Part shown: in pieces, positions 1-64,000 of the stretch
Position numbering within the stretch: the first letter of the stretch is position 1
How the letters are laid out: every line of letters begins with the position of its first letter
NCBI GenBank assembly: GCA_903838705.1
Contig: CAILZL010000028.1
Location: forward strand, 428 to 64,427
Direction: 5' to 3'
Source: an uncultured Pseudomonadota bacterium
Lineage (GTDB): Bacteria; Pseudomonadota; Gammaproteobacteria; Steroidobacterales; Steroidobacteraceae
Length of the DNA stretch: 64,000 nucleotides
Made by a program: the position numbers and the translations under genes
The notes under the pieces: generated by a model
Told to the model about the DNA's origin: nothing
Database searches by the model: none
What the model saw: the letters and a program-made list of their open reading frames with translations, nothing else

Positions 1-172
1 CAACTCACAACGCTGAGCCAAAAACACCGTTTCACTATACCTTGCCAGTATTCGGCTCAGGAGTAGGCCAAGATACGGGAAATAATGGAAACACAAAGAC
101 TTCAGATCACTTCCGCCCTACCCGCACCAAAAGTTAATGCGCTGTCAGTTCTACTACCCCCTTGCCTGAAAA

Positions 173-3100
173 CTATGGAACCGTCCAGGTGTCGGCCACT
201 TCTCGATTCTTGTGCGAGCCGGTTTCACAGCTCAGCGTGAAGTTCGGGTTGTTGCAGGCGGGCAACCATGACCTGACGTACTCAGACTTAACCCCACCCG
301 TGGGTGTGACGGTCACACGCAGGTGCCCGCTGCTGGGTAGAAGCGTTCCGGATAAGTATCCAGCTGATGTGGCGAGGTTATTCATAGTCGTTGTATCTGT
401 TGCTGCAGCACTGGGTTGCGGCACCTCCTGGTAAATGATGCCGTCCAGCACCTGTTTCGCATACAGATGGTCATGACCGTGGAATACGGCGGTCACACCA
501 AAATTGACAAACAACTGATGAATAGGCGAAGTCCATCCTGCGTGATTATTGATTCCATTGGAAGTAAATCCGTTAGTGAGATCAGGATTCAGCCCACCCC
601 ATTCAAAATATTTTGCCGCTTCAATCCCGCCCCGCATCTGACCACCTAGCGCAGTAGGGTCAGGTACCAGGCCAGTAGTTTTATTCTCCGGCATCCCCCC
701 GAGCAGGTTGTGCGTGAAAATGAATTTATATTTCGTACCACTTGCTGAACTGGCTGCCAGCACATTGTAGAGCCAGTTGTACTGAGCCTGACCTAAGGTC
801 ATATTCCAGGCACTGGTTGTTGATGATGGCGACTGGAGGGTATTCCAGTACGGATCTAGCACCACGAACAGAGCATCACCCCAGGTCCATGAGTAATAGG
901 CAACTCGCTGAGTATTCGCATTGGGATCAATGACAGTATCACCGCTATAGAATGTACTGGCATCAGATATACCATTAGAGAAATAACTCTTTCGCAGATT
1001 AGTCGCCCACGACGCCAGCGTAGGGGGAGGAACAGATTTGTTACTGTTTCGTATCCAGCCCAATTCAGCATCATGGTTACCATTCACCAGGAACAATGGG
1101 ACTGATTTTGCAACCCGACTATAGTAAGGGAGCTCGAATTTATACCGCGAGATTACATCCGGCAGATTCGCCGCAGGATTGAACGGAGATTTGCTGTTTA
1201 TTGCATCCAGGGGAATGACATACTTCTCGGTCATGAACGTATCACCGAGGTCAATGAGGAAATCCGGTGAGTCAGCCAGCATGTTATTCAGTGTATTCTT
1301 GAACAGATCCGGATCGCTCAGATAGTCCATATGCGAGTCAGACTGGATTACAAAGCTAAATGCAGTACCTTTCGGACGAGCAGTTACAAACCTGTTTTCC
1401 GATGATTGAGCGATCACGGTTGCACCGGATAGCAAATTGACCCGGTAGAAATACTGAGTATTGGGACTTAAACCAGTTAATGTGATGGTCAAGGGCGTAC
1501 TCTGTACAAGAGTACTGGCTGCCGTCGTATACGTATAGGTACCAGAAACCGTGCCGTATGAAACTGTCACCGGACCACTTTGAGCATCGCTATAAAGATT
1601 CATGACAATACTGCTGGTCGTAGGACCACCCAGCACGATATAAGGCGTGAAGCTTCCGGTACTGCTTGAACTGCTGGAATTCGATCCTGAACTGGAGGTA
1701 CTTGAAACTGCGCTACTGCTTGAACTGGAACCACCCGTGCCAGTACAAGTCACATTCGCATTAAATATGTTTGTAGACACAATTGTGCCAGCTGAATTGA
1801 CCAGAGTGCAGGTCTGACCGGTGGGTTGTCCAGTAATCGCAATAGAATAGGCAGCCCCGGTATTTAAAGCTCCAGGAAAGAAATACCAAGTTGATGGACT
1901 GTCTACAGAGACGGTCTGAGCACCGCCATTTAATGACAGGGTTAAACCACTGCTGGTGAGACCCGAAATCAGACCACCTGTCACGTAGGTATTGACCTCA
2001 CAGATCACGCTCACGTTTACACTACCATTCGCTACATTGGGGCTGACAGTTCCTGAAGCGTTGAACACCATACAGATTTGTCCGGTTGGGGTAGACGCAA
2101 TCTGGACATTCCAGCTGTCACCCGCGTTCTGAGAATTGAAGCTGAAAGACCAGGGACCGGCTCCCGTAGAGGATACTGTTTGTATATTGCTGCCATTGTT
2201 GGTGAGGGATACAGGACCGCTATTGCCACTCACTGTGCCGCTGACGGTGAAAGTATTCGTAGTACAGCTCACGACGACATTGCTGACCGTATTACCCACA
2301 ACGCCGGTTCCATTAGTCACGGTACAGGTCTGGCCTGAAGGTTGCGTACTTGCCACCAGGTAACCGGTACCATAGGCCTGTGCAGTAAAGGTAAAACTGC
2401 CACCACCGGCAGCAACGGTCTGGCCATTCACGCCATTATTCGTCAACGTGACTGGGCCGGTGTTGCCCGTCACCGTACCACTCACCGTGAAAGTGCTCTG
2501 AGTGGAATACCCTCCCCTCACAAGTATCACCCACTGGGAAGAAGTTTTAGCGCTATAAGAAGTAATGCCATTGTAGATTTCCTGTATATCCCAGGCTTGT
2601 GTGGTAGGGAAATATTGTTGAGAAGTCGATGACCAGAACGTACCTACAGTACCCGGGTTGGCAGGCACTTTAGTGCTGTAAGAGGGAATCCCCAGCGTTG
2701 ACAGGTTGGTAAAGTATGTAGTGTCCAGGGCGGGTGCATACTTTGTGATATCCACAATCGAGAACAGTTCGTGGATATTAGGCAGACGCCAATCAGTTTT
2801 ACCCGCGAAGCCACCCGATGCATTCACTGAATTGACGTACGTGAGTGCATCCTGCCAAGTATAGGTTTGTGGAGATATCTGTTTTTGCCACACCAAACCG
2901 GTGTAGTTATCTGTAAACGTACCATCCCCATTGTCGGCGAACGGAACAGCTGGCACGTAAACCGGGACAGCAGTCCTGACGCACCGAACGTTGTAGAAGG
3001 TAGGTTTACCATTCTTGCCGCCATCCAGCGTTTGATCCTGAAGGTGATTACCAACACCGCCACCCGCATCGGCGACCCATTCAGTAGGTGTGGCTGTACC

Positions 3101-6100
3101 ACTCACCAGATCAGCTTTAGCGGTATCACTACTCCACCAATAAGCTCCTGAAATATATGTGGCAGTTGAATACGAACCCGTGGTGAACGTGAAAGAAGCA
3201 CTCGTCATCGGCGCCGTAGTGGGCTGAGAGAGCGTTACTGTTTCAGTTGATCCAGAAGTTGATACCGCAGTGACAGTAGTACCAGCAGCAAGACCTGTAC
3301 TGGTGCTGGTCACATACATGCCATTCACAATGGGCGGATAAATCGCATTGAGCGTCAGTGTAGTTGAGCCTGATGCAACCGACCCGGTCGTATTGATTGT
3401 CTGAGGATAAGGTGTGGTATTAACCTGAAAATAACTGCCATTCAATGCAGGTTTAGATCCGCCAAAGTAAAGAATATAAGAGAGCTCTTTGGCCGTTGGC
3501 ATGCGCCAATCATTATGGCCACCCAAAGTCTGACTCGAACAATAACCCGCGGCATTGGTGAAAAGTATCTGTCCACTGTCGGACTGCTGCCACATCAACC
3601 CAGTATTGTTGTCTGTGACCGTGCCATCACCGTTATCTGTGTATGAAGGCGCATTACGAGCTGTGTCCGCATCTTCACCGTATACAGAAGGACTGGAGTA
3701 TTTCCCGGTCTGACCTGTACCCGGCATCAGGAAAACCCTGGGTATGGCACCAGCCGCAGTACAGGTTACATTTACATTTGAAACATTTGACGCACCAATG
3801 GTGCCAGTCGCATTGACCAGCGAGCAGGTTTGCCCCGTTGGTTGTCCGGTGATCGCAACAGAATATGATCCGCCACTTAAACCACTGGGGAAGGAGTACG
3901 ACGTCGCACCAGTTACTGGAGCAACCGTCTGTGCGCCACCATTCAGTGACAGCGTCAGACCGCTGCTGCTCAGACCAGTAATAGAGCCACCCACTGTATA
4001 GGTGGTCAGCGAACAGGTCACACTGACATTCATAACATTCCCGGTGATAGTCCCGGAACCGTTGTTCACCAGACAGGTCTGGCCCGAAGGTACAGATGTA
4101 ACTTGCACATTCCAGCTGGCACCATAGTTCTGTGGGCCGAAGCTGAATGGCCACGGGCCGGCACCCGTTGAAGTTACTGTCTGAGCATCACCGCCATTGT
4201 TGGTGAGCGTCACTGGCCCGCTATTGCCACTGACCGTACCACTGACGGTGTAAGTGGCTGTCACACATGATACGTTGGCATTTGAAACATTGGCATTACC
4301 CATCGTACCTGTGGCATTAGCTACAGAGCAGGTCAATCCCGCAGGCTGCTGAAATACAGTAACGCTATAGGTTGCGCCTGCAACCAGCCCTGTGGAGAAC
4401 ACATAGGCACCCGCACCATTGGCAACAATCTTGGTACCGCTGCCATTCAATTTCAGGATCAGGCCTGATGCCGTCAGGCCGGTAATCGAGCCGCCTACCG
4501 TGTAGGTTTTGGCACAGCTTACATTGACGTTGGTAACCGTACCCGAGATGATCCCTGTCGCATTTGTGACTGTACAACTGTATCCAGCAGGCTGGATACC
4601 GACACCCACCGTATAAGCTGTGCCACTCGGCAATGCTGTTGAGAAGCTGTAGGTACCTGCACCACCATTACCTGCAAAACTGGGAATAATCTTGCTGGTG
4701 GCATTGTTGAGCTTCAGCACCAGACCACTCACAGTCAGACCGGTAACCGAACCACCCACCGTATAAGTATTGACGCAGGTAACGCCGACATTAGTGACGT
4801 TAGCACTCAGGATGCCAGAGCCGTTGGTTACTGAGCAGAACTGACCGCCCGGCTGAACTGCCACAGTGACTGAATAACCAGAACCTGAAGCCAATGCGGT
4901 GGGGAAACTGAAATCACCATTAGCATTCAGAATCAAGGTTTCAGTGCCATTGTTGACCAGGATCAGCGATTTGCCCGCAGCCAAACCGCTCACACCGCCT
5001 GAGCCGGCCGACAACCCACTCACGGTGTAGCTGTTGGTATCAACAATACAGCTGACGAGCACACCACTTACGTTGGACGAGATATTGCTGCCGGTGCCGT
5101 TACCCGACACCGAACAAATCTGTCCGGGTGGGCTGGTCGTGGTCACTTCATAGTTTGAACCGGGACTCACAGTAAAACTGAATGGGGCATTGTTACCGAG
5201 GTTGGAGACTTGAACTCCCCCGTTTGAAACGGTCACCGTATTCGCACCCGTCAGACCGGCAACGATGCCGCTGACGGTGAACGAATTCTGAGTACAGCTC
5301 ACTGTCACACCGGTGACATCCGCGGTGATGGGGCTGGGAATGGCCGTGCCACCCACAGTACAGGTGTAACCGCTCAGGCTCGCAGACACGGCCACGCCGG
5401 TATCACCATAAGTGTCATTGAAAGTGATGCTGCTGGCAGTTGATGGCGCATTCACCTGCGTTGTGCCAGTAACCGAAACTGTTGCACCAGAAGGATTCGA
5501 TACTCCGATGATGTAGGTGAGCTTCGTACAGGTCAGGTTGTTGTTAGTGACATTGGCCTGAATGTTGGTACCGGAGGCGATACTCAGTGAACAACTGTAT
5601 CCAACCGGCGTGGTAGTCACAGCGGCGGACCAGCTTGAGCCCTGCAAAATCGGACTGCTTGTCCAGCTCGATACCCCTGAATTTCCATTGGTGGTTACCG
5701 AGTTGACAGTGACCCCGATTTTCACACTGCCCGCCCCGCCTGTAGGGGCACCATTTAAGATGGAAGTCCCACCGATGGTAAAGCTTGGAGTATTACTACA
5801 GGTGACGTTGCCTATCTGATTTGCTGCAATAGTGTTAGCCGAAAGTGTAACCGTGCCGGGCGTGGCACCAAGGTAGCAGGATTGACCGGCAGGCATCACC
5901 GTGATGTTGATCGACCATTTCGGGCCCGTTACCAAACCAGTGCCGCTACAGGTACCGGATCCGCAGCCGACGGTAGTCCACGAAGTGTCAGTGGCATTAG
6001 GTGAAACCGTTGAAGTTGTTTTTGGATTGGTAGAGTTATCTACCCAGGTGATTTTCAGACCTGTTCCGGTGAGTCCGGTGATGGAACCGGAAGCAGTGAA

Positions 6101-6184
6101 AGCGGCCGCAGCTTCAGGCGCATATCCAGCCAGTAAAGCAAGCACCACAAATGGCATCAACACTTGTTTGCCAAACAATTTCAT
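173..6184 (-). CDS. Giant secreted/cell-surface multidomain protein: signal peptide, about a dozen Ig-like Cys-bracketed repeats, two DUF1566 (Lcl C-terminal-like) modules, Ser-rich linker, and a C-terminal purple-acid-phosphatase-like metallophosphoesterase
   Basis: Uninterrupted 2003-aa ORF. The N-terminus MKLFGKQVLMPFVVLALLAGYAPEAAAA looks like a Sec signal. Units of about 80-90 aa recur with the pattern YTV(S/G)G..TGL...QP(S/A)GQ.C.V.N..G....NV.V.C. Two DNGDGT(V/F)TDN.TGL(M/V)WQ ... DWR(M/L)P motifs are present. A poly-Ser tract is present. Metallophosphoesterase motifs are QSDSHMD, DLGDTFM, VNGNHD, FTHNLL and FHGHDH. Confidence 0.85.
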   Translation of the reverse strand: MKLFGKQVLMPFVVLALLAGYAPEAAAAFTASGSITGLTGTGLKITWVDNSTNPKTTSTVSPNATDTSWTTVGCGSGTCSGTGLVTGPKWSINITVMPAGQSCYLGATPGTVTLSANTIAANQIGNVTCSNTPSFTIGGTSILNGAPTGGAGSVKIGVTVNSVTTNGNSGVSSWTSSPILQGSSWSAAVTTTPVGYSCSLSIASGTNIQANVTNNNLTCTKLTYIIGVSNPSGATVSVTGTTQVNAPSTASSITFNDTYGDTGVAVSASLSGYTCTVGGTAIPSPITADVTGVTVSCTQNSFTVSGIVAGLTGANTVTVSNGGVQVSNLGNNAPFSFTVSPGSNYEVTTTSPPGQICSVSGNGTGSNISSNVSGVLVSCIVDTNSYTVSGLSAGSGGVSGLAAGKSLILVNNGTETLILNANGDFSFPTALASGSGYSVTVAVQPGGQFCSVTNGSGILSANVTNVGVTCVNTYTVGGSVTGLTVSGLVLKLNNATSKIIPSFAGNGGAGTYSFSTALPSGTAYTVGVGIQPAGYSCTVTNATGIISGTVTNVNVSCAKTYTVGGSITGLTASGLILKLNGSGTKIVANGAGAYVFSTGLVAGATYSVTVFQQPAGLTCSVANATGTMGNANVSNANVSCVTATYTVSGTVSGNSGPVTLTNNGGDAQTVTSTGAGPWPFSFGPQNYGASWNVQVTSVPSGQTCLVNNGSGTITGNVMNVSVTCSLTTYTVGGSITGLSSSGLTLSLNGGAQTVAPVTGATSYSFPSGLSGGSYSVAITGQPTGQTCSLVNATGTIGASNVSNVNVTCTAAGAIPRVFLMPGTGQTGKYSSPSVYGEDADTARNAPSYTDNGDGTVTDNNTGLMWQQSDSGQILFTNAAGYCSSQTLGGHNDWRMPTAKELSYILYFGGSKPALNGSYFQVNTTPYPQTINTTGSVASGSTTLTLNAIYPPIVNGMYVTSTSTGLAAGTTVTAVSTSGSTETVTLSQPTTAPMTSASFTFTTGSYSTATYISGAYWWSSDTAKADLVSGTATPTEWVADAGGGVGNHLQDQTLDGGKNGKPTFYNVRCVRTAVPVYVPAVPFADNGDGTFTDNYTGLVWQKQISPQTYTWQDALTYVNSVNASGGFAGKTDWRLPNIHELFSIVDITKYAPALDTTYFTNLSTLGIPSYSTKVPANPGTVGTFWSSTSQQYFPTTQAWDIQEIYNGITSYSAKTSSQWVILVRGGYSTQSTFTVSGTVTGNTGPVTLTNNGVNGQTVAAGGGSFTFTAQAYGTGYLVASTQPSGQTCTVTNGTGVVGNTVSNVVVSCTTNTFTVSGTVSGNSGPVSLTNNGSNIQTVSSTGAGPWSFSFNSQNAGDSWNVQIASTPTGQICMVFNASGTVSPNVANGSVNVSVICEVNTYVTGGLISGLTSSGLTLSLNGGAQTVSVDSPSTWYFFPGALNTGAAYSIAITGQPTGQTCTLVNSAGTIVSTNIFNANVTCTGTGGSSSSSSAVSSTSSSGSNSSSSSSTGSFTPYIVLGGPTTSSIVMNLYSDAQSGPVTVSYGTVSGTYTYTTAASTLVQSTPLTITLTGLSPNTQYFYRVNLLSGATVIAQSSENRFVTARPKGTAFSFVIQSDSHMDYLSDPDLFKNTLNNMLADSPDFLIDLGDTFMTEKYVIPLDAINSKSPFNPAANLPDVISRYKFELPYYSRVAKSVPLFLVNGNHDAELGWIRNSNKSVPPPTLASWATNLRKSYFSNGISDASTFYSGDTVIDPNANTQRVAYYSWTWGDALFVVLDPYWNTLQSPSSTTSAWNMTLGQAQYNWLYNVLAASSASGTKYKFIFTHNLLGGMPENKTTGLVPDPTALGGQMRGGIEAAKYFEWGGLNPDLTNGFTSNGINNHAGWTSPIHQLFVNFGVTAVFHGHDHLYAKQVLDGIIYQEVPQPSAAATDTTTMNNLATSAGYLSGTLLPSSGHLRVTVTPTGGVKSEYVRSWLPACNNPNFTLSCETGSHKNREVADTWTVP

Positions 6185-6457
6185 CTTGTTTCCTGCCCGG
6201 CTACTTGAGCCAGTTCTAAGTACGTCTTTTTATTTGCAATATTCAGCCGCAATTCTGGAATCAGATTTTCAGGTATTCATTAGAACACGCCAAGCCTGCG
6301 GCAAACCTGACGTATTTACATAAGCTGAGCTAGGGTACAGCAGGGTCAGGTGAAATTAAACTCCGTATCACCTGAGCCGGTAGTCACGGGTGTGGGCCAA
6401 GGAATCAGGAAGCTGGCAAGCGACCACCAACCATCTGTTTCTAAAGTATTTTACTCT

Positions 6458-6496
6458 TGCCCCGAACAGGACTTGAACCCGCGGCTTACCGCTTAG
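6458..6496 (-). pseudogene. Degenerate copy of the 3' half of tRNA-Arg(CCT); tRNA-like remnant, possibly an old integration or duplication scar
   Basis: By hand alignment, 33 of 39 nt are identical to 6870-6908 of the intact tRNA-Arg, from the anticodon loop 3' side to the acceptor end. Both copies are followed by the same ttttact flank. No 5' acceptor strand or anticodon stem can be paired, so I do not think it is functional. Confidence 0.5.
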
Positions 6497-6866
6497 ATGT
6501 GCCGAACCACTCCATACAGTCGCGTCCCTGCGATCACCATGAGCAGTAAAGCTTTCATTCACCAGCGTGCCTCATCCGCATCCTTACAAACTCCATCGTT
6601 AGGCTTTGTTTTACTCAGCAAGAAACCAGATCACCGTTAGCTCAACGTGCACGGTGCGAGACCGGTTGGTATATGAACTTCCACAATGCCCCCAAGTGTA
6701 GATGTCTCAATTCATCGGACATCTGCAAGCCATTCAAGTTGGATTTGTAGTCTTGGATACAGTGAAGCGTAATCCCAGCATTCTGATGAGCCAAAAAATA
6801 GAATCAGCGTCATAGACCGATTACAAAAGGAAATAGACTTTATGCCCTGTTTTTTTGATTTTTTAC

Positions 6867-6942
6867 TGGTGCCCCGGGCAGGAGTTGAACCTGCGACCTA
6901 CCGCTTAGGAGGCGGTCGCTCTATCCACTGAGCTACCGGGGC
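6867..6942 (-). tRNA. tRNA-Arg (anticodon CCT)
   Basis: The reverse complement folds by hand into a 76-nt cloverleaf: acceptor GCCCCGG/CCGGGGC, D arm GCTC-AGTGGATA-GAGC, anticodon arm ACCGC-CTCCTAA-GCGGT, T arm GCAGG-TTCAACT-CCTGC, discriminator A and an encoded CCA. Confidence 0.93.
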
Positions 6943-7042
6943 AATACTCGACCGACAGACTTCCGAGCTGAGTCATCCCTTGACAGTCCGATTCAACTCC
7001 ACAGGTATGGATTAAAGAATCCAGCGTTGCTTGATCGAAATT

Positions 7043-7118
7043 TGGTGGAGCCGAGGAGGATCGAACTCCTGACCTTCTCATTGCGAACGAGACGCTCTCC
7101 CAGCTGAGCTACGGCCCC
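7043..7118 (-). tRNA. tRNA-Ala (anticodon CGC)
   Basis: The reverse complement is GGGGCCGTAGCTCAGCTGGGAGAGCGTCTCGTTCGCAATGAGAAGGTCAGGAGTTCGATCCTCCTCGGCTCCACCA. It forms a canonical cloverleaf with the G3:U70 alanine identity pair, anticodon loop TTCGCAA and an encoded CCA. Confidence 0.93.
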
Positions 7119-7172
7119 ATGCACCTCAAAATTTTACCATTAACTGCCAATCATCAGGCAAGCACTGAAAAG

Positions 7173-7733
7173 CTACGATCCGTAGTGCAGACGAAGAATC
7201 GATGGCTTGCTGAGTCTGGATACATTCACGATGAATATCGAACCGTAATCCATGTCATCAATCAGCCAGTCTTGCGGACTGACCTCACCTATCAACTGGA
7301 GCAGCTTCTCACGAGTCGCCACTACCACCACCACCTCACCTGCATGGCTATCACGTATGTCACTCAGACGTGAATTTGATCCACCCACAGCCAGCACATT
7401 GACGGGCACACCCATTTTTGCTCCGAGAGGGGCGGCGGTCTGTTGTGCTGGCAGGGTTTCAATGGCATAGACACCATCAACTGCCCTGCCGGGTTTGGCC
7501 TGAGCCAGAAACTGCACCAGACTATTGGCCCGCGCTTTTCCAAACTGGCTAAGACCCGGATTGGCCGCCAGACTTTGCTCAACTTCTGCATTACGGACCA
7601 GAATAAAAACGGTGCTGTTTCGGGCATCCAGCAACCATATGGCAGCAGCTACTACCACCCCCAGCAACGCCAACGGCATCAGCAAGGGAAGAAAGAATGG
7701 GCGCCGCTTCAGTTTAATAAAATCAGGCTGCAT
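7173..7733 (-). CDS. Membrane-anchored hypothetical protein, possibly a histidine-phosphatase-superfamily (SixA/PGM-like) fold lacking the catalytic His
   Basis: 186-aa ORF. There is an N-terminal TM segment ([23 protein letters not shown]). LVRNAE sits where RHG/RHAE would be, followed by an LS..G..RA..L..FL pattern. The assignment is tentative. Confidence 0.4.
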
Positions 7734-7847
7734 CTGGGCATCATAACATTGGCAAACAATCTGCCGTCGAGACTTTGGATTATTCCGGCTGATCGCATGG
7801 TTTTTCTATGACGCTTGATCCTGGAATCCAGGCAAATGTTGACCGGC

Positions 7848-8942
7848 TCAATGCAGCAGCACGGAGTACAAATCCCAGTAATCATCAAGCAGTACGTTGA
7901 CTTCTTCAGTCATACGCGACTGAACCGCATCGCCAGATGACATGCGTGATTGAACAGCCACAGTGCCGATTGATTCCGGCACAGGCACGGTTTCATGATC
8001 GCTTCGATAAAAGGCGTTACTGCGCAGGCGCTGGGTAAGCTGCTTGAGATCGCGCAAATCCCGTGGACTCTCACGCAGCATTTTCATCGCTGGCTGCAAC
8101 CCATCAAGTAACAGCTGACATTCCTGAGATGAGCCATATTGCACTTCATAAACCTGCCGGGAGCTTGCATCCTTGGCCATTATCGCCAGTCCGTCATGAC
8201 CAAGCCGATCCAGTAACTGCTGGGCAAAACTCAGCGTAGCTGTATTGACCAGTCGCTTTCCCTCTACAGTCAATTCCGTAAATTCAGGTATGACTGCCGA
8301 AACCAGCGCATCACGCTGTTCCTCCAGAGCCAGCAGTTCAACGCCCACCTGCGATTGCTCCAGAGTCAACTGTGCCAGTTCTGTTCGCAACTCATTGCGC
8401 TTCCTGCGGTGCCAGAACCAGCGCATACCCTGTAGCTGTCGCTGCAATAACTGACCACGCGCTTCCAGCGAATCCATTCGTGAGCGCATTTCTATTATCG
8501 TGCCATCCAGCTTGCCGATCCTGCGCTGCCGATTCTGGTCGAATTCAATTTGCTGAAGTTTGCGTTCACGCTCCTGCTGCTGCTCAGTCAGTTCAATGCT
8601 GAGTTCTGCCAGACGTCTGGATGCCTGACTCCACAGCGAACGCAACTGATAGAACACCAGAGCGGTCATGCCATTATCAGGATCACCAAGGAATGCCTCC
8701 AGCTTCTGCAAACGCTCCTGACTTTGCATCTGCGCTGAATCCTGCTTCCTGAGTTGCCGCAACAGCGAAACATTGTTTTCCTGCAGACTGGAAAACTCTT
8801 TCTTGAGTTCGACGCGATTCCGGAAAAGTTGCAGCAACCGCTCGTCTTCAGCAGATCGAGGGGTGCCTTTAATACGCTCTAAAAAACCATTGAAGCGCTT
8901 GTTAAGCATCATAGCGATGAAAGGCAGCCTTGTCGCCGGCAC
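7848..8942 (-). CDS. Hypothetical protein with a long Gln/Arg/Glu-rich coiled-coil region
   Basis: 364-aa ORF immediately downstream of the DUF1249 gene. The annotated start is a GTG at 8942, and an ATG at 8912 is an alternative. The central 200 aa are heptad-like and rich in Q, R, E and L. I recognise no catalytic motif. Confidence 0.6.
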   Translation of the reverse strand: MPATRLPFIAMMLNKRFNGFLERIKGTPRSAEDERLLQLFRNRVELKKEFSSLQENNVSLLRQLRKQDSAQMQSQERLQKLEAFLGDPDNGMTALVFYQLRSLWSQASRRLAELSIELTEQQQERERKLQQIEFDQNRQRRIGKLDGTIIEMRSRMDSLEARGQLLQRQLQGMRWFWHRRKRNELRTELAQLTLEQSQVGVELLALEEQRDALVSAVIPEFTELTVEGKRLVNTATLSFAQQLLDRLGHDGLAIMAKDASSRQVYEVQYGSSQECQLLLDGLQPAMKMLRESPRDLRDLKQLTQRLRSNAFYRSDHETVPVPESIGTVAVQSRMSSGDAVQSRMTEEVNVLLDDYWDLYSVLLH

Positions 8943-9410
8943 TCAGTTGCACCAGGCATCCTGATATCCCAGCGTCAGACAATAATCGATCCACTTGTTG
9001 AGCATGATATTACGCAACCAGCGATCACCCATATTCACATACAGCTCGGATTTGATTGCCGCCAGTACCTCATGCTTATGCCAGCGAGAACAGGCCAGCA
9101 CCTCTGCCATGCCTGCATCATGATAAACACGTACCTGCAGGTCAGGATCCATGATGGAGCCATTACCGCTGTCAAATACATAGGTCAGGATAAAGGTAGA
9201 TGTGTATGGACTCAGTTCCTGAACACGCAACAGCAAGGGACTCTGACCCGCAACCGATGAGGTACAGGTGCCCTGCAACGCATCAAGACAGGGTATTAAT
9301 TGCCGCAGCCGGAGGTAATTGCTTTCGTACAATGTCATCAAACTGACAAAGTCTCCCGGCCGGGCGCGCCAGGAGACAGGTAGGAGCTGATCATGAACGG
9401 TTGAGCTCAT
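8943..9410 (-). CDS. DUF1249 (YqiB-like) family protein
   Basis: 155-aa ORF. The N-terminal segment LMTLYESNYLRLRQLIP matches the DUF1249 signature (YE.NY.RL..L.P). Confidence 0.6.
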   Translation of the reverse strand: MSSTVHDQLLPVSWRARPGDFVSLMTLYESNYLRLRQLIPCLDALQGTCTSSVAGQSPLLLRVQELSPYTSTFILTYVFDSGNGSIMDPDLQVRVYHDAGMAEVLACSRWHKHEVLAAIKSELYVNMGDRWLRNIMLNKWIDYCLTLGYQDAWCN

Positions 9411-9510
9411 TATGGCCCGACTATATCACAGCACTTTTTACTGTCCGGGTGAGCCACTTAACATGTATGGAAAACGCGAAGCAGCTCACGCCAGCGAGCT
9501 GCCCTGAGCA

Positions 9511-10071
9511 TCATGGCTCCACGCGCATGAAGTGCTGACGGTAATGGATCAGTTCATTGATGGAATCGTGCACATCGTCCAATGCCTGGTGACTGGCGCT
9601 TTTATGCAGCCCCAGCATCACACGTGGTGCCCAGCGCCGCGCCAGCTCCTTGACTGTGCTGACATCCAGATTGCGGTAATGAAAAAACCGCTCCAGTGCG
9701 GGCATCTGCCGTGCCAGAAAGCGGCGATCCTGGCAGATGCTGTTCCCACACATGGGCGACTGTCCCTTGTCCAGCCATTTTGACAGGAAGTCCAGCGTCT
9801 GTTTTTCGGCCATGGCCATCGTTGTCTGGCTGCTCAATACGCGCTGCACCAGACCGGAACTGCCATGCTGACGTTGATTCCAGTCATCCATTGCAGCCAG
9901 AATCGACTCAGGGTGACGAATCGCCAGCACCGGCCCTTCGGCCAGTATTTTCAGATCCTTATCCGTGACGACCGTGGCGATCTCAAGAATGTGATCGGTC
10001 AGGGTATCCAACCCGGTCATTTCCAGGTCAATCCAGATCAAACGACTATTATCAATCTCACTCACAAACAA
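9511..10071 (-). CDS. orn: Oligoribonuclease
   Basis: 186 aa. It has the DEDDh exonuclease motifs [20 protein letters not shown] and [11 protein letters not shown]. Size and sequence are typical of Orn. Confidence 0.9.
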
Positions 10072-10175
10072 CTCCTCGATGGTTTACGGCAGAATACCAT
10101 CTACCGGGAAGCAGTTCATTGAGTCCTGCACCTGATGCGACTGGTTTCACCCTTAACACAACGCTTGATTTTTCC

Positions 10176-11441
10176 ATGACTACACTGACACTGGTTTTTC
10201 TGCTGGCCGTTCTGATGAGCACCGCATTGCGTATGTGGCTGACACAGCGCCAGATGCGCTCGGTCACCCGGCATCGAGCAACCGTACCGGGGGCATTCGC
10301 CGGGACTATTTCGCTTGAGGAACATCAGAAAGCCGCAGATTACACACTTGCGCGTGGCAGCCTGAACCAGTTTGATACCTTGCTGGGCTCAGCCGTATTG
10401 CTGGCGATCACACTGGGCGGCGGACTGAACTGGCTGGAGTCGAGATGGCAGCTGGTCGGCCTGACCGCACCGTGGCATGGCGTTGCGGTAATCGCATCCC
10501 TGTTACTGCTGACCAGTCTGATTGATTTACCGCTGTCGTGGTACCGGAGCTTCCGGATCGAGGCACGCTTCGGCTTCAACCGGATGACTCAAGGCATGTT
10601 TTTTCTCGATCTGCTGAAGGGCCTGCTACTGGGCGCGATACTGGGTCTGCCGCTGCTATGGGTTGTGCTCAAACTGATGAACTCTTCGGGCACGCTCTGG
10701 TGGCTTTATGCGTGGGCTGTGTGGCTGAGCTTCAGCTTGCTGATCAGCTGGGCTTGGCCGATCTTCATCGCGCCGCTATTCAATAAATTCACCCCGCTCA
10801 AGGACGCCGCCCTGGCCGAACGCATCAGCCAGTTACTGAGCCGCTGTAAATTTTCATCAGCAGGGGTATTCGTGATGGATGGTTCATCACGATCCACGCA
10901 TGGCAATGCCTATTTCACCGGGCTGGGACGAAACAAGCGCATTGTATTTTTCGACACACTGGTAGACAGACTGAGTCCCACTGAAATTGAAGCAGTGCTC
11001 GCCCATGAACTTGGTCACTACAGCCTGCATCACATTCGCAAAGGACTGATGCTGTCATCCGTCCTGAGTCTGCTGGCATTCGCATTACTGGGCCGCCTCG
11101 CAAACTGGCATGAGTTTTACACCGCATTAGGTGTTAACCAGCCATCTACTCATGCCGCCCTGCTGCTGTTCATGCTGGCCTCCGGGCCATTCATTTTCTT
11201 TTTTACGCCGATTGGTGCCGCATGGTCACGCAAGCACGAATTTGAAGCGGACACCTTTGCAGCACAGCACGCTGATGCGCAGCAATTGATCCGTGCGCTG
11301 GTCAAACTGTATCGAGACAACGCCAGTACGCTCACGCCTGATGCGGTGCATTCCCGATTTTATGACTCACACCCGCCTGCCCTTGAGCGGATTGCCTTTC
11401 TTGAAAAACTGCATGCAGGCCAGACAGCACACTCGATATGA
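10176..11441 (+). CDS. M48 family (Ste24/HtpX-like) integral-membrane zinc metallopeptidase
   Basis: It has multiple TM segments, HELGH in AHELGHYSLHH, and a downstream EFEAD third ligand. The ORF opens at 10119 (TTG), and the ATG at 10176 (MTTLTLVFLL) is the more plausible start. Confidence 0.8.
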   Translation: MTTLTLVFLLAVLMSTALRMWLTQRQMRSVTRHRATVPGAFAGTISLEEHQKAADYTLARGSLNQFDTLLGSAVLLAITLGGGLNWLESRWQLVGLTAPWHGVAVIASLLLLTSLIDLPLSWYRSFRIEARFGFNRMTQGMFFLDLLKGLLLGAILGLPLLWVVLKLMNSSGTLWWLYAWAVWLSFSLLISWAWPIFIAPLFNKFTPLKDAALAERISQLLSRCKFSSAGVFVMDGSSRSTHGNAYFTGLGRNKRIVFFDTLVDRLSPTEIEAVLAHELGHYSLHHIRKGLMLSSVLSLLAFALLGRLANWHEFYTALGVNQPSTHAALLLFMLASGPFIFFFTPIGAAWSRKHEFEADTFAAQHADAQQLIRALVKLYRDNASTLTPDAVHSRFYDSHPPALERIAFLEKLHAGQTAHSI

Positions 11442-12346
11442 ATCCAGATGAAGCACGGGTGGTCGAGTCGTATGGCAGACGTGTAGTGCTGTCACTGCCA
11501 GACGGGCAACGTCAACCCGCCGAAGTCTTCGGCAAGCGCCTGCGAGTAGTATGCGGTGATGAAGTCCGCGTATCACAGCATGCAGAAAACAGTGCGCTTC
11601 AGGTGCTGGACGTTCTGCCACGCAAGACTCATTTCACCCGCACCAACAGCCAGGGTCAGGCAGAAGTGCTGGCGGCCAACATTACGCAACTGGTGGTATT
11701 GATGAGTGACCACCCGGTCAGCGATCCGTTCATTGTGGATCGCTATCTGGCTGGCGCTGAGCTAGGTGGAATCAAAGCTCTGCTGGTCGCTACCAAACAG
11801 GATCTGGGCCAGAGTGAGGAATTTCAGGCGCACATACTGGCTTATCAGCAGGCAGGTTATGGAGTGTGTAATGTGTCAGCCAGAGATCAGGCCACTCTGC
11901 ACACGTTGCGGCAAGCACTCAGCAATGAAGTTTCGATGCTGGTGGGTGAATCCGGAGTGGGTAAATCCACACTCACAAATGCCCTGCTCGGCACCAACAC
12001 CCAACGCATCCGCGAAATTTCTGAATCAACGGGTGAAGGCCGGCACACGACCGTGTCTTCAATCCTGTTTGATTTGCCTGAAGGCAATGCGGCACTGATC
12101 GATTCGCCCGGTGTCCGTGATTACGCACCCGCGCCAGTGAACGACCTGCAGGTGTCATTCGGGTGGCGCGAGTTTGCACGCTATACAGGGCAATGCAAAT
12201 TCAATAACTGTCTGCATCTGCGTGAACCCGGATGTGCAATCCTCGCCGCCGTTAAAACCGGCGAGATCAGCCAGCGACGCCATGAAAGCTATAAACGCCT
12301 GGTCAACCTGATGCGCCAGCTATTGCCCTCCTACGAAAGGCACTGA
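11438..12346 (+). CDS. rsgA: Ribosome small-subunit-dependent GTPase A
   Basis: It has a circularly permuted GTPase (TKQDL then GESGVGKSTL) and a C-terminal zinc knuckle CKFNNCLHLREPGC. Its start overlaps the upstream stop as ATGA. Confidence 0.9.
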   Translation: MNPDEARVVESYGRRVVLSLPDGQRQPAEVFGKRLRVVCGDEVRVSQHAENSALQVLDVLPRKTHFTRTNSQGQAEVLAANITQLVVLMSDHPVSDPFIVDRYLAGAELGGIKALLVATKQDLGQSEEFQAHILAYQQAGYGVCNVSARDQATLHTLRQALSNEVSMLVGESGVGKSTLTNALLGTNTQRIREISESTGEGRHTTVSSILFDLPEGNAALIDSPGVRDYAPAPVNDLQVSFGWREFARYTGQCKFNNCLHLREPGCAILAAVKTGEISQRRHESYKRLVNLMRQLLPSYERH

Positions 12347-12354
12347 CAGAAATC

Positions 12355-13647
12355 CTATCTGTTGTTACCTGCCATCCTTTTACGCGGTACTGCGCGGGAA
12401 TCATTACGACGCGCACTACCCTGCGAGCTGTGATTGCGTCCATGATTTCGATTGTTTGTGTGATGCCTTGGTGGACGATCATCATTGTCCGTTTCGCTCG
12501 CACCGGCTGGACGAGGTGGCGGTGGTGAAATGGCGGGTAATGCCTCGCGTCGAATGACCTTGCCAGTCAATCGCTCGATGTCCCTCAGTAATCCCTGCTC
12601 ATCGGCTGCAACCAGCGAGATTGCCGTACCGCTCGCACCGGCTCTACCAGTACGGCCAATGCGATGCACGTAATCTTCAGGCACATTGGGTAATTCATAG
12701 TTGACTACATACGGCAATTCCTTGATATCAAGGCCGCGTGCAGCTACTTCTGTGGCCACCAGCGCCCGCACCTTGCCGGTCTTGAAACCAGTCAAAGCCG
12801 TGACGCGAGCTGACTGACTCTTGTTGCCGTGAATGGCTGCGGCAGTAATTGAATCATCCTGAAGCTGTTTTGTCAGGCGATTGGCACCATGCTTGGTACG
12901 GGTAAAAACCAGCACCTGATGCCAGTCATTGGCTCTGATGAGGTGAGACAACAAGGCACGCTTGTCCTCCTTGGCCACCATATGAGCCAGCTGTGTCACG
13001 GCCTCGACCGTAACATTGCGGCGCGCCACCTCCACTTCTACCGGATTCTTCAGCACACCCTGCGTGAGCTTGCGAATATCATCTGAATAGGTAGCGGAAA
13101 ACATCAGATTCTGACGCTTCACAGGCAACAGACGAATGATCCGGCGAATATCATTGATGAAGCCCATGTCGAGCATGCGGTCTGCTTCATCCAGCACCAG
13201 AATTTCAATCTGACTGAGATCTACTGTGCGTTGCTGAGCGTGATCCAGAAGCCGTCCGGGTGTTGCAATCAATACATCCGAGCCGCGGCTCAGCGCTTCA
13301 ATTTGCGGATTGATGCTCACCCCGCCATAAACCACGTTGCTGCGCAGAGGCAGATATTTTCCGTAACTGCGGACACTTTCAGCAACCTGCAACGCAAGTT
13401 CGCGGGTAGGCGTCAGCACCAGTGCACGCGGAGGCACACCGTTACGCTGCGACATGCTGAGTCTGTGCAACAAAGGCAGCGTGAATCCGGCAGTCTTGCC
13501 GGTTCCGGTCTGAGCCCCCGCCAGAATGTCCCGGCCTGCAATGATTTCGGGGATAGCACGTGCCTGTACAGGAGTAGGTTCGGTGTAACCACGTTCAGTC
13601 ACGGCACGAACAATTTCGGGCATGAGCCCGAGAGTATCAAATGACAT
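12355..13647 (-). CDS. rhlE: ATP-dependent DEAD-box RNA helicase (RhlE-like) with a basic C-terminal tail
   Basis: It has a Q-motif (GYTEPTPVQ), [18 protein letters not shown] (VLDEADRM), SAT and [10 protein letters not shown], plus an Arg/Asn-rich C-terminus. Confidence 0.88.
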
Positions 13648-13841
13648 CAGAAGAAAATCCTCAACCAGCCTGCAGGAAAATCATTTCCTAGTCCGGTGAG
13701 GCATGGGCAATCAAGATCGCGAGTCAGAACAGAAACATCTGCCCATTAATGCGAGAGGTAAAAGCGCCGGACAGCGCTATAAAGTACGCACACTGTACAC
13801 ATACTGAGACAGGATTGCACGACATACCTCAAAACCTGCTC

Positions 13842-14288
13842 TCAATCCGCTGCACGCACCAGTAAAACCGGTACTTTAGCCAGTCGAACAACCTGTTCGG
13901 CATCACTGCCCATCACCATACGACTCAAGCCACGGCGACCATGTGTACCCAGAACAATGAGATCCGCCTGGGATTTTTCTGCATCATGAGCAATCGTGCT
14001 GCCGGCCTGTCCACCATGCGCTTCCAGCAACTCGGTTTCAACAGCGATGCCTGAATCAGTAACCAGCTTTTTAGCCTTCTCCAGCAGCTTTTCACCACTC
14101 TCCCGCAGAGCAGTTATCAGCTCTCCAGTAAAGATTGTGCTTTCATAGGAAGCCATCACCATCAGTTCGTTGACCACGTGAATCAGCCGGATTTTCGCTC
14201 GCTGCTCACCGGCCAGCTTCATGGCTTCAGCAAGCCCCCTTGATGAAGTTGCACTGCCATCAATTGGAACAAGGATTTTCTTGTACAT
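13842..14288 (-). CDS. Universal stress protein (UspA family)
   Basis: 148 aa. It has MYKKILVPIDGS, GTHGRRGL and GSDAEQVVRLAKVPVLLV, which are typical of the Usp fold. Confidence 0.88.
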   Translation of the reverse strand: MYKKILVPIDGSATSSRGLAEAMKLAGEQRAKIRLIHVVNELMVMASYESTIFTGELITALRESGEKLLEKAKKLVTDSGIAVETELLEAHGGQAGSTIAHDAEKSQADLIVLGTHGRRGLSRMVMGSDAEQVVRLAKVPVLLVRAAD

Positions 14289-14471
14289 GCTGCGTCTCCA
14301 GAATCGAACCGGTCAACGTGACCGAACTTGATCAGGCCACAGTTGAAAACATGCACGTCAGTCTGTCAACCAGGTAATTCCGAAGGACTGGCGGGGTGGA
14401 TACATATGGGTGAACCAGTCTTGCCCGAATCAGGCGTAAAACTGGCGAGAACCAGATTCAGCAACAATCAC

Positions 14472-15404
14472 TCAGCCAGCAGCCTGCATAAGCTGATTGA
14501 CACCACAGCTACTGAGTTCGTGCGTCGCATGGGCAATAAACTGCTCCACTGACTCCTGTTTGTCTGGTATCCGGGAGATGATGCCGGCACTGATGGTGAC
14601 ATAGCGTGAACCCGCTGCACGAGGGTGATGAATCGCCAGATCACGTACCCGCCCCTGAACAACCTGACCGAATCGGATGGCATCGTCAGGCCGGGTGGTC
14701 AACGTTGCCGCAATGACCCTGGCTTCTTCCCAGCGCGCACACAGGTCACTGGAACGGCGGAAACATCCAGCGATCGCACTTGCCACCCGCTTGAATGTTA
14801 CTTCGGCACCGGCAAGACCGAACACGTCCCGGTACGATGCAGCATTGTCAATGCTGAAGAGGAAAATGCTCATCGGCCGCTGCTCACGCTGCGCCAGAGC
14901 AAAATCACGGCGCAGCAGATCTTCAAAATACGAACGACGCAACAGGCCAGTCTGCCGGTCCTCACGGACATGAGCCAGCATGCGCTGTGTATTCATGGAT
15001 GAATCTGCCCCAATTTCTCCAATCGTTGCAGAGATAGCTCTGCTGCCCAGACGATGGAAGCTGGCAAAATGGGATACCTGCCCGTGTGTATCACGGATCG
15101 GGACAAGCTGCATTTCATTGACGAATTGCGCCCCATCCTTGCGATAGTTCCGCAGCACAACTCGACAGGCCACGCCCTGCTTCAGCGCAGCACGTAGTTG
15201 CTGTAAACCTTCCTGCTGGTTCTCACCTCGTTGCAACATGCTCAGACTGCGCCCAAGCATTTCCTGCTGTTGGTAACCGCTTAACTGTTCGAATGCATGA
15301 TTGACATAGGTCACTGGCCATCCCGGTACACGGGCATCACAGACCACCACCCCGTCGGGGGAGGCGTCTATCAAGCTTTGTAACACCAGCCAGTCCAATG
15401 ACAC
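14472..15404 (-). CDS. PAS domain protein with a degenerate GGDEF domain (active-site motif lost, RxxD I-site retained)
   Basis: The N-terminal PAS is GVVVCDA...VTYVNHAFEQLSGY. The C-terminal GGDEF-like fold reads RSSD-LCARW-EEARV where canonical enzymes read RxxD-xxxRY-GGEEF. GLAGAE replaces GHxxGD. Confidence 0.75.
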   Translation of the reverse strand: MSLDWLVLQSLIDASPDGVVVCDARVPGWPVTYVNHAFEQLSGYQQQEMLGRSLSMLQRGENQQEGLQQLRAALKQGVACRVVLRNYRKDGAQFVNEMQLVPIRDTHGQVSHFASFHRLGSRAISATIGEIGADSSMNTQRMLAHVREDRQTGLLRRSYFEDLLRRDFALAQREQRPMSIFLFSIDNAASYRDVFGLAGAEVTFKRVASAIAGCFRRSSDLCARWEEARVIAATLTTRPDDAIRFGQVVQGRVRDLAIHHPRAAGSRYVTISAGIISRIPDKQESVEQFIAHATHELSSCGVNQLMQAAG

Positions 15405-15488
15405 GCGAATATCTCATACCTGCAGGGGATTGCGGCGAGAGTAGCGCTCCAACCAGCGCTTTGCACGACTGGCCCGGTAACAATGACT

Positions 15489-16526
15489 TCAAACTGAGAA
15501 CTGGTTGCTATTCAGGCAACCGGATACAGCCGCCTGACAACTCTGCCAGAGGCTGGAAGACTGCAACTGCTGCTGATCAAGTCCCGGCTGACCGCGCAAT
15601 CTGGCCAGACGCATCATGCTGACCGGATCCGGTTGAATATCCAGTTCATGCAAGGTTTTCAACACTGCATCACGGTTGTTACAGATCAGCACCATATCGC
15701 ATCCCGCCTCAAGCGACTTTCGTGCGCGCTGTGGCATGGCACCCATGATACTTGCCCCCTCCATGCTTAAATCATCTGAAAACACTGCGCCGGTGAAGCT
15801 CAGCTTGCTACGCAGTTCATCTACCAGCCATTTGCGGGAAAAACTTGCCGGCACATTATCAATCTGCTCGAACACCACATGTGCTGCCATCACTGCAGGC
15901 AACTGATTGTCGATAAGACGGACATAAGGGTGGATGTCCTGATTCAGGTCCACATAGCGGCGGCGATCTACCGGCAATGCAACGTGTGAATCAGCGACCA
16001 CAGCACCATGTCCCGGAAAGTGTTTGGCCACTGCGCACATGCCCGCATCACGCATGCCATGCATCATGGCCACTGCGAGCTCGCCGACCACTCGTGCATC
16101 ACGATGAAATGCACGGTCACCTATGACACTACTCGCGCCATAATCCAGATCCACTACAGGCCCGAAGCTCAGATCAATTCCATTGGCACATAACTCAGCT
16201 GCCAGCAACCAACCTGTCTGTTGTGCCAGCTGCAAGCCTGCCTGATGATCCCGGTCATAAACTTGACCGATGACCCGCATGGGTGGCAGCAGAGTGAAAT
16301 CCTTGCGAAACCTCTGCACCCGGCCACCCTCATAATCTACTGCGACCAGCAAAGGTGGATTACGGACTGCACGCACGTCGCTGACCAGCTGCCGTATCTG
16401 TTCACGACTCTCAAAGTTACGCGTAAAAAGGATGACTCCACCCACGAGCGGATGCCTGAGCAATTCGCGTTCGTCAGCCTGCAACTCCTTGCCAAGCAGA
16501 TCGATCATGATGGGGCCGAGCGTCAT
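15489..16526 (-). CDS. nagZ: Beta-N-acetylhexosaminidase (peptidoglycan recycling)
   Basis: 345 aa, GH3 family. It has motifs GGVILF, VDYEGGRVQR and KHFPGHG, and the DD pair in VFSDDLSMEGA. Confidence 0.9.
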   Translation of the reverse strand: MTLGPIMIDLLGKELQADERELLRHPLVGGVILFTRNFESREQIRQLVSDVRAVRNPPLLVAVDYEGGRVQRFRKDFTLLPPMRVIGQVYDRDHQAGLQLAQQTGWLLAAELCANGIDLSFGPVVDLDYGASSVIGDRAFHRDARVVGELAVAMMHGMRDAGMCAVAKHFPGHGAVVADSHVALPVDRRRYVDLNQDIHPYVRLIDNQLPAVMAAHVVFEQIDNVPASFSRKWLVDELRSKLSFTGAVFSDDLSMEGASIMGAMPQRARKSLEAGCDMVLICNNRDAVLKTLHELDIQPDPVSMMRLARLRGQPGLDQQQLQSSSLWQSCQAAVSGCLNSNQFSV

Positions 16527-16537
16527 ACAGGCACTCC

Positions 16538-17866
16538 TTATTTTTCGAAAACAGCTACCGATTCCACGTGTGCGGTATGTGGAAACATGTCGAACACGCC
16601 CGCTGAACTGAGTGAATAACCCAGCTCATGAACCAGAATGCCTGCATCACGCGCCAGACTGCCGGGATGACAGGAAATGTACACCACTCGTTCAGCACCG
16701 CACCTTGCAATCACCGGAAGAATCTCACGTGCTCCCGCACGGGGTGGATCAAGCAGTACCTTGTTGAACTTCCGCTTTGCGAATGCTGTGTCTTTGTGAT
16801 CTTCGAAGAGATTGGCCACCATGAACTCGACATTGGACAGTGCATTACGTCGCGCATTATGCCGGGCACGCTCAACCAGCGTAGCTTCACCTTCTATACC
16901 CAGAACCTGTTTTGCACGTTGCGCCATCGGCAGGGAAAAGTTGCCGAGCCCACAAAATAGATCCAGCACTTCATCCTGCGCCTGAACATCAAGCAATTGC
17001 ATTGCCAGGGTCACCATCTGCTGATTCAGTTCAGCATTTACCTGGATGAAATCGTTGGGCAGAAACTCGAATTCAAGCTTGAACTCGGGCAGCGCATATA
17101 CCAGCGGCTGTGCCGTTTCTGCATGCAGTGGCTTGATACTGTCATAGCCCTGACGTTGCAGATAAATCTGCACCCCATGCTGGATTCTGAATTCATGGAG
17201 AGCCTGTAAGTCCGCCTCTGTCAGATCATCCAGTATGCGAATCACCAGTGCCGTGATGTTATCTGCCACGGCCGCCTCAACCTGCGGCAACTTGTCACGA
17301 ACACTCAATCTGCTGAGCAGCATACTCAATGGATCAATCAGGGAACTCAACGGCTCGCGCAAGACCTCACAACGACGGATATCAGCGAGCTTGTTATCAC
17401 TGCGCTCCCGGAAACCAACCAATGTACGACCTTTTTGTGATACCCAGCGCGCACCCAGGCGGGCACGGCGCCGGTAATGCCAGACATCCGCCTGCAAAGG
17501 CGGCAATACCATCGGCACTTCCACCTTGGCAATGCGTGCAAAATTTTCCAGAAGTTGAGCCTGCTTGTATTCAATCTGCTTTGCTGAACTCAGATGCTGT
17601 TCAGCACACCCGCCGCACATTGAATAATGCGGGCATCTGGGTTCAACACGATCAGGTGAAGACTGGATCACCTTCACCAGCCGTGCTTCCTGCACACCCT
17701 TGCGGCGTTGCAGCAGCTGAACCTCTACAGTTTCACCAGGTAGCGCCCCATCAATGAACACCGCCCGTCCATCCAGACGTGCAATTCCCTGAGCCTCATG
17801 AGACAGATCTTCAACTTCCAGTACCTGAGGCGGAAGCAGTTTCATCGCATGCTTGTGCCGGCTCAT
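16538..17866 (-). CDS. rlmD: 23S rRNA (uracil1939-C5)-methyltransferase
   Basis: It has an N-terminal TRAM domain, the Fe-S cluster cysteines CPHYSMCGGCAEQH, a SAM motif DLFCGLGNF, and catalytic Cys in YISCHP. Confidence 0.88.
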   Translation of the reverse strand: MSRHKHAMKLLPPQVLEVEDLSHEAQGIARLDGRAVFIDGALPGETVEVQLLQRRKGVQEARLVKVIQSSPDRVEPRCPHYSMCGGCAEQHLSSAKQIEYKQAQLLENFARIAKVEVPMVLPPLQADVWHYRRRARLGARWVSQKGRTLVGFRERSDNKLADIRRCEVLREPLSSLIDPLSMLLSRLSVRDKLPQVEAAVADNITALVIRILDDLTEADLQALHEFRIQHGVQIYLQRQGYDSIKPLHAETAQPLVYALPEFKLEFEFLPNDFIQVNAELNQQMVTLAMQLLDVQAQDEVLDLFCGLGNFSLPMAQRAKQVLGIEGEATLVERARHNARRNALSNVEFMVANLFEDHKDTAFAKRKFNKVLLDPPRAGAREILPVIARCGAERVVYISCHPGSLARDAGILVHELGYSLSSAGVFDMFPHTAHVESVAVFEK

Positions 17867-18642
17867 GCTGCTTCCTCAGGCCAGGCTGCCAGAAATTCCT
17901 GGAAATGAACCTGTGTCTGTTCACGCAGGTAATCACGAATACGCTGATTTTCCTGCATGTATTGTTCGCGCGTGAGCTGACCGCGCATTAATTGAAAGCG
18001 GAGATAAACCAGAAAGGTATTCAGCACATCGGTTTCGCAATAATTGCGAATTTCTGCAATACCCCCTTCCAGCCAGCAGTCCCAGACCTTGTCACCGCTC
18101 ATGCCCAGCTTGCCGGGCAGGTTCAGCAGCATTGCTACATTCTGCAGGCTGGCGCGCCCGCGCCCCTGATAGCCGGACAATACATCCATGACATCAATAT
18201 GCCGCCAGTGAAAGCGGTTCAGATAGTTATTCCACCGGAATGATGAATCTTCATCGCCCACTTCCCAGTAACGTGGCGCTGAAATGCCATGCCGTAATGC
18301 ACGGTAATGCAGCACTGGCAGATCAAAACCACTGCCATTCCATGACACCAGATCCGGTGAATACTTTTCGATACCATCAAAAAACCGCTGAATGATCTCG
18401 GCTTCCGGCGCATCAGGTTCGCCCAGCGACCAGACTTTGAAACTGTCTCGCGAACGAAGTGCCACTGATATTGCGACCACTCTCTGCTGCTCCAGGCTGA
18501 GAAACTCACTGCCGGTTTCTTCACGTCGTCTGGTCTGCATCACATACCCGACCTGCTTGTCGGTCAGATCATCCAGACCATAAATACGCCGTCCCAGCTC
18601 AACGTCAGGAATAGTTTCAATATCGAAGGAAAATACATGCAT
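17863..18642 (-). CDS. Predicted 3'-5' exonuclease related to the PolB exonuclease domain (RNase H-like, DEDDy)
   Basis: It has FDIETIPD, WNGSGFDLPVL and NYCETDV motifs. The stop overlaps the rlmD start (ATGA coupling). Confidence 0.7.
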   Translation of the reverse strand: MHVFSFDIETIPDVELGRRIYGLDDLTDKQVGYVMQTRRREETGSEFLSLEQQRVVAISVALRSRDSFKVWSLGEPDAPEAEIIQRFFDGIEKYSPDLVSWNGSGFDLPVLHYRALRHGISAPRYWEVGDEDSSFRWNNYLNRFHWRHIDVMDVLSGYQGRGRASLQNVAMLLNLPGKLGMSGDKVWDCWLEGGIAEIRNYCETDVLNTFLVYLRFQLMRGQLTREQYMQENQRIRDYLREQTQVHFQEFLAAWPEEAA

Positions 18643-18727
18643 GAGAATGACCAGCGACCGACAATATGGTCGGACATTCTACCGCTGCCGGATACGTTCA
18701 GCAGCTTAATCAACAACAGAAATACAG

Positions 18728-19108
18728 TTACAAACGCATCAACACCGCAACCGCAACAATCAAGCCATGATCGTCGCTGAGCGTCAGGTGCCCTGCACCT
18801 GCCCCGAGCCTTGTGCAAGTGACCCGACCCGCGTCTGACCATATGATGTGCGGCCGGCCTGCTTTATCAGGCACATAGCCTGTATCCCGTATCCACATAC
18901 CCTCAACAAAGCCGGTACCCAGCGCCTTGACGATGGCTTCCTTTGCCGCCCAGTGCATGGCAAGAAATCTCGCTGGCCGGCTGCTGGTGCGAAACAGCGC
19001 CTCTTCTGCAGGTAATAACAGATGCTTAACCAGTCGCTGACCATGACGCTCATACATCTGTTCAAAGCGATCCAGTCTGACAATATCGGTACCGATCCCA
19101 TGAATCAC
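18728..19108 (-). CDS. acpS: Holo-[acyl-carrier-protein] synthase
   Basis: 126 aa. It has [12 protein letters not shown] and [12 protein letters not shown] motifs, and its start overlaps the pdxJ stop. Confidence 0.9.
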
Positions 19109-19881
19109 AGTGTACTTCGCGCCTCCATCATGAGTCGCTTCATTTCCCGCACTGCACTGGGCAGGCCATCAAACACAGCTCTGGCAATGATGGCATGTCC
19201 GATATTGAGCTCCACAATTTCCGGTATGGCTGCGATGGCCTGAACATTGTGATAGTGCAAACCATGACCGGCGTTAACCACCAGTCCCAGACCGTCGGCA
19301 TAGCTTGCAGCGTGCTGAATACGGGTAAGCTCACGCGCCTGCGCTGCACCCTGCTGCTCAGCATAGGAACCCGTGTGCAATTCGACTACGGGTGCGCCGA
19401 TGGCAGCTGCCGCATCTAGCTGCATGGGTTCTGGATCAATGAAAAGTGAAACCCGGATGCCTGCTGCTGATAATCGCCGTGTTGCATTACTTACCAGATC
19501 AAACTGACCTGCCACATCCAGCCCGCCCTCAGTAGTCAGTTCTGCGCGCTTCTCCGGTACCAGACAGACGTCCTGAGGTCTGACCATTTCAGCCAGCGTC
19601 AGCATCTCATCAGTACACGCCATTTCGAGATTCATGCGGGTCTGCAATGCGCCGCGCATGATATGAACATCCCGATCCTGAATATGGCGACGATCTTCGC
19701 GCAGATGCAGTGTGATGCTGTCAGCGCCACTCTGCTCTGCAAGCAAGGCCGCAGTCAGTGGATCAGGGTAAGTTGTTCCGCGCACCTGACGCAAAGTTGC
19801 CACATGGTCAATGTTCAACCCCAGATGAATAATGTGCTTGTTAATCGCCATGAGCTCTTGCTGCCGCTTTGATTCAATCAA
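19105..19881 (-). CDS. pdxJ: Pyridoxine 5'-phosphate synthase
   Basis: It has [34 protein letters not shown] and NAGHGL. The true start may be the internal Met at 19851. Confidence 0.9.
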
Positions 19882-19886
19882 ATAGA

Positions 19887-20651
19887 TTAAGGCTTGGAAA
19901 ACCGCATCTGCCTCAGGTCGCCCAGTATCTCACGACTATGCAAATGACGACCATCCAGAGCATGATCAAGTGCTGCGCGCAGCAGATGCCGCACCTCGAT
20001 AATTTGTCGTGGATCAGTCAATTGTTCAGCACCCAGTGCCAGCAGAGCGGCACCGGTATAGACCCCCTTGATAGCATCTGGAATGGCATCCACAGGCAAG
20101 GGCCCCAGCTCCAGCACATAGCGATAACACCCATCCGGTTCCAGGGGCCGGCCGGATTCCGCCTCATATTGCAGGGACATGCCAAAACCCAGCGCCTGCA
20201 GCAACCGTTTTTCAAACAACCGGAGCGCCAGCAATTCATCCGATCCCGTCTTGAGGTGCTGCAAAGTTTCGTTGTAAAGATCAAAAACTTCGACTTGCGG
20301 GTCATGCAGATGCAATAACTTGAGCAACAGTTCATTGAGGTAAAAACCACTCAGCATACGCATCGCAGGCATATTGACCGGCTCACCCGCCAGCTCGGCA
20401 GCAACAAGCTGCCCGGCTTCGCCCTTGCCGGACCATGACACAAGGATAGGCTGAAATGATTGCAGTGCCGCAGCCAGTCCTGTTTTGCTATTGCGCACTC
20501 CACGGGCGAATACAGTCATTCGTCCATGATCACGAGTGAAGAGGTCTACGATTCGACTGGTATCACGATATGGCCGCTGATGCAGAACATACGCCGGTTG
20601 CAGCTGGATACGATGCGTGGCAACTGGATTCATGTTCTGGTGAATCAGCAA
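19887..20651 (-). CDS. recO: DNA repair protein RecO
   Basis: About 250 aa. It has the [16 protein letters not shown]-fold N-terminus and lies in the conserved era-recO-pdxJ order. An alternative start is at 20633. Confidence 0.85.
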
Positions 20652-20654
20652 TTA

Positions 20655-21638
20655 TCAATTGGAATCAAAACCGAACTGCTGAAGCGCCGCAGCACTGTCA
20701 GACCAGTTTTCTTTCACCTTAACCCACAATTCAAGATGGATTGGTGTATCCAGCATTTTCTGTAATTCAACACGGGCCGAAGTGCCAACTTTCTTCAGCC
20801 CCTCACCCTTGTCACCGATGACAATGGCTTTCTGACCGGCACGTTCCACCCAGATGACTGCATTGATCACCAGCTTGCCGCTTTCCTCATCAAACTCAAA
20901 GCGCTCAATCTCCACCGTCAGACCATAGGGCAACTCATCACGCAGACGCCATGTCAATTTTTCCCGGATGACTTCGGCCGCCTGAAATTTGTCACTGCGA
21001 TCCGTGAATTGCTCCTGCGGGAAATGCGGCGGTGACAATGGCAAATGCCGGGAAATCAACTCTGGCAATTGCTCAAGATTCACTTTTTTCATGCTGGAAA
21101 TCGGCACGATTTCTACGAAGTCAGCCTTACGCGAAATTTCATTCAGGAATGGCATGAGACGCTCTTTCGGGTGCACCTTATCCACTTTGCTGACCAGCAG
21201 AATGATGGGCCGGCCCCGTTGCCTGATGTTATCAAGAACAAATTGATCTTCATCCGTCCAGCGCAATGCCTCCACCAGAAACAGATCAACATCCGCATCC
21301 GCCAGCGACGCCATGGCAGAGCGATTCATGTAGCGATTCATCATCCGTTTTTCGGTGATATGAATTCCCGGCGTATCTACAAACACGATCTGTGATGCTG
21401 GCCCGGTCAGGATTCCCAGTATCCGGTGTCGAGTGGTCTGTGGCTTGGGTGAAACAATGCTGACCTTGCGCCTGAGCAAGGCATTAAGCAAAGTGGACTT
21501 TCCTACATTCGGACGTCCCACTATCGCCGCAAAGCCACACCGGTAATTCTCAGGAAAATCCATCGGGCTCTCATCAACTGATAAGGGCGTTTCATCGGAC
21601 ACTGGATCTGATACAGGGTTATTCATTAATTTTGCCAA
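20655..21638 (-). CDS. era: GTPase Era
   Basis: It has G1 GRPNVGKST, G3 DTPG, G4 SKVD and a C-terminal KH domain (VERAGQKAIVIGDKG). Confidence 0.93.
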   Translation of the reverse strand: MAKLMNNPVSDPVSDETPLSVDESPMDFPENYRCGFAAIVGRPNVGKSTLLNALLRRKVSIVSPKPQTTRHRILGILTGPASQIVFVDTPGIHITEKRMMNRYMNRSAMASLADADVDLFLVEALRWTDEDQFVLDNIRQRGRPIILLVSKVDKVHPKERLMPFLNEISRKADFVEIVPISSMKKVNLEQLPELISRHLPLSPPHFPQEQFTDRSDKFQAAEVIREKLTWRLRDELPYGLTVEIERFEFDEESGKLVINAVIWVERAGQKAIVIGDKGEGLKKVGTSARVELQKMLDTPIHLELWVKVKENWSDSAAALQQFGFDSN

Positions 21639-21647
21639 TCACAAAAA

Positions 21648-22355
21648 CTATATTGAGTCATCACTGCGCCGCTTTGCCCAGCTTGATTTCAGTTGCACCA
21701 GCAGTAATTCCGCTGCCGCCTGTTCCGCAGCACGACGGCTGGGACCTTCACCTCGCGTCTGCAATGCAAGGCTTGGCACCTTGCAACTGACACGAAAATG
21801 CTGCTCATGCGGCTGCCCCGTAATTGCCTCCACCACATAATCAGGAATAGCAACGGACCGTGACTGCAACGCTTCCTGCAACTGTGTTTTGGGATCCTTC
21901 AACTGTGCTGCCTGTGGCAACTGATGCAGGCGCTCGGCAAACATACGCTCGATAACTGCGGCCACTTCCGTATAGCTGGAATCAAGATAAATCGCACCCA
22001 GAATGGCCTCCAGCGTATCGGCAAGAATGGACTTTCGCCTGTAGCCACCTGACTTCAATTCCCCAGGTCCCAGTTTCAGTCGCTCTCCAATCTGATACTG
22101 ACCCGCCAGTGCGGCAAGCGACTCACCACTGACGAGGGTTGCACGGTAGCGTGAAAGCTCGCCTTCTGATGCAGAAGTAAATGTGTGATACAGCAAACTG
22201 GCAGTCACGCCATTCAGAACCGCATCACCTAGAAATTCAAGCCGCTCATTATGAGCACCACCAGCGCTGCGATGTGTTAATGCAGTTTCAAACAGGGACT
22301 GATCGCGACATGTGTACGCGAATGTATCGCCCAGCCACTGAGGCAATGACTTCAA
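21648..22355 (-). CDS. rnc: Ribonuclease III
   Basis: It has the signature NERLEFLGDAVL and a C-terminal dsRBD (GEGPSRRAAEQAAA). Confidence 0.93.
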   Translation of the reverse strand: MKSLPQWLGDTFAYTCRDQSLFETALTHRSAGGAHNERLEFLGDAVLNGVTASLLYHTFTSASEGELSRYRATLVSGESLAALAGQYQIGERLKLGPGELKSGGYRRKSILADTLEAILGAIYLDSSYTEVAAVIERMFAERLHQLPQAAQLKDPKTQLQEALQSRSVAIPDYVVEAITGQPHEQHFRVSCKVPSLALQTRGEGPSRRAAEQAAAELLLVQLKSSWAKRRSDDSI

Positions 22356-22380
22356 AACTGCAGAACCTGATAAAACCGGA

Positions 22381-22755
22381 TCATTGAACGGTCACCGACT
22401 TTTCAAAATCAGCCACCAGTGAAACATTAGCGATAAATGGCATTTCTGCCCGATACTGAGCGGTCATTTCATAACCAGAGCCAACTTTCCGGATGACCAC
22501 TTCGTCATACTTTATGCTGGTGATATCTTCAACTTGCCAGTGGCGGTTAAGCGCTGTTCTGATTTTTTCCACCGTTGCACCACCCGCAGCTTCCTGCGCA
22601 ACCCTGTCCAGAGTTTTTACAATCGAGTAATACTCAAGATACTTCGGCATAAGCCGCACCACGGCGTAGAGGCCCAACCCCAGCACGGCGATGATGCATA
22701 ACATTCCGATTGCGGTGGCACCGCGTTGCCGGCAGGGGGTATTGACTGTATTCAT
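22381..22755 (-). CDS. DUF4845-like small membrane-anchored protein (conserved between lepB and rnc)
   Basis: It has a single N-terminal TM (AIGMLCIIAVLGLGLYAVV) and a conserved position in the lepA-lepB-X-rnc cluster. The ORF opens at 22800, but Met at 22755 avoids overlap with lepB. Confidence 0.6.
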   Translation of the reverse strand: MNTVNTPCRQRGATAIGMLCIIAVLGLGLYAVVRLMPKYLEYYSIVKTLDRVAQEAAGGATVEKIRTALNRHWQVEDITSIKYDEVVIRKVGSGYEMTAQYRAEMPFIANVSLVADFEKSVTVQ

Positions 22756-22796
22756 AATTACTCCCGTAGTGACTGGTTCGCGTGTGTAGACGGGCA

Positions 22797-23621
22797 TCAA
22801 TGTATCAGCGTTCCGATCCGGTTGAAAATGGGCAGCTCCGAGAATTTCCAGTGGAACCAGATTAACTTGGCTTTCCCGACCAGGTTTTCCTCCGGCACAT
22901 AACCCACCTGAACAAATCGGCCATCCTGACTGTTATCTCGATTATCACCCATGAACAGGTACTTGCCAGCCGGCACCACCCCGTCGAAATCCTTGGTAAA
23001 TGCATTATCAAGGAACATGACCTGGTGTTTGACGCCGCCCAGATCCTCTTCCCCGAGCCGGGCATTTGAATATCCATGTTCGTTGTATTCATTACCCATG
23101 ACTACATCCATCTTCTTGCCATTGATATAAACCACATCATTGGTCACCACAACATGATCACCGGGTAGACCAATCAGGCGCTTGATGTAATTGATGCGTG
23201 GATCAGCAGGCAATCTGAATACAATGACGTCACCGCGCTGCGGATCGCCTGTCTCCAGCAGCTTGGTATTGAATACCGGCATGCGCAGATCATAGGAAAA
23301 CTTGCTGACAAAAATAAAATCCCCGGCCAGCAGAGTCGGCATCATGGAATCAGACGGGATTCGAAACGGTTCAAACAGAAATGACCTGACCACCAGCACC
23401 AGACACAGCACCGGATAGAAGGATCGGGCATATTCAACCAGAACGGGTTCGGAGTGCTTTGAGACTGCGGCTCGACTTTCAGCTGAACCAGCGTTCAGGG
23501 ACTCTGCATTATCAGCCTGTTTGCGAACACGATCGGCTTTGAAAAATATTTTATCAATGGCCAGTATCACGAAAGACAGGATGATGAGCACCATCAACCA
23601 TAAAGAAAAATCAACGGTCAT
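22797..23621 (-). CDS. lepB: Signal peptidase I
   Basis: It has the catalytic Ser in IPSDSMMPTL, the Lys box YIKRLIGLPGD and GDNRDNSQDGR. Confidence 0.93.
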   Translation of the reverse strand: MTVDFSLWLMVLIILSFVILAIDKIFFKADRVRKQADNAESLNAGSAESRAAVSKHSEPVLVEYARSFYPVLCLVLVVRSFLFEPFRIPSDSMMPTLLAGDFIFVSKFSYDLRMPVFNTKLLETGDPQRGDVIVFRLPADPRINYIKRLIGLPGDHVVVTNDVVYINGKKMDVVMGNEYNEHGYSNARLGEEDLGGVKHQVMFLDNAFTKDFDGVVPAGKYLFMGDNRDNSQDGRFVQVGYVPEENLVGKAKLIWFHWKFSELPIFNRIGTLIH

Positions 23622-23666
23622 ACTGTTTACTTCCTGACTGAGATTATTACCCGCTTAAGGGCGAAC

Positions 23667-25487
23667 CTATTTTTCCCGACCAATCTGCAATACCGCCAGG
23701 AATGCTTCCTGAGGAATTTCAACGGAACCAACCTGCTTCATGCGCTTCTTGCCTTCTTTCTGCTTTTCCAGCAGCTTGCGCTTACGGCTGAGGTCACCGC
23801 CATAGCACTTGGCCAGCACGTTCTTGCGCAGCGCCTTGACGTTCGCACGCGCCACCACATTCACACCGATTGCAGCCTGCACGGCTACTTCAAACATCTG
23901 GCGCGGAATCAACTCGCGCATTTTATCTACCAGTTCCCGACCACGCTGATAGGCCATATCACGATGGACAATAATGGACAGTGCATCCACCTTATCAGCG
24001 TTGATCAGAATATCCAGCTTGACCATCGGCGCCGCTTCAAAATGGCTGAACTCATAGTCGAATGATGCATAACCACGACTGACCGACTTGAGCCGATCAA
24101 AAAAGTCCAGCACCACGTCTGCCATGGGCAATTCATATTGCAGGGATACCTGATTACCCAGATACAGCATCTTCTTCTGCCGGCCACGCTTGTCATTACA
24201 CAACTTGAGCACAGCGCCAACATATTCAGGAGGTACAAGGATGTTGGCAATAATGATTGGCTCTCTCAATTCGGCCGTGACATTGCTGGCAGGCAATTTG
24301 GCGGGGTTATCGACGTAAATCGTCGTGCCATCGGTGAGCAGAATTTCATAGACCACAGTTGGCGCACTGGTAATCAGATCAAGGTTGTATTCCCGCTCCA
24401 GTCGCTCCTGCACAATATCCATGTGCAGCAATCCTAGAAAGCCACAGCGAAAACCAAAACCCAGCGCTGCTGAAACCTCTGGCTGGTACTGCAATGCAGA
24501 ATCATTGAGCTTCAATTTGGCGAGCGCATCGCGAAATGCTTCATAGTCGTCCGAATTAACTGTAAACAGTCCGGCAAAGACCCGTGGTTGTATCTGTTTG
24601 AAGCCTTCCAGAGCCGCACTACACTGACGTGACTCGAGTGTGATCGTGTCGCCCACCGGCGCACCATCAATTTCTTTGATGCCTGCAATAACAAATCCGA
24701 CTTCACCGGTTGCAAGTTCACTGCAGGCAAGGGATTTGGGAGTAAATCTTCCCAGCTTGTCCACTTGATAGTTACGACCCGACGACCAGACACGAATTTT
24801 TTCACCCACTTTGAGTGAACCATTCATGACACGTACCAGAGATACCACACCGACGTAGCTGTCGAACCAGGAATCGATGATCAGCGCCTGCAACGGTGCA
24901 TCCGGATCACCCTTCGGCGCAGGGATACGCCGCACAATCTCCTCAAGCAACTCCGGCACACCCAGGCCAGTTTTGGCACTGACAAGCACAGCATCTTCAG
25001 CATCAATGCCGATGATTTCCTCAATTTCCTTAATGACACGTGCCGGTTCCGCTGATGGCAAATCGATTTTGTTAATTACCGGCACCACCTCCAGACCTTG
25101 ATCCAGTGCGGTGTAACAGTTGGCCACGCTCTGAGCCTCCACTCCCTGTGCCGCATCAACAACCAGCAAGGCCCCGTCACAGGCAGCCAGCGACCGCGAT
25201 ACTTCATAGGAAAAGTCAACATGCCCGGGAGTATCAATCATGTTCAACTGGTAGATCTGTCCATCCTTTGCCTTGTACTTGAGCATGACGCTCTGGGCTT
25301 TGATGGTGATACCGCGCTCACGCTCCAGATCCATGGAATCCAGCACCTGATTTTCCATCTCACGCGCATCCAGCCCTCCGCATGACTGGATGAACCGGTC
25401 TGCGAGCGTGGATTTGCCGTGATCGACGTGGGCGATGATGGAAAAATTACGAATCAGCTTCATGGAAAAAAGGTTCTCGACGGCCAA
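23667..25487 (-). CDS. lepA: Translation elongation factor 4
   Basis: It has [25 protein letters not shown] and NKID, plus the LepA-specific C-terminal domain. The likely start is Met at 25463. Confidence 0.95.
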
Positions 25488-25579
25488 AACTACGATACAA
25501 AGGCAACCCGGCCCAGCGAATGGTCAAAGATTGCGGATTATATCGGAGATGGGGGCAGGAACTGAGGGAATCGCGCCGG

Positions 25580-25852
25580 TCAGACAGGCCAATACTTGCC
25601 TCGGGACGGCAGGAAGGCTTGCAGACGCGTCCGATCCAGTCGATAGGCGCAGACAAACTCACCATCAATCAGCAACACCGGGATCCGCTGTCCGTACTTT
25701 CGCTCCAGCTCAGTATCACCACTGATGTCCTGTACTTGCACCTGCTCTGCAAGGGGCCCGAGTATTTCGACCAGCTCCTGTAACAGTTCATCACAAAGGC
25801 TGCAATCCGGACGCGACAGAACCAGCCAGTTTTGAGCAACAGGCATTTTCAC
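25580..25852 (-). CDS. Glutaredoxin-like small thiol protein (DUF836/Glutaredoxin_2-like)
   Basis: 90 aa. It has a CSLC redox motif and an IPVLLIDGE segment. Its start overlaps the rseB stop (ATGA). Confidence 0.65.
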   Translation of the reverse strand: MKMPVAQNWLVLSRPDCSLCDELLQELVEILGPLAEQVQVQDISGDTELERKYGQRIPVLLIDGEFVCAYRLDRTRLQAFLPSRGKYWPV

Positions 25853-26874
25853 TTGCGGATGACCGCTGACTCATGGACTGGTAAGGACTCATGATTTCCA
25901 CCGGATGGATGGGTCAAAGACAGCACCATGCTCCTGACGGTTGCGGCAGGCACTTCACCTACAGCAGTGACCTGATATCCGGCGGTGTCGGTATGGAAGG
26001 CATAAGTAGAACCCACTTTCTGCAGACTGACACCCACCTGCCCTTCCATGTCATTCTGATCGATAAATACGGAGACAGTGGCCAGTCCATCAGAATAAAC
26101 CAGATGCTTTACGGGTGTCTTGCTGCCTACTACAGATTGCAATCGGGAATTGGTGAGCTTGAAGCCCGGTGGCAACTCACCAACCCGCCAGTCGTTAACT
26201 TCATTGACAAGAGCCTGACGATGAATCTCATGACGAATCCATTCAAAACCTTTTGTATCGACCGCTGGTTGCAAATCACGATCAGTGATGTGTTCACGCA
26301 GCACCAGATCGGCAAACGCCACCTGAGCAACAATGTGACCCTGGCGATCAACCAGCTGTGATTTGAGTGGCATGGCAGTATCTGCATCCAGCCACAGACG
26401 ATAACCATACCGGTACTCATCACGTGGCTGCACGTTAACCAGCTGTGCCTTCCGCTCCAGTAACTTATTGGCCGGGCTGGTGCTAATGTCGTAGTAGGCT
26501 TCGAGCCCAGGTGTGTACTCAGGAATGAGACTCAGCAACCCGTCCTTTTCAGCATGGCTTTCAACCAGTACAGAACGGGTGTCAGGCATGTAGTAAGTTA
26601 CTTCCGCATTGGTTCGAATATATTCACGCCCGACACCATCCAATGACACCAATCGTTCAGTGATCTGGCCATGCGCATAGCGATGAATGATGCGCATTGT
26701 CTCCGATTGCGTCTGCGAAGTATGAATGAACCGGCCATCATAATTTCGCTCCACCAGTGCTTGCGACATCCGCTCCAGCCAGACCCGAGCATCCTCTGTG
26801 CCGGCAGCAGTTGCGACTGTACTGGCTATCAGACAAGTCATCGTCAGAAAACAACTGGCAAATCTGGCTATCAT
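25849..26874 (-). CDS. rseB: Sigma-E factor regulatory protein RseB/MucB
   Basis: It has a signal peptide and WLERMSQALVERNYDGRFIH, the typical MucB/RseB N-terminus. It follows the anti-sigma gene. Confidence 0.85.
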   Translation of the reverse strand: MIARFASCFLTMTCLIASTVATAAGTEDARVWLERMSQALVERNYDGRFIHTSQTQSETMRIIHRYAHGQITERLVSLDGVGREYIRTNAEVTYYMPDTRSVLVESHAEKDGLLSLIPEYTPGLEAYYDISTSPANKLLERKAQLVNVQPRDEYRYGYRLWLDADTAMPLKSQLVDRQGHIVAQVAFADLVLREHITDRDLQPAVDTKGFEWIRHEIHRQALVNEVNDWRVGELPPGFKLTNSRLQSVVGSKTPVKHLVYSDGLATVSVFIDQNDMEGQVGVSLQKVGSTYAFHTDTAGYQVTAVGEVPAATVRSMVLSLTHPSGGNHESLPVHESAVIRK

Positions 26875-26882
26875 CAGAGCAA

Positions 26883-27542
26883 TTACTCAGTAACGGTTTT
26901 GATCAGTTCGACTGAAACCGGAACACCTTCTTCATTGACAATCTGAAGATATCCCTGCTGCTCACTGGTCAGCAGCCCAGTCAGCTGGTTACCTCTTCCC
27001 AGTGGCGACGAAAATTCGCTATGAGCTACCACGTAATTGGCTAAGCGTGCCTCAGGAATCGGGGCACTACGCGTAACAGCATTAACACGCCTGTACGATG
27101 GCTGCCCCCCCTGTATGGCAGGTTGCGACTGGCCGGCGGCAAGCCAGCCAGACTCAACATCAGACTGACTACGCAGGCTGACAAATGCCAGTGCTGCAAC
27201 GCCGGAGGCCAAAGCCATGCCTGCGGCAGGCCTCAACCATTTTGACCAAGGGGAATTCTTAAGCACTGCCTGCTCTTTAGTGCCGACTGCTTGCTCCTGC
27301 CTGATCGATATGGCAATACGTTTTGAAAAATCAGGAGAAAGCGCTGCAACCTTGGAAGTATCTGAAGCAGTGTTGCGCAATACCTCTCCCACTATCAGGT
27401 AACGGGCCATGGTCTGCTTGAGTTCCCGATCCTTTATCAACCGTCGTACCAGTAAATCCGTTTCGGCATTGGGCAACTCATCATCCAGAAATGCCGACAA
27501 CTGGGACTGCAGGGTTTCGTTTGGTTGAATTGCATCGGTCAT
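26883..27542 (-). CDS. rseA: Anti-sigma-E factor RseA/MucA-like
   Basis: From Met at 27542 the N-terminus reads LSAFLDDELP...YLIVGEVLRN, which is RseA_N-like. It has a central TM (AAGMALASGVAALAFV) and sits directly downstream of rpoE. The ORF extends upstream to 27653. Confidence 0.75.
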   Translation of the reverse strand: MTDAIQPNETLQSQLSAFLDDELPNAETDLLVRRLIKDRELKQTMARYLIVGEVLRNTASDTSKVAALSPDFSKRIAISIRQEQAVGTKEQAVLKNSPWSKWLRPAAGMALASGVAALAFVSLRSQSDVESGWLAAGQSQPAIQGGQPSYRRVNAVTRSAPIPEARLANYVVAHSEFSSPLGRGNQLTGLLTSEQQGYLQIVNEEGVPVSVELIKTVTE

Positions 27543-27659
27543 GATCAGGCTTTCTCGATCGTCGTAAAGATTTAAAACATTTCCAGCAACTGAAAACTCA
27601 TCTTCAATCAACCAGGAACATCCATCAGCTTGATGCCACCCGTTTCCGGACAAATAAAT

Positions 27660-28238
27660 CTACTCATCCAGCAATGGCCGCAACTTCCTGTCAATCGCTT
27701 CCCTGGCACGGAAAATTCTTGAACGGACAGTACCTACCGGACAGTCCATCACTTCAGCAATCTCCTCGTAGGACAATCCTTCCAGCTCCCGCAAAGTGAT
27801 GGCTTCCCGCAGATCATCCGGCAGCTGATGCATGGTTTCGGTCACCGTCTTGCGAATCTCCTCGGTCAACAGCATTCCTTCGGGAGTGTCGCCTTCCTTG
27901 AGCAAGGCCTGTGCTGCGTAATCTTCCGGATCCTGCATGTCCAGATTGTAATCAACCATCCGTCTGCGGCTCGACACCAGCACATTCTTTGCTGTGTTCG
28001 CTGCGATCCGGTACAGCCAGGTATAGAACGCGCTATCCCCCCGGAATGTGGGCAAGGCCTTGTAAGCCTTGATGAAGGTTTCCTGAGCGATATCTTCAGC
28101 CTCAGAAGGGTCGCGCACATATCGATTCACGAGTTTCAGAACCCGATGCTGATATTTCAATACCAGAAGATTGAACGCCTCCTGATCGCCACGTTGCACC
28201 ATCTCCACCAGCTTGCTGTCACTGTCTGTTTCACTCAT
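27660..28238 (-). CDS. rpoE: RNA polymerase sigma-E (RpoE/AlgU, ECF family)
   Basis: 192 aa. It has region 2 (DIAQETFIKAY, YTWLYRIA) and region 4 (LRELEGLSYEEIAEVMDCPVGTVRSRIFRAR). Confidence 0.93.
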   Translation of the reverse strand: MSETDSDSKLVEMVQRGDQEAFNLLVLKYQHRVLKLVNRYVRDPSEAEDIAQETFIKAYKALPTFRGDSAFYTWLYRIAANTAKNVLVSSRRRMVDYNLDMQDPEDYAAQALLKEGDTPEGMLLTEEIRKTVTETMHQLPDDLREAITLRELEGLSYEEIAEVMDCPVGTVRSRIFRAREAIDRKLRPLLDE

Positions 28239-28298
28239 ATCAGGCTATGCCCCTGTGAGTGCAGGCACCTGCGTTGACGCAGACCAATGAACAGCTCA

Positions 28299-28325
28299 GT
28301 AGACATCACGCTCCTGACAAAGTTC
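28299..28325 (-). promoter_or_regulatory. Putative sigma-E (AlgU)-type autoregulated promoter upstream of rpoE
   Basis: The minus strand reads GAACTT - 16 nt - TCTAC, about 60 nt upstream of the rpoE ATG. This is close to the GAACTT-N16/17-TCtgA consensus. Confidence 0.5.
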
Positions 28326-28406
28326 TAGCGACAGCATAACCAAGGAGATCCCATAACCCGGCAGAGGTCACTCTCAATGCAACAATCCTGAGATGTTATA
28401 CATAAC

Positions 28407-28907
28407 CTAGGAAGACTTGAACCTGGCATCGACTTCAAAACGGTGTCCCTGCAGGTGCAAACGAGTCAGGCAAGCTTGCCATACTGAATCCGGCACTTGC
28501 GAATGCCATACGAACACAGGAGGAACAGGCTGGTCAGATGAAATGAACCGCAAACACCACATCCGGCCAGTCACCCAGCTTTGAGGAGCCAGTTCCGCGT
28601 TAACTGCGGTGCCATTGGCAAACCGCACCGACCACTCACCCTGTTGCTGCCATATCAACTGACAAACTCTTCGTGATGGCTGACGGTACCCGGACTGCCA
28701 AAGCATCATGCTGCACCCCGCCAGTGCGATTACCAGCAGAACAAACGACCATGCCGGTGTTATGGACAGGTAACCCAGATCAATCAACAGCAGCACCAGC
28801 AGAGTCACACACAACAACCCCAGGCTGCTGAACAGCCCCAGCTTCGATTCAGGTATTTCAAGCACCAATGCGGGTGAGCTGCTGGATGACATCGGCGATA
28901 TCCGCAC
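28407..28907 (-). CDS. ygfX: YgfX/CptA-like inner-membrane protein (partner of SdhE)
   Basis: It has two TM helices, then a soluble W-rich domain (MMLWQSG...GEWSV...MWCLRF...VW) arranged like E. coli YgfX. It lies directly after sdhE. The start is uncertain (ATG 28892 or GTG 28865) and overlaps the sdhE 3' end. Confidence 0.55.
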   Translation of the reverse strand: MRISPMSSSSSPALVLEIPESKLGLFSSLGLLCVTLLVLLLIDLGYLSITPAWSFVLLVIALAGCSMMLWQSGYRQPSRRVCQLIWQQQGEWSVRFANGTAVNAELAPQSWVTGRMWCLRFISSDQPVPPVFVWHSQVPDSVWQACLTRLHLQGHRFEVDARFKSS

Positions 28908-29127
28908 TTTCCGGGTCTTGTTTGCCAGTCAGATATGACAGGATAACGGGGTCCTGCAGGTCAAGCAGTGCTGCAAATGCCTGTTGCTGCTGTGCACTGG
29001 CAGAGGGATAGACAGTTTCAAAATAGCGGGTCAGCAGCACATCCAGCTCACGCATGCCACGGCGGCAATGCCAGCGCATCCGTGACAGAGTGACTCCAGA
29101 ATTAGCTTCCTGATTCATTGCCAGCAA
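28858..29127 (-). CDS. sdhE: FAD assembly factor SdhE (YgfY family)
   Basis: 89 aa. It has the conserved RMRWHCRRGMRELD (RGxxE) motif. Confidence 0.88.
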   Translation of the reverse strand: MLAMNQEANSGVTLSRMRWHCRRGMRELDVLLTRYFETVYPSASAQQQQAFAALLDLQDPVILSYLTGKQDPESADIADVIQQLTRIGA

Positions 29128-29205
29128 CTTTCCAGCTCGAATTGACCGACACTGTCAAGCCACTCACAGGAGATACAGTCTCTCCTGCGGGCAGCTCGTG
29201 CAGCA

Positions 29206-29991
29206 TCACTGCTTGCGCTCAGCAATTTTGCGTTTGATTTCTGCAATTGCCCGGGCCGGGTTCAGATCCTTCGGACATGCTTCGGCGCAATTCATGATGG
29301 TGTGACAGCGATAGAGACGGAACGGATCTTCCAGTTCATCCAGACGCTCTCCAGTGGCTTCATCGCGGGTATCAATGATCCAGCGATATGCAGCCAGCAA
29401 GGCTGCCGGTCCAAGATATTTGTCGCTGTTCCACCAGTAACTTGGACAGGATGTTGAACAACAGGCGCACAGAATACAGGCTGAAGGACGATCAATCTTT
29501 TCCTGATCCTGCTTGGATTGCAGACGTTCCTGATCGGGTGGAGCCGGCGTGCGGGTCTGCAACCAGGGTTTGACTGAAGCATATTGTGCATAAAAGTTGG
29601 TCAGATCGGGCACCAGATCCTTGATTACCGGCATATGCGGCAACGGATAGATTTTTACGGTTCCCTTGATTTCAGCGCTGGCCTTGGTACACGCCAGCGT
29701 ATTCACGCCGTCAATATTCATGGCACAGGAACCGCAGATACCTTCGCGGCAGCTACGACGGAAAGTGAGTGACGGATCAACCTCGTTTTTGATCTTGATC
29801 AGCGCGTCAAGCACCATCGGACCGCAACTGCCCATATCCACCTCATAGGTATCAATACGGGGTTTATCCTTCGACTCAGGATCGAAGCGATAGATGCGGA
29901 AACTGCGCACGTCTTTGGCACCAGATGGCGCCTTGTGAACATTACCGTTAGGGTTCACAACCGAATTTGCTGGAAGACTGAATTGAGCCAT
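29206..29991 (-). CDS. sdhB: Succinate dehydrogenase iron-sulfur subunit
   Basis: It has the 2Fe-2S ([11 protein letters not shown]), 4Fe-4S ([12 protein letters not shown]) and 3Fe-4S ([12 protein letters not shown]) cysteine clusters. Confidence 0.95.
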
Positions 29992-30027
29992 CGCGATTAC
30001 CTGATTTCCTGTGAAATTCGAAATGAA

Positions 30028-31815
30028 TTAGTAGACACGCGCCTTGGGTGGCACAACTTCTACATCATCGGTGAGGGTGTACATATGCACCGGACGGGTA
30101 TCAATGCTCACTTTACCCTGTGCATTCACCCAGGAAAGCGTGTGCTTCATCCAGTTGGCATCATCACGATTCGGGAAGTCTTCACGTGCATGCGCACCAC
30201 GACTTTCCTTTCGATTCAAGGCTGAATTGATGGTTGCAGCTGCCTGCCCCAGCAGATTATCAAGCTCCAGTGTTTCGATCAGATCGGTATTCCAGACCAG
30301 ACCACGATCACTGACGCTCACATCACTGAATGAGCCAATCACTTTATCCAGTTTTTCGACGCCTTCCTGCAGGGAGTCACCGGTACGGAACACCGCCGCA
30401 TGATTCTGCATGACGCGCTGCATGTTCAGACGCACCTGTGAAGTTTTCAAACCGCCCTTGGCATTGCGATAGCGGTCAATACGGCTGATCGCCAGATCAC
30501 CCGCATCGGCAGCCAGTGGCTTGTGCCGCTTGCCGGGCTTGACGACTTCCGCACAGTGACGGGCAGCTTCGCGGCCGAAGATCACCAGATCGAGCAATGA
30601 GTTGGATCCCAGACGATTCGCACCGTGTACTGATACACAAGCTGCCTCACCCACTGCCATCAGGCCCGGTACCACCGAGTCGGGATTGCCGTCACGGAGT
30701 GTTACGACTTCACCATGGATATTGGTCGGGATGCCGCCCATGTTGTAGTGAACGGTAGGCAGCACTGGAATCGGCTGCTTAGTCACATCTACGCCGGCGA
30801 AAATCTTTGCGGTTTCAGAAATACCAGGCAGCTTCTCATGCAGCACCTTGGCACCCAGATGCTCAAGGTGCAGGAAGATATGGTCACTTTCCGCACCGAC
30901 ACCACGACCTTCGCGGATTTCGATAGTCATGGCGCGACTCACCACATCGCGCGAGGCCAGGTTCTTGGCACTTGGCGCATAGCGTTCCATGAATGCTTCG
31001 CCCTTCGAATTGCGGAGAATGCCACCTTCACCACGTGCACCTTCAGTGATCAGGCAACCCGAACCGTAGATACCAGTCGGATGGAACTGCACGAACTCCA
31101 TATCCTGCATCGGCAGGCCGGCACGCAATACCATGCCGCCACCATCACCTGTGCAGGTATGTGCAGAAGTACAGGAGAAATAGGCTCGACCATAACCACC
31201 GGTGGCCAGCACAACCATATGGGCACGGAAACGATGAATCGTTCCTGTAGACATGTCGATTGCAATCACGCCACGGCATTCGCCATTTTCCATGATCAGA
31301 TCAACAGCAAAATACTCAATGAAGAACTGAGCTTCATGCTTGAGTGCCTGCTGATAGAGAGTGTGCAACATGGCATGGCCGGTACGATCAGCCGCCGCAC
31401 AGGTACGCTGTGCAGCCGGGCCGGTTCCGTACTGAGTAGTCATGCCGCCGAACGGGCGCTGGTAAATCTTGCCTTCTTCAGTACGCGAAAACGGCAGGCC
31501 GTAATGTTCCAGTTCCAGAATTGCCGCAGGGGCTTCTTTGCACATGAATTCAATGGCGTCCTGGTCACCCAGCCAGTCGGAACCCTTGACGGTGTCATAC
31601 ATGTGCCAGCGCCAGTCGTCCTGACCCATATTGCCAAGCGCAGCAGAAATGCCACCCTGTGCGGCAACCGTATGGCTACGGGTAGGGAATACCTTGGTCA
31701 CACAGGCAACTGACAGTCCCGAATTGGCCAGACCGAATGTGGCACGCAGACCCGCACCACCGGCACCGACCACAACCACGTCATAGCTGTGATCTACAAA
31801 TTCATAAGCACTCAT
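30028..31815 (-). CDS. sdhA: Succinate dehydrogenase flavoprotein subunit
   Basis: It has FAD motif [12 protein letters not shown], the covalent-FAD His in [10 protein letters not shown] and HPTG. 595 aa. Confidence 0.95.
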
Positions 31816-32201
31816 CAGTGATTCCCCGTCAAAGCAATGCGCAGCACGGAGAACACACCGAGTACGCCCAATACCAACAACGTAAAATTAATTACCAGCA
31901 TGGTCAGCATGCGGATGCCCTTGTGAGCAACATAGTCTTCAACTACCACCTGCAAACCAAGCTGGGCGTGGTAGCTCACCGTCAACACCAGCAGGCTCAG
32001 CAACACTGTGTTCACAGGTGAAGCAATCCAGCTCACGATATTCACATAGCTCAGATCACCCAGCGCGATCAAAGACATTACAAACCAGGGTGCCAGCAAC
32101 ACCAGACCCACCGCAGAGACACGCTGCGCCCACCAGTGCCCGGCACCTTCTTTGGCGGCACCGTTTCCCAGTACTTTTCCGAGTGGACTCTGCAGACTCA
32201 T
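31815..32201 (-). CDS. sdhD: Succinate dehydrogenase membrane anchor subunit
   Basis: It has three TM helices. The Met at 32201 forms an ATGA overlap with the sdhC stop, and its own stop overlaps the sdhA ATG. The ORF opens upstream at 32246. Confidence 0.8.
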
Positions 32202-32608
32202 AGCAACCCTCCGCTTACGCTCGCGGTAATACGCGCACTGATACACAACCAGGTCAGTACGGTCAGAACAATCGCAGTGACGAACATGAGCGTACCTGTC
32301 TTGCGGGCCACGGCGCGTTCAAAGCCATAACCCAAGTCCCAGCCCAAGTGACGAATGCCGTTCAACAGGTGGTAGAAGAAAGCCAGCAACCAGCCGAACA
32401 TGGCGATTCTGGTCAACGGCGATGTCAGGCAGCGCAATGCCTGTTCATATGCGGCACTGCCTGAAGCAGCGGCAGAGAGCCAGTAAACCAGCAGTGCAAT
32501 ACCCAGTGACATGAACACCCCGGAAAGTCGATGCAGGATCGACAGCGTATTGGTGTACTGCCAGCGGTAATGCATGAACGGTGACAAAGGCCGTTCGTGT
32601 TGTGCCAT
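32198..32608 (-). CDS. sdhC: Succinate dehydrogenase cytochrome b556 subunit
   Basis: It reads RPLSPFMHYRW...ILHRLSG (haem-ligand His region) and has three TM helices. The likely start is Met at 32608, and the ORF opens at 32665. Confidence 0.82.
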   Translation of the reverse strand: MAQHERPLSPFMHYRWQYTNTLSILHRLSGVFMSLGIALLVYWLSAAASGSAAYEQALRCLTSPLTRIAMFGWLLAFFYHLLNGIRHLGWDLGYGFERAVARKTGTLMFVTAIVLTVLTWLCISARITASVSGGLL

Positions 32609-32715
32609 ACAAATATCCTCTTCCAGACAGTGCATCGTCATTCGGGAGACCCGAACGCAACACACACAGTTACAGAAAGACCGGCGTCGTCACCGGCCCG
32701 TGACATCAAATCAAA

Positions 32716-32934
32716 TCAGAAATCGATGCAGCGACCTGCTTTTTCCCAGTCCCCGAATCGGGTGGGTTCAGGGCCGTCCCGGCCACCCAGCTCTACAGGT
32801 AGATCGGACTGACCAACCACCGGAACATCTGAAAACTCAACCGCTACAGACTCATACTGAGTGTGGCTTTCGACCTGAGTCTCAACTGATGACCCGGCCG
32901 GCGTAACATTCAATATGGTTGGCGCTTGCTGCAT
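32716..32934 (-). CDS. DUF1674 family protein (SDHAF4-like succinate dehydrogenase assembly factor)
   Basis: 72 aa ending in EPTRFGDWEKAGRCIDF, the DUF1674 C-terminal signature. It lies just upstream of sdhC on the same strand. Confidence 0.75.
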   Translation of the reverse strand: MQQAPTILNVTPAGSSVETQVESHTQYESVAVEFSDVPVVGQSDLPVELGGRDGPEPTRFGDWEKAGRCIDF

Positions 32935-33053
32935 AGCGGCGTATTCTGCCAGAAAATCTCACAGCTTGAAAATGCAAAGAAGAACCAGAATATGGTTCAT
33001 GATCCTGTTTTCCCTGACCATTGCCTGATCTTGCATCAAGAATTCCACCGCAA

Positions 33054-33926
33054 ATGCTGCCACTAAACAGTCTTTCCCTGATCCGCTTTACCGGTCCTGA
33101 TGCCCGCAGCTTTCTGCAGGGTCAGCTCAGCAATGACCTGAATACATTGACAGCCAACCAGTCCCTGCTGGCATCCTGCAACTCAGCACAAGGCCGCGTG
33201 CAGGCCATTGTCAGATTGATTCAGCGCGAGCAGGTCATAATGGCCCTGCTACCCCGGAGCATGATAGATGTTACTGTGGCCCGTCTGCGCAAATATATTC
33301 TGAGAGCCAAACTCAGCATTGAAGATGCCAGCGAATCAACGCAGGTGAACTGGGCCGACAGGTCTGAGCTCCTCCGTCATGACTGGCCCATTCCAGACCT
33401 GCCAGGTGAACACCGGCAGCAGGATGGCATCAGTGTTTTGCGCTGGACGGATGGGCACCAGGAGCGGTTCCTGGTATTGCAACCCGGAACAACAGGAGCC
33501 GCTGACCCCTCTGCTGAAAATCGCTGGCAACTGGCTGAAATTCGCGCGGGCCTGCCTCAAGTGATGCCGGAAACCCATGAACAGTTCGTTGCCCAGATGC
33601 TGAACCTCGATGTTCTGGGCGGCATCAGCTTCAACAAAGGCTGTTATACGGGACAGGAAATTATTGCTCGTGCGCATTTTCGCGGCACGGTCAAACGACG
33701 GATGTTCCGGTTCGAAGCACCCTGTACCGCACCAGTGCCCGGTACGAAAATACTCAGCAAGGGCGAAACTGCTGGAGAAGTGGTCATGGCTGCCAACGAC
33801 GGTACGCGTTGCGAATTACTGGCGGTGATCAGCCTCGCCGCCAGCGAAGCTGTCTTATCTCTGGAATCTACCGACACGCCATTGCAAGCACTGCCCCTGC
33901 CCTATAGCTTGCCCGCAACCTCCTGA
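33054..33926 (+). CDS. ygfZ: Folate-binding protein YgfZ (Fe-S cluster repair / tRNA modification associated)
   Basis: It has the signature KGCYTGQEIIAR and the N-terminus IRFTGPDARSFLQGQLSND. The ORF opens at 33021 with a non-ATG codon, and the ATG at 33054 is more plausible. Confidence 0.85.
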   Translation: MLPLNSLSLIRFTGPDARSFLQGQLSNDLNTLTANQSLLASCNSAQGRVQAIVRLIQREQVIMALLPRSMIDVTVARLRKYILRAKLSIEDASESTQVNWADRSELLRHDWPIPDLPGEHRQQDGISVLRWTDGHQERFLVLQPGTTGAADPSAENRWQLAEIRAGLPQVMPETHEQFVAQMLNLDVLGGISFNKGCYTGQEIIARAHFRGTVKRRMFRFEAPCTAPVPGTKILSKGETAGEVVMAANDGTRCELLAVISLAASEAVLSLESTDTPLQALPLPYSLPATS

Positions 33927-33944
33927 TCCGGTCTCAGCTGAACA

Positions 33945-33965
33945 GATGCGTGAATTACACGCATC
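33945..33965. terminator. Hairpin between convergent ygfZ and lysS (candidate bidirectional terminator, no clear U-tract)
   Basis: GATGCGTG-aatta-CACGCATC forms a perfect 8-bp stem in the 62-nt gap between two convergent stop codons. Confidence 0.4.
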
Positions 33966-33988
33966 AAGGCAATACCGCCACTTCATCC

Positions 33989-35536
33989 TCAGGTTTCAGG
34001 CCGCATGTGCGGAAACAGCAAAACGTCGCGAATGGAGTTCGAGTTGGTCAGCAACATCACCAGCCGATCAATACCGATCCCCAGCCCGGCTGTAGGCGGC
34101 ATGCCATATTCCAGAGCACGCACGTAATCAGCATCGTAGAACATCGCCTCGTCATCCCCATCGGATTTACGCGAAACCTGCTCATGGAAACGTTCCGCCT
34201 GATCTTCAGCATCATTCAACTCTGAGAAACCATTGGCGAGTTCACGCCCGCACACAAAGAACTCAAACCGGTCGGTAATGAATGGATCAGCATCACTACG
34301 GCGCGCCAGCGGTGACACTTCTGCAGGATAGCTGTACACAAACGTCGGCTGTATCAGGCGGTGCTCGCCTGTCTTCTCAAAGATTTCAATCTGCAACTTG
34401 CCCGCACCATCGTTTTCCTTGTAGGCAATCTTGAGCTGATCACACCAGCTGCGCAGATAAGCCACATCACGCAGCTTTTCGCGCTCGATGCCCGGATTAA
34501 AATGCACTACGAGGTCTTCAACCGTTACACGCCGGAATGGCTGCGCCAGATCCAGCTGCTGACCTTCCCACTCTATGCTGCGCGTACCCAGAATGGTATC
34601 GCACAGCCCATGCAGCAACCGCTCAACCATGTCCATCAGATCACGGAAATCAGCATAGGCCTGATACAGCTCGAGCATGGTGAATTCAGGATTGTGTCGA
34701 GTTGACAGCCCTTCATTGCGGAAACTGCGGTTAATCTCATATACACGCTCGAAACCGCCGACAATCAGACGCTTCAGATACAGCTCAGGCGCAATACGCA
34801 GATACATCTGCATATCCAGTGCATTGTGATGCGTCACGAACGGCTTGGCAGTTGCCCCACCCGGTATGACCTGCAACATGGGTGTTTCCACTTCCATGAA
34901 GTCCATTGCATCCAGGAAGCTGCGCAGATACTTGATGATCCGCGTGCGCGTTGAAAACACCTTGCGACTGTCAGCATTGATGATCAGATCGACATAGCGC
35001 TGACGATAACGAGTCTCGTGATCCGACAGACCATGCCATTTGTCAGGCAGTGGCCGCAGTGACTTCACCAGCAGGCGTAGTGTGGATACTTTGACTGAGA
35101 GCTCACCGGTTTTGGTTTTAAACAGCGTACCTTCACCGGCCAGAATATCGCCCACATCCCAGCCCTTGAAAGCCTCATAGGTGTCCGCCAGCGCCGTCTG
35201 CTGCAGAAACAGCTGGATCTGACCGCTGTGATCCTGAATCTTGGCAAAACTGGCCTTACCCATAACTCGTTTAGCCAGCATGCGCCCGCTGACTTTGACC
35301 TGGATGACATGAGCATCAAACCATTCCGTTTCACGCTCACCGTAAAGCATCAGCAGATCCTCTGCCAGCGCATCACGACGGAAATCATTCGGAAACGCCT
35401 GACCGGCTTCGCGCAGTCTGGCAAGTTTGGCGCGACGTTCTGCAATCAGATGATTTTCGTCGATGGGTGATTGTTCGTCAGTCATGTTCAATCTCGTTGC
35501 TTCATCTTCACCACTCCCTGCTGGAGCGGCGTTCAA
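33989..35536 (-). CDS. lysS: Lysine--tRNA ligase (class II)
   Basis: It has the OB anticodon-binding domain and class II motifs ([31 protein letters not shown]). 515 aa. Confidence 0.95.
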
Positions 35537-35537
35537 A

Positions 35538-36633
35538 TTACAAACCCTGCTTCAAACTCGCTTCCAGAAACTGATCAAGATCACCATCCAGTACCGCTGT
35601 GGTATTTCCCACCTCAACACCGGTGCGCAGATCCTTGATGCGTGACTGATCCAGCACATAGGAGCGAATCTGGTTTCCCCAGCTCACGTCAGACTTGGAA
35701 TCTTCCAGCACCTGAGCAGCCGCATTGCGCTTATTGACTTCCAGCTCATAGAGTTTCGCTTTGAGCATTTTCATGGCCTTGTCGCGGTTCTTGTGCTGAC
35801 TGCGCTCCGCCTGACACGCCACCACGATGCCGGAAGGCATATGAGTAATGCGCACCGCAGACTCCGTCTTGTTCACGTGCTGACCACCCGCACCGCTGGA
35901 CCGGTACACATCGGTTTTCAGGTCAGCCGGATTGATGGTGATGTCAATGTCATCATCGATTTCCGGCGAGACGAATACGGAAGCAAAGGAGGTATGTCGT
36001 CGTGCGTTGGAATCAAACGGTGACTTGCGGACCAGCCGATGCACACCAATTTCGGTTCGCAACCAGCCATAAGCGTAGTCGCCTTCAAAACTCAGACTGC
36101 AACTTTTGATGCCGGCGACTTCGCCACCATTGGCATCGATAACTTCAGTCCTGAACCCGTGCGCATCGCCCCAGCGCATATACATACGCATCAGCATATT
36201 GGCCCAGTCCTGTGCCTCAGTACCACCGGCACCGGCCTGTATGTCCAGATAAGCATTGTGTGAATCCATCTGGCCGGGGAACATGCGCCGGAATTCCAGA
36301 TTCTTCACGTCACGTTCGACAGCCGCCACATCCCGTTCAACGCCGGCCACGGTGCTCTCGTCGTTTTCTTCAACTGCCATACCCAGCAGTTCAACTGCGT
36401 CAGACAAAGCAGCCTTGATGCGATCCAGTGTACCTACGGTCTGTTCAAGCTTGGCGCGCTCGCGGCCCAGTTCCTGTGCCCGTTCCGGTGTATCCCATAT
36501 TTTCGGGTCTTCCAGTTCGCGACTGACTTCTGTCAGGCGTTCTGCCTTGTTATCGTATTCAAAGAAACCCCCGTAACGCAGTGCTGCGCTCTGTCAGGTC
36601 TTCGATGCTGCGGCGGATCAGGTTGACTTCCAT
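35538..36633 (-). CDS. prfB: Peptide chain release factor 2, expressed via a programmed +1 ribosomal frameshift
   Basis: Frame 0 from the ATG at 36633 reads [24 protein letters not shown] then TGA. Shifting +1 at CTT-T continues as [29 protein letters not shown]... and joins the long ORF, which carries SPF and GGQHVN motifs. Confidence 0.93.
36559..36573 (-). promoter_or_regulatory. prfB +1 frameshift recoding site (internal SD-like GGGGG + CTT TGA)
   Basis: The minus strand reads CGG GGG TTT CTT TGA A, compared with E. coli AGG GGG TAT CTT TGA C. Confidence 0.9.
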
Positions 36634-36741
36634 CGTTTCGGACTCAAGGGGAATTTTCAGGCGCGCAAGGATAGCAGAAGGCAGAGTGAGCGGGTTGCTG
36701 CTGAATGCAGCCGAATTGAATACTGACTGACCTGAGTGCCA

Positions 36742-38463
36742 TTAGAGGACGGACAGATGCTCTACCACCATCTGCAACCGTTCCTCACCGCGAAACTCGT
36801 TCACATCCAGTCGATACGCCAGCTGCACCCGGTCACCGGCTCGCACCTGCGGTGCAGCGTCATGATCGAAATGACGAAAGGCAATGGCTTCGATTACCTG
36901 ATCACCCGCATCGACTTTCAGTTTGAGATGCCGCTCACCCAGTACGCGTGAATCAATCACCGCAAACTCGCCGTCAAACATGGGTTCAGGAAATCCCTGC
37001 CCCCACGGTCCGGCGTCCCGTAATTGTCTGGCAGTTTCCAGCGAGCATTCACTGAACTGAAGTTCGCCATCACTGAACACCACCCCGATGGCATCATCCT
37101 GAGTCATCCAGCGACTGACTTCCGTATCAAACGCAGCGCGAAAGCTCTCCAGCTTGTCAGCGCCTATAGACAGACCCGCCGCCATCGCATGACCTCCAAA
37201 CTTGTCAATCAATCCCGGATGGTGTGCCACCACCGCATCCAGCACATCACGAATGTGCACACCGGGTATGGAACGCGCCGAACCTTTCAGGGTTGTTTCA
37301 TCCGCCATCGCCATGGCAATCACCGGACGATGCACGCGATCCTTTACTCTGGATGCCACCAGCCCTACGACTCCCTGATGCCAGGATGCCTCATACAGAC
37401 ATAGCCCCAAGGGCAGAGATTCAGTATCCAGCTGCATCTGCTCCAGGATACTCATGGCTTCATCCTGCATCTGCTGTTCAATGTCGCGACGATCAAGATT
37501 CAACTGTGTCAGTTGTGCAGCGATCGTGCGCGCCTCATCGGGATCGTCAGTGAGCAGACATTGAATTCCCAACGACATGTCATCCAGTCGTCCTGCGGCA
37601 TTCAGTCTCGGCCCAACCTGAAAGCCCAGATCAGCTGCCATGCAGGTTTCAATCCTTTTATTAGCTGCCTCAAGCATGGCACGTATACCGGGCACACAAC
37701 AACCTGCGCGGATGCGCCTCATACCCTGCGCCACCAGAATACGGTTATTGGCATCCAGCGGCACGACATCTGCCACTGTCCCCAGCGCCACCAGATCCAG
37801 CAGCTGTGCGACCGACGTCCTGTCACCTGCAGCCAATCCCCGCAGCACCATTGCACGCGTCAATGCCGCCATCAGATAAAACGCCACGCCGACACCGGCC
37901 AGCGCCTTGCTGGAAAATGCATTCCCCGGCGCATTGGGATTTACGATGGCAGCGGCTTGCGGCAGCTCTGCACCGGCCAGATGATGATCTGTAACCAGTA
38001 CGGGAATACCGAGTGAGTTGGCTGCAGCCACACCTGCCAGACTGGAAATACCGTTATCAACAGTGATGATCAATTCCGGATTGCGCTGCGCAGCCAGTGC
38101 AACAATCTCCGGCGTCAGCCCATACCCGAAGGTAAAACGGTTGGGCACAAGAAAATCGACATGCAAATATCCAAGCCGGCGCAACTGTCTGACCACCAGC
38201 GCAGTACTGGTGGCACCGTCAGTATCAAAGTCGCCGATGATGATGATTCGACTCTGCTGCTGAAAATGCTGGAGCAACAACTCGACAGCCGCATCCACGC
38301 CTCCCAGTTCACCCACCGGAATCATGCATTCCAGCGAGTAATCCAGTTCACGTGAGGCAGTCACACCACGCATGGCATACAACCTGGACAGCAATGGCGA
38401 AGCATGCAGGTTGAGCGATGCACCTTCAGGCAAGGTACGACGGCGGATGATGCGCTTGCTCAA
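36742..38463 (-). CDS. recJ: Single-stranded-DNA-specific exonuclease RecJ
   Basis: It has DHH motifs (IIGDFDTDGATS, LVTDHH) and the DHHA1 motif GGHAMAAG. 573 aa. Confidence 0.93.
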   Translation of the reverse strand: MSKRIIRRRTLPEGASLNLHASPLLSRLYAMRGVTASRELDYSLECMIPVGELGGVDAAVELLLQHFQQQSRIIIIGDFDTDGATSTALVVRQLRRLGYLHVDFLVPNRFTFGYGLTPEIVALAAQRNPELIITVDNGISSLAGVAAANSLGIPVLVTDHHLAGAELPQAAAIVNPNAPGNAFSSKALAGVGVAFYLMAALTRAMVLRGLAAGDRTSVAQLLDLVALGTVADVVPLDANNRILVAQGMRRIRAGCCVPGIRAMLEAANKRIETCMAADLGFQVGPRLNAAGRLDDMSLGIQCLLTDDPDEARTIAAQLTQLNLDRRDIEQQMQDEAMSILEQMQLDTESLPLGLCLYEASWHQGVVGLVASRVKDRVHRPVIAMAMADETTLKGSARSIPGVHIRDVLDAVVAHHPGLIDKFGGHAMAAGLSIGADKLESFRAAFDTEVSRWMTQDDAIGVVFSDGELQFSECSLETARQLRDAGPWGQGFPEPMFDGEFAVIDSRVLGERHLKLKVDAGDQVIEAIAFRHFDHDAAPQVRAGDRVQLAYRLDVNEFRGEERLQMVVEHLSVL

Positions 38464-39485
38464 GACAGAAGTTCCGCAACGTCATGGCCTCTGCCATTCA
38501 ACCAGCGACGCACTTGCTGCCAGCGCCCTCCCTGCAAGGAGACCATCCAGTGATCGAGATGCAAATCGAGGCGCCTGATTTCACCACTTAGCAAAGCGGT
38601 GTGCAGTGGCGCCAGCCACCTTGTTTCAATTTCTGTCATCGGATCGGGAGGAAGCACCAGCAAGACCTGCTCTGCGTCCACGCCCGGCAACGACTGAGCA
38701 TCCGGCGGCAACGGCCAGCAATCAACTTCAAGATGTTCACACAAGCCCCGCACATAGGATGCGTTGCTGATTACCCGTGTCGGGCATGGCCGCGTCACCA
38801 GTCCCAGCGGCGCATTTCCCCAGAGCCACAGGGCATTCACCGGCAGCAGCCCACGAGCTTCGCGTTGCTGATTCACAGGATGGTCATGCAGCAGCATCTG
38901 CACCTCCGTCATCAGTCTGCGCAATTCACCTGAATCGGCTCCCTGCGGCATCAGATCGTACAGACCCGCAGATGAATGGCTGCGCAAAGAAAACGTCGTC
39001 AGCTGCAACTCCCGGTCACACCACAGGTACCAGTGCCCGCCGGCATCTTCAGTTGCATGCAGCAGTTCAAATCCGGCCAGCGACAGCAGTGGCTGCAAAC
39101 TTTGCAGCAGCTGTGCAGATTGCTCGCCTGTCAGAGGCGATGGCATGAGGCAGCGCACATCATCCATTCCTGCCTGAAAGTGTACGGGCTCGACATGCAG
39201 ACAGCTTCCTCTGCGACGAACGCCGCCCTCACCCCGCCAGCTCAATGCCGCAGCGGCAAGGCCATGCTGACGCAACTCAAGCGGCAGCGCATACAGCAAT
39301 GATTGCTGCCAGAGTTCAACCCGCGCATGGAATAAATCTTCCTGCTGCCACAGACGGGTTCGTTCGCCCTGTTGCAGACAGGCTTGCAGCAGCGGCAATG
39401 CCTGCGGTGCCGTTTTCTCTTGTTGCAGTTGTCGCAAGTGACCCAGCGCTTGCGGTATCACCATTTGCAGATGCTGAATCGCCAT
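38460..39485 (-). CDS. Conserved hypothetical protein upstream of recJ, possibly RpfE-type as in Xanthomonas (from memory)
   Basis: 341-aa ORF whose stop overlaps the recJ start. It is Leu/Gln/Arg/Trp-rich with no motif I can assign. The lysS-prfB-recJ-X order recalls the Xanthomonas rpf-region layout. Confidence 0.5.
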   Translation of the reverse strand: MAIQHLQMVIPQALGHLRQLQQEKTAPQALPLLQACLQQGERTRLWQQEDLFHARVELWQQSLLYALPLELRQHGLAAAALSWRGEGGVRRRGSCLHVEPVHFQAGMDDVRCLMPSPLTGEQSAQLLQSLQPLLSLAGFELLHATEDAGGHWYLWCDRELQLTTFSLRSHSSAGLYDLMPQGADSGELRRLMTEVQMLLHDHPVNQQREARGLLPVNALWLWGNAPLGLVTRPCPTRVISNASYVRGLCEHLEVDCWPLPPDAQSLPGVDAEQVLLVLPPDPMTEIETRWLAPLHTALLSGEIRRLDLHLDHWMVSLQGGRWQQVRRWLNGRGHDVAELLS

Positions 39486-39496
39486 GTTTTCCCGGT

Positions 39497-40210
39497 TCAG
39501 CCCAACAACCGGCCATCACGCAGCGTTAACACACGCTGCATGCGTGCGGCCAGCTCCGGCGCATGCGTGACAATCACCAGCGCTGTACCGAATTCACGAT
39601 TCAGCTCCAGCATCAATTCAAATATCTGCTGCGCATTGCCACCATCCAAATTGCCTGTCGGCTCATCAGCCAGTACCACCATGGGTCTGGTGACCAGCGC
39701 ACGGGCAATGGCTGCACGCTGACGCTCACCACCGGATAACTGACCGGGCCGATGTGCAAGCCGTGCACCCAGCCCGACTCTTTCAAGCAGCTTTCTTGCT
39801 TCGTCTCTCGCCTGCTCGATGGGCATGCGCCTTACCAGCAATGGCATGGCCACATTTTCCAGCGCACTGAACTCAGGCAACAGATGGTGGAACTGATATA
39901 CAAATCCCAGAGCACGATTGCGCAATGCACCGCGTGCTGCTTCGCTTAGTTGCGCCACATCTTCGCCGGCAATTCTGACCACACCTGCACTGGGCACATC
40001 CAGTCCGCCCAGTAATTGCAGCAGCGTGGTCTTGCCGGAACCAGAGACGCCCACAATGGCAATGCGCTCACCGGCACGGATACTGAGATTCACATCCGTC
40101 AGCACTTCGAGTCGTGTCTCCGCCTCCATGAAACGCTTGGCGAGATGCTCGCATTCCAGCACGAGTTTGCTGTCTGTGTTGGTCACATTCATTCCAGTTG
40201 TTTCATTCAT
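39497..40210 (-). CDS. lolD: Lipoprotein-releasing system ATP-binding protein LolD
   Basis: It has Walker [19 protein letters not shown] and Walker [12 protein letters not shown]. The LolD-like segment [18 protein letters not shown] is present. Met at 40210 lies just after the upstream permease stop, and the ORF opens at 40342. Confidence 0.88.
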
Positions 40211-41474
40211 GACGCAATGCCCTAGCAGGTTCGGTACGTGCGGCACGCCATGCCGGATAGATTGTCGCTGATGCACACATGAGAAACGCCACACCCGCAA
40301 CCTGCCACACATCACCCCATTCCACCGCTGCGGGCAGATCACTCATGAAGTACAGCCGGGCATCCATGAATTTCACGCCCAGCAAATGCTCCAGACCATG
40401 AATCAGGCTTTCCAGATTCCATGACAGCAATGTGCCCAGTATGACGCCGCTGACAATGCCGATCAGTCCGATCATCATGCCCTGTGCAATAAAAATCCAC
40501 ATGATGCTGCGTGGTGTCGCACCCAGCGTTCGCAGAATCGCAATATCAGATTGCTTGTCCTTGACCACCATCACCAGCGTTGCAATGACATTGAATGCTG
40601 CTACCGCCACCACCAGCAACAGAATCAGAAACATCATGGATTTGGTCAGCGCGATGGAACGGAAAAAATTGGCATGTTTGCGGGTCCAGTCATCCACGTA
40701 GTATCCACCGCCCAGCTGCTGTGCAATGACGGTGGCACTGCGTTGAGCATTCAGCACATCCGCCAGCTTCAAACGCAGACCCGTGACCTCCGCACCCATC
40801 CGATACAGACGGGCGGCATCCTGCATGTGCACATAGGCATAGTTGCGATCGTATTCATACATGCCCACACCGAAGATGCCAACCACGGTGAAGCGTTTAC
40901 TGCGTGGAATCACACCCGCCACTGTCACACTGCCCTGTGATGTGACCGCCAGCACCCGATCACCCACCGACACTTTCAAGGTTTTCGCCAGCTCATCGCC
41001 CAGCACTATGCCGTACTCACCTTCATGCAGATTATTCAGCGAACCCTTCTGCATATGCTGATTCAGGCTGGCGACGGTTTCTTCTTCAGCTGGTATCACG
41101 CCGCGAATGACTGCCCCGCTGTTGCCATCGCCGGCAGCAACCGTGGTCAGCAACAAGGCCTGCTGTTCAATGAATGGGGCTGCGCCCAGCACACCGGGCT
41201 GACCCTGAATCTTCTGACGAACCTCCTGCCATTCAGCCAGCGGCCCGCCGAAGCCACTGATCGTAGCGTGTGCTGTCACACTCAGAATGCGCTCTCGCAA
41301 TTCGCGTTCAAAGCCATTCATCACTGACAGCACCACCAGCAACACCGCCACACCCAGCGCCACACCACTGAGTGAAATGCCGGAAATCACAGACAGGAAG
41401 CGATTGCCACCTGCCGAGCGCCCACTTGATAGCAAGTAGCGCATGCCGATCATCCATTCAAACGGCGCCTTCAT
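40203..41474 (-). CDS. Lipoprotein-releasing system permease (LolC/LolE family), second copy
   Basis: 423 aa. It has the MacB-like FtsX topology, the N-terminus [10 protein letters not shown], a large periplasmic loop, and a C-terminal FtsX domain ending in [15 protein letters not shown]. Confidence 0.85.
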
Positions 41475-41480
41475 CGCAGC

Positions 41481-42734
41481 CTACTCATAGCGCAATGCCT
41501 CTGCGGGTGCGATACGTGCCGCACGCCGGGCCGGATAAACCGTCGCCAGTGCGGTGAGCAACAATGCAACGCCCATCACCCACGCCACCTGTGCGGCGTG
41601 TACTTCGGATGGAATCTGCGTGATGTAGTACACCGTCGGATCAAAGAACCGCATACCGAAGGTATGTTCGATCCAGGGCACTATGCTGCTCACATTCAAT
41701 GCCAGCGTCAGTCCCAGCACCAGCCCGGCTACGATGCCGGCCCAGCCGATCAGCAATCCCTGAGTAATGAACACCTTGATCACTTCATCCGGTGTCAGCC
41801 CCAGCGTGCGCAGGATGGCAATGTCGTTGCGCTTTTCATTCACCACCATCACCAGTGCTGCGATGATGTTGAATGCAGCAATGGCCACGATCAGCATCAG
41901 CATCACCGCCATCATGGTTTTTTCTATGCGCACGGCGCGGAAATAACTGGCGTTCTCAATCGTCCAGTCGCTGGTGATGAACTTTCCACCAAGTGATTCA
42001 TTCACCTGACTGATCAGTTCCGGCGCAGAAAAAATATCCGCAAACCTCAAACGCAATCCTGTGGGTACATCGGCTCTGCCCGCCAGTGCGGCGGCATCAC
42101 TCAGATACAGCATGACCATGCTGTTATCCTGCTCCTGAGCTCCGAATTCAAAAATCCCGGTAATCGTAAAACTCTGTAAGCGCGGCCGCAGTTCGGTCGT
42201 GCCGGCCACCACCTCTGGAATCAACACCGTGATTTCGTCGCCCACCTGCGCTTGCAGTTGCCAGGCAAGGCCTGAGCCCATCAAGGCCGAGCGTGCACCG
42301 GGCGTGAGTGAATTCACCTGACCGCGCAACAGATGCGGCGCGATGTCGGCCACCTTCGATTCCTGCTCCGGCAAAATCCCGCGCAGCCTGGCCGATGCCA
42401 GCATGCCGCCGCGCCCCACCATACCCTGCATCTCCACATAGGGCGCGACACCGAGCACACCCGGCATTTTCTGAACTCTGGCAGCCAGTGCCGGCCACTC
42501 TGTCATCTGCGTTACGCTGCCGGAAAGCGTCGCATGGGCGGACAGATTCAGCAGTCGGCTACGCAACTCACCTTCAAACCCGTTCATCACCGACAGAATG
42601 ACAATCAGCGCCGCCACGCCCAGACACACACCCAGCATGGACACCCAGCTGATGAATGACACAAAAAAACCACGGCGGCGCGTTCGCACATAGCGCAGAC
42701 CGATGTAGGCAGGCAGGGGATAGAACATTCGCAA
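41481..42734 (-). CDS. Lipoprotein-releasing system permease (LolC/LolE family), first copy
   Basis: 417 aa and paralogous to the preceding feature (IGLRYVRTRRR, SVMNGFE, ILRTLG, YPARRAARI.PAEALRYE). Confidence 0.85.
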   Translation of the reverse strand: MRMFYPLPAYIGLRYVRTRRRGFFVSFISWVSMLGVCLGVAALIVILSVMNGFEGELRSRLLNLSAHATLSGSVTQMTEWPALAARVQKMPGVLGVAPYVEMQGMVGRGGMLASARLRGILPEQESKVADIAPHLLRGQVNSLTPGARSALMGSGLAWQLQAQVGDEITVLIPEVVAGTTELRPRLQSFTITGIFEFGAQEQDNSMVMLYLSDAAALAGRADVPTGLRLRFADIFSAPELISQVNESLGGKFITSDWTIENASYFRAVRIEKTMMAVMLMLIVAIAAFNIIAALVMVVNEKRNDIAILRTLGLTPDEVIKVFITQGLLIGWAGIVAGLVLGLTLALNVSSIVPWIEHTFGMRFFDPTVYYITQIPSEVHAAQVAWVMGVALLLTALATVYPARRAARIAPAEALRYE

Positions 42735-42901
42735 TCAGGCAACCGGCACAGAAAACCGGAAGACCGCAAACCTCCAGAGCAACAGGCGCAGGGATTTTAG
42801 TGATACCCGTCAGGGAAATACACGACTTAATCGCCCCGCCTGTCTGACACCGCATCCGCCGGTGCTATAGTTTGCGCGTACCACACGTCAGGAGATCGGT
42901 C

Positions 42902-43195
42902 ATGCGCCTTGCTCAAACTCTCACGCTGCTGCTCGCCAGCCTGACCTGCGTCGCTGCCGGGTCAGAAGATGTTGCCCTGCCCGCCAACAGGACAGAGACG
43001 GCCGCACCTTCCGGAACCGCAACGACTGTCACCACGCCGGCACGCGGTGCCAGCATGGCGCAGGTGGAAGCACAGTACGGCGCACCGACAGAACGTCATT
43101 CCGCCATCGGAAACCCGCCCATCACTCGTTGGGATTACCCTGGTTTCAGCGTCTTCTTCGAACACCAGCATGTGGTACACAGCGTGGTGCGCTGA
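42902..43195 (+). CDS. Small secreted/lipoprotein-like conserved hypothetical
   Basis: It has a GGAGA Shine-Dalgarno 8 nt before the ATG at 42902, a signal peptide MRLAQTLTLLLASLTCVAAG, and a conserved-looking C-terminus PPITRWDYPGFSVFFEHQHVVHSVV. Confidence 0.65.
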   Translation: MRLAQTLTLLLASLTCVAAGSEDVALPANRTETAAPSGTATTVTTPARGASMAQVEAQYGAPTERHSAIGNPPITRWDYPGFSVFFEHQHVVHSVVR

Positions 43196-43387
43196 AGCTG
43201 CTGTTGGTTGATTCCATTCGATATGAACGTAGTGAGGCTCATCAGCAACGGGCACTTCATATTCACCCATTCAGGCTGGCGCGTAAAATCAAAGCCATAT
43301 ATCAATGGGGCTCTTCAGAAGAAGTGGCCCTGACAATTTGAACAACAAAACGCGCCTCCTTGAATGATGCTTCGCGGTTAAGTTCCC

Positions 43388-43800
43388 TCAGCGAGCGTCA
43401 GCACAATTGAAGAACACGGAATCGGGCATGAGCTGGTCAAGTAACGCATGCTGACGACGGGTATTGTAGAACTGAAAGTGGCGTGTCACTCCGGCTTGCG
43501 TGGGGCTCGCGGTTTCTTAGGTACGCGGGTAGACTGCCTCGTACTTCACTAACTTGCTTAACCGTTCGACAAATACCTTGTCACCTCAATGACCTCTGCC
43601 ATACATCCTGATGCGGATGTCACGTTCCTTGAGCACGACGATGAACTCCAGCTTGGTGAACTGGCTGACCTGATCGGTGTTGAAAACCCCGGAACAACCA
43701 TATTTGGCCAGTACGTACTTCAACGCTTCGACACAGAAGTCCGTGGTCAATGTGTTCGACAGCCGCAAGGCGAGTACCTTATAGGTATACTTCGCAATTT
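43388..43800 (-). mobile_element. IS3-family (IS407-like) transposase orfB remnant: 5'-truncated integrase-core fragment with in-frame stops
   Basis: My minus-strand translation gives ...KVLALRLSNTLTTDFCVEALKYVLAKYGCSGVFNTDQVSQFTKLEFIVVLKERDIRIRMYGRGH*GDKVFVERLSKLVKYEAVYPRT*ETASPTQAGVTRHFQFYNTRRQHALLDQLMPDSVFF. This is the rve/DDE core and C-terminus of IS3 transposases. It has no N-terminal half and no orfA, and two internal stops interrupt the frame. Confidence 0.8.
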
Positions 43801-43916
43801 ATAGAGTAATGAATGCCATTAATCACCTGATTATAAATCGCAATAACAAAAGACTGTAGAAGCGGAGACCGACTGATGGGAGACGAACTCTGTTCGTTTC
43901 GGTCAATGGAAAAACG

Positions 43917-46900
43917 ATGACAACTGTGAATTTAGACTCTTCCGTGCTGACATCTGCGCTTGAACAGTTACGCCTCAAGCTCTTGGATCTCACCGGCCGA
44001 AATCGCCTGATTAATTTCAAGCATGCTGCTGGAAAATCACTTCAGTTCATAGAAGGTCAACCAGCGGCGATCTACAAGAGACTGGTCGAAGCAAATAACA
44101 AAGACAACATCAGCATCCTCGGGTTACCAGAACCCGCCAGAGGAGACTGGGTGGAGCGCAACGGTCGCTTGCAAAGACCCGACCCTCGGGAATGGGCCAA
44201 GTCTCAGGGGATCACAACAAGCTACGACATTCCTGTTGCCGGCGAGAGCTCTTATAACTCGAATGTCCGAACACTTATGTACCCCGACGATCTCGCGAAG
44301 CACTGCCGCAAGATTGAGCGTGAGGCCACGCTCGCTATTGAGGAAACGGGCGCAAACATGCTGTTCTTGGTGCTTGGATTCTTAGAATTTCCAGACCAGC
44401 GTGACAGCGACAAGACCTTCACTTCACCCTTGATCAGCGTCCCAGTGTCGTTGCAGAAAAAGGAAATCGCGGGTATCCAGCAATTTTCGCTCCAGTACAC
44501 AGACGATGATATCTCCGAGAACCTTTCTCTTCGAGAGAAACTTCGCAATGACTTCGGATTGATCTTGCCTGAACTCGCCGAAGAACAGATCGACGTAAAC
44601 GACTACTTCACCAAGATTCAGTCAATCATCAAGCAGCAACCTGGTTTCGCACTCAAGCATCGTGTTTCCTTGTGTTTGCTGAGCTTTAGCAACATGCTGT
44701 TGGTGAGAGACCTTGATCCGACCAAATGGCCATCAAACGGGGATGAAAACTCTCTCATTGACCATCCAATCGTCCGCGAGGTGTTCGAAGGCAGAGCCGA
44801 TAAAGGCGGAGCGGGACTCAGTTTGGCTGAGGAACATCTGGTGGAAGAAAGCCCTGGCGCCAGCATCCCATTGGTCTATGACGCTGATAGTTCTCAGCAC
44901 AGCGCCCTAATCGATGTCCTGTCGCTCAAGAAAAACCTAGTGATCGAAGGCCCACCGGGAACCGGCAAGTCTCAGACCATCACAAACCTGATCGCGGCCT
45001 GCCTTGCAGAAGGCAAGAAGGTGCTTTTCGTCGCCGAAAAGCTGGCTGCTCTTGAAGTCGTAAAAAACCGCCTGTCGCTGGCTGGCCTAGATCCGTTTGT
45101 TCTTGAGCTGCACAGTAACAAGACTAACAAGAAGCGAGTCTTAGAGGAAATTGCCAAGCGAACCGCCTTCAGGCCCAAATATCCAAATGATCTCCCCCGA
45201 TTGCAACAGCAGTTGGAGGCTCATCGCCAAGATCTCAAAGCCTACACAGACCTGATCAACTCCGTCGCTCACAACGCGTTTGGCTTAACGCTCCATCAGA
45301 TCATGTGGCGAGCTGAGAAACACCGCAAAGGTCTGAGCAACGACGAAGGCATGCTCAGCCAGATCAAAATCAGCGATGCAACGCAAATATCCGAATTCGA
45401 ATTCGGTCGTCGCATGGACTGTCTGGGGTATCTCGGGTCCCAATACAAGCTGGTTGGTGGCTTTGACGCAAGCAGCACCTTCTGGGGCTTCTACCCTGAA
45501 CGTCTGATTCCCGGAGATGAAGTTAGTCTCGCCAAGTTATTTGAGGCGGCTAATGGATGGTCTCGAACCTTTGTGGATGACGCGAAGCACTTCTCGCAAG
45601 TGCTCGGAGGCCAAGTCTACAACCTTTCACTGGCTTTCAGCGGCGATCAACTCACCGTACTGAAGAGTCTGCTCGAGACTGCCAATCAGCAGTTACCACT
45701 TCACCTCATCCCTGGTTTCTTTGAGGGTGATGAGACAGGAACTAAAGCGGCCCAGGCGATTGACGCATTCGCCAAACAGGTCGAGCAGTTCCATAGCCTT
45801 GCGGGATCCGTCAATACAGCCCTGAAGCTGGAGACCAGCGTTACTAAATCGGTCGCAGAAGATCTCAAGAGTCTGCAACGAATCGCTAGTAGCTTGGGCG
45901 CGGAACTGGGTACGCTCAACGATCTGCGCACCCTGCATCAGCACCTCGTTGAGGCTACTGGCAAACTCTCAACGGCTGATGCCAACCTGATCGGTTTCCT
46001 CAACGGAAAGGGCATCCCCTATGACGGATCAAAGCAGAAGCTAGAGCAGTTGCTCAGTTTTACCGATCTCGTGTTGGATGCACCTGAGGAGCACTTCCAT
46101 CTCCAAACCCCCGGACTGACTCACGATGGTGCAGTTCAGGCCATTGATCAGTTACTTTCTCTTCAAGGAGAATGGACCAACCTTGAAAAAGAACTCGGGG
46201 ACTCGCTCTATGTAGATGCCCTGCCGCATGAAGAAGACATCAAGCAAGCCATCCTAGCCCTGCGAGAAGGCGACACGTGGTATCGCATCTTTCAAAGCCA
46301 GTGGCGCAAAGCTGTAGGGTTGCATAAAGCACTCCAGCGCACCAAGATCAAGATACCAAGCCATAAGCGGCTGGAGCAGCTCGAGCAAATCGTCAAATTG
46401 CTGGGCCTTAAAGAGCAATGGAAGTCATCACCTACTTGGACGCAGTTCCTCAGCTTCCCTGCGCCAGCAATTCCCTCCCCGCTTGAGAAATATCTTGCTC
46501 TGGCGCTATGGAATCGTGGAATCAAGATCGCCTTTGAAGAAATTCAGACTGTACTGATCGACCCAATCAGCTTTACCGCCGACCAAGCCCGAGCGCTGCG
46601 CCGTGAATTCTCGATGGTCAAGCTGGAGATCACGACTGCAATCGCAGCCTGTAGCGACATAAATGAAAAGCTCAAACGCCTCACGGAATTCAACGGCAAC
46701 CATCTCATCGGCAAAACGCTCGAGAAGACAGGAGAGTTCACGAAAGCACTTCATGACCGATTCGAGTGGCTTGAGCTGGAGGCGCGGAGCCAGGCCACGT
46801 ACAGCCAAGTAATCACTGGATGCGATGCTGCCTTGGAGCGCTCGGCGATGAAATCGCAGATTCAAGCCAATACCCGCGTTAAGTCGCTCCTTGGCGATCT

Positions 46901-49370
46901 CTATCTGGACGTGGGCACAGACTGTTCAACCGCCCTCGAAGCGCTGTCCTTCGGTCAAAGTATCGATGGTCTCAACTTGTCGCCACAGATCAAGTACAAG
47001 CTGCGCACTGGGCATCCTCTTGAAGCCTGTCGAACTCTAGCAGCCGCGCTGGAGTCCGTTTGCACGGGGCTACAGCAGGTTGAGAGGTTGTGCAACTCCG
47101 TGTCTGAGTTTGGAAAACTTGAACTTGATACATGGACGGGCGCACCGGCAGACGAGGACTTGGAGGCATTTGCCAGCGCCCTGCATCGCTCAGTTCGACA
47201 GGCTATTCAGGATAAGGACCAGCTGATTCCCTGGTCGCTGTATTTGACCCGTCGCAAGGAAGCCTGTGAACTGACATTGGCCGAATTTGTGGATCTTCTC
47301 GAGAGAAAACGAGTCAGGCCCGACGAGTTGCAAGACGCCTATGCCTATTGCACTTACAGCACGATAACTCGCGAAGCCTTCCGGACCATTCCCCAACTGG
47401 GGCGGTTCACAGGACTCAAACACAACCAGATTCGCGATGAGTTCAAGCGGCTAGACAAGGAGATCACTGCTTTGCGAGGGAAAGCCATCGCCTACGAATG
47501 TGCCCGCAAGGCCTCTCCGACACCCGGCAGAAATGGTGCCCGCGTTGACGACCGAACTGAGATGGTTCTCTTGAATTATCTGATGCCTCAACAACGGCCA
47601 CGCATGCCCGTTCGGAAAATTCTGACCCGAGCGGGTCAATCGACCCAGGCACTCAAACCCTGCTTCATGATGGGTCCTCAAGCCGTGGCCCAATACCTAG
47701 CTCCAGGCGTCATCAAATTTGACCTCGTTATCATGGACGAAGCATCCCAGTTGAAGCCCGAGGAAGCTATCGGCTCGGTTGCACGCGGTGGTCAATTGGT
47801 AGTGGTCGGTGACCCCAAGCAGCTGCCCCCGACCTCGTTCTTCTCACGGATGTCTCAAGACGGTGACGGTGGTGACGATCACTTCACCACTACGGATGCC
47901 GAGAGCATCCTAGACGTCTGTTCATCGCATTTCAGGCCAACCCGCTCTTTGCGTTGGCACTATCGCTCACAGCACCATTCGCTGATCGCCTTCTCGAACC
48001 ACAGCTTCTACCGCGGCAATCTGGTGATTTTCCCCTCGCCTTATGGGCAAGGGGGCAAGCTAGGCGTTCGAGCTGTTTACTTGGCCGACGCCATCTACGA
48101 AAACCAAACAAATCTGCGCGAAGCCAAGCGGGCCGTGGACGCAGTCGTCGAGCACATTGCATCCCGCCCTAACGAGTCCCTTGGGATCGTAACGCTGAAC
48201 ATCAAGCAGCGTGACTTGATTGCCGAACTGCTGGAAGAGCGCCTTAAGTCTGCTCGGGGAGCGGACTCCTATCGAGATCACTGGGCTACGGAGGGGCAAC
48301 CCCTGTTCATCAAGAACCTTGAAAACGTCCAAGGTGACGAGCGAGACGCCATCATCATCTCAACGACATTTGGCAAGCCACCAGGTTCCAACGCTGTTCG
48401 CCAGAACTTCGGCCCTATCAGTCGACAAGGCGGGTGGAGACGACTGAACGTGCTTTTCACCCGTGCCAAGAAGTCAATAGCGCTTTACACGTCCCTGCGT
48501 CCAGAGGACATCGTGATGGATGGCACTACTCCGGACGGCACTAAGGCGCTTCGCAACTACCTCGAATACGCACGTACTGGTTTATTGACAACCCTCGAGG
48601 AAACGGATCGAGAACCAGACAGTGATTTCGAGATCACCGTCATGGACATGCTCAAACTGCGTGGCTACGAAGTCACGCCACAGCTAGGCGTAGCGGGCTA
48701 CCGCATCGACATTGCCGTAAAGCACCCTGACGCTCCCGGTTCCTATCTGGCAGCGGTAGAGTGCGACGGCGCTACCTACCACTCGGCCTTGTCAGTCCGT
48801 GATCGCGATCGCATCCGTCAAGAGATACTCGAGTCGCTCGGATGGCGTGGCCGTATTTGGCGTATTTGGTCAACAGACTGGTTCCGCACTCCACGACAAG
48901 AAACAGAGAAGCTCATCGGCTTCCTTGAGGATCTCCGAAAAAGCTGGAAACCCGAGCACGCTGCCGGAGAAGCTTGGATCGAAGAAGGGCAAGGTGCATG
49001 GCAACCTACTATTCGCATCACTAAGCAAGTTGAAACTGTTGAGAACACAGCTCAAGCCGAGATCGAGCGAGAGACGGTAAGCTCTGTACTGATCGACACA
49101 GAAGACGATTTGGAAATCGAGGTAGGAGATTTTGTTCGATATATTGATCTTGCACGCCCTAACGACGTTATGTCAGTCCAGATCACCAGAGGCAAAGACG
49201 ACTTTGCCAACGGGATTGTGAATGAAAGCCGTCCTCTAGCACAGGCAATACTCGGTGCCGTAGTCGGTGACGAGGTAGTGCTTCACCTTGCTGGAAGCGC
49301 ATCAAAGACGTTCCAAATCGTGGATATTAAGAGATCACGGGACATGCAACCTATAAGCGTCACGATATGA
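43917..49370 (+). CDS. 1817-aa DUF4011-like / Upf1-like SF1 helicase / Vsr-DUF559-like PD-(D/E)xK nuclease / GreA-GreB-C-terminal-like fusion protein (candidate Hhe-like defence helicase-nuclease)
   Basis: Single uninterrupted ORF. The N-terminus has LKLLDLTGRNRLINFKH and LFLVLGFLEF...SPLISVPVSL, which are DUF4011-like. The helicase motifs are Walker A GPPGTGKSQT (about aa 345), Walker B VIMDEASQ (about aa 1271), VVVGDPKQLPPT, RWHYRS, VQGDERDAIIIS and RLNVLFTRAKKS. The nuclease core is GYRIDIAV...AVECDGATYHS (about aa 1571-1676). The C-terminal VGDFVRY...NESRPLAQAILGAVVGDEVVL resembles the GreA/B C-terminal domain. Confidence 0.85.
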   Translation: MTTVNLDSSVLTSALEQLRLKLLDLTGRNRLINFKHAAGKSLQFIEGQPAAIYKRLVEANNKDNISILGLPEPARGDWVERNGRLQRPDPREWAKSQGITTSYDIPVAGESSYNSNVRTLMYPDDLAKHCRKIEREATLAIEETGANMLFLVLGFLEFPDQRDSDKTFTSPLISVPVSLQKKEIAGIQQFSLQYTDDDISENLSLREKLRNDFGLILPELAEEQIDVNDYFTKIQSIIKQQPGFALKHRVSLCLLSFSNMLLVRDLDPTKWPSNGDENSLIDHPIVREVFEGRADKGGAGLSLAEEHLVEESPGASIPLVYDADSSQHSALIDVLSLKKNLVIEGPPGTGKSQTITNLIAACLAEGKKVLFVAEKLAALEVVKNRLSLAGLDPFVLELHSNKTNKKRVLEEIAKRTAFRPKYPNDLPRLQQQLEAHRQDLKAYTDLINSVAHNAFGLTLHQIMWRAEKHRKGLSNDEGMLSQIKISDATQISEFEFGRRMDCLGYLGSQYKLVGGFDASSTFWGFYPERLIPGDEVSLAKLFEAANGWSRTFVDDAKHFSQVLGGQVYNLSLAFSGDQLTVLKSLLETANQQLPLHLIPGFFEGDETGTKAAQAIDAFAKQVEQFHSLAGSVNTALKLETSVTKSVAEDLKSLQRIASSLGAELGTLNDLRTLHQHLVEATGKLSTADANLIGFLNGKGIPYDGSKQKLEQLLSFTDLVLDAPEEHFHLQTPGLTHDGAVQAIDQLLSLQGEWTNLEKELGDSLYVDALPHEEDIKQAILALREGDTWYRIFQSQWRKAVGLHKALQRTKIKIPSHKRLEQLEQIVKLLGLKEQWKSSPTWTQFLSFPAPAIPSPLEKYLALALWNRGIKIAFEEIQTVLIDPISFTADQARALRREFSMVKLEITTAIAACSDINEKLKRLTEFNGNHLIGKTLEKTGEFTKALHDRFEWLELEARSQATYSQVITGCDAALERSAMKSQIQANTRVKSLLGDLYLDVGTDCSTALEALSFGQSIDGLNLSPQIKYKLRTGHPLEACRTLAAALESVCTGLQQVERLCNSVSEFGKLELDTWTGAPADEDLEAFASALHRSVRQAIQDKDQLIPWSLYLTRRKEACELTLAEFVDLLERKRVRPDELQDAYAYCTYSTITREAFRTIPQLGRFTGLKHNQIRDEFKRLDKEITALRGKAIAYECARKASPTPGRNGARVDDRTEMVLLNYLMPQQRPRMPVRKILTRAGQSTQALKPCFMMGPQAVAQYLAPGVIKFDLVIMDEASQLKPEEAIGSVARGGQLVVVGDPKQLPPTSFFSRMSQDGDGGDDHFTTTDAESILDVCSSHFRPTRSLRWHYRSQHHSLIAFSNHSFYRGNLVIFPSPYGQGGKLGVRAVYLADAIYENQTNLREAKRAVDAVVEHIASRPNESLGIVTLNIKQRDLIAELLEERLKSARGADSYRDHWATEGQPLFIKNLENVQGDERDAIIISTTFGKPPGSNAVRQNFGPISRQGGWRRLNVLFTRAKKSIALYTSLRPEDIVMDGTTPDGTKALRNYLEYARTGLLTTLEETDREPDSDFEITVMDMLKLRGYEVTPQLGVAGYRIDIAVKHPDAPGSYLAAVECDGATYHSALSVRDRDRIRQEILESLGWRGRIWRIWSTDWFRTPRQETEKLIGFLEDLRKSWKPEHAAGEAWIEEGQGAWQPTIRITKQVETVENTAQAEIERETVSSVLIDTEDDLEIEVGDFVRYIDLARPNDVMSVQITRGKDDFANGIVNESRPLAQAILGAVVGDEVVLHLAGSASKTFQIVDIKRSRDMQPISVTI

Positions 49371-49697
49371 TATTCAGGCCACAGCTCAGTCCAAATCAAA
49401 TCGGCTTAAATTACTGAAGGAAAGCGTCGTTTTTTACAAGCCAATATCTGAGCTCTGTAACTCCGGGTTCTAAAGTTCTGATCGGTGCGGTCATTTATGC
49501 GAGTTAGAAGCTGGGCACGTCCGAATGGCAGAATTCAAGACTCTTTTTCAGTAAATAAATGTCCCAGTCGTAAACTAGTCCGGAACTTCTATCCCGCCCC
49601 CCAGCCTGCTACCCTTCGCTCCCTTTGCATTCACCCCCGGCAAGTCAGCTGACTTGAGGCCGGGTTATTGGCATTTAAGAACCGGACTATCTGACTC

Positions 49698-52600
49698 TTG
49701 AGCAAGAAATTCCTTCTGCCTTCTGCTGAAAAGCCACGCGTACGCTGGGGCCAGCTGTATGGCTCTGCCATGGCGTTAAAACTGGCCGAGGCGGCACAGC
49801 AATTATCTGCGCCGCTGCTGGTGATTGCCGGCAACGCCCGCGAACTCAGCCGCCTTGAAGATGAGCTGCGGGTATTTCTGCCCGGGTCGGTGTCACTGCT
49901 GAGCCTGCCCGGCTGGGAAACCTTGCCCTATGATCAGTTTGCACCGCATCCGGACATTATTTCGCAGCGCCTGAGCACCCTGTCGCGTCTGCCGCATCTG
50001 AAACAGGGTGTGGTGCTGGTGGATGTGGATACGGTGATACAGCGATTGCCGCCCCGCAGCTATATCGAGGCACACGCCTTTGATATTGCGGTCGGTCATC
50101 AGCTGGAACTCCATTCGTTTCGCAACAAGCTGACAGCCGCAGGCTATGCGCATGTTTCGCAGGTTATGGCACCCGGCGAATTTGCAGTGCGCGGCTCGTT
50201 GCTGGATCTGTTCCCGATGGGCAGTGCGACACCTTATCGCATTGATCTGTTCGATGAAGAAGTGGAAAGCATCCGCAGCTTCGATGCCGACACACAACGC
50301 ACGCTGGAAAAGACGGAACACATTCATCTGCTGCCCGCACATGAGTTTCCGCTCAGTACCGAAGGCGTGCAGTTGTTCAAGCGGCAGTTCCGCACGCGCT
50401 TTGAAGGCGACCTGACCCGTGTGCCCATATACAAGGACGTGACCGAAGGCGCCGCACCAGCCGGCATTGAATACTACCTGCCGCTGTTCTTTGAACAGGT
50501 CAGCGAGATTTTCACTTATCTGCCCGCTGAGTCTGCTGTGGCCTGCACCGCTGAATTCAGTGGCCTGCTGGAAGAGTCGTGGAACTCCATTGTGATGCGT
50601 CACGAACAACGGGCGCATGATGTGGAACGTCCAATCCTGACTCCGCAAGAACTGTTCCTGCCACCTGCGGAATTTCTGGAGCAGCTGAACTCACGCCGAC
50701 AGATCGAACTGTTCGTCAATGAACTTGATCCGAACCGGCAGCATATTTCCTGGCAGAACTTTGACAGCACCACGCCCCCCCCCGTGAAACTGGATGCTCG
50801 CGCACCCGAACCGGCACGCGCCTTGCTGGATCATCTGCACACCTATCAGGGTCGCACTCTGATTGCTGCGGAGTCGACAGGACGCCGCGAAATGATACTG
50901 GATATTCTGCGCAAGCATCAGCTCAATGCACCCAGCATTGATGACTGGCAGCTGTTCATGAACAGCGAAATTCCGCTGGCCATTACTGTCTCGCCGATTG
51001 CACGCGGCCTGCAACTGAAAGACCCTGCGATCACGGTGCTGGCTGAAGAACAGCTGTTCGGTGAACGCGGCAGACAGGAGCGACGCCGCCGTCGTGCGGA
51101 TCGTGATCCGGAAAAAATTATTCGTGACCTGTCCGATCTGATGCCGGGTTCACCCGTGGTGCATGATGAATACGGCGTAGGCCGTTATCTGGGATTGCAG
51201 ACCATGGAAGCCGGCGGACTCATGGGCGAGTTTCTGGTGCTGGAATATGCCGATGGCGACAAGATTTATGTGCCGGTGCAATCTCTGGATCGGGTCAGTC
51301 GCTACACCGGTTCGGGTGGCGATAACGCGCCGCTACATAAACTCGGCACAGACACCTGGGCAAAGGCCAAGAAAAAAGCCGCGCAGAAAGTACGTGATAC
51401 GGCGGTGGAACTGCTCGACCTGTATGCACGCCGCGCGGCACGTCAGGGCACATCATTGCAAGCTGCTGATGCAGACATGCTGGCCTTTGCGGATGCGTTC
51501 CGCTTTGAAGAAACCCCGGATCAGGCTCAGGCCATTGCCGCCGTGGTTGAAGACATGCGCAGCGGCAAACCGATGGATCGCGTGGTGTGTGGTGATGTGG
51601 GTTTCGGTAAAACCGAAGTCGCGCTGCGTGCGGCATTCGTAGCGGTGCAAGCGGGCAAGCAGGTGGTGGTGCTGGTGCCCACCACACTGCTCGCACAACA
51701 GCACTACCAGACCTTTGCGGATCGCTTCGCAGACTGGCCGGTGAAAGTTGAGACCATGTCACGCTTCCGCACCACCGCGCAGGTGAATGAAGCGTTGAAG
51801 GGACTGGAAGCCGGCACGGTGGATATCGTGGTGGGTACGCATCGCCTGTTGCAGAGCTCGGTGCACTTCAAGAATCTGGGCTTGATCATCATCGACGAGG
51901 AACATCGCTTCGGTGTGAAGGACAAGGAAAAACTGAAACATCTGCGTGCAGAAGTGGATGTACTGACCCTGACCGCCACCCCCATTCCGCGTACTTTGAA
52001 CATGGCCATGGGTGGCCTGCGTGATCTGTCGCTGATCACCACACCGCCCTCTTCACGCCTCGCCATCAAAACCTTTGTCACGCCCTTCGATGGCACTGCG
52101 GTACGTGAAGCCTGTCTGCGCGAGATCCGACGTGGCGGCCAGATCTACTATGTTCACAACAGCGTGGACACCATCGAAAAGACCGCACGCATGCTCAGTG
52201 AGCTGGTGCCTGAATCCAATATCGCCATCGGTCACGGACAGATGCGTGAACGCGAACTGGAACAGGTGATGCTGGATTTCAGTCATCAACGTTGCAATCT
52301 GTTTGTCTGTACCACCATTGTAGAAAGCGGCATTGACGTGCCTACCGCCAACACCATCATCATTGATCGCGCCGATAAATTCGGTCTGGCACAGTTACAC
52401 CAGATGCGCGGTCGTGTGGGACGCTCACATCATCAGGCTTATGCCTACCTGCTCACGCCACCCAAGGCCAACATGACGCCGGATGCAATCAAGCGTCTGG
52501 AAGCCATCGAATCGCTGGAAGATCTTGGCGCTGGATTCACGCTGGCCACACATGACCTGGAAATCCGTGGTGCCGGTGAACTGCTGGGCGAAGGCCAGAG

Positions 52601-53192
52601 CGGCCAGATTCAGGAAATCGGTTTTGCGCTGTATATGGAAATGCTGGAACGCGCTGTCGAGGCGCTGAAACAGGGCAAGACGCCTGATCTTGATCAGCCG
52701 CTGCACCGTGGGCCGGAAGTTGATCTGCACGTACCCGCGCTGCTGCCTGAGGATTATATGCCTGATGTGCATATGCGGCTTGTGCTGTACAAACGCATTG
52801 CTGCGGCCGAGTCCACCGATGCGCTGCGCGATCTGCAAACGGAAATGATTGACCGGTTCGGACTGCTCACCGAAGCGGGCAAGAATCTGTTCCGGATTAC
52901 CGAGCTGAAACTGCGTGCCAAAGCCATCGGCATCCGCAAACTGGATCTGCACGCCAATGGTGGCTATGCCATGTTTGATAAAGATGCCAGCATCGATCCG
53001 ACCAACCTGATCCTGTTCGTGCAGCGTAATGCACGTACCCATAAATTTGATGGGCCACTGAAATTACGTTTCACCCTGCCACTTGAGCATCCCGAAGCCC
53101 GCTTCAAGGCTGCGGAAGATTTGCTGGATGGGATTACACTTGCGCCTGCGGCGATCGCTGCTGCAGCCATCGCCAAGAGCCGTAAAAACTGA
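49698..53192 (+). CDS. mfd: Transcription-repair coupling factor Mfd
   Basis: 1164 aa. It has a UvrB-homology N-terminus, an RNAP-interacting domain (VHDEYGVGRY), SF2 motifs (GDVGFGKTEVA, DEEHRFG, QLHQMRGRVGRS) and a TRG/CarD-like region. The ORF opens with TTG at 49698, and the first ATG is at 49767. Confidence 0.93.
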   Translation: MSKKFLLPSAEKPRVRWGQLYGSAMALKLAEAAQQLSAPLLVIAGNARELSRLEDELRVFLPGSVSLLSLPGWETLPYDQFAPHPDIISQRLSTLSRLPHLKQGVVLVDVDTVIQRLPPRSYIEAHAFDIAVGHQLELHSFRNKLTAAGYAHVSQVMAPGEFAVRGSLLDLFPMGSATPYRIDLFDEEVESIRSFDADTQRTLEKTEHIHLLPAHEFPLSTEGVQLFKRQFRTRFEGDLTRVPIYKDVTEGAAPAGIEYYLPLFFEQVSEIFTYLPAESAVACTAEFSGLLEESWNSIVMRHEQRAHDVERPILTPQELFLPPAEFLEQLNSRRQIELFVNELDPNRQHISWQNFDSTTPPPVKLDARAPEPARALLDHLHTYQGRTLIAAESTGRREMILDILRKHQLNAPSIDDWQLFMNSEIPLAITVSPIARGLQLKDPAITVLAEEQLFGERGRQERRRRRADRDPEKIIRDLSDLMPGSPVVHDEYGVGRYLGLQTMEAGGLMGEFLVLEYADGDKIYVPVQSLDRVSRYTGSGGDNAPLHKLGTDTWAKAKKKAAQKVRDTAVELLDLYARRAARQGTSLQAADADMLAFADAFRFEETPDQAQAIAAVVEDMRSGKPMDRVVCGDVGFGKTEVALRAAFVAVQAGKQVVVLVPTTLLAQQHYQTFADRFADWPVKVETMSRFRTTAQVNEALKGLEAGTVDIVVGTHRLLQSSVHFKNLGLIIIDEEHRFGVKDKEKLKHLRAEVDVLTLTATPIPRTLNMAMGGLRDLSLITTPPSSRLAIKTFVTPFDGTAVREACLREIRRGGQIYYVHNSVDTIEKTARMLSELVPESNIAIGHGQMRERELEQVMLDFSHQRCNLFVCTTIVESGIDVPTANTIIIDRADKFGLAQLHQMRGRVGRSHHQAYAYLLTPPKANMTPDAIKRLEAIESLEDLGAGFTLATHDLEIRGAGELLGEGQSGQIQEIGFALYMEMLERAVEALKQGKTPDLDQPLHRGPEVDLHVPALLPEDYMPDVHMRLVLYKRIAAAESTDALRDLQTEMIDRFGLLTEAGKNLFRITELKLRAKAIGIRKLDLHANGGYAMFDKDASIDPTNLILFVQRNARTHKFDGPLKLRFTLPLEHPEARFKAAEDLLDGITLAPAAIAAAAIAKSRKN

Positions 53193-53201
53193 GTCACCAC
53201 C

Positions 53202-54143
53202 ATGAATGATTTTCTCGTCGCTGCACTCTACAAATTCGTCTCGCTGCCTGACTGTAATGCGATGCGCGAACCTTTACAGGCATGCTGTGACCAGCACGGC
53301 GTGAAGGGCACTCTGCTGCTGGCGAATGAAGGCATCAATGGCACCATCGCCGGCACACATGCAGGCATCAAGGCCGTGCTTGCCTATCTGCGCAGCGATC
53401 CGCGTCTGGCCACACTTGAACACAAGGAATCGCTGGCACCCAGAATGCCGTTCAACCGCATGAAGGTGCGCGTAAAGAAAGAAATCGTCACCATGGGTGT
53501 GCCGGACATCGACCCGAACAAGATCGTCGGTACCTATATCAAGCCTGAAGACTGGAATGCGCTGATCAGTGACCCAGATGTCGTTCTGATTGATACCCGT
53601 AATGATTATGAAGTGGCCATCGGTACCTTCAAGGGTGCAATCGATCCCAACATCAAGAGTTTCCGGGAATTGCCGGGCTGGGTAAACGAACAGAAGATGC
53701 TGGAGAAAAAACCCAAGGTGGCCATGTTCTGCACCGGCGGTATTCGCTGCGAAAAATCCACTGCCTTCATGAAAGTGCAGGGCTTTGATGAGGTGTATCA
53801 CCTGCAGGGCGGGATTCTCAAATACCTTGAACAAATACCGGAAGAAAACAGCCTGTGGGAAGGCGAATGCTTCGTGTTCGACGAACGCGTGGCGGTAAAG
53901 CATGGCTTGCAGGTCGGTGAACATCAGTTGTGCCGCGCCTGTCGTGAGCCCATTGGCCCGCAGGACAAGCTCTCGCCACTGTTTGAACTGGGTGTCAGCT
54001 GCCCGCGCTGTCATGCGCATACCAGCGATGAAAAGAAACACCGGATGCGTGAACGCCAGAAACAGGTCGAGCTGGCAGCAGCCCGGCGCCAGCAACATGT
54101 GGGCGCCAAACATCCGCCCAAACGTAAAGCAGAGACACTGTAA
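53202..54143 (+). CDS. trhO: Rhodanese-domain tRNA uridine(34) hydroxylase TrhO (YceA/UPF0176)
   Basis: It has the N-terminus [10 protein letters not shown], a rhodanese active-site loop [10 protein letters not shown], and C-terminal Cys pairs (CRAC...CPRC). Confidence 0.82.
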
Positions 54144-54212
54144 CCACTGTGGTTACCCCCTGTTATCTGCTGTAATGTCCCAGATTGAATTCTGTTCTTT
54201 ACCCTAGAGTTG

Positions 54213-55742
54213 ATGATGAACAAGCCCCGTACTGCGATCACCCCCACCCGCGATGAAAACTACGCTGAGTGGTATCAACAGGTCATTCGCGCCGCCGATC
54301 TGGCAGAAAACTCTGCGGTGCGTGGTTGCATGGTGATCAAACCGTGGGGATATTCACTGTGGGAAAACATGCAGCGTGTGCTGGATGATGAATTCAAGGC
54401 TACCGGCCATCAGAACGCCTACTTTCCCCTGTTCATTCCGTTGTCTTTCCTGCAGAAAGAAGCCTCGCATGTCGATGGCTTTGCTACCGAATGTGCGGTG
54501 GTGACACATCATCGTCTTGAAAAGAATGCCGAAGGAAAACTGGTCCCGACCGGTGAGCTGGAAGAACCGCTGGTGGTGCGCCCCACTTCGGAAACCATCA
54601 TCGGCGATGCCTTTTCACGCTGGGTGCAGAGTTACCGCGACCTGCCCCTCCTGATTAACCAGTGGGCCAATGTGGTTCGCTGGGAAATGCGTACCCGTAT
54701 GTTCCTGCGTACCGCCGAATTTCTGTGGCAGGAAGGTCACACCGCCCATGCCACTCGCGATGAAGCTGTGACTGAAACCATGAAGATGCTGGATGTCTAT
54801 GCCGACTTTGCTGAAAACTATATGGCGATGCCCGTAATCAAGGGCGAGAAAACAGCCGGCGAACGCTTCCCCGGCGCAGAACAGACCTTTTGTATTGAAG
54901 CCATGATGCAGGATCGCAAGGCATTACAGGCCGGCACCAGTCATTTCCTTGGTCAGAATTTCGCCCGGGCCAGCGGCATTCAATTCCTTGATCAGAACGG
55001 CACACAACAACATGCCTGGACAACCAGCTGGGGCGTCTCCACCCGCCTGATCGGCGGCATGCTGATGACACACTCCGATGATGATGGACTGGTGCTGCCA
55101 CCGAAACTGGCACCCACCCATATCGTGATCATCCCCATCTATCGCAATGATGACGAACGCGCCAGAGTGCTGGAATACTGCAACAGCGTTGCAACGGAAC
55201 TGCGCAAAGAAACCTTTGCCGGGCGCAAGCTGAATGTGAATGTCGATAACCGTGATGAACGTGGCGGCGACAAGGTATGGCACTGGATCAAGAAAGGTGT
55301 ACCGTTACGCATTGAAGTCGGCCCGCGCGACATGGAAAAGAATGCGCTGTTCGTGGGACGACGCGATCAGGGCCATAAGGACAAGCTCAGCATTGATCGC
55401 AACGAGTTCATTTCCAGTGCTGCCGGTATTCTGCAAGGCGTCCACGACAACCTGCTGGCCAGAGCCAGAGCGCACCGCGCCGCTCATACGCGCAGCATTG
55501 ATACTCAGGAAGAGTTCTACGCTTACTTTACTCCGCCGCACACAGAAGCCAACCAGCCCACACCAATCCACGGCGGCTTCGCGATGACACATTTCTGTGG
55601 CGATGTTGAACTGGAAAAGAAGATCAAGAATGACCTGTCGGTCACTGTGCGTTGCATTCCACTGGAAACCACTGAACCGGGCACCTGTCCGTTCACAGGA
55701 AAACCCAGCCGCACCCGCGTGGTCTGGGCCAAGTCTTACTGA
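54213..55742 (+). CDS. proS: Proline--tRNA ligase, archaeal/eukaryote-like architecture (no INS editing domain, C-terminal Zn-binding-like domain ending in Tyr)
   Basis: It reads NYAEWYQQVIRAADL....VRGCMVIKPWGYSLWE, FRTAEFLWQEGHTAH, GTSHFLGQNF and a C-terminal ...RVVWAKSY. Its length of about 509 aa compares with about 570 aa for the INS-containing bacterial type. Confidence 0.88.
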   Translation: MMNKPRTAITPTRDENYAEWYQQVIRAADLAENSAVRGCMVIKPWGYSLWENMQRVLDDEFKATGHQNAYFPLFIPLSFLQKEASHVDGFATECAVVTHHRLEKNAEGKLVPTGELEEPLVVRPTSETIIGDAFSRWVQSYRDLPLLINQWANVVRWEMRTRMFLRTAEFLWQEGHTAHATRDEAVTETMKMLDVYADFAENYMAMPVIKGEKTAGERFPGAEQTFCIEAMMQDRKALQAGTSHFLGQNFARASGIQFLDQNGTQQHAWTTSWGVSTRLIGGMLMTHSDDDGLVLPPKLAPTHIVIIPIYRNDDERARVLEYCNSVATELRKETFAGRKLNVNVDNRDERGGDKVWHWIKKGVPLRIEVGPRDMEKNALFVGRRDQGHKDKLSIDRNEFISSAAGILQGVHDNLLARARAHRAAHTRSIDTQEEFYAYFTPPHTEANQPTPIHGGFAMTHFCGDVELEKKIKNDLSVTVRCIPLETTEPGTCPFTGKPSRTRVVWAKSY

Positions 55743-55764
55743 TCGCAGTACTGGAAATAATGAC

Positions 55765-55790
55765 GGCAGGCCACTCAGCCTGCCTCTTTT
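55765..55790 (+). terminator. Rho-independent terminator after proS (hairpin overlaps the hrpA stop codon)
   Basis: GGCAGGC-cactca-GCCTGCC is followed by TCTTTT. It lies between convergent proS and hrpA. Confidence 0.65.
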
Positions 55791-58700
55791 CGCGCCCGCT
55801 CAAGTTGCTCAGCCAGACGCTTGGCTGAAACAGGCATAAGGGTCTTCAATTCCTGAGCGAACAGGGAAACACGGAATTCCTCGATCATCCATTTCAGCCT
55901 GACCAACTCGATCTGCACCAGCGACTTGCGTGCCACCAACTGCTGATACTCTTTCATAAACGGCTGTAACTGCTGCATCAGACTGGCATCACGCGTCACA
56001 TTACCAGCCAGTTTTTCGACCCGACGTGCCAGCGCCTTAAGGTATCGGGGTAAATAGCCGAACCAGGGTGGCGGAATGCTCTGCAGGAAATCACCAGACA
56101 CCAGACCATTCAGCTGCTGTTCGATATCCGTTCTTGCAGTTGCAAACGCGGGCGCATTCAATCTGGAAACGGCCTGCCTGATCGTATGCAGATCCCTGAA
56201 CATGCTCAGCATACTTTCCGTCATCCTGACCACTGACGAATTCAACTCAGTACGACGTGCATCAAGCAGCTGATTGAAATCCTCAACCGATCGAGGCACT
56301 GACTGATTTTCCGGTAAGAAACATTCACGGAATACGCGCTCGGACAAACTATCTGCCAGATGTTTGCTGCCCGACAACCCATGCCCCAGCAACATCAGCT
56401 CTCGATTGGATGAGAACTGCTGACGGGCAAACTTATATTGCTGCGGCAACGCCAGCACCAGCAGGCGTAATACGCCAAGACGCATGACCTCCCCGGCCTG
56501 CTCAGGGCTACTGAACTCAACCAGCTTGACATGATCCTGATGATCCATGATTGCCGGATACACTTTGTAGCTCACACCATGACGCTGTGCCACACGCACT
56601 TCAGGCACTGAACCAAATGACCAGCTCCGGTATTGATCATCAGGAGATGCACCAGCAGGCAGAATGGACTCACTGACCGCACCAGAGTGATGAGCCTCCC
56701 GGATCAACGTTCGTAAATCCCGCCCCTGCGCCACCACTTTGCCTTTGGCATTCTGAACACAGAAATACGGATTGAGATACGGCGGAACTGACAACGCATT
56801 CAATTCATCAAGGGTAAAGGCTGTTCCACTGATCCTGGTTATCCAGCGTACCAGCGCCAATGAAATATCAGACTGATGCGACACCTCCTGCAAGGCCTGC
56901 TCAGCAAACCTGGGAACGGGCAAAAAAATCTTGCGTAGCGACTTCGGCAATGCGCGCAGGATTTCCGTTATCCGTTCCAGCCGCCAGCCCGGCACACACC
57001 AGCTCAGCCGGGCTTGATCAAGGGAAACCAGCAACGGTGCCGGAACCACAATCGTCACACCGTCATCCTCATCTGCCGGTTCAAACTTGTAATGCAACGG
57101 CAGCTGATTTCCCCCCACATCAATACAAGCAGGATATTCAGAAAGATTAAAATCATTCAAATCTCTCTGCGCGACATCTTCAATTGTCATTCTCAGGTGC
57201 TGAGCACTCAGGCGTTGCTCGCGTAGCCAGCCATTCAATGCAGTTGCCGAGTGAATGTGTTCAGGCAAATGCCGCAAATAGAAATCAACCTGAGACTGTT
57301 CAGTAATGAGCACATCCCTGCGCCGGATTTTTGCCTCCAGCGACTCGACCTGTTTAATGACTGACCGGTTGTGATCAATAAAATCGGCCTTGATATCGGA
57401 CTGCCCTTCCACCAGCGCAGCACGCACAAAAATCTCACGCGCCTGCTCCGGCTCAACGCTGGCATAGTTCACCCGACGACCGGCCGAAAGAATCAGCCCG
57501 TACAACGAAGTGCTTTGCAACGCAGCAACGAATCCTCTTCTGGCTTCCCATGTGGGTTCGCTGTAGCTTCGTTTTAGCAAGTGCGCTGCTACCGATTCGA
57601 TCCACTCGGGCTCGATCGCCGCCACCATGCGCGCATACATACGATTGGTTTCCACAAGACTGGCCGCCACCACCCACTTCGGTGGCTTGCTGGCCAAAGG
57701 TGTACCCGGTGCAACCACGAAACGGGTACCTCGTGCACCCAGATACTCCCGATTTTCTTCAAGCGTACCAATGCCTCCTAAAAAACCGGACAGAATCGCC
57801 TGATGCAGATCGGCAAAGTTGGCTTCGGCCTGATTGGATTTGAGCCCCAGCTCATCAATGGCTTCACGCAACTGACTGTGCACTTCCTGCCATTCGCGCA
57901 CTCGAACAAAGGACAGAAATTCCTCGCGGCACCACTTACGCAACTGATTGCCGGAAATCGACTCAACTGTTTCATGAAAACGCCGCCACAAACTCAGCAC
58001 CGTCATAAAGTCGGATCGCGCATCTGCATACGAAGCATGATGCTGATCCGCTTTTTGCTGTGCATCCTGAGGGCGCTCACGCGGGTCCTGAATCGAAAGA
58101 AATGCAGCCACCACCAGCATTTCACGCAGGCAACGGTGATGCCCTGCAGCGATCAGCATCCGTGCCAGACGCGGATCCAGCGGCAGGGTCGCAATCTGCT
58201 TTCCCAGACTCGTGATCTGGCGATTTGCATCGACTGCTTTTAATTCCTGCAACAACCGATACCCGTCATTGATGGCCTTCAGCTCAGGGGCATCCACAAA
58301 TGGAAAAGATAAAGGGTCAGATAACCCGGCCGAGGCAAGTTTCAGAATGACGCTGGCCTGATTTGTTCTTAACAACTCTGGTGCAGTGAATTCATCACGC
58401 GCTTCAAAATCAGCTTCATCGTACAGACGAATGCAGATACCTGCTGCAACACGCCCGCACCGGCCTTTGCGCTGATCAGCATTCGCTCTGGCGATTTTCT
58501 CAATGTGCAGACGTTGCACCTTGTTGCGCACACTGTAGCGACTGATGCGTGCCAGTCCTGAATCCACGACATACCTGATCCCCGGTACGGTCAGCGAGGT
58601 TTCAGCCACATTGGTGGACAGCACAATGCGACGTCCCGTGTGTCTGGCAAAGATCTTTTCCTGGTCACCCACGGACAGGCGCGCATATAACGGTAGAATT

Positions 58701-59662
58701 TCAGTGTTTCTCAGCCTGGCATCCGAAAGTACTTTGGCAGTTTCTCGAATCTGCTTTTCCCCTGGCAAAAACACCAGCACGTCGCCACCCGTACCTTGAG
58801 CACTCTGCTCAAGTTCCTGCACTGCCGCCAGCACACCCTGCGGCAGTGACAGCTCAACAGCTTCCTCGTCATCCGAAAACAATGGACGATAGCGAACCTC
58901 TACCGGATAACTGCGCCCTGATACCTCAATCACCGGCGCACCGCCGAAAAATTCAGAAAACTTTGCGGGATCAATCGTGGCCGAAGTGATTATCAATTTA
59001 AGATCAGGCCGGCGCGGCAAGACCTGTTTCAGCATACCCAGAATCAGATCAATATTGAGGCTACGCTCATGAGCCTCATCAATGATTAACGTATCGTAAC
59101 GTCGCAGATCCCGATCAGCTTCCATCTCTCGCAAGAGTATTCCGTCAGTCATCAGCTTGACACGACAACGCGGGCCGGTGTGATCCGTAAAACGCACCTG
59201 GTAACCTACCGCGTCACCCACGGCCGTACCCAGCTCGCTCGCCACCCGATTCGCCAGCGCACGGGCAGCAATTCGTCTTGGCTGTGTATGGCCTATCAGG
59301 CCAGAGATACCACGCCCGGCTTCAATACACATTTTTGGCAACTGGGTACTTTTGCCTGATCCGGTTGCACCACACAGGATGATGACCTGATGCCGTGCCA
59401 GCATCGCTACAAATTCATCACGATGTACACTGATTGGCAGCTCAGCATCATAGTCAAGCCTGAGCGGCAGATTGCGCAGCATCTCCACGTGTGACACACA
59501 GGATTCAATTCGCTGCGTCAACTTGAGAACGGCAGCATTCACATCTCGACCCGCAGCATGCTGGGAGTGTAATCGCTGCCATTCCCGATCCAGCTTTGGA
59601 CGTTCGAGCAAACGAGTCATCGCGATGCGTGCGCGCAACGCAGTCCATTCCTGCCTTGTCAT
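55775..59662 (-). CDS. hrpA: ATP-dependent RNA helicase HrpA (DEAH-box)
   Basis: 1295 aa. It has GATGSGKSTQLPK, DEAHERS (IIDEAHERSLN), TSAT, TNVAETSLT and QRKGRCGR, plus HA2/OB and a long HrpA-specific C-terminus. Confidence 0.93.
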   Translation of the reverse strand: MTRQEWTALRARIAMTRLLERPKLDREWQRLHSQHAAGRDVNAAVLKLTQRIESCVSHVEMLRNLPLRLDYDAELPISVHRDEFVAMLARHQVIILCGATGSGKSTQLPKMCIEAGRGISGLIGHTQPRRIAARALANRVASELGTAVGDAVGYQVRFTDHTGPRCRVKLMTDGILLREMEADRDLRRYDTLIIDEAHERSLNIDLILGMLKQVLPRRPDLKLIITSATIDPAKFSEFFGGAPVIEVSGRSYPVEVRYRPLFSDDEEAVELSLPQGVLAAVQELEQSAQGTGGDVLVFLPGEKQIRETAKVLSDARLRNTEILPLYARLSVGDQEKIFARHTGRRIVLSTNVAETSLTVPGIRYVVDSGLARISRYSVRNKVQRLHIEKIARANADQRKGRCGRVAAGICIRLYDEADFEARDEFTAPELLRTNQASVILKLASAGLSDPLSFPFVDAPELKAINDGYRLLQELKAVDANRQITSLGKQIATLPLDPRLARMLIAAGHHRCLREMLVVAAFLSIQDPRERPQDAQQKADQHHASYADARSDFMTVLSLWRRFHETVESISGNQLRKWCREEFLSFVRVREWQEVHSQLREAIDELGLKSNQAEANFADLHQAILSGFLGGIGTLEENREYLGARGTRFVVAPGTPLASKPPKWVVAASLVETNRMYARMVAAIEPEWIESVAAHLLKRSYSEPTWEARRGFVAALQSTSLYGLILSAGRRVNYASVEPEQAREIFVRAALVEGQSDIKADFIDHNRSVIKQVESLEAKIRRRDVLITEQSQVDFYLRHLPEHIHSATALNGWLREQRLSAQHLRMTIEDVAQRDLNDFNLSEYPACIDVGGNQLPLHYKFEPADEDDGVTIVVPAPLLVSLDQARLSWCVPGWRLERITEILRALPKSLRKIFLPVPRFAEQALQEVSHQSDISLALVRWITRISGTAFTLDELNALSVPPYLNPYFCVQNAKGKVVAQGRDLRTLIREAHHSGAVSESILPAGASPDDQYRSWSFGSVPEVRVAQRHGVSYKVYPAIMDHQDHVKLVEFSSPEQAGEVMRLGVLRLLVLALPQQYKFARQQFSSNRELMLLGHGLSGSKHLADSLSERVFRECFLPENQSVPRSVEDFNQLLDARRTELNSSVVRMTESMLSMFRDLHTIRQAVSRLNAPAFATARTDIEQQLNGLVSGDFLQSIPPPWFGYLPRYLKALARRVEKLAGNVTRDASLMQQLQPFMKEYQQLVARKSLVQIELVRLKWMIEEFRVSLFAQELKTLMPVSAKRLAEQLERARKEAG

Positions 59663-59666
59663 CGCT

Positions 59667-61052
59667 TCAGGTACCCGGCATCCGGACAGTCACGCACGCA
59701 CCGCCGAGATCTGAACCAGTTATTTCAACGCTGCCACGATACAGCTCGGCCAGTTCACGCACCACAGACAATCCGATACCCTGCCCCATCGGCCGCTCAT
59801 CCAGACGGGCACCTCGCGTCAGCACCATATGACGCTTATCCACATCAATGCCCGGACCATCGTCTTCGACAACGATCATCACTCCGGCAGGACGCGCACC
59901 CGGCACAAGCATCTGACGGATAGCAACTCTCACCTGTCCATGGCAATACTTGAATGCGTTATCGAGCAGGTTACCAATCAGCTCCATCAAATCACCTTTA
60001 TCGGCCATCAATTCGCACTCGTCTGAAACATCAACTGTGCAGACAACATGACGCTCTGAATATACTTTCTGTAATGCCTGTTTTATGGGTAGCACAACTT
60101 CATTCAGTCTTACCGGCGTTGCACCCATAGACATACCCGCAGATGCAGCGGCTCGCTTCAGCTGGTAACGCACGATCTGATCCATACGGCCGACCTGTTC
60201 ATCCATCTGGCGCGCGGCATCCAGATACTTCAACTCAGGCGTTGACAGCAGATTACGAATCACAGCCAGAGGCGTTTTGAGACTATGTGCCAGATTTCCC
60301 AGCGTATCGCGGTACCTGCCCATACGCTCACGCTCACTGCGCAACAATGCATTCATGTTTGCAGTCACACCGATCAATTCACGCGGATAACCCGCTCCCA
60401 GTTCTGCCAGCTTGCCGGATTCGATACCTTCTATTTCAGCTTCGATCCTGCGCAAGGGTTTGAGCACGTTTCTGAACAGCACTGCAAACGCCGCAAGCAA
60501 CAGCAGGCTCATGGCAGCAAATCCACCAAATAGACGGATACGAAAACTACTTAACTGCTGATAATACTGCTCCATGCTCTCTGCAACGCTGTACACCACG
60601 CTTTGTACATGGCCATCCGCAAACTGCCAGTCAAGTGCCACACTCAGTGCCAGCACACGGGTTCCGTTTTCCATACGGCGCTCACCGAATTCACGTACTC
60701 CGGGTTTTAGGTTGGTAACAAAATCAAGCTTGGTACCGAGCAATGAAGGTGATCGCCAGAATACGTTTCCTGAGTTATTGGCAATCTGTCCGTAAAGACC
60801 GGAATTCGGACCCAGGTAGCGGCTATCCAGCAACTGGGTTGCTGCACTCAGTTTTTCATCATGCTCTTCTGCCGCAGCCATCAGGACCAGAGTCTGTATA
60901 TCAAGGCGATCGCTGATTGCCTGCCGGCTCTCGTCACGAAATAGTTTATCGAGCGCAATCGTCGTGATGCCAAAGAACACAGCCAGCAACAGTGTAACTG
61001 TGACCAATAAGCGTGTACTGAGTGAATTGTTGAACATGCCTGGCCTGGACAC
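59667..61052 (-). CDS. Two-component sensor histidine kinase (PhoQ-like topology)
   Basis: It has two TMs flanking a periplasmic domain, a HAMP domain, the H-box LAHSLKTPLAVI, the N-box LLDNAFKY, G1 DDGPGI and G2 GQGIGLSVV. Confidence 0.85.
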   Translation of the reverse strand: MSRPGMFNNSLSTRLLVTVTLLLAVFFGITTIALDKLFRDESRQAISDRLDIQTLVLMAAAEEHDEKLSAATQLLDSRYLGPNSGLYGQIANNSGNVFWRSPSLLGTKLDFVTNLKPGVREFGERRMENGTRVLALSVALDWQFADGHVQSVVYSVAESMEQYYQQLSSFRIRLFGGFAAMSLLLLAAFAVLFRNVLKPLRRIEAEIEGIESGKLAELGAGYPRELIGVTANMNALLRSERERMGRYRDTLGNLAHSLKTPLAVIRNLLSTPELKYLDAARQMDEQVGRMDQIVRYQLKRAAASAGMSMGATPVRLNEVVLPIKQALQKVYSERHVVCTVDVSDECELMADKGDLMELIGNLLDNAFKYCHGQVRVAIRQMLVPGARPAGVMIVVEDDGPGIDVDKRHMVLTRGARLDERPMGQGIGLSVVRELAELYRGSVEITGSDLGGACVTVRMPGT

Positions 61053-61149
61053 CTTGATAGATCGAACTGCCTGGCAGTTGCAGGCCCGCTTATTGTAAGT
61101 CGGTGGCGAACAAGGTGCTTGCCAGACCAGCGCAGACTATTTTCAGAGG

Positions 61150-61848
61150 TCAGGTGGAACCCAGCTGAGCGGCCTTTCGTTCGAGTGTGAAACGATACCC
61201 ACGACCACGCAGGGTTTCGATTGGCCTGTAGGTATCTTCGGGGTCCAGCTTACGACGCAGCCGGCCTATAAACACTTCAATGGTATTGCTCTCGCGATCA
61301 TAGTCCTGCGCATACAGACGTTCGATCAAATCTGTCTTGGAGACGATTTCACCCGCACGGTACATCAGATGTTCCAGTACCAGATATTCGAACCCGGTCA
61401 GCTCCACCGAAGTCCCAGACACAGTGACAGTTTGCGTGCGGGTATCTAGCGCGATGGGGCCCGCCTGCATCACTGACTGAGTCCATCCGGTAGCACGTCT
61501 CAACAGCGCCTGGACACGTGCCAGTACTTCCGGAAAATGAAATGGCTTGACCACATAGTCATCTGCCCCCGCCTGCAACCCTTCAACCTTGTCCTGCCAC
61601 TGATCTCTGGCGGTCAGTATCAGAACCGGAAAGGACTTGCCTTCTGCACGCAAGCGCCTGATCACTTCCATACCGGGCAATTTAGGTAAGCCAAGATCAA
61701 TAATGGCCAGATCGAGTGGGTATTCCCGACCACAATACATCGCCTCCTCACCATCAGCAGCGCTATCAACATTGAAACCAGCAGCGGAGAACTGTGTTAC
61801 CAGCGATGAGCGTAATGCGCTATCGTCTTCGACAATGAGGATTCTCAT
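61150..61848 (-). CDS. OmpR/PhoB-family response regulator (PhoP-like)
   Basis: It has a receiver domain (MRILIVEDD, DLAIIDLGLP, KPF) and a winged-helix output (IEVFIGRLRRKL...ETLRGRGYRF). Confidence 0.9.
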   Translation of the reverse strand: MRILIVEDDSALRSSLVTQFSAAGFNVDSAADGEEAMYCGREYPLDLAIIDLGLPKLPGMEVIRRLRAEGKSFPVLILTARDQWQDKVEGLQAGADDYVVKPFHFPEVLARVQALLRRATGWTQSVMQAGPIALDTRTQTVTVSGTSVELTGFEYLVLEHLMYRAGEIVSKTDLIERLYAQDYDRESNTIEVFIGRLRRKLDPEDTYRPIETLRGRGYRFTLERKAAQLGST

Positions 61849-61893
61849 CTGACTTGTCGCCTGCCTGAATCTCTCATATCACTCAATATGCAA

Positions 61894-62340
61894 TCACTTG
61901 ATTTGACCCGTGGCTGAATCCACATCCACAGTCCATACTTTCGACTTATCAGCGCTCATCAACCGGATGCGGTACACCACCTGTCCTTCTTGCGTTACAG
62001 AGTCTGTCTTCACTGCGGTTGCCTTGAAGCGTGACTGAACCATAGATACCACATCGTTAAGAGGTAGATGTCTTTGGCCACCACCTGCCCGCTCAGGCAT
62101 TCCTGCCGGAGGCGAACTCGGTAACTGCGGGCGATTACTGCGCTGCCCGGGTGCATTTTTTACTTCAGGTGGATGTCCGAACCCACCACCTGACATACCG
62201 GGACCTCCCGGTCGCCCTGGCCCGGCCGCACCGGGATTTCCACCATGCAGCCCAGGTCGTTGCGCATGACTGCTGGCACTGATGCCCATTAACAGGCACA
62301 GCAGGCAGGCAACCATAGATTGATGGGCTTTATGAGTCAT
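61894..62340 (-). CDS. Secreted PepSY-domain protein with a Gly/Pro-rich spacer
   Basis: It has a signal peptide, a G/P-rich low-complexity stretch, and a C-terminal PepSY-like segment VVSMVQSRFKA...VYRIRLMS.D.KVWTVDVDSATGQI. Confidence 0.7.
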   Translation of the reverse strand: MTHKAHQSMVACLLCLLMGISASSHAQRPGLHGGNPGAAGPGRPGGPGMSGGGFGHPPEVKNAPGQRSNRPQLPSSPPAGMPERAGGGQRHLPLNDVVSMVQSRFKATAVKTDSVTQEGQVVYRIRLMSADKSKVWTVDVDSATGQIK

Positions 62341-62397
62341 GCTGGCGCCAGTTTATCAAGTTCAAACCTGATCAACTGTTGCTTGTGCGGATCATTA

Positions 62398-62973
62398 TTA
62401 GCGCACCACTTCCAGTTCAACGCCGACCCGCACCTGTACCTGCCTGCCCGGGTCATAGGACATCACCGTACTGTATTGACGCCCCTGATAAACGTAGGTG
62501 ACACGATAACCATCAACCCGCTGCTCCCAATCGCCTGAACTGTGCGACTCACACCGCTCCACACTGCGAGTTTCAACTCGACTATCACGTGCTGCGGCGT
62601 CACTACCCACCGACGCTCCGAGCACGGCACCTGCCACAGTGGTGATGCCACGAGAAGGACCGTTGCCGATCTGATGACCGATCACACCGCCAATAATGGC
62701 ACCCAGTACCGTCGGGGTCGCGCTGCGCTGTACAGCAACTTCATGATCCTCGTACCAGCAGTCGCGTCGTGGTGAGGACACGGCCACACGGGTAATGATG
62801 GGATCCACATCAACCACACGGGCATAGTCGTAGCGCACAACCGGTTCGCGCTCCACTTCCCGGTTCCAGCGGCTGTTGGACCACTGCGGGGTATGGGCTG
62901 AGGCAATGCTCGCAGCCACCAGACCCAGGCCGATGACGGAACTGCGAATAATGGACTCAAGCTTGGCATTCAT
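62398..62973 (-). CDS. Glycine-zipper 2TM (SlyB/17-kDa-antigen-like) outer-membrane-associated protein
   Basis: The ATG at 62973 is preceded by GGAGA. It has a signal peptide and the glycine zipper GAIIGGVIGHQIGNG...VAGAVLGASVG. The ORF opens at 63030. Confidence 0.7.
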   Translation of the reverse strand: MNAKLESIIRSSVIGLGLVAASIASAHTPQWSNSRWNREVEREPVVRYDYARVVDVDPIITRVAVSSPRRDCWYEDHEVAVQRSATPTVLGAIIGGVIGHQIGNGPSRGITTVAGAVLGASVGSDAAARDSRVETRSVERCESHSSGDWEQRVDGYRVTYVYQGRQYSTVMSYDPGRQVQVRVGVELEVVR

Positions 62974-63215
62974 GATCGTCTCCTGATTGACCGTATTACA
63001 TAAACCGGCTCGTTTGAGCCTGATGATCACTTTAGCGGGACACCAATGAACGATTCCTGAATGAAATTAAACTGGACGTCAGTGCTTATGGATCAGCCAT
63101 TTAGACATTCCAAAGTCATTTGCTGCCCAAGCTGCCCAGCCGCTAGAATGCGCGCCCTGATTAAACCGACCCACCGCCTGAAATTGTGTGTTTCCGGCAG
63201 GTATTGGAGCATCGT

Positions 63216-63968
63216 GTGAGCAAAATTCTGGTTTGCATCAAACGGGTAATCGACTACAACGTGCGCATTCGCGTCAAACCCGATGGCAGCGGCATCGTTA
63301 CCGATGGCGTGAAAATGAGCATCAACCCGTTTGATGAAATCGCGCTTGAAGAAGCCGTGCGTCTGAAAGAACGAGGCATCGCCAGCGAGGTCATTGTGGT
63401 TTCGCTGGGTCCGACTGAGACGCAACAGCAACTGCGCGTCGGCCTGGCAATGGGAGCGGATCGTGCAATTCTCATCCAGCACGATACAGCTGTTGAACCC
63501 GTGACTGTTGCACGTGCGTTCCTGAAAGTCGTCGAGCAGGAAGCCCCACTGCTAGTCATTACCGGCAAACAGGCCATTGATGACGACAATGCGCAGACAG
63601 GCCAGATGCTGGCTGCATTGTGGAACCGGCCGCAAGCCTGCTTTGCTTCCAGACTGGAAATCAATGGCAACAGTGCTCTGGTTACCCGCGAAGTGGATGA
63701 CGGTATGGAAACCCTCGAAGTCGATCTGCCGGCGGTGGTTACGACCGACCTGCGCCTGAATGAACCCCGCTATGTGAAACTGCCGGAAATCATGAAGGCC
63801 AAGAAAAAGCAGCTGGATGTGCTGATGCTGAATGACATGGGCGTCCCGGTCAGCCAGCAATTCACCACTCTGAAAGTCAGCCCTCCGCCGGTGCGCCAGA
63901 AGGGTGTACTGGTTAAAGATGCAAAAGAACTTATTGATCAGTTGAAACTGAAGGGAGTACTGCAATGA
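63216..63968 (+). CDS. etfB: Electron transfer flavoprotein beta subunit
   Basis: From the GTG at 63216 (GGAG upstream) it reads KILVCIKRVIDYNVRIRVK, INPFDEIALEEAVRLKE and ITGKQAIDDDNAQTGQMLA. Confidence 0.9.
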   Translation: MSKILVCIKRVIDYNVRIRVKPDGSGIVTDGVKMSINPFDEIALEEAVRLKERGIASEVIVVSLGPTETQQQLRVGLAMGADRAILIQHDTAVEPVTVARAFLKVVEQEAPLLVITGKQAIDDDNAQTGQMLAALWNRPQACFASRLEINGNSALVTREVDDGMETLEVDLPAVVTTDLRLNEPRYVKLPEIMKAKKKQLDVLMLNDMGVPVSQQFTTLKVSPPPVRQKGVLVKDAKELIDQLKLKGVLQ

Positions 63969-64000
63969 TGCGCATACTCGTCATTGCCGAACATGCTCAC
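63965..64000 (+). CDS. etfA: Electron transfer flavoprotein alpha subunit, 5' fragment cut by the window edge
   Basis: The ATGA overlap with the etfB stop begins MMRILVIAEHAH, a typical EtfA N-terminus. Only 12 codons are visible. Confidence 0.6.
   Translation, partial: MMRILVIAEHAH

Follow-up and report, generated by a model that had tools for sequence, protein, structure and literature searches.

This study characterized a large gene in a 64,000-nucleotide stretch of DNA (the window) and the conclusion reached is that it was probably acquired horizontally and by itself encodes a helicase-nuclease directed against phages or mobile elements, which may dock to RNA polymerase through its C-terminal tail. 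The window carries a clean, solo and intact example of a large clade, sister to Hhe, whose members are labelled by curated models merely as 'DUF4011 domain-containing protein'. There is one clear difference from Hhe, in that the C-terminal module has been swapped for the polymerase-binding domain of Gre factors. A defence role for this GreA-tailed clade is suggested by 33% identity to Hhe and by gene neighbourhood.

Domain architecture of the helicase-nuclease

A first-pass annotation of the window had described one very large ORF, with a DUF4011 region, AAA_11 and AAA_12 helicase motifs and a restriction-endonuclease-like core. The ORF lies exactly at 43917-49370 (+), is intact with an ATG start, 1817 codons for amino acids and zero internal stops (ORF list and translation), and its product contains every motif that had been quoted. 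Significant Pfam matches to DUF4011, AAA_11, AAA_12 and the endonuclease family bear out the domain reading, and the order of the parts is DUF4011, then a Upf1-like SF1B helicase in two parts, followed by an MTES_1575/Vsr-like nuclease and lastly a GreA/GreB C-terminal domain (Table 1). Purifying selection on the gene is strong (dN/dS 0.055-0.084, compared with relatives 85-88% identical), its catalytic motifs are kept and nearly invariant across 33 sequences, and 7 contigs drawn from several metagenomes encode the identical 1817-aa protein. Rfam and tRNA scans detected zero RNA genes in or near the locus.

Table 1. Features of the helicase-nuclease locus (window coordinates; residues refer to the 1817-aa protein)
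Feature	Position	Strand	Basis or remark
Small conserved ORF, ancestral left flank	42872..43195	+	Directly upstream of mfd in relatives
Decayed IS3-family transposase remnant	43380..43792	-	Pfam rve, blastn; abuts brxR stub
brxR 3' stub (~90 nt) and brxR-helicase intergenic leader	43793..43916	+	DNA alignment
Helicase-nuclease ORF, Hhe superfamily, GreA-tailed clade	43917..49370	+	ORF, Pfam, PADLOC, NCBIfam
DUF4011 N-terminal domain, residues 21-209	43977..44543	+	Pfam PF13195, E 8.5e-36
RecA1, first part: putative Q motif, Walker A, motif Ia	44874..45119	+	Pfam AAA_11, AAA_30, AAA_19
All-helical insertion (~850 aa) inside RecA1, residues 402-1250	45120..47666	+	AF2, alignment
Rest of RecA1 and RecA2	47667..48536	+	Pfam AAA_11 1267-1307, AAA_12 1396-1522
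MTES_1575 / Vsr-DUF559-like endonuclease, residues 1571-1668	48627..48920	+	Pfam PF18741, E 4e-34
Acidic, weakly conserved linker, residues 1669-1730	48921..49106	+	dN, composition, homologue alignment
GreA/GreB C-terminal-type domain, residues 1733-1806	49113..49334	+	PF01272, tail profile
Window-specific C-terminal extension RDMQPISVTI and stop	49338..49370	+	Right junction of acquired segment
mfd, transcription-repair coupling factor, ancestral right flank	49698..53192	+	NCBIfam NF007966

Within the N-terminal region, LLDLTGRNRLINF occupies residues 22-34 and LGFLEF lies within residues 141-158, and the invariant residues are D24, R28, N29, R131, K132, R135, E143, E207 and K208. The AF2 model of residues 1-330 (pLDDT 77) has an alpha/beta fold, for which Foldseek returned zero PDB matches with E < 0.1. 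No fold was assigned to the region, as the top Foldseek matches, to SPARDA chains and DIP2311, had a TM of only ~0.1. A second PD-(D/E)xK nuclease was also considered here; the predicted order of secondary structure elements permits it, significant structural or motif support is absent, and it is not claimed. The DUF4011 domain may be a nucleic-acid binder or sensor.

The motor belongs with the Upf1-like SF1B helicases, having the AAA_11 and AAA_12 set, with IGHMBP2 and Sen1 as its nearest solved relatives. Its first part is matched by AAA_11, AAA_30 and AAA_19 around residues 325-390 and carries Walker A (GPPGTGKS, residues 345-352), preceded by DADSSQHSAL (residues 322-331), which is read here as the Q motif; residues 323-389 match IGHMBP2/SMUBP-2 (E 7.9e-9, PDB sequence search). 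AAA_11 matches again in the later part, where AAA_12 follows (E 3.6e-13), and this later core matches Sen1 (PDB sequences). It contains Walker B/DEAS within residues 1271-1278, motif III VVVGDPKQLPP (residues 1295-1305), VQGDERD (residues 1471-1477) and GGWRRLNVLFTRAK (residues 1505-1518). The whole protein also matches the IGHMBP2 family TIGR00376 (E 1.9e-20, NCBIfam). The insertion that separates the two parts is modelled by AF2 (pLDDT 85, pTM 0.44) as an elongated arm composed almost exclusively of helices, and in the alignment it has a conserved patch with invariant W and R, LREGDxWYRIFQxxWRKA (residues 782-799). Homology of this arm to SMC proteins was rejected, the Foldseek matches to Smc5/6, MukB and JetC being generic coiled coil (E ~1e-3, TM ~0.1).

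In the nuclease, the putative catalytic residues are D1598, in YRIDIAV, and E1615/D1617, in AVECDGATYH (ECDGATYH lies within residues 1613-1622), and these are nearly invariant across the clade. The linker that follows is E-rich, varies in length and sequence between homologues, and has the top dN among the regions of the protein (0.19-0.30).

The tail was matched by PF01272 at residues 1734-1805 with 23.6 bits in the context of the whole protein, under the gathering cut-off of 26.9, and with 30.1 bits, above it, when searched as an isolated tail. The same family matched 24/24 diverse homologous tails (best E 9.8e-11), and a profile built on the tail retrieved E. coli GreA 1grj (E 2.8e-4), Rnk 3bmb and Gfh1 among PDB sequences. 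The last ~75 residues are thus homologous to the globular C-terminal domain of GreA, GreB, Gfh1 and Rnk. Pfam gave no match to the GreA_GreB N-terminal coiled coil in the 1817-aa protein, and NCBIfam greA models align only at model positions ~59-151. Unlike GreA and GreB, the window protein is without the coiled coil and its acidic tip, and the domain instead caps a 200-kDa helicase-nuclease. All seven of the tail-bearing multi-domain architectures checked (7/7) carry helicase and MTES_1575 domains.

Relation to Hhe and distribution of the clade

Hhe is reported to have been first described by Gao et al. in 2020 and, to our knowledge, no defence catalogue omits Hhe-type proteins. In E. coli, hhe has been described as a one-gene defence system whose product has helicase and nuclease domains, and the phage genes that are its possible triggers cluster in the class II region of T7, at g1.4 to g2 and g2.8 (PMC11482910). 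In the literature searched, phage defence was described for E. coli hhe only (PMC11482910), no published mechanism was found for Hhe-type proteins, and no paper was found on PDC-S37 or ProA.

The two top NCBIfam models for the window protein were Hhe and ProA, both matching nearly full length. The Hhe equivalog NF042953 gave 1365.9 bits, under its cut-off of 2000, compared with 2477.7 and 2597.2 bits for true Hhe controls from Alteromonas (L070) and Piscirickettsia (L074). This profile aligns with residues 14-1708 in one stretch and stops at position 1718 of 1797. Identity to true Hhe proteins is 33-36%; those of equal length can be aligned from close to the N terminus as far as residue 1674, and Klebsiella plasmid genes annotated as hhe are 34-36% identical over residues 105-1674. 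The two types are alike in being single polypeptides of ~1800 aa, in sharing one domain order through the MTES_1575/Vsr-like nuclease, in having the helicase split by a ~850-aa helical insertion, and in being carried by mobile DNA. They differ at the C terminus, where Hhe has a module of its own (LLRPAM...EF.P.SK.EFL..IP.YLR; profile ~1720-1797), which is absent from the window protein and replaced by the GreA-type domain, the tails of the two clades being unrelated. Assignment of the Hhe-type tail to Pfam DUF3320 was rejected, as three such tails gave zero significant families. ProA (NF058533) gave 1080.1 bits, under its cut-off of 1500, aligning with residues 13-1707; the match starts at profile position 358, leaving ~357 N-terminal profile positions unmatched. 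With PADLOC the best score was to PDC-S37 (PDLC05009; 1189 bits, in 3 stretches, the best of which covers profile positions 637-1377 of 1550), with Hhe (PDLC02194) at 890 bits. PDC-S37 is not adopted as a specific assignment; the match to this shorter profile is probably generic, given that true Hhe proteins reach higher scores with it (1289-1303 bits). ProA and PDC-S37 have the helicase-nuclease core in common with the window protein.

By these sequence comparisons, the protein is placed outside Hhe proper, as a member of a separate, large, GreA-tailed clade. The proposal in the first-pass annotation of a single-gene defence candidate of the Hhe kind thus holds at the superfamily level and fails for Hhe proper, with scores under the Hhe and ProA cut-offs. 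It had also called two features of this copy atypical, taken here as the GreA-like tail and the RecA1 insertion. Both occur elsewhere: true Hhe shares the ~850-aa insertion, and the tail defines a clade found in 40 of the fetched loci and in all 240 matches listed from two database searches. Each of these searches returned >7000 clusters of the helicase-nuclease superfamily (E <= 1e-10), and the 240/240 listed matches have the clade's size and domain set.

The spread of the gene is patchy, a scan of 185,579 species genomes with six query-derived peptide patterns finding 306 matching stretches. Relatives of 79-88% identity were found in Extensimonas, Brachymonas, Zwartia, Jezberella, Limnohabitans, Rhodocyclaceae and Acidithiobacillus, and span Comamonadaceae, Alcaligenaceae, Rhodocyclaceae and Acidithiobacillus; such identity across families and classes points to horizontal transfer. 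A frequent arrangement in these relatives is a cassette of brxR, the helicase gene, in some cases gmrSD, and then hsdMSR, which adjoins Wadjet or integrases. It was seen in at least 7 loci, with further loci keeping only an HsdM N-terminal stub, and the helicase stop codon overlaps by 4 nt the start of hsdM (L002) or gmrSD (L004, L009). These genes are a recurrent defence module. BrxR homologues have been described at the head of defence loci (PMC9122589), and among the 40 clade loci a BrxR/WYL gene lies immediately upstream in 9 (intact in 8, shortened in the ninth), type I restriction-modification (R-M) occurs in 7, GmrSD in 5 and Wadjet in 3. The Zwartia locus is an island with an integrase and AlpA, locus L001 has HEPN/NTase and BrnT toxin pairs, others lie in TrfA/WYL/PLD or H-NS/IS110 regions, and two IMG/VR contigs carry the helicase gene and hsdMSR, sometimes with gmrSD as well. 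Cassette partners are missing in Massilia, Azoarcus, Paraburkholderia and most loci of ~43% identity, the Massilia copy being solo between OsmC/GSDH and NAD kinase/RecN/dnaK. The neighbourhood comparison that had been suggested found the homologues in defence islands and mobile elements, and not uniformly as core genes in housekeeping contexts.

Insertion between a small conserved ORF and mfd

The gene had been described as lying in an inserted segment next to an IS remnant, and both points were borne out. The small ORF upstream is 49-68% identical in 15 metagenome loci, and the order lolC(-), small ORF(+), mfd(+) was found in 14/14 loci with lolC, with a gap of ~190-320 bp between the small ORF and mfd; in the window the two genes, adjacent in 14 relatives, are 6.5 kb apart. 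The mfd gene itself (NF007966, 1404.6 bits against a cut-off of 1329) has the same synteny in relatives; the metagenome scan found no Mfd relatives of > 70% identity, which, set beside the 79-88% of the helicase-nuclease, also favours horizontal transfer, and no other locus has the helicase-nuclease gene adjacent to mfd. The IS remnant contains a broken ORF (43586-43765, -) matched by Pfam rve (E 3e-4), and with 43200-43800 as blastn query the stretch ~43510-43780 showed 65-68% DNA identity to IS3-family transposase genes on plasmids.

Immediately to the right of the remnant, positions 43789-43950 are 78-82% identical to a stretch in relatives (L016, L004, L009, L021, L003) that comprises the brxR 3' end, the spacer after it and the opening codons of the helicase gene; the upstream gene of the relatives encodes a WYL/BrxR-family protein. 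In the alignment, cassette homology begins at ~43793, the left end of the acquired DNA, with the brxR remnant at 43793-43880, and ~125 nt of conserved leader are kept upstream of the helicase gene. A tblastn search with BrxR found no intact brxR (wHTH-WYL-WCX) in the window. At the other end, relatives terminate 2-9 codons past a shared ...IKR(S/T) and cassette homology ends near 49338, so that the insertion junctions are at ~43793 and ~49338; no target-site duplication or terminal repeats were detected flanking the inserted segment. The promoter/terminator scan, based on consensus sequences, gave fewer sites than shuffled sequence, and in the interval from the IS remnant to the start codon it detected no sigma-70-like promoter or any other site. 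The gene had been called stand-alone, which is correct for the window; this is a secondary state, as close relatives sit behind brxR and ahead of gmrSD, a type I R-M operon or both.

Possible function and alternative explanations

A history and mechanism consistent with these data can be proposed. The gene probably arrived horizontally in a cassette in which brxR preceded it and restriction genes followed; of these, the helicase gene alone survives, between the small conserved ORF and mfd, the IS3 element presumably having destroyed the brxR regulator gene. The Upf1/Sen1/IGHMBP2-like SF1B motor, with all its motifs intact, would translocate on single-stranded nucleic acid, in the 5'-3' direction if it follows its family. 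DUF4011 and the ~850-residue helical arm may select or sense the substrate or restrain the enzyme, and the Vsr/MTES_1575-type nuclease (D1598, E1615, D1617) would cut DNA fed to it by the motor. The GreA-type domain, with which Gre factors, Gfh1 and Rnk bind RNA polymerase at the rim of its secondary channel, may tether the enzyme to the polymerase, coupling surveillance or attack to transcription complexes such as phage-stalled or hijacked polymerase, or R-loops on invading DNA.

The tail is accordingly named here as a putative RNA-polymerase docking module, although the residues that it conserves with Gre factors could have a purely structural role. Transcript cleavage by the tail is not expected, because the N-terminal coiled coil with its acidic tip is absent. 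The Gre-type C-terminal domain is the part that binds RNA polymerase, and Rnk competes with Gre factors for the polymerase (PMC4598747). More tentatively, and with considerable doubt, the entire GreA-tailed clade may consist of RNA-polymerase-tethered immune helicase-nucleases that use transcription complexes as a sensor platform. The Gre-type domain would keep the enzyme on host RNA polymerase or bring it there, the Sen1-like motor would load on nascent RNA or the displaced DNA strand where the polymerase is stalled, inhibited or redirected by phage, and cleavage of the invading DNA under transcription would follow, by the Vsr-like nuclease. A literature search combining GreA and anti-phage found nothing relevant.

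An alternative, considered unlikely, is a housekeeping role in genome maintenance, in which a helicase-nuclease domesticated beside mfd in this lineage would act as a Sen1/HelD-like, polymerase-tethered helicase that clears stalled polymerases or R-loops and nicks DNA for repair. The strong purifying selection (dN/dS ~0.07), the identical protein at the same site in several metagenome samples, the solo position between core genes both here and in Massilia, the sequence kinship with Sen1 and IGHMBP2, and the Gre-type polymerase-binding domain would all fit, as would the report that places a large DUF4011 gene in the core genome of P. aeruginosa (PMC10250203). Against it stand the patchy spread in the six-pattern scan (306 stretches in 185,579 species genomes), the transfer implied by 79-88% identity across families and classes, the lack of the gene in the 14 closest syntenic relatives of the host locus, and the mfd adjacency seen at no other locus; moreover, relatives lie behind brxR in defence islands and mobile elements, and the nearest named families are anti-phage proteins.

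It is also quite unlikely that the protein is one component of a composite system with brxR, gmrSD and type I R-M, and the window copy an orphan with little or no activity. The 4-nt stop/start overlaps with hsdM or gmrSD in the 79-88% subclade and the recurrence of the cassette in at least 7 loci are what such a system would predict, and in the window all the partner genes are missing, as is the promoter of the regulator. GmrSD and type I R-M are, however, autonomous systems that commonly just cluster with others, many clade members (in Massilia, Azoarcus, Paraburkholderia and most ~43% loci) are without partners, and the orphan copy is undecayed, its ORF intact, its motifs present and its sequence identical on 7 contigs. 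In addition, E. coli hhe has been described as single-gene defence (PMC11482910). Least probable of these alternatives is that a defence island was dismantled and the window copy persists as its silent relic, structurally intact and no longer expressed or used. A decayed IS3 remnant does occupy the place of brxR and its promoter, the last ~10 codons are junction-derived and a promoter-like site is absent between the IS remnant and the start codon, but the 5.4-kb ORF has no disabling mutation even though only decayed fragments of the flanking IS are left, the GreA-type domain extends in full to its last strand, the same allele is fixed in contigs of several samples, and the ~125 nt of conserved leader have been kept.

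Under the preferred reading, of a defence enzyme with a possible polymerase dock, the tail swap makes target recognition by such enzymes directly and inexpensively accessible to experiment. If docking is true, transcription-coupled sensing would join the known routes of phage detection in bacteria, and the protein would be a bacterial analogue of Sen1-type helicases; if it is not, the clade would still merit a model of its own, apart from Hhe and PDC-S37.

HelD, read here as UvrD-like (SF1A-like), is a housekeeping protein, without a nuclease, that serves as an RNA polymerase recycling factor of Bacillus and Mycobacterium, and its Gre-like part is a coiled-coil arm, not a globular domain. This element of an SF1-type NTPase enters the secondary channel of RNA polymerase, and HelD is thus a precedent for an SF1 motor joined to the polymerase via a Gre-like part (PMC7749165). 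The window protein differs in its globular Gre domain, SF1B core and nuclease. Sen1 and IGHMBP2 are the closest solved helicase cores by sequence, with the AAA_11 and AAA_12 motifs in common, but are eukaryotic, are without a nuclease or DUF4011, and have far smaller RecA1 insertions, so that the similarity is confined to the motor motifs. Sen1 acts on transcription complexes via nascent RNA.

The same helicase-nuclease logic is found in Hachiman HamAB, Druantia DruE/DruH, Hna and Nhi, where nuclease action is licensed by a helicase that detects or processes aberrant DNA structures (PMC12278908; bioRxiv 10.64898/2026.05.13.724313). PADLOC scores for these families were negligible (Nhi E 0.019). 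These systems use other helicase families, mostly SF2 or other SF1, and Hachiman and Druantia III consist of two proteins in the cited descriptions, whereas the system proposed here is a single protein.

Architecture and family placement of the helicase-nuclease

The helicase gene is a single unbroken ORF with an ATG start that specifies a protein of 1817 aa, and both the ORF list and the translation agreed with the first-pass annotation on its position and length. Every motif quoted there was found in the protein, the catalytic motifs are intact, and the combination of a DUF4011 region, an AAA_11/AAA_12 SF1B helicase and a Vsr/DUF559-like nuclease was recovered in full by Pfam (see table). 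The nearest solved helicases by sequence were IGHMBP2 and Sen1, and NCBIfam model TIGR00376 (IGHMBP2 family) also matched, so the motor is classed, by homology, as a Upf1-like SF1B helicase with a split RecA1 domain. The interruption is of about 850 residues, and such a long RecA1 insertion is common to the whole superfamily of Hhe and ProA (named anti-phage families) and PDC-S37 (a PADLOC candidate system). An AF2 model of residues 400-1250 was almost wholly helical (local confidence pLDDT 85, pTM 0.44) and resembled generic long coiled coils alone; patches of conserved basic and aromatic residues, that at 782-799 for example, suggest a putative binding surface. The model of residues 1-330 was alpha/beta and fairly confident (pLDDT 77), with no significant PDB neighbour in Foldseek.

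Features of the window and of the helicase-nuclease (window coordinates in nt; residues are those of the protein)
Feature	Position	Strand	Evidence or remark
tRNA-Arg(CCU) and tRNA-Ala(CGC)	6867-7118	-	Rfam/ARAGORN
Release factor 2 gene (prfB)	35538-36407	-	listed as 289-aa ORF from internal TTG
Left flank of insertion: lolCDE and small ORF
Small ORF	42872-43195	+	107 aa from TTG; called 97 aa elsewhere
Helicase gene	43917-49370	+	ORF list, translation
DUF4011	residues 21-209		Pfam, E 8.5e-36
Helicase Walker A half	residues ~325-390		Pfam AAA_11, AAA_30 or AAA_19
AAA_11 second half	residues 1267-1307		Pfam
AAA_12	residues 1396-1522		Pfam
MTES_1575 (Vsr/DUF559-like endonuclease)	residues 1571-1668		Pfam, E 4e-34
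GreA_GreB C-terminal domain	residues 1734-1805		weak Pfam match in whole protein
C-terminal RDMQPISVTI	49338-49370	+	last ~10 codons of ORF
Right flank of insertion: mfd	49698-53192	+

The GreA-like tail proposed earlier was upheld when scanned alone, reaching 30.1 bits for PF01272 against a cut-off of 26.9. The last ~90 residues were also cut from 24 diverse homologues and each was scanned separately against Pfam; all 24 matched PF01272 (best E 9.8e-11). Top PDB sequences for the tail profile were E. coli GreA (1grj, E 2.8e-4), Rnk and Gfh1, and the core G.v....PLA.aLLG..vGD.V.l..pg was common to the tails and Gre-type proteins. On these sequence comparisons the tail is a genuine GreA-type domain. 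The window's protein has no Gre N-terminal coiled coil, and the 60 residues before the tail form an acidic linker that evolves fast (dN, homologue alignment). A tail search of 1.84 billion representative proteins gave 161 matches at E <= 1e-3, and the helicase and MTES_1575 domains preceded the tail in seven of the seven multi-domain proteins checked. Variants of the clade are seen among database proteins P0306, P0318, P0350, P0383 and P0218: in one fragment the nuclease is followed by a tandem pair of GreA-type domains. Some full-length forms of the clade measure ~2090-2100 aa, two variants of ~2090 aa also carrying DUF4011, and a single variant of 2524 aa has extra PF23310 and Sel1-repeat matches.

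The Pfam and PADLOC scans that had been proposed as a check matched the DUF4011, helicase and nuclease families and, as best PADLOC models, PDC-S37 (1189 bits) and Hhe (890 bits). The best NCBIfam models were Hhe (1366 bits, cut-off 2000) and ProA (1080 bits, cut-off 1500). Five homologues from the genome scan served as controls: those of Alteromonas and Piscirickettsia share 33% identity with the window's protein and, at 2478 and 2597 bits, pass the Hhe cut-off, while those of Collimonas, a Chitinophagaceae MAG and a Bryobacterales MAG fell below it, the GreA-type tail being present in the Collimonas and Chitinophagaceae proteins. The PDC-S37 match was not taken as a specific assignment, since true Hhe proteins outscore the window's protein on that model and the match is thus generic. 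Past a conserved WSTDW at the nuclease end, the homologues split into two groups, one with a GreA-type tail (40 of the fetched loci, 41-88% identical to the window's protein) and one containing Hhe proper (33-36% identical), the unrelated tail of which matched no Pfam family. In Klebsiella plasmid genes annotated hhe, the match was confined to residues 105-1674 of the window's protein. Because its scores lie below the Hhe and ProA cut-offs and the tails divide in this way, the protein is placed within the Hhe/ProA/PDC-S37 superfamily but outside both curated named families, as representative of a distinct clade set apart by a C-terminal domain swap. The Hhe-class match of the first-pass annotation thus holds at superfamily level, Hhe and ProA being the top NCBIfam models, but not for Hhe proper.

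The insertion between the small ORF and mfd

The order lolC(-), small ORF(+), mfd(+) was found in 14 of 14 metagenome loci with lolC, their Mfd proteins being 55-70% identical to that of the window. The gap between small ORF and mfd is ~190-320 bp in those loci versus 6.5 kb in the window, which bears out the earlier view of an inserted segment, and the segment has a lower G+C content. Homology to the cassette of related loci (brxR, helicase gene, sometimes gmrSD, then hsdMSR) begins at ~43793, within the last ~90 nt of brxR, and a decayed IS3-family transposase fragment, the IS remnant noticed earlier, lies to the left of this point. Homology stops at ~49338, about ten codons short of the ORF stop, so the terminal RDMQPISVTI, which has no counterpart in any relative, appears to be junction-derived read-through after loss of the native 3' end; the GreA-type domain is complete despite this. 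None of the partner genes brxR, gmrSD and hsdMSR is left in the window, and no flanking repeats of the segment were found. Contigs from several samples show this arrangement too, their proteins being identical to that of the window or 99% identical to it, and so the insertion is fixed in this population.

The small ORF has a hydrophobic, signal-peptide-like N terminus and no Pfam or NCBIfam match; it is carried by 15 loci and conserved at 49-68% identity in the lolC-mfd interval of the 14 metagenome relatives. Immediately downstream of the inserted gene, which encodes the putative polymerase-binding tail, is mfd, the product of which also acts on RNA polymerase, but this adjacency looks coincidental, as it was seen in no other locus. 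Elsewhere in the 64-kb window, Rfam and ARAGORN scans found nothing beyond the two tRNA genes. The short prfB ORF probably reflects the programmed +1 frameshift that is usual early in this gene, the ORF finder skipping the N-terminal part.

Spread and neighbourhoods of relatives

Each of two database searches gave more than 7000 clusters at E <= 1e-10, and all 240 among the matches listed were of similar size with an identical domain set; those with a named source came, among others, from Extensimonas, Zwartia, Massilia, Duganella, Azoarcus, Paraburkholderia and Azonexus. With one genome taken per species, proteins 79-88% identical came from Comamonadaceae, Alcaligenaceae, Rhodocyclaceae and Acidithiobacillus montserratensis, and proteins 51-67% identical from MAGs labelled Acidobacteriales, Bdellovibrio, Chlorobium and Chitinophagaceae. 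Among relatives of the adjoining Mfd in the metagenome scan none exceeded 70% identity, and the contrast with the 79-88% identity across families indicates that the helicase gene spread by horizontal transfer. The gene is under strong constraint (dN/dS 0.055-0.084, dS near 1, against five relatives), most of all in the motor (0.01-0.02) and nuclease (0.025); the linker and tail were least constrained, with synonymous sites saturated and the ratio not computable.

Relatives are associated with defence islands, and the neighbourhood comparison suggested earlier placed them with brxR, restriction-modification genes, GmrSD, Wadjet and integrase. Nine loci of the 79-88% subclade have a WYL/BrxR-family gene immediately upstream, with either a 4-nt overlap or a 41-nt gap; BrxR homologues head defence loci (PMC9122589). 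In this subclade gmrSD or hsdM often begins before the helicase gene has reached its stop, and hsdS and hsdR come next. Brachymonas chironomi (L004:2204-25442) carries Wadjet jetABCD, brxR, the helicase gene, gmrSD, hsdM, a PRTase-CE gene, hsdS and hsdR. In Zwartia vadi the gene sits in an integrase and AlpA island, followed by hsdMSR and a GmrSD_N-family gene; on a 1.49-Mb metagenome contig brxR, the helicase gene and an HsdM stub lie among HEPN/NTase and BrnT toxin pairs, and the cassette is also found on two IMG/VR contigs. Among distant members, the Azoarcus copy is in a TrfA/WYL/PLD region and the Paraburkholderia copy in an H-NS/IS110 region. The Massilia violaceinigra chromosome (L081:10001-15496) has a solo copy, 57% identical to the Collimonas clade member, among core genes (flanked on one side by those for OsmC and a GSDH-type dehydrogenase and on the other by NAD kinase, RecN, hemH and grpE-dnaK-dnaJ), a second solo example in housekeeping surroundings.

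The cassette brxR-helicase-gmrSD-hsdM-PRTase-CE (PF24390)-hsdS-hsdR recurs in L004, L006, L016, L009, L165 and L166, the position of the PRTase-CE gene between hsdM and hsdS being unusual, and a complete Wadjet jetABCD precedes it in L004, L009 and L021. Between cassette loci HsdM and HsdR are 78-93% identical, HsdS just 35-64%. On the opposite strand upstream of brxR, locus L001 (809-8984) has a gene cluster whose products are an 840-aa HSP70-like protein, a protein kinase-AAA fusion of 585 aa and several proteins without Pfam matches, with related ORFs in L003, L011, L013 and L016; the HSP70-like gene was found in four loci and a ~500-aa uncharacterised protein in three. This cluster may be an undescribed defence module.

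Candidate role in defence

The helicase gene is a candidate single-gene defence helicase-nuclease, and the first-pass annotation was largely right in reading it so; it should be filed as a new GreA-tailed variant of the Hhe-type superfamily, not as Hhe. A housekeeping role on transcription complexes would fit the sequence constraint and solo placement, but is unlikely, as the gene has a patchy, transferred distribution and syntenic relatives lack it. That the protein depends on neighbouring restriction genes, as the overlapping gene starts might imply, is rather improbable in view of the many solo copies. Loss of brxR is consistent with the window's copy being a silent relic, yet the 5.4-kb ORF is still intact next to a decayed IS, which makes this quite improbable.

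In a defence helicase-nuclease of this kind, the motor would move along single-stranded nucleic acid, the nuclease would cut DNA, and the N-terminal domain and helical arm would sense or gate substrate. The Gre-type tail would dock onto RNA polymerase, since the polymerase-binding part of Gre, Gfh1 and Rnk is the globular C-terminal domain (PMC4598747) and HelD, an SF1-like NTPase whose Gre-like arm sits in the secondary channel, offers a precedent (PMC7749165), although the Gre-like feature is an arm in HelD and a globular C-terminal domain in the window's protein. It is this testable idea of polymerase tethering that gives the GreA-tailed clade its interest. The product of T7 gene 2 is an inhibitor of host RNA polymerase. 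In a phage knockout screen of E. coli hhe, possible triggers were reported from the T7 class II region (g1.4 to g2, g2.8) and from Bas63 (g40), along with weak counter-effects of NAD+ synthesis genes (PMC11482910). The link from this trigger region and T7 gene 2 to polymerase tethering is only suggestive, because E. coli Hhe, unlike the window's protein with its GreA-type domain, is without a Gre-type tail.

Follow-up and report, generated by a model that had tools for sequence, protein, structure and literature searches.

We found that the 918 residues separating the two ATP-binding motifs of a DUF4011 helicase are very probably (we estimate a probability of about 0.8) a genuine, selected, all-alpha accessory module of the RecA1 domain, standard for a large anti-phage helicase-nuclease family that includes Hhe, ProA and PDC-S37, and that it would act as an arm or scaffold. 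The evidence comes from the lengths of the same gap across the family, from the distribution of sequence conservation along the insert and from structure prediction.

A DUF4011 helicase with a split RecA1 domain

The gene (nt 43917..49370 of the window, which is the whole 64,000-nucleotide stretch of DNA analysed; all features are on the forward strand unless stated otherwise) is an open reading frame of 1817 aa in which Pfam matches outline a DUF4011 domain, an Upf1-like SF1B helicase, a MTES_1575 (Vsr-like) nuclease and a GreA-like tail. Judging by its NCBIfam and PADLOC profile matches, the gene is Hhe-like and PDC-S37-like. The N-terminal DUF4011 domain (aa 21-209, nt 43977..44543) matches PF13195 over the full profile (positions 1-158) with 123.8 bits against a cut-off of 22.2. 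It is followed by the N-terminal half of RecA1 (aa ~320-400, nt 44874..45116), which carries Walker A and motif Ia, matches the N-terminal parts of AAA_11 and AAA_30 and aligns to residues 190-256 of IGHMBP2. The C-terminal half of RecA1, with Walker B, and RecA2 follow only at nt 47652..48536 (C-terminal part of AAA_11 at aa 1267-1307; AAA_12 at aa 1396-1522). Both helicase profiles exceed the 27-bit cut-off (AAA_11 at 59.8 bits, AAA_12 at 50.0 bits), placing the protein among the Upf1-like SF1B helicases, and searches of the PDB with the sequence and with a family profile matched the motor to IGHMBP2, Sen1, DNA2 and Upf1. Downstream lies a PD-(D/E)xK nuclease domain (aa 1571-1668, nt 48627..48920; PF18741, 117 bits against a cut-off of 38.2), the C-terminal Vsr/MTES_1575 type by which the DUF4011 superfamily is recognized. 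The putative GreA/GreB C-terminal-like tail (aa 1734-1805, nt 49116..49331) scores 23.6 bits with PF01272, below the cut-off of 26.9, and the family profile matches GreA (1grj) with an E-value of 1.4e-4.

Walker A (GPPGTGKS) occupies aa 345-352 (nt 44949-44972) and Walker B (VIMDEASQ) aa 1271-1278 (nt 47727-47750), leaving 918 aa between them (aa 353-1270); counted to the D of DEAS, the distance is about 921. A search of the window with the back-translated P-loop pattern gave a single match, where shuffled sequences predict 0. The original prediction, which placed an insert at nt 44973-47726 and put the separation of motifs I and II at about 925 residues, was thus accurate on both counts: Walker A ends at nt 44972 and the motifs resume at nt 47727. 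It had named a second, nearer Walker B as a finding that would speak against it; the regular expression hhh(h)D[DE], run over the whole protein, matched LVIMDE at aa 1270 alone, so there is no cryptic Walker B closer to motif I. The insert had also been described as rich in Leu, Glu, Gln, Ala and Lys. These residues are indeed frequent (L 13.7%, A 9.7%, E 7.1%, K 6.6% and Q 6.0%, with T at 6.3%), but their enrichment relative to the whole protein is mild.

The gap is standard across the DUF4011 family

Giant gaps turned out to be the rule. In each of the 19 measurable DUF4011 open reading frames, for whose selection only the DUF4011 domain was used, the gap lies between 620 and 927 aa, consistent with a superfamily recognized by at least about 600 helical residues between Walker A and Walker B (918 here). 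Searching with the insert alone recovered, at E ≤ 1e-3, 7291 cluster representatives; of the 106 in which both motifs were present, about 80 share a modal gap of 896-937 aa, and in 121 close homologues the gap is 920-923 aa. A bona fide Hhe protein (L051; 2433 bits, cut-off 2000) has a gap of 927 aa (this protein, measured in the same way, 921), and the gaps of bona fide ProA proteins are 743, 841 and 877 aa. In IGHMBP2, the HMMER alignment leaves about 150 residues between the same motifs. The original prediction had contrasted the length with the insertions of one to a few hundred residues usual in Upf1-like helicases and had named a family-wide standard length as evidence against it; since such gaps are standard in DUF4011 proteins, Hhe and ProA, this is essentially what we found.

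The gaps fall into discrete size classes of about 620, 740, 840, 880, 920 and 1200 aa. Members of the 1200-aa class contain extra blocks of about 145 aa, which have internal repeats of their own of 63-81 aa. We found no natural form without the insert, the short matches being contig-end fragments and a single protein of 963 aa (P0322); because this sole short form also lacks Walker B, we regard it as a deletion derivative.

Related systems and genomic context

The closest described relative is Hhe (HheA; Gao_Hhe; NF042953), which has the same order of DUF4011 domain, split RecA1 with a giant helical insert, RecA2 and Vsr/MTES_1575-type nuclease. The name Hhe reportedly goes back to Gao et al. 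in 2020 ('Gao_Hhe'). NF042953 matches the protein as a single collinear alignment (aa 14-1708 against positions 1-1718 of 1797), and the score of 1365.9 bits falls short of the equivalog cut-off of 2000 bits, marking the protein as a cousin and not an orthologue of Hhe. Its identity to the bona fide Hhe protein L051 is about 35%, and the GreA-like tail sets it apart from Hhe.

PDC-S37 is the top PADLOC model for the protein (1189.3 bits, E = 0, with no curated cut-off shown; Hhe scores 890 bits). The PDC-S37 profile is shorter, with 1550 positions, and it matches in three stretches and thus does not model the central core collinearly; PDC-S37 is a computational phage-defence candidate that is not known to have been validated. 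ProA (NF058533, 'anti-phage protein ProA') belongs to the same superfamily and shares the domain order and the conserved edges of the insert. The protein scores 1080.1 bits against the ProA cut-off of 1500, aligning to model positions 358-1741 only. Bona fide ProA proteins differ from it in about 200 additional N-terminal residues before Walker A and in their shorter inserts (743-877 aa); a ProA-type protein just under the cut-off, at 1465 bits, has a gap of 620 aa. A literature search on ProA found no paper.

Near-identical helicase genes adjoin Wadjet, GmrSD, type I RM and a WYL regulator, and their position beside defence systems supports a defence role for the gene. Because the scores lie under the Hhe (1365.9 versus 2000) and ProA (1080 versus 1500) cut-offs, anti-phage activity of this protein is extrapolated. 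A WYL-regulator gene precedes the helicase gene in close relatives, including locus L053, in which the WYL domain was found. Here, a putative remnant of such a gene, comprising its last ~18 codons, lies at nt 43823..43876 (the L053 WYL protein matches it in tblastn, 18 aa at 67% identity), and DNA homology to L053 begins at nt 43789. The truncated remnant is abutted by what reads as a decayed IS3-family transposase fragment on the reverse strand (nt 43388..43800).

Conserved edges flank a divergent core

The insert has two layers. The proximal N-edge (aa 401-470, nt 45117..45326) is basic (net +7), helical and common to all DUF4011 classes, and BLASTP alignments to other size classes reach aa ~448-522. 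The distal core (aa 471-1090, nt 45327..47186) is acidic (net -20) and consists of predicted all-alpha helical bundles with no known domain. The proximal C-edge (aa 1091-1245, nt 47187..47651), again basic (net +11) and helical, leads back into RecA1; it is conserved across the DUF4011 classes, and BLASTP alignments to every size class pick up again between aa 935 and 1100.

Conservation follows the same layering. Identity drops from 60-68% in the motor (68% on average among distant relatives in the N-terminal half of RecA1) to 34% in the N-edge and 33% in the C-edge and to 13-23% in the core, with gaps of 0-5% throughout and 1-5% in the core, which drifts fast and keeps its length. Among 76 aligned homologues, the only core residues conserved at the level of at least 85% are G524, A799 and W865, and those of the C-edge include L1103, W1106, R1173, D1180, G1204 and R1233. 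Estimated against orthologues of 85-88% identity, dN/dS rises from 0.01-0.03 in the motor (0.01 in the N-terminal half of RecA1) to 0.02-0.05 in the N-edge, 0.05-0.09 in the C-edge and 0.12-0.13 in the core, values that are approximate because dS (~0.9-1.0) is close to saturation. These region-wide ratios indicate that the insert is under purifying selection.

The core contains an internal duplication. Two copies were detected with a repeat HMM, at aa 828-926 (nt 46398..46694; E 1.6e-17) and at aa 975-1070 (nt 46839..47126; E 2.1e-22), and hhalign aligned them with a probability of 95-97% (E 1.4e-8 to 2e-11) and a period of 147 aa. In an AlphaFold2 (AF2) sub-model of aa 675-1075, the second copy has the same helix pattern as the first. 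Four iterative HMM rounds widened the envelopes and added no further copies, so that this protein has two; further weak matches, at aa 681-764 and 546-634, fall short of significance (E 0.009-0.02). The short ProA-type proteins scanned had one repeat copy each at E ≤ 0.01. A tentative extension of our reading, which we consider possible though well short of probable, is that the core is a helical arm of calibrated length, which has been assembled and resized as helical units (such as the 147-aa unit here and the ~145-aa blocks of the 1200-aa class) were duplicated in tandem. The size classes would then be functional subtypes, the arm of each setting the geometry between motor, DUF4011 domain and nuclease or serving as the platform for phage sensing.

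The divergence of the core could also point to a specificity or sensor surface, shaped by an arms race, that binds phage proteins or phage-induced structures and switches on the motor and nuclease. The core is the most divergent region (13-23% identity against 60-68% in the motor), its approximate dN/dS exceeds the motor's about tenfold, and its acidic surface speaks against nucleic-acid binding and for protein contacts. The behaviour of the Escherichia coli hhe gene also fits, since it is reportedly triggered when particular phage genes are expressed (Bas63 g40 and several T7 class II genes), and other phage genes counter it (bioRxiv 10.1101/2024.10.10.617714). However, the authors of that study, which used PhageMaP, attribute activation to the functions of the triggers and not to direct recognition (bioRxiv 10.1101/2024.10.10.617714). 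The region-wide dN/dS of the core, while higher than that of the motor, is that of purifying selection, and a rigid length with 1-5% gaps is more in keeping with a structural ruler than with a variable sensor. We therefore consider a sensor surface possible but doubtful.

Predicted structure of the insert

AF2 models of aa 310-1400 (mean pLDDT 84.4) and aa 675-1075 (92.3) are nearly all helix, with pLDDT of 80-97 in the distal core, bearing out the predominantly helical character that had been proposed; the large model has a pTM of only 0.45, and its placement of the arm with respect to the motor is therefore unreliable. In the model, the all-alpha module sits in RecA1 between motifs Ia and II, and the two RecA1 halves rejoin as an Upf1-like fold (IGHMBP2, Z 19.3, rmsd 3.4, 196 residues aligned), with further superpositions on Upf1 (Z 18.1), Dna2 (18.0), Sen1 (17.4), Aquarius (17.3) and ZNFX1 (16.5). 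These superpositions align about 190-260 of the ~1045 residues spanned. The eukaryotic helicases Upf1, IGHMBP2, Sen1/SETX, Dna2, Aquarius and ZNFX1 thus share the RecA1 fold and motifs (Z 16.5-19.3, 13-28% identity), but nothing in the 840-residue helical module could be aligned to them, and they have neither the DUF4011 domain nor the Vsr-like nuclease. Upf1-like helicases carry an accessory insertion in RecA1 between motifs Ia and II, at the 1C, prong or pointer site of Upf1, Sen1 and Aquarius. The insert occupies this site and is far larger than in the solved Upf1-like helicases, as originally proposed.

Alongside a standard length, well-known domains had been named as what would count against the original prediction, and we found no Pfam, PDB-sequence or fold match of that kind. 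The sole Pfam hit in the insert at E ≤ 0.1 is a chance-level match to DUF2913 (E 0.022), and the NCBIfam and PADLOC models covering it are whole-family models. PDB sequence and profile searches with the insert gave compositional matches only (designed helical bundles, MCPs, SNAREs and a tape-measure protein). Foldseek searches of the PDB returned SMC and dynein matches with TM-scores of at most 0.08 for the 1091-residue model and a best E-value of 0.12 for the sub-model of aa 675-1075. The best Z of a wide VIA search with the core, 7.1 (118 residues aligned, rmsd 4.4), is at the level of background that the tool states for helical models, and the closest ESM Atlas clusters are unnamed hypothetical proteins.

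An ATPase split by some 900 helical residues formally resembles SMC and Rad50 proteins, in which case the insert would be a coiled-coil arm that parts Walker A from Walker B and mediates dimerization or DNA entrapment. The best Foldseek matches of the aa 310-1400 model are in fact MukB, Smc5/6, condensin and JetC, and the core superposes on the Rad50 coiled coil with Z 6.9 and on JetC with Z 5.7. Those Z values, however, lie under the helical-model background, and the Foldseek matches have TM-scores of 0.05-0.08 with rmsd of 38-100 Å. The insert helices in the AF2 models are 15-37 residues long and not continuous, and a crude a/d scan gave no heptad coiled-coil signal in the insert (no 28-residue window had at least 7 of 8 a/d positions occupied by LIVM). 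Together with an ATPase that is modelled as a RecA-like SF1 fold and not an ABC-type head, this makes an SMC-like arm unlikely.

We consider it very improbable that the insert hides a second enzymatic domain, such as a degenerate HEPN-type four-helix-bundle RNase. One preprint lists Gao_Hhe among HEPN-containing systems (10.1101/2024.10.26.620412), and the core resembles four-helix bundles (for example 2rld, Z 6.8, rmsd 2.4, 75 residues aligned), although at the background level of fold similarity. No conserved Rx4-6H pair occurs in the insert among the 76 aligned homologues, in which conserved R..H pairs are confined to the helicase motif region near aa 1343-1353. None of the three highly conserved core residues is catalytic in type, and no HEPN or other Pfam domain matches at E ≤ 0.1 apart from the DUF2913 hit. 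The earlier observation that the insert has no recognizable catalytic motif therefore stands across the same 76 homologues.

An artefact (gene fusion, misassembly, intein or mobile insertion in an ordinary helicase gene), for which only the unusual length speaks, is ruled out by the uninterrupted reading frame, the same architecture in thousands of cluster representatives and in the 121 close homologues described above (gaps of 920-923 aa), and purifying selection on the insert, in addition to which Pfam finds no intein or transposase domain and the sole short form has also lost Walker B.

A proposed role for the helical module

The original prediction had suggested a very large stalk, sensor or oligomerization module that could gate the motor. 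In the accessory-module reading that we favour, the basic edges (aa 401-470 and 1091-1245) would most likely form a stalk on RecA1 that lines the nucleic-acid path. The acidic core (aa 471-1090), made up of short helical bundles with a tandem duplication of a 100-147-aa unit, would be a rigid arm or scaffold that positions or gates, with respect to the motor, the N-terminal DUF4011 domain and the Vsr-like nuclease; alternatively, the arm may provide a surface for protein binding. Translocation would be powered by the reassembled RecA1/RecA2 core as it hydrolyses ATP.

The gap is ordinary for the DUF4011 family. The insert is no mark of an unusual gene, and giant gaps of this kind give no reason to flag a DUF4011 helicase as anomalous. 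What this analysis adds as groundwork is a two-layer anatomy, an internal duplication, discrete size classes and evidence of purifying selection. Hhe-type proteins are validated single-gene anti-phage systems, and the helical module makes up half of each; since this half consists of a module that has gone undescribed, its role is probably key to how these proteins sense infection and control their nuclease.

A helical insertion within one RecA1 domain

The helicase gene (window 43917-49370, forward strand) is a single long open reading frame of 1817 aa whose product combines a Upf1-like motor with a selected, non-catalytic helical module at the 1C position of RecA1, of a size standard for its family. 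Walker A (GPPGTGKS) occupies aa 345-352, encoded at nt 44949-44972, and Walker B (VIMDEASQ) occupies aa 1271-1278, encoded at nt 47727-47750. The back-translated P-loop pattern appears once in the 64-kb window and never in shuffles. The 918 residues between them agree with the separation of about 925 in the original prediction; sequence alignment places about 150 between the same two motifs of IGHMBP2, the best PDB sequence relative. A cryptic Walker B nearer to motif I, which the original prediction had considered, is absent, since a motif scan of the protein for a hydrophobic run followed by D-[DE] matched at aa 1270 and nowhere else.

We modeled aa 310-1400 with AlphaFold2 from an input that included 40 diverse homologues (mean pLDDT 84.4, pTM 0.45). 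Nearly all of the region from aa ~405 to ~1246 is predicted to be helix, in helices of 15-37 residues. In a fold search of this model against 48,161 PDB representatives, both RecA1 halves together superposed on Upf1-like SF1B helicases, namely IGHMBP2 (Z 19.3, 25% identity over 196 aligned residues, rmsd 3.4), Upf1 (Z 18.1), Dna2 (Z 18.0), Sen1 (Z 17.4), Aquarius (Z 17.3), and ZNFX1 (Z 16.5). Because the halves superpose jointly, with only ~190-260 of ~1045 spanned residues aligned, the P-loop and DEAS lie in a single RecA1 domain, which some 840 residues of helix split between motifs Ia and II.

A separate model of part of the core (aa 675-1075) was very confident (pLDDT 92.3, pTM 0.71) and had no PDB relative by Foldseek (best E 0.12) or VIA (best Z 7.1, which the tool treats as background for helical models). 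Foldseek also paired the large model with MukB, SMC, and dynein, but at TM <= 0.08, and these hits were discarded as meaningless. Within the insertion, the family profile gave compositional matches alone against PDB sequences, an ESM Atlas search returned unnamed clusters only, and our literature search found no paper describing or testing the region.

Insertion size across the family

Four lines of evidence concur that the size of the insertion is ordinary within the DUF4011 helicase family. In 121 close homologues (78-99% identical), the gap between the motifs measures 920-923 aa. Searching 1.84 billion cluster representatives with the insertion alone yielded 7291 proteins at E <= 1e-3, of which 666 passed E <= 1e-30. 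Dozens of ~1800-aa proteins align to its full length in the corresponding place. About 80 of 106 representatives with both motifs had gaps of 896-937 aa, with minor classes near 555, 750, 950-1030, and 1190-1230 aa, in a sample biased towards the insertion because it was chosen by the insertion itself.

For an unbiased sample, we searched with the DUF4011 domain alone in 401 genomes of the phylum (the unpublished genome G383 counts towards this tally and towards no other claim). The domain was present in 45, in frames mostly of 1450-2400 aa. Both motifs were found in 19 of the 20 ORFs retrieved, with gaps of 620-927 aa that cluster at 620-638 aa (10 ORFs), around 740 aa (two), at 841-842 aa (three), and at 877 aa (two); single ORFs had 927 aa and, for locus L041, ~630 aa once a spurious early motif match was discarded. 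Five were scanned against NCBIfam; the protein with the 927-aa gap is a bona fide Hhe (2433 bits) and those with gaps of 743, 841, and 877 aa are bona fide ProA. The one insertion-less form found, a 963-aa protein from another metagenome (P0322), leaps from just past motif Ia directly to 'DPKQLPPTSFF' and has lost Walker B too, which makes it a deletion derivative within this family.

The original reading is borne out in part: the insertion is helical and non-catalytic, and it far exceeds in size its counterparts in solved Upf1-like helicases. A giant insertion is, however, what ordinarily marks a known and very large family, so it does not single the gene out.

Relationship to Hhe and ProA

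In Pfam, DUF4011 (aa 21-209) is followed by AAA_11, whose two ends match separately (aa 325-388 and aa 1267-1307), then by AAA_12 (aa 1396-1522), an MTES_1575 (Vsr-like) nuclease (aa 1571-1668), and, below threshold, the GreA/GreB C-terminal domain (aa 1734-1805). The family profile aligns to residues 12-155 of E. coli GreA (1grj; E 1.4e-4), exceeding the C-terminal domain reported by Pfam. The C-terminal tail (aa 1701-1817, window 49020-49370) has the highest dN/dS in the protein, ~0.2.

The NCBIfam model for anti-phage Hhe aligns collinearly with the helicase as one stretch, aa 14-1708 to positions 1-1718 of the 1797 in the model, but the score of 1365.9 bits falls under the 2000-bit equivalog cut-off, as does the ProA score of 1080 bits under its cut-off of 1500. 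The top PADLOC model is the candidate PDC-S37 (1189 bits), followed by Hhe (890 bits). By these scores, the protein belongs to the DUF4011 helicase-nuclease superfamily as a relative resembling Hhe and PDC-S37, and is an orthologue of neither named protein. Published work describes E. coli hhe as one gene encoding both helicase and nuclease domains, with phage-encoded triggers and counters and a mechanism given as unknown (10.1101/2024.10.10.617714).

Conservation and internal repeats

By BLASTP against other size classes, the proximal parts of the insertion, to aa ~450-520 and again from aa 935-1100, are common to all DUF4011 helicases, and the center does not align between classes. Mean identity to the window protein in 37 distant relatives is 60-68% for the RecA1 and RecA2 motor (dN/dS 0.01-0.03), 33-34% for the insertion edges (aa 401-470 and 1091-1245; dN/dS 0.02-0.09), and 13-23% for the core (aa 471-1090; dN/dS 0.12-0.13). 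Gaps occupy no more than 1-5% of core positions in these relatives, so length is kept and sequence is not. The core dN/dS was computed against seven 85-88% identical orthologues at a near-saturated dS of ~0.9-1.0; against two more distant orthologues (dS >2), it is 0.05-0.06. These values show purifying selection on the insertion that is more relaxed than on the motor. In charge, the insertion has basic edges (net +7 and +11, ~20% K+R) and an acidic core (net -20).

Profile-profile comparison revealed a tandem duplication in the core (aa 828-926 and 975-1070, period 147 aa, HH probability 95-97%); the copies match each other at E from 1.4e-8 to 2e-11 and share a helix pattern in the aa 675-1075 model. 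Iterative searching found no further copies. Short ProA-type proteins have one copy at E <= 0.01, and the 1200-aa class has two additional ~145-aa blocks relative to the helicase by BLASTP offsets (P0150, P0161, and others of ~2100 aa, with gaps of 1191-1233 aa). These blocks bear internal repeats of their own (63-81 aa, HH probability 89-95%).

Genomic context and spread

The helicase gene sits among housekeeping genes: upstream, on the minus strand, are lolCDE and recJ; downstream are mfd, a rhodanese gene, and proS. Between recJ and the lol genes lies a 341-aa ORF (window 38460-39485, minus strand) with no Pfam match at E <= 1e-3. GC content is 0.50-0.53 over window 43000-47000, the upstream region and left half of the gene, compared with 0.56-0.59 in the lol and mfd flanks; in the 3' half (47000-49000), it is close to the host value.

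Proteins 85-88% identical (loci L052-L070) come from Extensimonas, Brachymonas, Acidithiobacillus, Rhodocyclaceae, and Zwartia. The groups represented are Comamonadaceae, Rhodocyclaceae, Alcaligenaceae (Zwartia), and Acidithiobacillus. None of their genes adjoins lol, and only one has mfd within 7 kb. Such identity across these groups, at dS ~0.9-1.0, implies that one gene lineage has spread widely by horizontal transfer across orders and classes.

Close homologues (L053, L058, L070, L065, L052, L069) are located in defense islands, where they neighbor Wadjet genes (a JetC-like SbcC-type ATPase and a JetA-like DUF3375 protein), the type IV restriction system GmrSD, type I RM genes (HsdM methylase and HsdS specificity), and PRTase-CE. 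In the closest relatives, a gene for a 304-aa WYL-domain regulator precedes the helicase gene by 40 bp (L053:6046-6960). Its trace in the window spans 43789-43876 (forward strand), where only the last ~18 codons survive, at 43823-43876, abutting a decayed IS3 fragment, so that the window copy has lost its presumed regulator and native promoter region. This context supports a mobile defense gene.

Possible role of the insertion

The stalk, prong, and pointer elements of Upf1, Sen1, and Aquarius sit on RecA1 near the nucleic-acid path. The basic, conserved edges of the insertion would form a stalk on RecA1 near this path, and the acidic, length-kept core would be a rigid arm that might hold the DUF4011 and nuclease domains in position, gate them, or serve as a protein-binding platform.

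That the core acts as a sensor is a live, if less probable, alternative. An SMC-like dimerizing coiled coil is unlikely; a crude heptad scan of the insertion gave no coiled-coil signal. We consider a hidden enzyme very improbable: across 76 homologues, the core has no conserved Rx4-6H or other catalytic-type pair, and only G524, A799, and W865 are conserved at >=85%. An artefactual gap can be dismissed almost entirely.

Follow-up and report, generated by a model that had tools for sequence, protein, structure and literature searches.

The 64,000-nucleotide stretch of DNA analyzed here (the window) contains, just before mfd, a large helicase-nuclease gene whose product was noted in a first-pass annotation to end in a domain like the C-terminal domain of GreA and GreB. 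This arrangement raised the question of whether the tail is a genuine Gre domain and, if so, what role it could have on such an enzyme. The gene is a complete ORF at positions 43917 to 49370 (+ strand; ORF list and translation) encoding an Hhe-like (PADLOC PDC-S37-type) single-protein helicase-nuclease of 1,817 aa with a GreA/GreB C-terminal (Gre-C) tail; its domains are given below by aa and by window position, all on the + strand. An N-terminal DUF4011 domain (aa 21 to 209; 43977 to 44543; Pfam PF13195, 123.8 bits) is followed by SF1 helicase domain 1A with the Walker A motif GPPGTGKSQTI (aa ∼325 to 393; 44889 to 45095; AAA_11, AAA_30, and AAA_19) and then by a long helical insert of ∼850 aa. 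The rest of the SF1 (Upf1/IGHMBP2-like) helicase motifs (DEASQ, VGDxKQLPP, RWHYRS, QGDERD, and RRLNVLFTRA) were located at aa 1267 to 1522 (47715 to 48482; AAA_11 and AAA_12), and an MTES_1575 (Vsr/DUF559-like) nuclease of the restriction endonuclease fold (aa 1571 to 1668; 48627 to 48920; Pfam PF18741, 117 bits) carried the motifs ECDGAxYHS and RDRDR. Alignment with relatives indicated that the catalytic motifs are intact and that every family-invariant motif is present. Residues G345 to N357 of the Walker A region were invariant in 10 relatives, true Hhe among them, as were columns of the other helicase motifs and of the nuclease, and there were no invariant columns past residue 1673. Between the nuclease and the tail lies an acidic, poorly conserved linker (aa ∼1669 to 1730; 48921 to 49106), predicted from its pLDDT (<50 for query residues 1 to 22) to be disordered. 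The Gre-C domain, of FKBP-like fold, was assigned to aa 1731 to 1805 (49107 to 49331) from PF01272, an AlphaFold2 model, Foldseek, and a reciprocal profile.

The translation of positions 49122 to 49370 (+), which end with the stop codon of the ORF, was identical to the peptide quoted in the first-pass annotation, which had also proposed a GreA_GreB profile search. Using the last 156 aa alone, PF01272 (GreA_GreB C-term) gave 28.8 bits (E = 1.2e-6), above the gathering cutoff of 26.9, and aligned over profile positions 6 to 76 of 77 with aa 1734 to 1805. With the entire protein, a marginal score of 23.6 bits (E = 5e-5), under the same cutoff, was obtained. A phmmer search of the PDB with the tail sequence by itself detected no Gre factor and just a weak match to the Cdc48 N domain (E = 0.063), and a narrow profile of close relatives (A1) gave no PDB matches. 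These three results speak for the rival view that the likeness arose by chance or from low complexity and that the tail is no real domain. Against this, the tails of relatives scored 25 to 71 bits with PF01272, and a reciprocal profile (A4) made from 23 diverse tails, with no Gre factors in it, had as its best PDB sequence Escherichia coli GreA (1grj, residues 85 to 155; E = 4.8e-5), followed by Rnk and Gfh1. NCBIfam GreA models also matched aa 1714 to 1805 (E = 2.6e-5 to 1e-3) in weak alignments beginning at model positions 57 to 67. The AlphaFold2 model of aa 1731 to 1805 was confident (pLDDT of ∼90) and had a beta-beta-beta-alpha-beta-beta topology. Comparison of this model with the PDB by Foldseek gave 14 best matches that were all GreA, GreB, Gfh1, Rnk, or a Nitrosomonas Gre homologue (probability of 1.00, rmsd of 1.5 to 2.7 Å, ∼75 columns), with FKBP and trigger factor coming after the Gre family at E values of >0.06. 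A chance match was refuted by the model, the Foldseek results, and the reciprocal profile, with purifying selection on the tail (see below) as a further argument, and was considered scarcely credible. The profile matches and predicted fold thus confirmed the last ∼75 ordered residues as a genuine GreA/GreB C-terminal domain, as had first been claimed.

The domain resembles the C-terminal globular domain of GreA, GreB, Gfh1, and Rnk in sequence motif and fold but is one module of an 1,817-aa enzyme and is without the N-terminal coiled coil and acidic tip (GreA D41 and E44) of those proteins. A Pfam search of the ORF gave no match to GreA_GreB_N, and the acidic linker, with its pLDDT of <50, precedes Gre-C instead. 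As the N-terminal Gre coiled coil with its acidic tip is absent, the helicase-nuclease is not a transcript cleavage factor and has no anti-cleavage function.

Analysis of sequence divergence indicated that the Gre-C tail is under purifying selection, with dN/dS values of 0.07 to 0.10 for Gre-C, 0.17 to 0.32 for the linker, and 0.07 to 0.08 for the whole gene. The pattern PLAQxLLGAxVG[DE]xV and P1773 were kept down to 28% to 45% tail identity, and P1773, the equivalent of GreA P125, was invariant among aligned relatives. The tail profile matched 213 representative proteins, and PF01272 was found in 20 of 20 sampled tails, coming after MTES_1575 wherever the N-terminal sequence was long enough. 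No canonical Gre factor was present in the best 150 matches, which were helicase-nuclease tails only; among the sampled matches, this tail type is restricted to the helicase-nuclease lineage, and the profile results suggested a separate, long-diverged subfamily. A survey of homologues for the tail, also proposed in the first-pass annotation, found Gre-C at the extreme C terminus in 47 of 76 genome loci from several phyla, and the same architecture was seen in >100 protein clusters (78% to 99% identity). The fusion had already been flagged by precomputed Pfam matches and IMG product names, and a literature search found no paper describing fusion of DUF4011 or Hhe to Gre-C. The fusion is therefore widespread and automatically annotated and is not new to databases, and the early idea of a novel fusion was given up.

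The relationship of the protein to Hhe, which is said to have been described as an anti-phage protein by Gao and colleagues in 2020, was examined with curated models. The NCBIfam Hhe_antiphage model (NF042953) gave 1,365.9 bits, below its cutoff of 2,000, with the alignment ending at model position 1718, and true Hhe controls from Piscirickettsia and Marinomonas scored 2,597 bits; NCBIfam ProA gave 1,080 bits against a cutoff of 1,500. The best PADLOC model was the candidate PDC-S37, a model given without a curated cutoff, at 1,189 bits in three stretches (the best being aa 958 to 1717 against profile positions 637 to 1377 of 1550), with Hhe at 890 bits. Literature searches found no paper naming PDC-S37 and no paper on the mechanism of Hhe. 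The window protein and Hhe share DUF4011, a split SF1 helicase with a long insert, and an MTES_1575 nuclease, are collinear over ∼1,700 residues with all invariant catalytic motifs, and are single-gene systems of defense islands. They differ in having only 32% to 34% identity and in their ends, the helical, possibly HRDC-like tail of Hhe (model positions ∼1719 to 1797) being unmatched and Gre-C lying there in the window protein. By sequence, the helicase-nuclease is a sister of anti-phage Hhe.

Other tails are found in this superfamily. True Hhe tails are helical and without a Pfam match; DUF3320 was sought in these tails with no match, and a weak hint of HRDC was detected in one (E = 0.023). 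DUF3320, a winged helix-turn-helix (wHTH) domain, has been described for MTES_1575-type proteins (Anantharaman et al. 2013, PMC3710099). These helicase-nucleases have in common with the window protein an SF1 helicase, an MTES_1575 Vsr-like endonuclease, and a small C-terminal module, but the MTES_1575 prototype has transglutaminase, HEPN, and two wHTH (DUF3320) domains, whereas the window protein has no DUF3320. Three relatives (P0283, P0276, and P0277) had Gre-C and then DUF3320, indicating that the two domains are not simple alternatives. The initial view that the family usually ends in DUF3320 was therefore partly right: other branches do end differently, in DUF3320 or in the helical Hhe tail, but some relatives combine DUF3320 with Gre-C.

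The mfd gene starts 328 bp downstream of the helicase-nuclease gene on the same strand. Taken together with the Gre-C tail, this adjacency could point to a shared pathway, with the enzyme having a housekeeping role alongside Mfd in transcription-coupled repair; in one other locus of the 81 bearing homologues (L024), mfd was present ∼5 kb away. In that locus, however, mfd lies on the other strand and is separated from the gene by further ORFs, and direct adjacency was seen only in a contig of the same species (99% identical). Examination of 80 mfd loci from related genomes detected the helicase-nuclease gene in none, while ∼20 had lolC, a small gene, and mfd contiguous, representing an empty site. 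Relative to this contiguous order, the window has an insertion of ∼6.5 kb with an IS3 remnant. The remnant, an IS3-type transposase (integrase core) with in-frame stops, flanks the gene on the left side of the insertion (43390 to 43790, − strand; Pfam rve_3, 27.9 bits, and rve, 25.3 bits; translation), and the relatives of the gene sit in integrase and defense islands. A partnership with Mfd is contradicted by synteny and was judged highly improbable. Adjacency to mfd is an accident of insertion, and the caution of the first-pass annotation, which had treated it as coincidental, was borne out: in this window, a mobile, putative defense gene has landed beside mfd and is not a partner of it.

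Several features indicated how the insertion had arrived. The host Mfd had ≤79% identity to that of any genome, with best matches in Steroidobacteraceae, whereas the helicase-nuclease gene was 85% to 88% identical to copies from Burkholderiales, Rhodocyclaceae, and Acidithiobacillus. The GC content was ∼0.51 in the 5′ half of the gene versus 0.56 to 0.58 in the flanks. The identity contrast, the GC content, and the upstream IS remnant together mark the gene, on comparative sequence grounds, as horizontally acquired. A recent transfer, considered from the 85% to 88% identity across classes, was dropped as dS was ∼1; the pattern is instead one of phylogenetic incongruence with strong purifying selection. 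Only the last 128 bp upstream of the gene (43789 to 43916, +) were homologous to relatives (blastn, 80% to 81% to L007, L012, L019, and L024 at 7872 to 7999). The counterpart in these four loci is the 3′ end of a BrxR-like WYL regulator gene and the sequence just downstream, and the remainder of this regulator gene is missing from the window. Expression of the helicase-nuclease in the window is thus uncertain, since neither the BrxR-like regulator nor any native promoter is intact there. A promoter scan upstream was uninformative (one promoter-like site versus 0.9 expected), a terminator scan found none after the gene, no HsdM remnant was found downstream of the gene, though relatives have HsdM, and a search for direct or inverted repeats around the insertion gave short chance-level matches only.

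The relatives sit in a mobile, defense-island context. A BrxR-like gene was detected by tblastn immediately upstream of the helicase-nuclease in 12 loci and also in L001, type I restriction-modification (R-M) genes were downstream in ∼6 loci, and the surroundings were integrase islands with GmrSD, HEPN/MNT, and BrnT nearby. A defense role for the Gre-tailed clade is putative, being suggested through guilt by association with the BrxR-like genes, type I R-M, integrase islands, and GmrSD. The closeness of the protein to Hhe in PADLOC and NCBIfam also favors such a role, and the score of the clade below the NCBIfam Hhe cutoff counts against it. We favored, at a probability of roughly 55%, a reading in which the protein is a horizontally acquired defense helicase-nuclease of the Hhe superfamily that carries Gre-C in a variable C-terminal targeting slot, docks on RNA polymerase (RNAP), and then attacks DNA. 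By analogy with other Gre domains, the tail most likely serves as a tether between the enzyme and the rim of the RNAP secondary channel. Hung on its flexible acidic linker of ∼60 residues, Gre-C would dock on the beta-prime rim helices of this channel in the manner of Gre factors, Gfh1, Rnk, and HelD. Docking would in turn allow the enzyme either to be carried to DNA under transcription or to sense RNAP that has been stalled, modified, or shut off by a phage, and the ATP-driven helicase and the nuclease would next attack DNA.

To our knowledge, conservation of the rim helices is universal, as would suit a gene that moves between bacterial classes. The globular domain of GreB binds these helices with high affinity (PMC7749165), and every solved structure matched by the tail model at an E value of ≤0.014 was an RNAP secondary-channel binder. 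Binding to RNAP is also plausible because GreA/B-C domains of defense proteins have previously been put forward as modules that sense RNAP (PMC8195603; bioRxiv 10.1101/2024.11.07.622273). For GreA, specific binding to RNAP seems to require the N-terminal domain as well as the C-terminal one (PMC7527559), and an isolated Gre-C may therefore bind weakly. The equivalents of the genetically defined GreA residues S121 and S124 were not conserved, an observation that counts against docking: these are N1769 (S, A, or G in relatives) and R1772 (T, S, D, H, or K in relatives), and in GreA an S121P substitution reduces RNAP binding.

This variation is one of the points that favor re-use of the FKBP-like Gre-C fold for a partner other than RNAP, which might be nucleic acid, a protein of a phage, neighboring type I R-M or BrxR-like components, or the helicase or nuclease of the enzyme itself, with Gre-C as an autoinhibitory lid. 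The absence of canonical Gre factors from the best 150 tail-profile matches and the sharing of the fold with the binding modules of FKBP and trigger factor point the same way. Furthermore, nucleic acid-binding-type modules (DUF3320/wHTH and the HRDC-like helical tail) occupy the same slot in sister branches, so the slot need not target RNAP. We nonetheless considered a non-RNAP partner unlikely. The structures within the E value threshold are all secondary-channel binders of RNAP; conservation in the tail is highest in the helix and next strand (PLAQxLLGAxVGD), which aligned without gaps to GreA residues 125 to 138; and spread across classes is better explained by a universally conserved host target than by a phage-specific ligand.

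If docking on RNAP is retained as the preferred reading, a broader proposal for this large and widely transferred Hhe-like clade can be put forward tentatively. In such transcription-coupled restriction, Gre-C would park the enzyme on the rim of host RNAP, and the state of the polymerase, whether transcribing or hijacked by a phage, would lead the enzyme to foreign DNA or reveal infection. The hints found on how Hhe-type single-protein helicase-nucleases recognize infection are genetic, in that T7 class II genes, among them the RNAP inhibitor gene 2, act as triggers (bioRxiv 10.1101/2024.10.10.617714). A parallel may lie in TPR-GreA/B-C-PIN systems, in which the GreA/B-C module has been suggested to engage RNAP (Kaur et al. 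2021, PMC8195603). Like the window protein, these systems, including Agp/Bab, have a defense protein with only the C-terminal domain of Gre, without a coiled coil, beside a nuclease; this domain is proposed to engage RNAP for sensing or recruitment, and T5 defense is abolished by the point mutations S628L and L634P within that of Agp (bioRxiv 10.1101/2024.11.07.622273). The partners differ, being TPR repeats and a PIN RNase in these systems and an SF1 helicase and a Vsr-like DNase in the window protein, in which Pfam detected no TPR, PIN, effector-associated domain, or amyloid motif. Transcription-coupled restriction, if true, would be the DNA-targeting counterpart of the mechanism proposed for TPR-GreA/B-C-PIN, and the tails of the Hhe family (Gre-C, DUF3320/wHTH, and HRDC-like) would be interchangeable sensor modules. 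A well-populated sister clade in which a Gre RNAP-docking domain replaces the tail of Hhe offers a testable hypothesis, namely, that the mode of sensing or targeting depends on the C-terminal module and that RNAP is the target in the Gre-tailed clade. It would also provide a second, independent architecture for the published idea of GreA/B-C domains as RNAP-directed sensors in bacterial immunity.

HelD (PMC7749165) is similar in that it joins an SF1 (UvrD-like) NTPase to a Gre-like module with which it binds the secondary channel of RNAP. It differs in that its whole Gre-like region is N-terminal, with a long coiled coil entering the channel, and in that it recycles RNAP and has no nuclease, whereas the window protein has the globular Gre domain only, at its C terminus, plus a nuclease. 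Foldseek detected a weak match of the tail model to HelD in complex with RNAP (6wvk_H; E = 0.074). Beyond Gre-C, the window protein has a lineage-specific C-terminal extension of 12 residues, RSRDMQPISVTI (49332 to 49367, +; alignment; low pLDDT), which differs from the C-terminal ends of relatives, and nucleotide homology to relatives ends before position 49300.

The C-terminal peptide of the 1817-aa helicase-nuclease (ORF 43917..49370, +), which the first-pass annotation had likened to the C-terminal domain of GreA and GreB (Gre-C), is an exact translation of nucleotides 49122-49370 (+). In Pfam, residues 1734-1805 were aligned with positions 6-76 of the 77 in the GreA_GreB C-terminal profile (PF01272), with a score of 23.6 bits when the whole protein was scanned and of 28.8 bits (E 1.2e-6) for the last 156 residues alone, above the gathering cut-off of 26.9 bits. 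Several NCBIfam GreA models aligned residues 1714-1805 with E values of 2.6e-5 to 1e-3. As the PF01272 match would, taken alone, be a marginal one, the domain assignment was tested in three further ways. Tails of relatives outscored that of the window protein by far on PF01272, reaching 45 bits in a Dyella relative, 36-41 bits in relatives of 1265 and 2098 aa, and 71 bits in P0207, a database fragment with two tandem Gre-C copies. A reciprocal profile made from 23 diverse tails, with Gre factors left out, was searched against 177,635 PDB sequences; E. coli GreA (1grj, residues 85-155) was the top match (E 4.8e-5), followed by Rnk (0.0086) and Gfh1 (∼0.01). The last 117 residues were modeled with AlphaFold2, giving a pLDDT of ∼90 over residues 1731-1805 and a strand-strand-strand-helix-strand-strand order. 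When this model was compared with the PDB using Foldseek, the 14 best matches were exclusively GreA, GreB, Gfh1, Rnk, or a Nitrosomonas Gre homologue (probability 1.00; rmsd 1.5-2.7 Å across ∼75 columns), with FKBP and trigger-factor domains appearing later in the list at E > 0.06. Overall, these results indicated, with a probability of about 0.95, that the tail is a real Gre-C domain, in agreement with the first reading.

The tails aligned almost without gaps with E. coli GreA and GreB. The GreA sequence used was consistent with the PDB alignment (1grj) and with residue numbers in PMC7527559. P125 of GreA corresponds to P1773 of the window protein, which is invariant in the tail alignment, and L130 and G132 correspond to I1778 and G1780; the equivalents of S121 (N1769) and S124 (R1772) vary among tails. 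Identity as a Gre factor was rejected for the window protein, which lacks a coiled coil. Within residues 1714-1735 (nucleotides ∼49056-49121), the NCBIfam GreA alignments start at positions 57-67 of the models, and VSSVLID in the linker is similar to SNAQVID of GreA (residues 70-76), and hence the captured Gre piece may have held the coiled-coil end and interdomain linker, a region of low model confidence.

The remainder of the protein consists of DUF4011 (Pfam; residues 21-209), a split Upf1/IGHMBP2-like SF1 helicase (Walker A near residue 345 and motifs II-VI at 1267-1522, with a long insert between), and an MTES_1575 Vsr/DUF559-like nuclease (Pfam; 1571-1668). On the NCBIfam model of the anti-phage helicase-nuclease Hhe, a score of 1365.9 bits was obtained against an equivalog cut-off of 2000 bits, the alignment ending at model position 1718 of 1797; the ProA score was 1080 bits against a cut-off of 1500. 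The top PADLOC model was the candidate system PDC-S37 (1189 bits), with Hhe lower (890 bits). Control Hhe proteins of Piscirickettsia and Marinomonas, 33-34% identical to the window protein, matched the Hhe model along its full length with 2597 bits and Gre-tailed relatives from Collimonas and Dyella scored ∼1300 bits, which supports the placement of the window protein beside Hhe. In a ten-sequence alignment of both groups, all family-invariant helicase and nuclease motifs were retained in the window protein, so that the enzyme looks, from these motifs, catalytically competent. No invariant columns were present beyond residue 1673, so that the tail is exactly where the two groups part: in true Hhe proteins the last ∼100 residues are helical and carry the motif LLRPAM...KP.SK.EFLE...YLEQVLNII, whereas the Gre-tailed group has Gre-C in this position. 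Identity as an Hhe equivalog was thus rejected on both score and tail, and the description that fits the protein best is that of a helicase-nuclease of the Hhe/MTES_1575 kind in a Gre-C-tailed variant. The helical tail, for which homologue loci L077 (12933-13322), L065 (13038-13427), and L054 (12879-13268) and similar loci gave the fuller motif LLRPAM..L..FKP.SK.EFLE..P.YLR....G.YLEQVLNII, matched no Pfam family and gave a weak HRDC-like hint (E 0.023); it may therefore be an undescribed nucleic-acid-binding module.

A search with the full-length protein detected 7999 homologues. The best 120 of these were ∼1806 aa long with 78-99% identity, most had a precomputed PF01272 match, and many carried IMG product names flagging the fusion. 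Among contigs representing one genome per species, the tail profile matched the extreme C-terminus in 47 of 76 loci, with hosts in Burkholderiales, Rhodocyclaceae, Acidithiobacillus, Lysobacterales, Acidobacteriota, Bdellovibrio, Chitinophagaceae, and Nitrospiraceae. The same profile detected 213 proteins (E ≤ 1e-3) among 1.84 billion representative proteins; PF01272 was present in all 20 that were scanned, following MTES_1575 wherever the N-terminal part was present. One of the 20 was P0207, with its two Gre-C copies. These results indicated that the fusion is old, widespread, and already seen by automated annotation, so that it is no novelty of this genome and the suggestion of a novel fusion was not sustained. 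Our literature search found no paper describing or discussing it, and the variant is known to databases and, as far as we found, undescribed in the literature. The suggestion that this family usually ends in DUF3320 was partly correct: DUF3320 is a wHTH of MTES_1575-type proteins (PMC3710099), and true Hhe proteins have the helical tail. In three of the 20 scanned proteins (P0283, P0276, and P0277) Gre-C is followed by DUF3320, showing that the two can coexist. In the 203-aa protein P0026, found on nine contigs, the first ∼115 residues (the DUF4011 N-terminus) run straight into Gre-C. This short form, which recurs in several assemblies, looks as if it arose from the 1800-aa gene by internal deletion.

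The adjacent mfd gene (49698..53192) had ≤79% identity to any genome in the collection, its closest matches being in Steroidobacteraceae and other Gammaproteobacteria. A helicase-nuclease homologue was absent from all 80 related mfd loci, and in ∼20 of these lolC, a small conserved gene, and mfd were contiguous, the small gene being separated from mfd by only ∼120-450 bp. In the window the small gene (42872..43195, +) encodes a product of 107 aa that starts with a signal-peptide-like segment and had no Pfam match; as it is kept between lolC and mfd in ∼22 related gammaproteobacterial genomes, it marks the ancestral empty site. Here ∼6.5 kb (43196-49697) separates it from mfd. This stretch contains an IS3-type transposase pseudogene (rve/rve_3; 43390-43790, −) with in-frame stops immediately upstream of the helicase-nuclease gene, 128 bp matching the 3′ end of a BrxR-like gene and the following spacer in relatives, and otherwise the helicase-nuclease gene itself, whose 5′ half has a GC content of 0.51 versus 0.56-0.58 in the flanks. 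In relatives a gene for a BrxR-like WYL regulator stands before the helicase-nuclease gene, and the IS3-type element appears to have deleted most of it here. The arrangement was shared only with a 99%-identical metagenomic contig. The gene came to lie beside mfd through an accidental insertion, as the first-pass annotation had suspected. The original interpretation is partly supported: it stands for the domain and for the coincidental position of mfd and falls for novelty. Neighboring genes at 55775-59662 (−), 53202-55742 (+), and 39497-42734 (−) include an hrpA-like DEAH helicase with DUF3418, a UPF0176/rhodanese protein, proS, and ABC transporter genes of the lolC/lolE/lolD type. All are ordinary housekeeping functions, which fits a core region of the chromosome. 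In L024, a locus of the unrelated Betaproteobacteria bacterium MS502-43, mfd (18354-21434, −) lies ∼5 kb from the Gre-tailed gene, on the opposite strand and with further ORFs between; either coincidence or an island hotspot around mfd could account for this.

Constraint on the tail was examined with relatives L009 and L019, against which tail dS could be estimated. The Gre-C domain had a dN/dS of 0.07-0.10, equal to the whole-gene level (0.07-0.08), and the preceding linker had 0.17-0.32. Between bacterial classes the proteins are 85-88% identical. As whole-gene dS was ∼1, recent transfer was rejected as the source of this identity, which reflects strong constraint.

Among relatives, a BrxR-like WYL regulator directly precedes the gene in 12 loci, a type I restriction-modification (R-M) operon or HsdM_N remnant lies downstream in several, and the integrase islands that house the gene also contain GmrSD, HEPN/MNT, and BrnT. 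A putative defense role for the Gre-C-tailed clade is likely. The window gene is mobile and defense associated, with intact catalytic motifs, a conserved Gre-C domain, and a predicted acidic flexible tether, and its BrxR-like regulator gene is truncated. The Gre-factor globular domain is a high-affinity binder of the beta-prime rim helices at the RNA polymerase (RNAP) secondary channel (PMC7749165; PMC7527559), and the SF1 NTPase HelD binds RNAP via a Gre-like region (PMC7749165). For TPR-GreA/B-C-PIN defense proteins, it has been proposed that GreA/B-C acts as a sensor that engages RNAP (PMC8195603), and point mutations in this domain of Agp abolished T5 defense (bioRxiv 10.1101/2024.11.07.622273). 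By analogy, the tail may dock the helicase-nuclease on RNAP, although the lack of conservation at the S121 and S124 equivalents, the possibly weak binding of an isolated Gre-C domain, and the DNA-binding-type tails of sister clades argue against this, and we consider the odds even. Docking would either bring the enzyme to transcribed invader DNA or let it sense a phage-stalled or modified polymerase, after which the helicase and Vsr-like nuclease would act on DNA; these further details are more tentative than docking itself. The Gre-C tail provides a clear, testable hypothesis on the targeting of this class of defense enzymes.

Type I R-M genes or HsdM_N remnants were located at 13418-20212 in L004/L023, at ∼15240-21440 in L007, L009, and L019, and directly after the gene in L001-L003. 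In Zwartia vadi, a full operon (hsdM, hsdS, hsdR) and GmrSD follow the Gre-tailed gene, whose stop codon is overlapped by hsdM. In several other loci a 59-aa HsdM_N fragment alone is left after the gene, with another before it in L002/L003. The presence of R-M operons and remnants beside the gene suggests an ancestral operon of helicase-nuclease and type I R-M.
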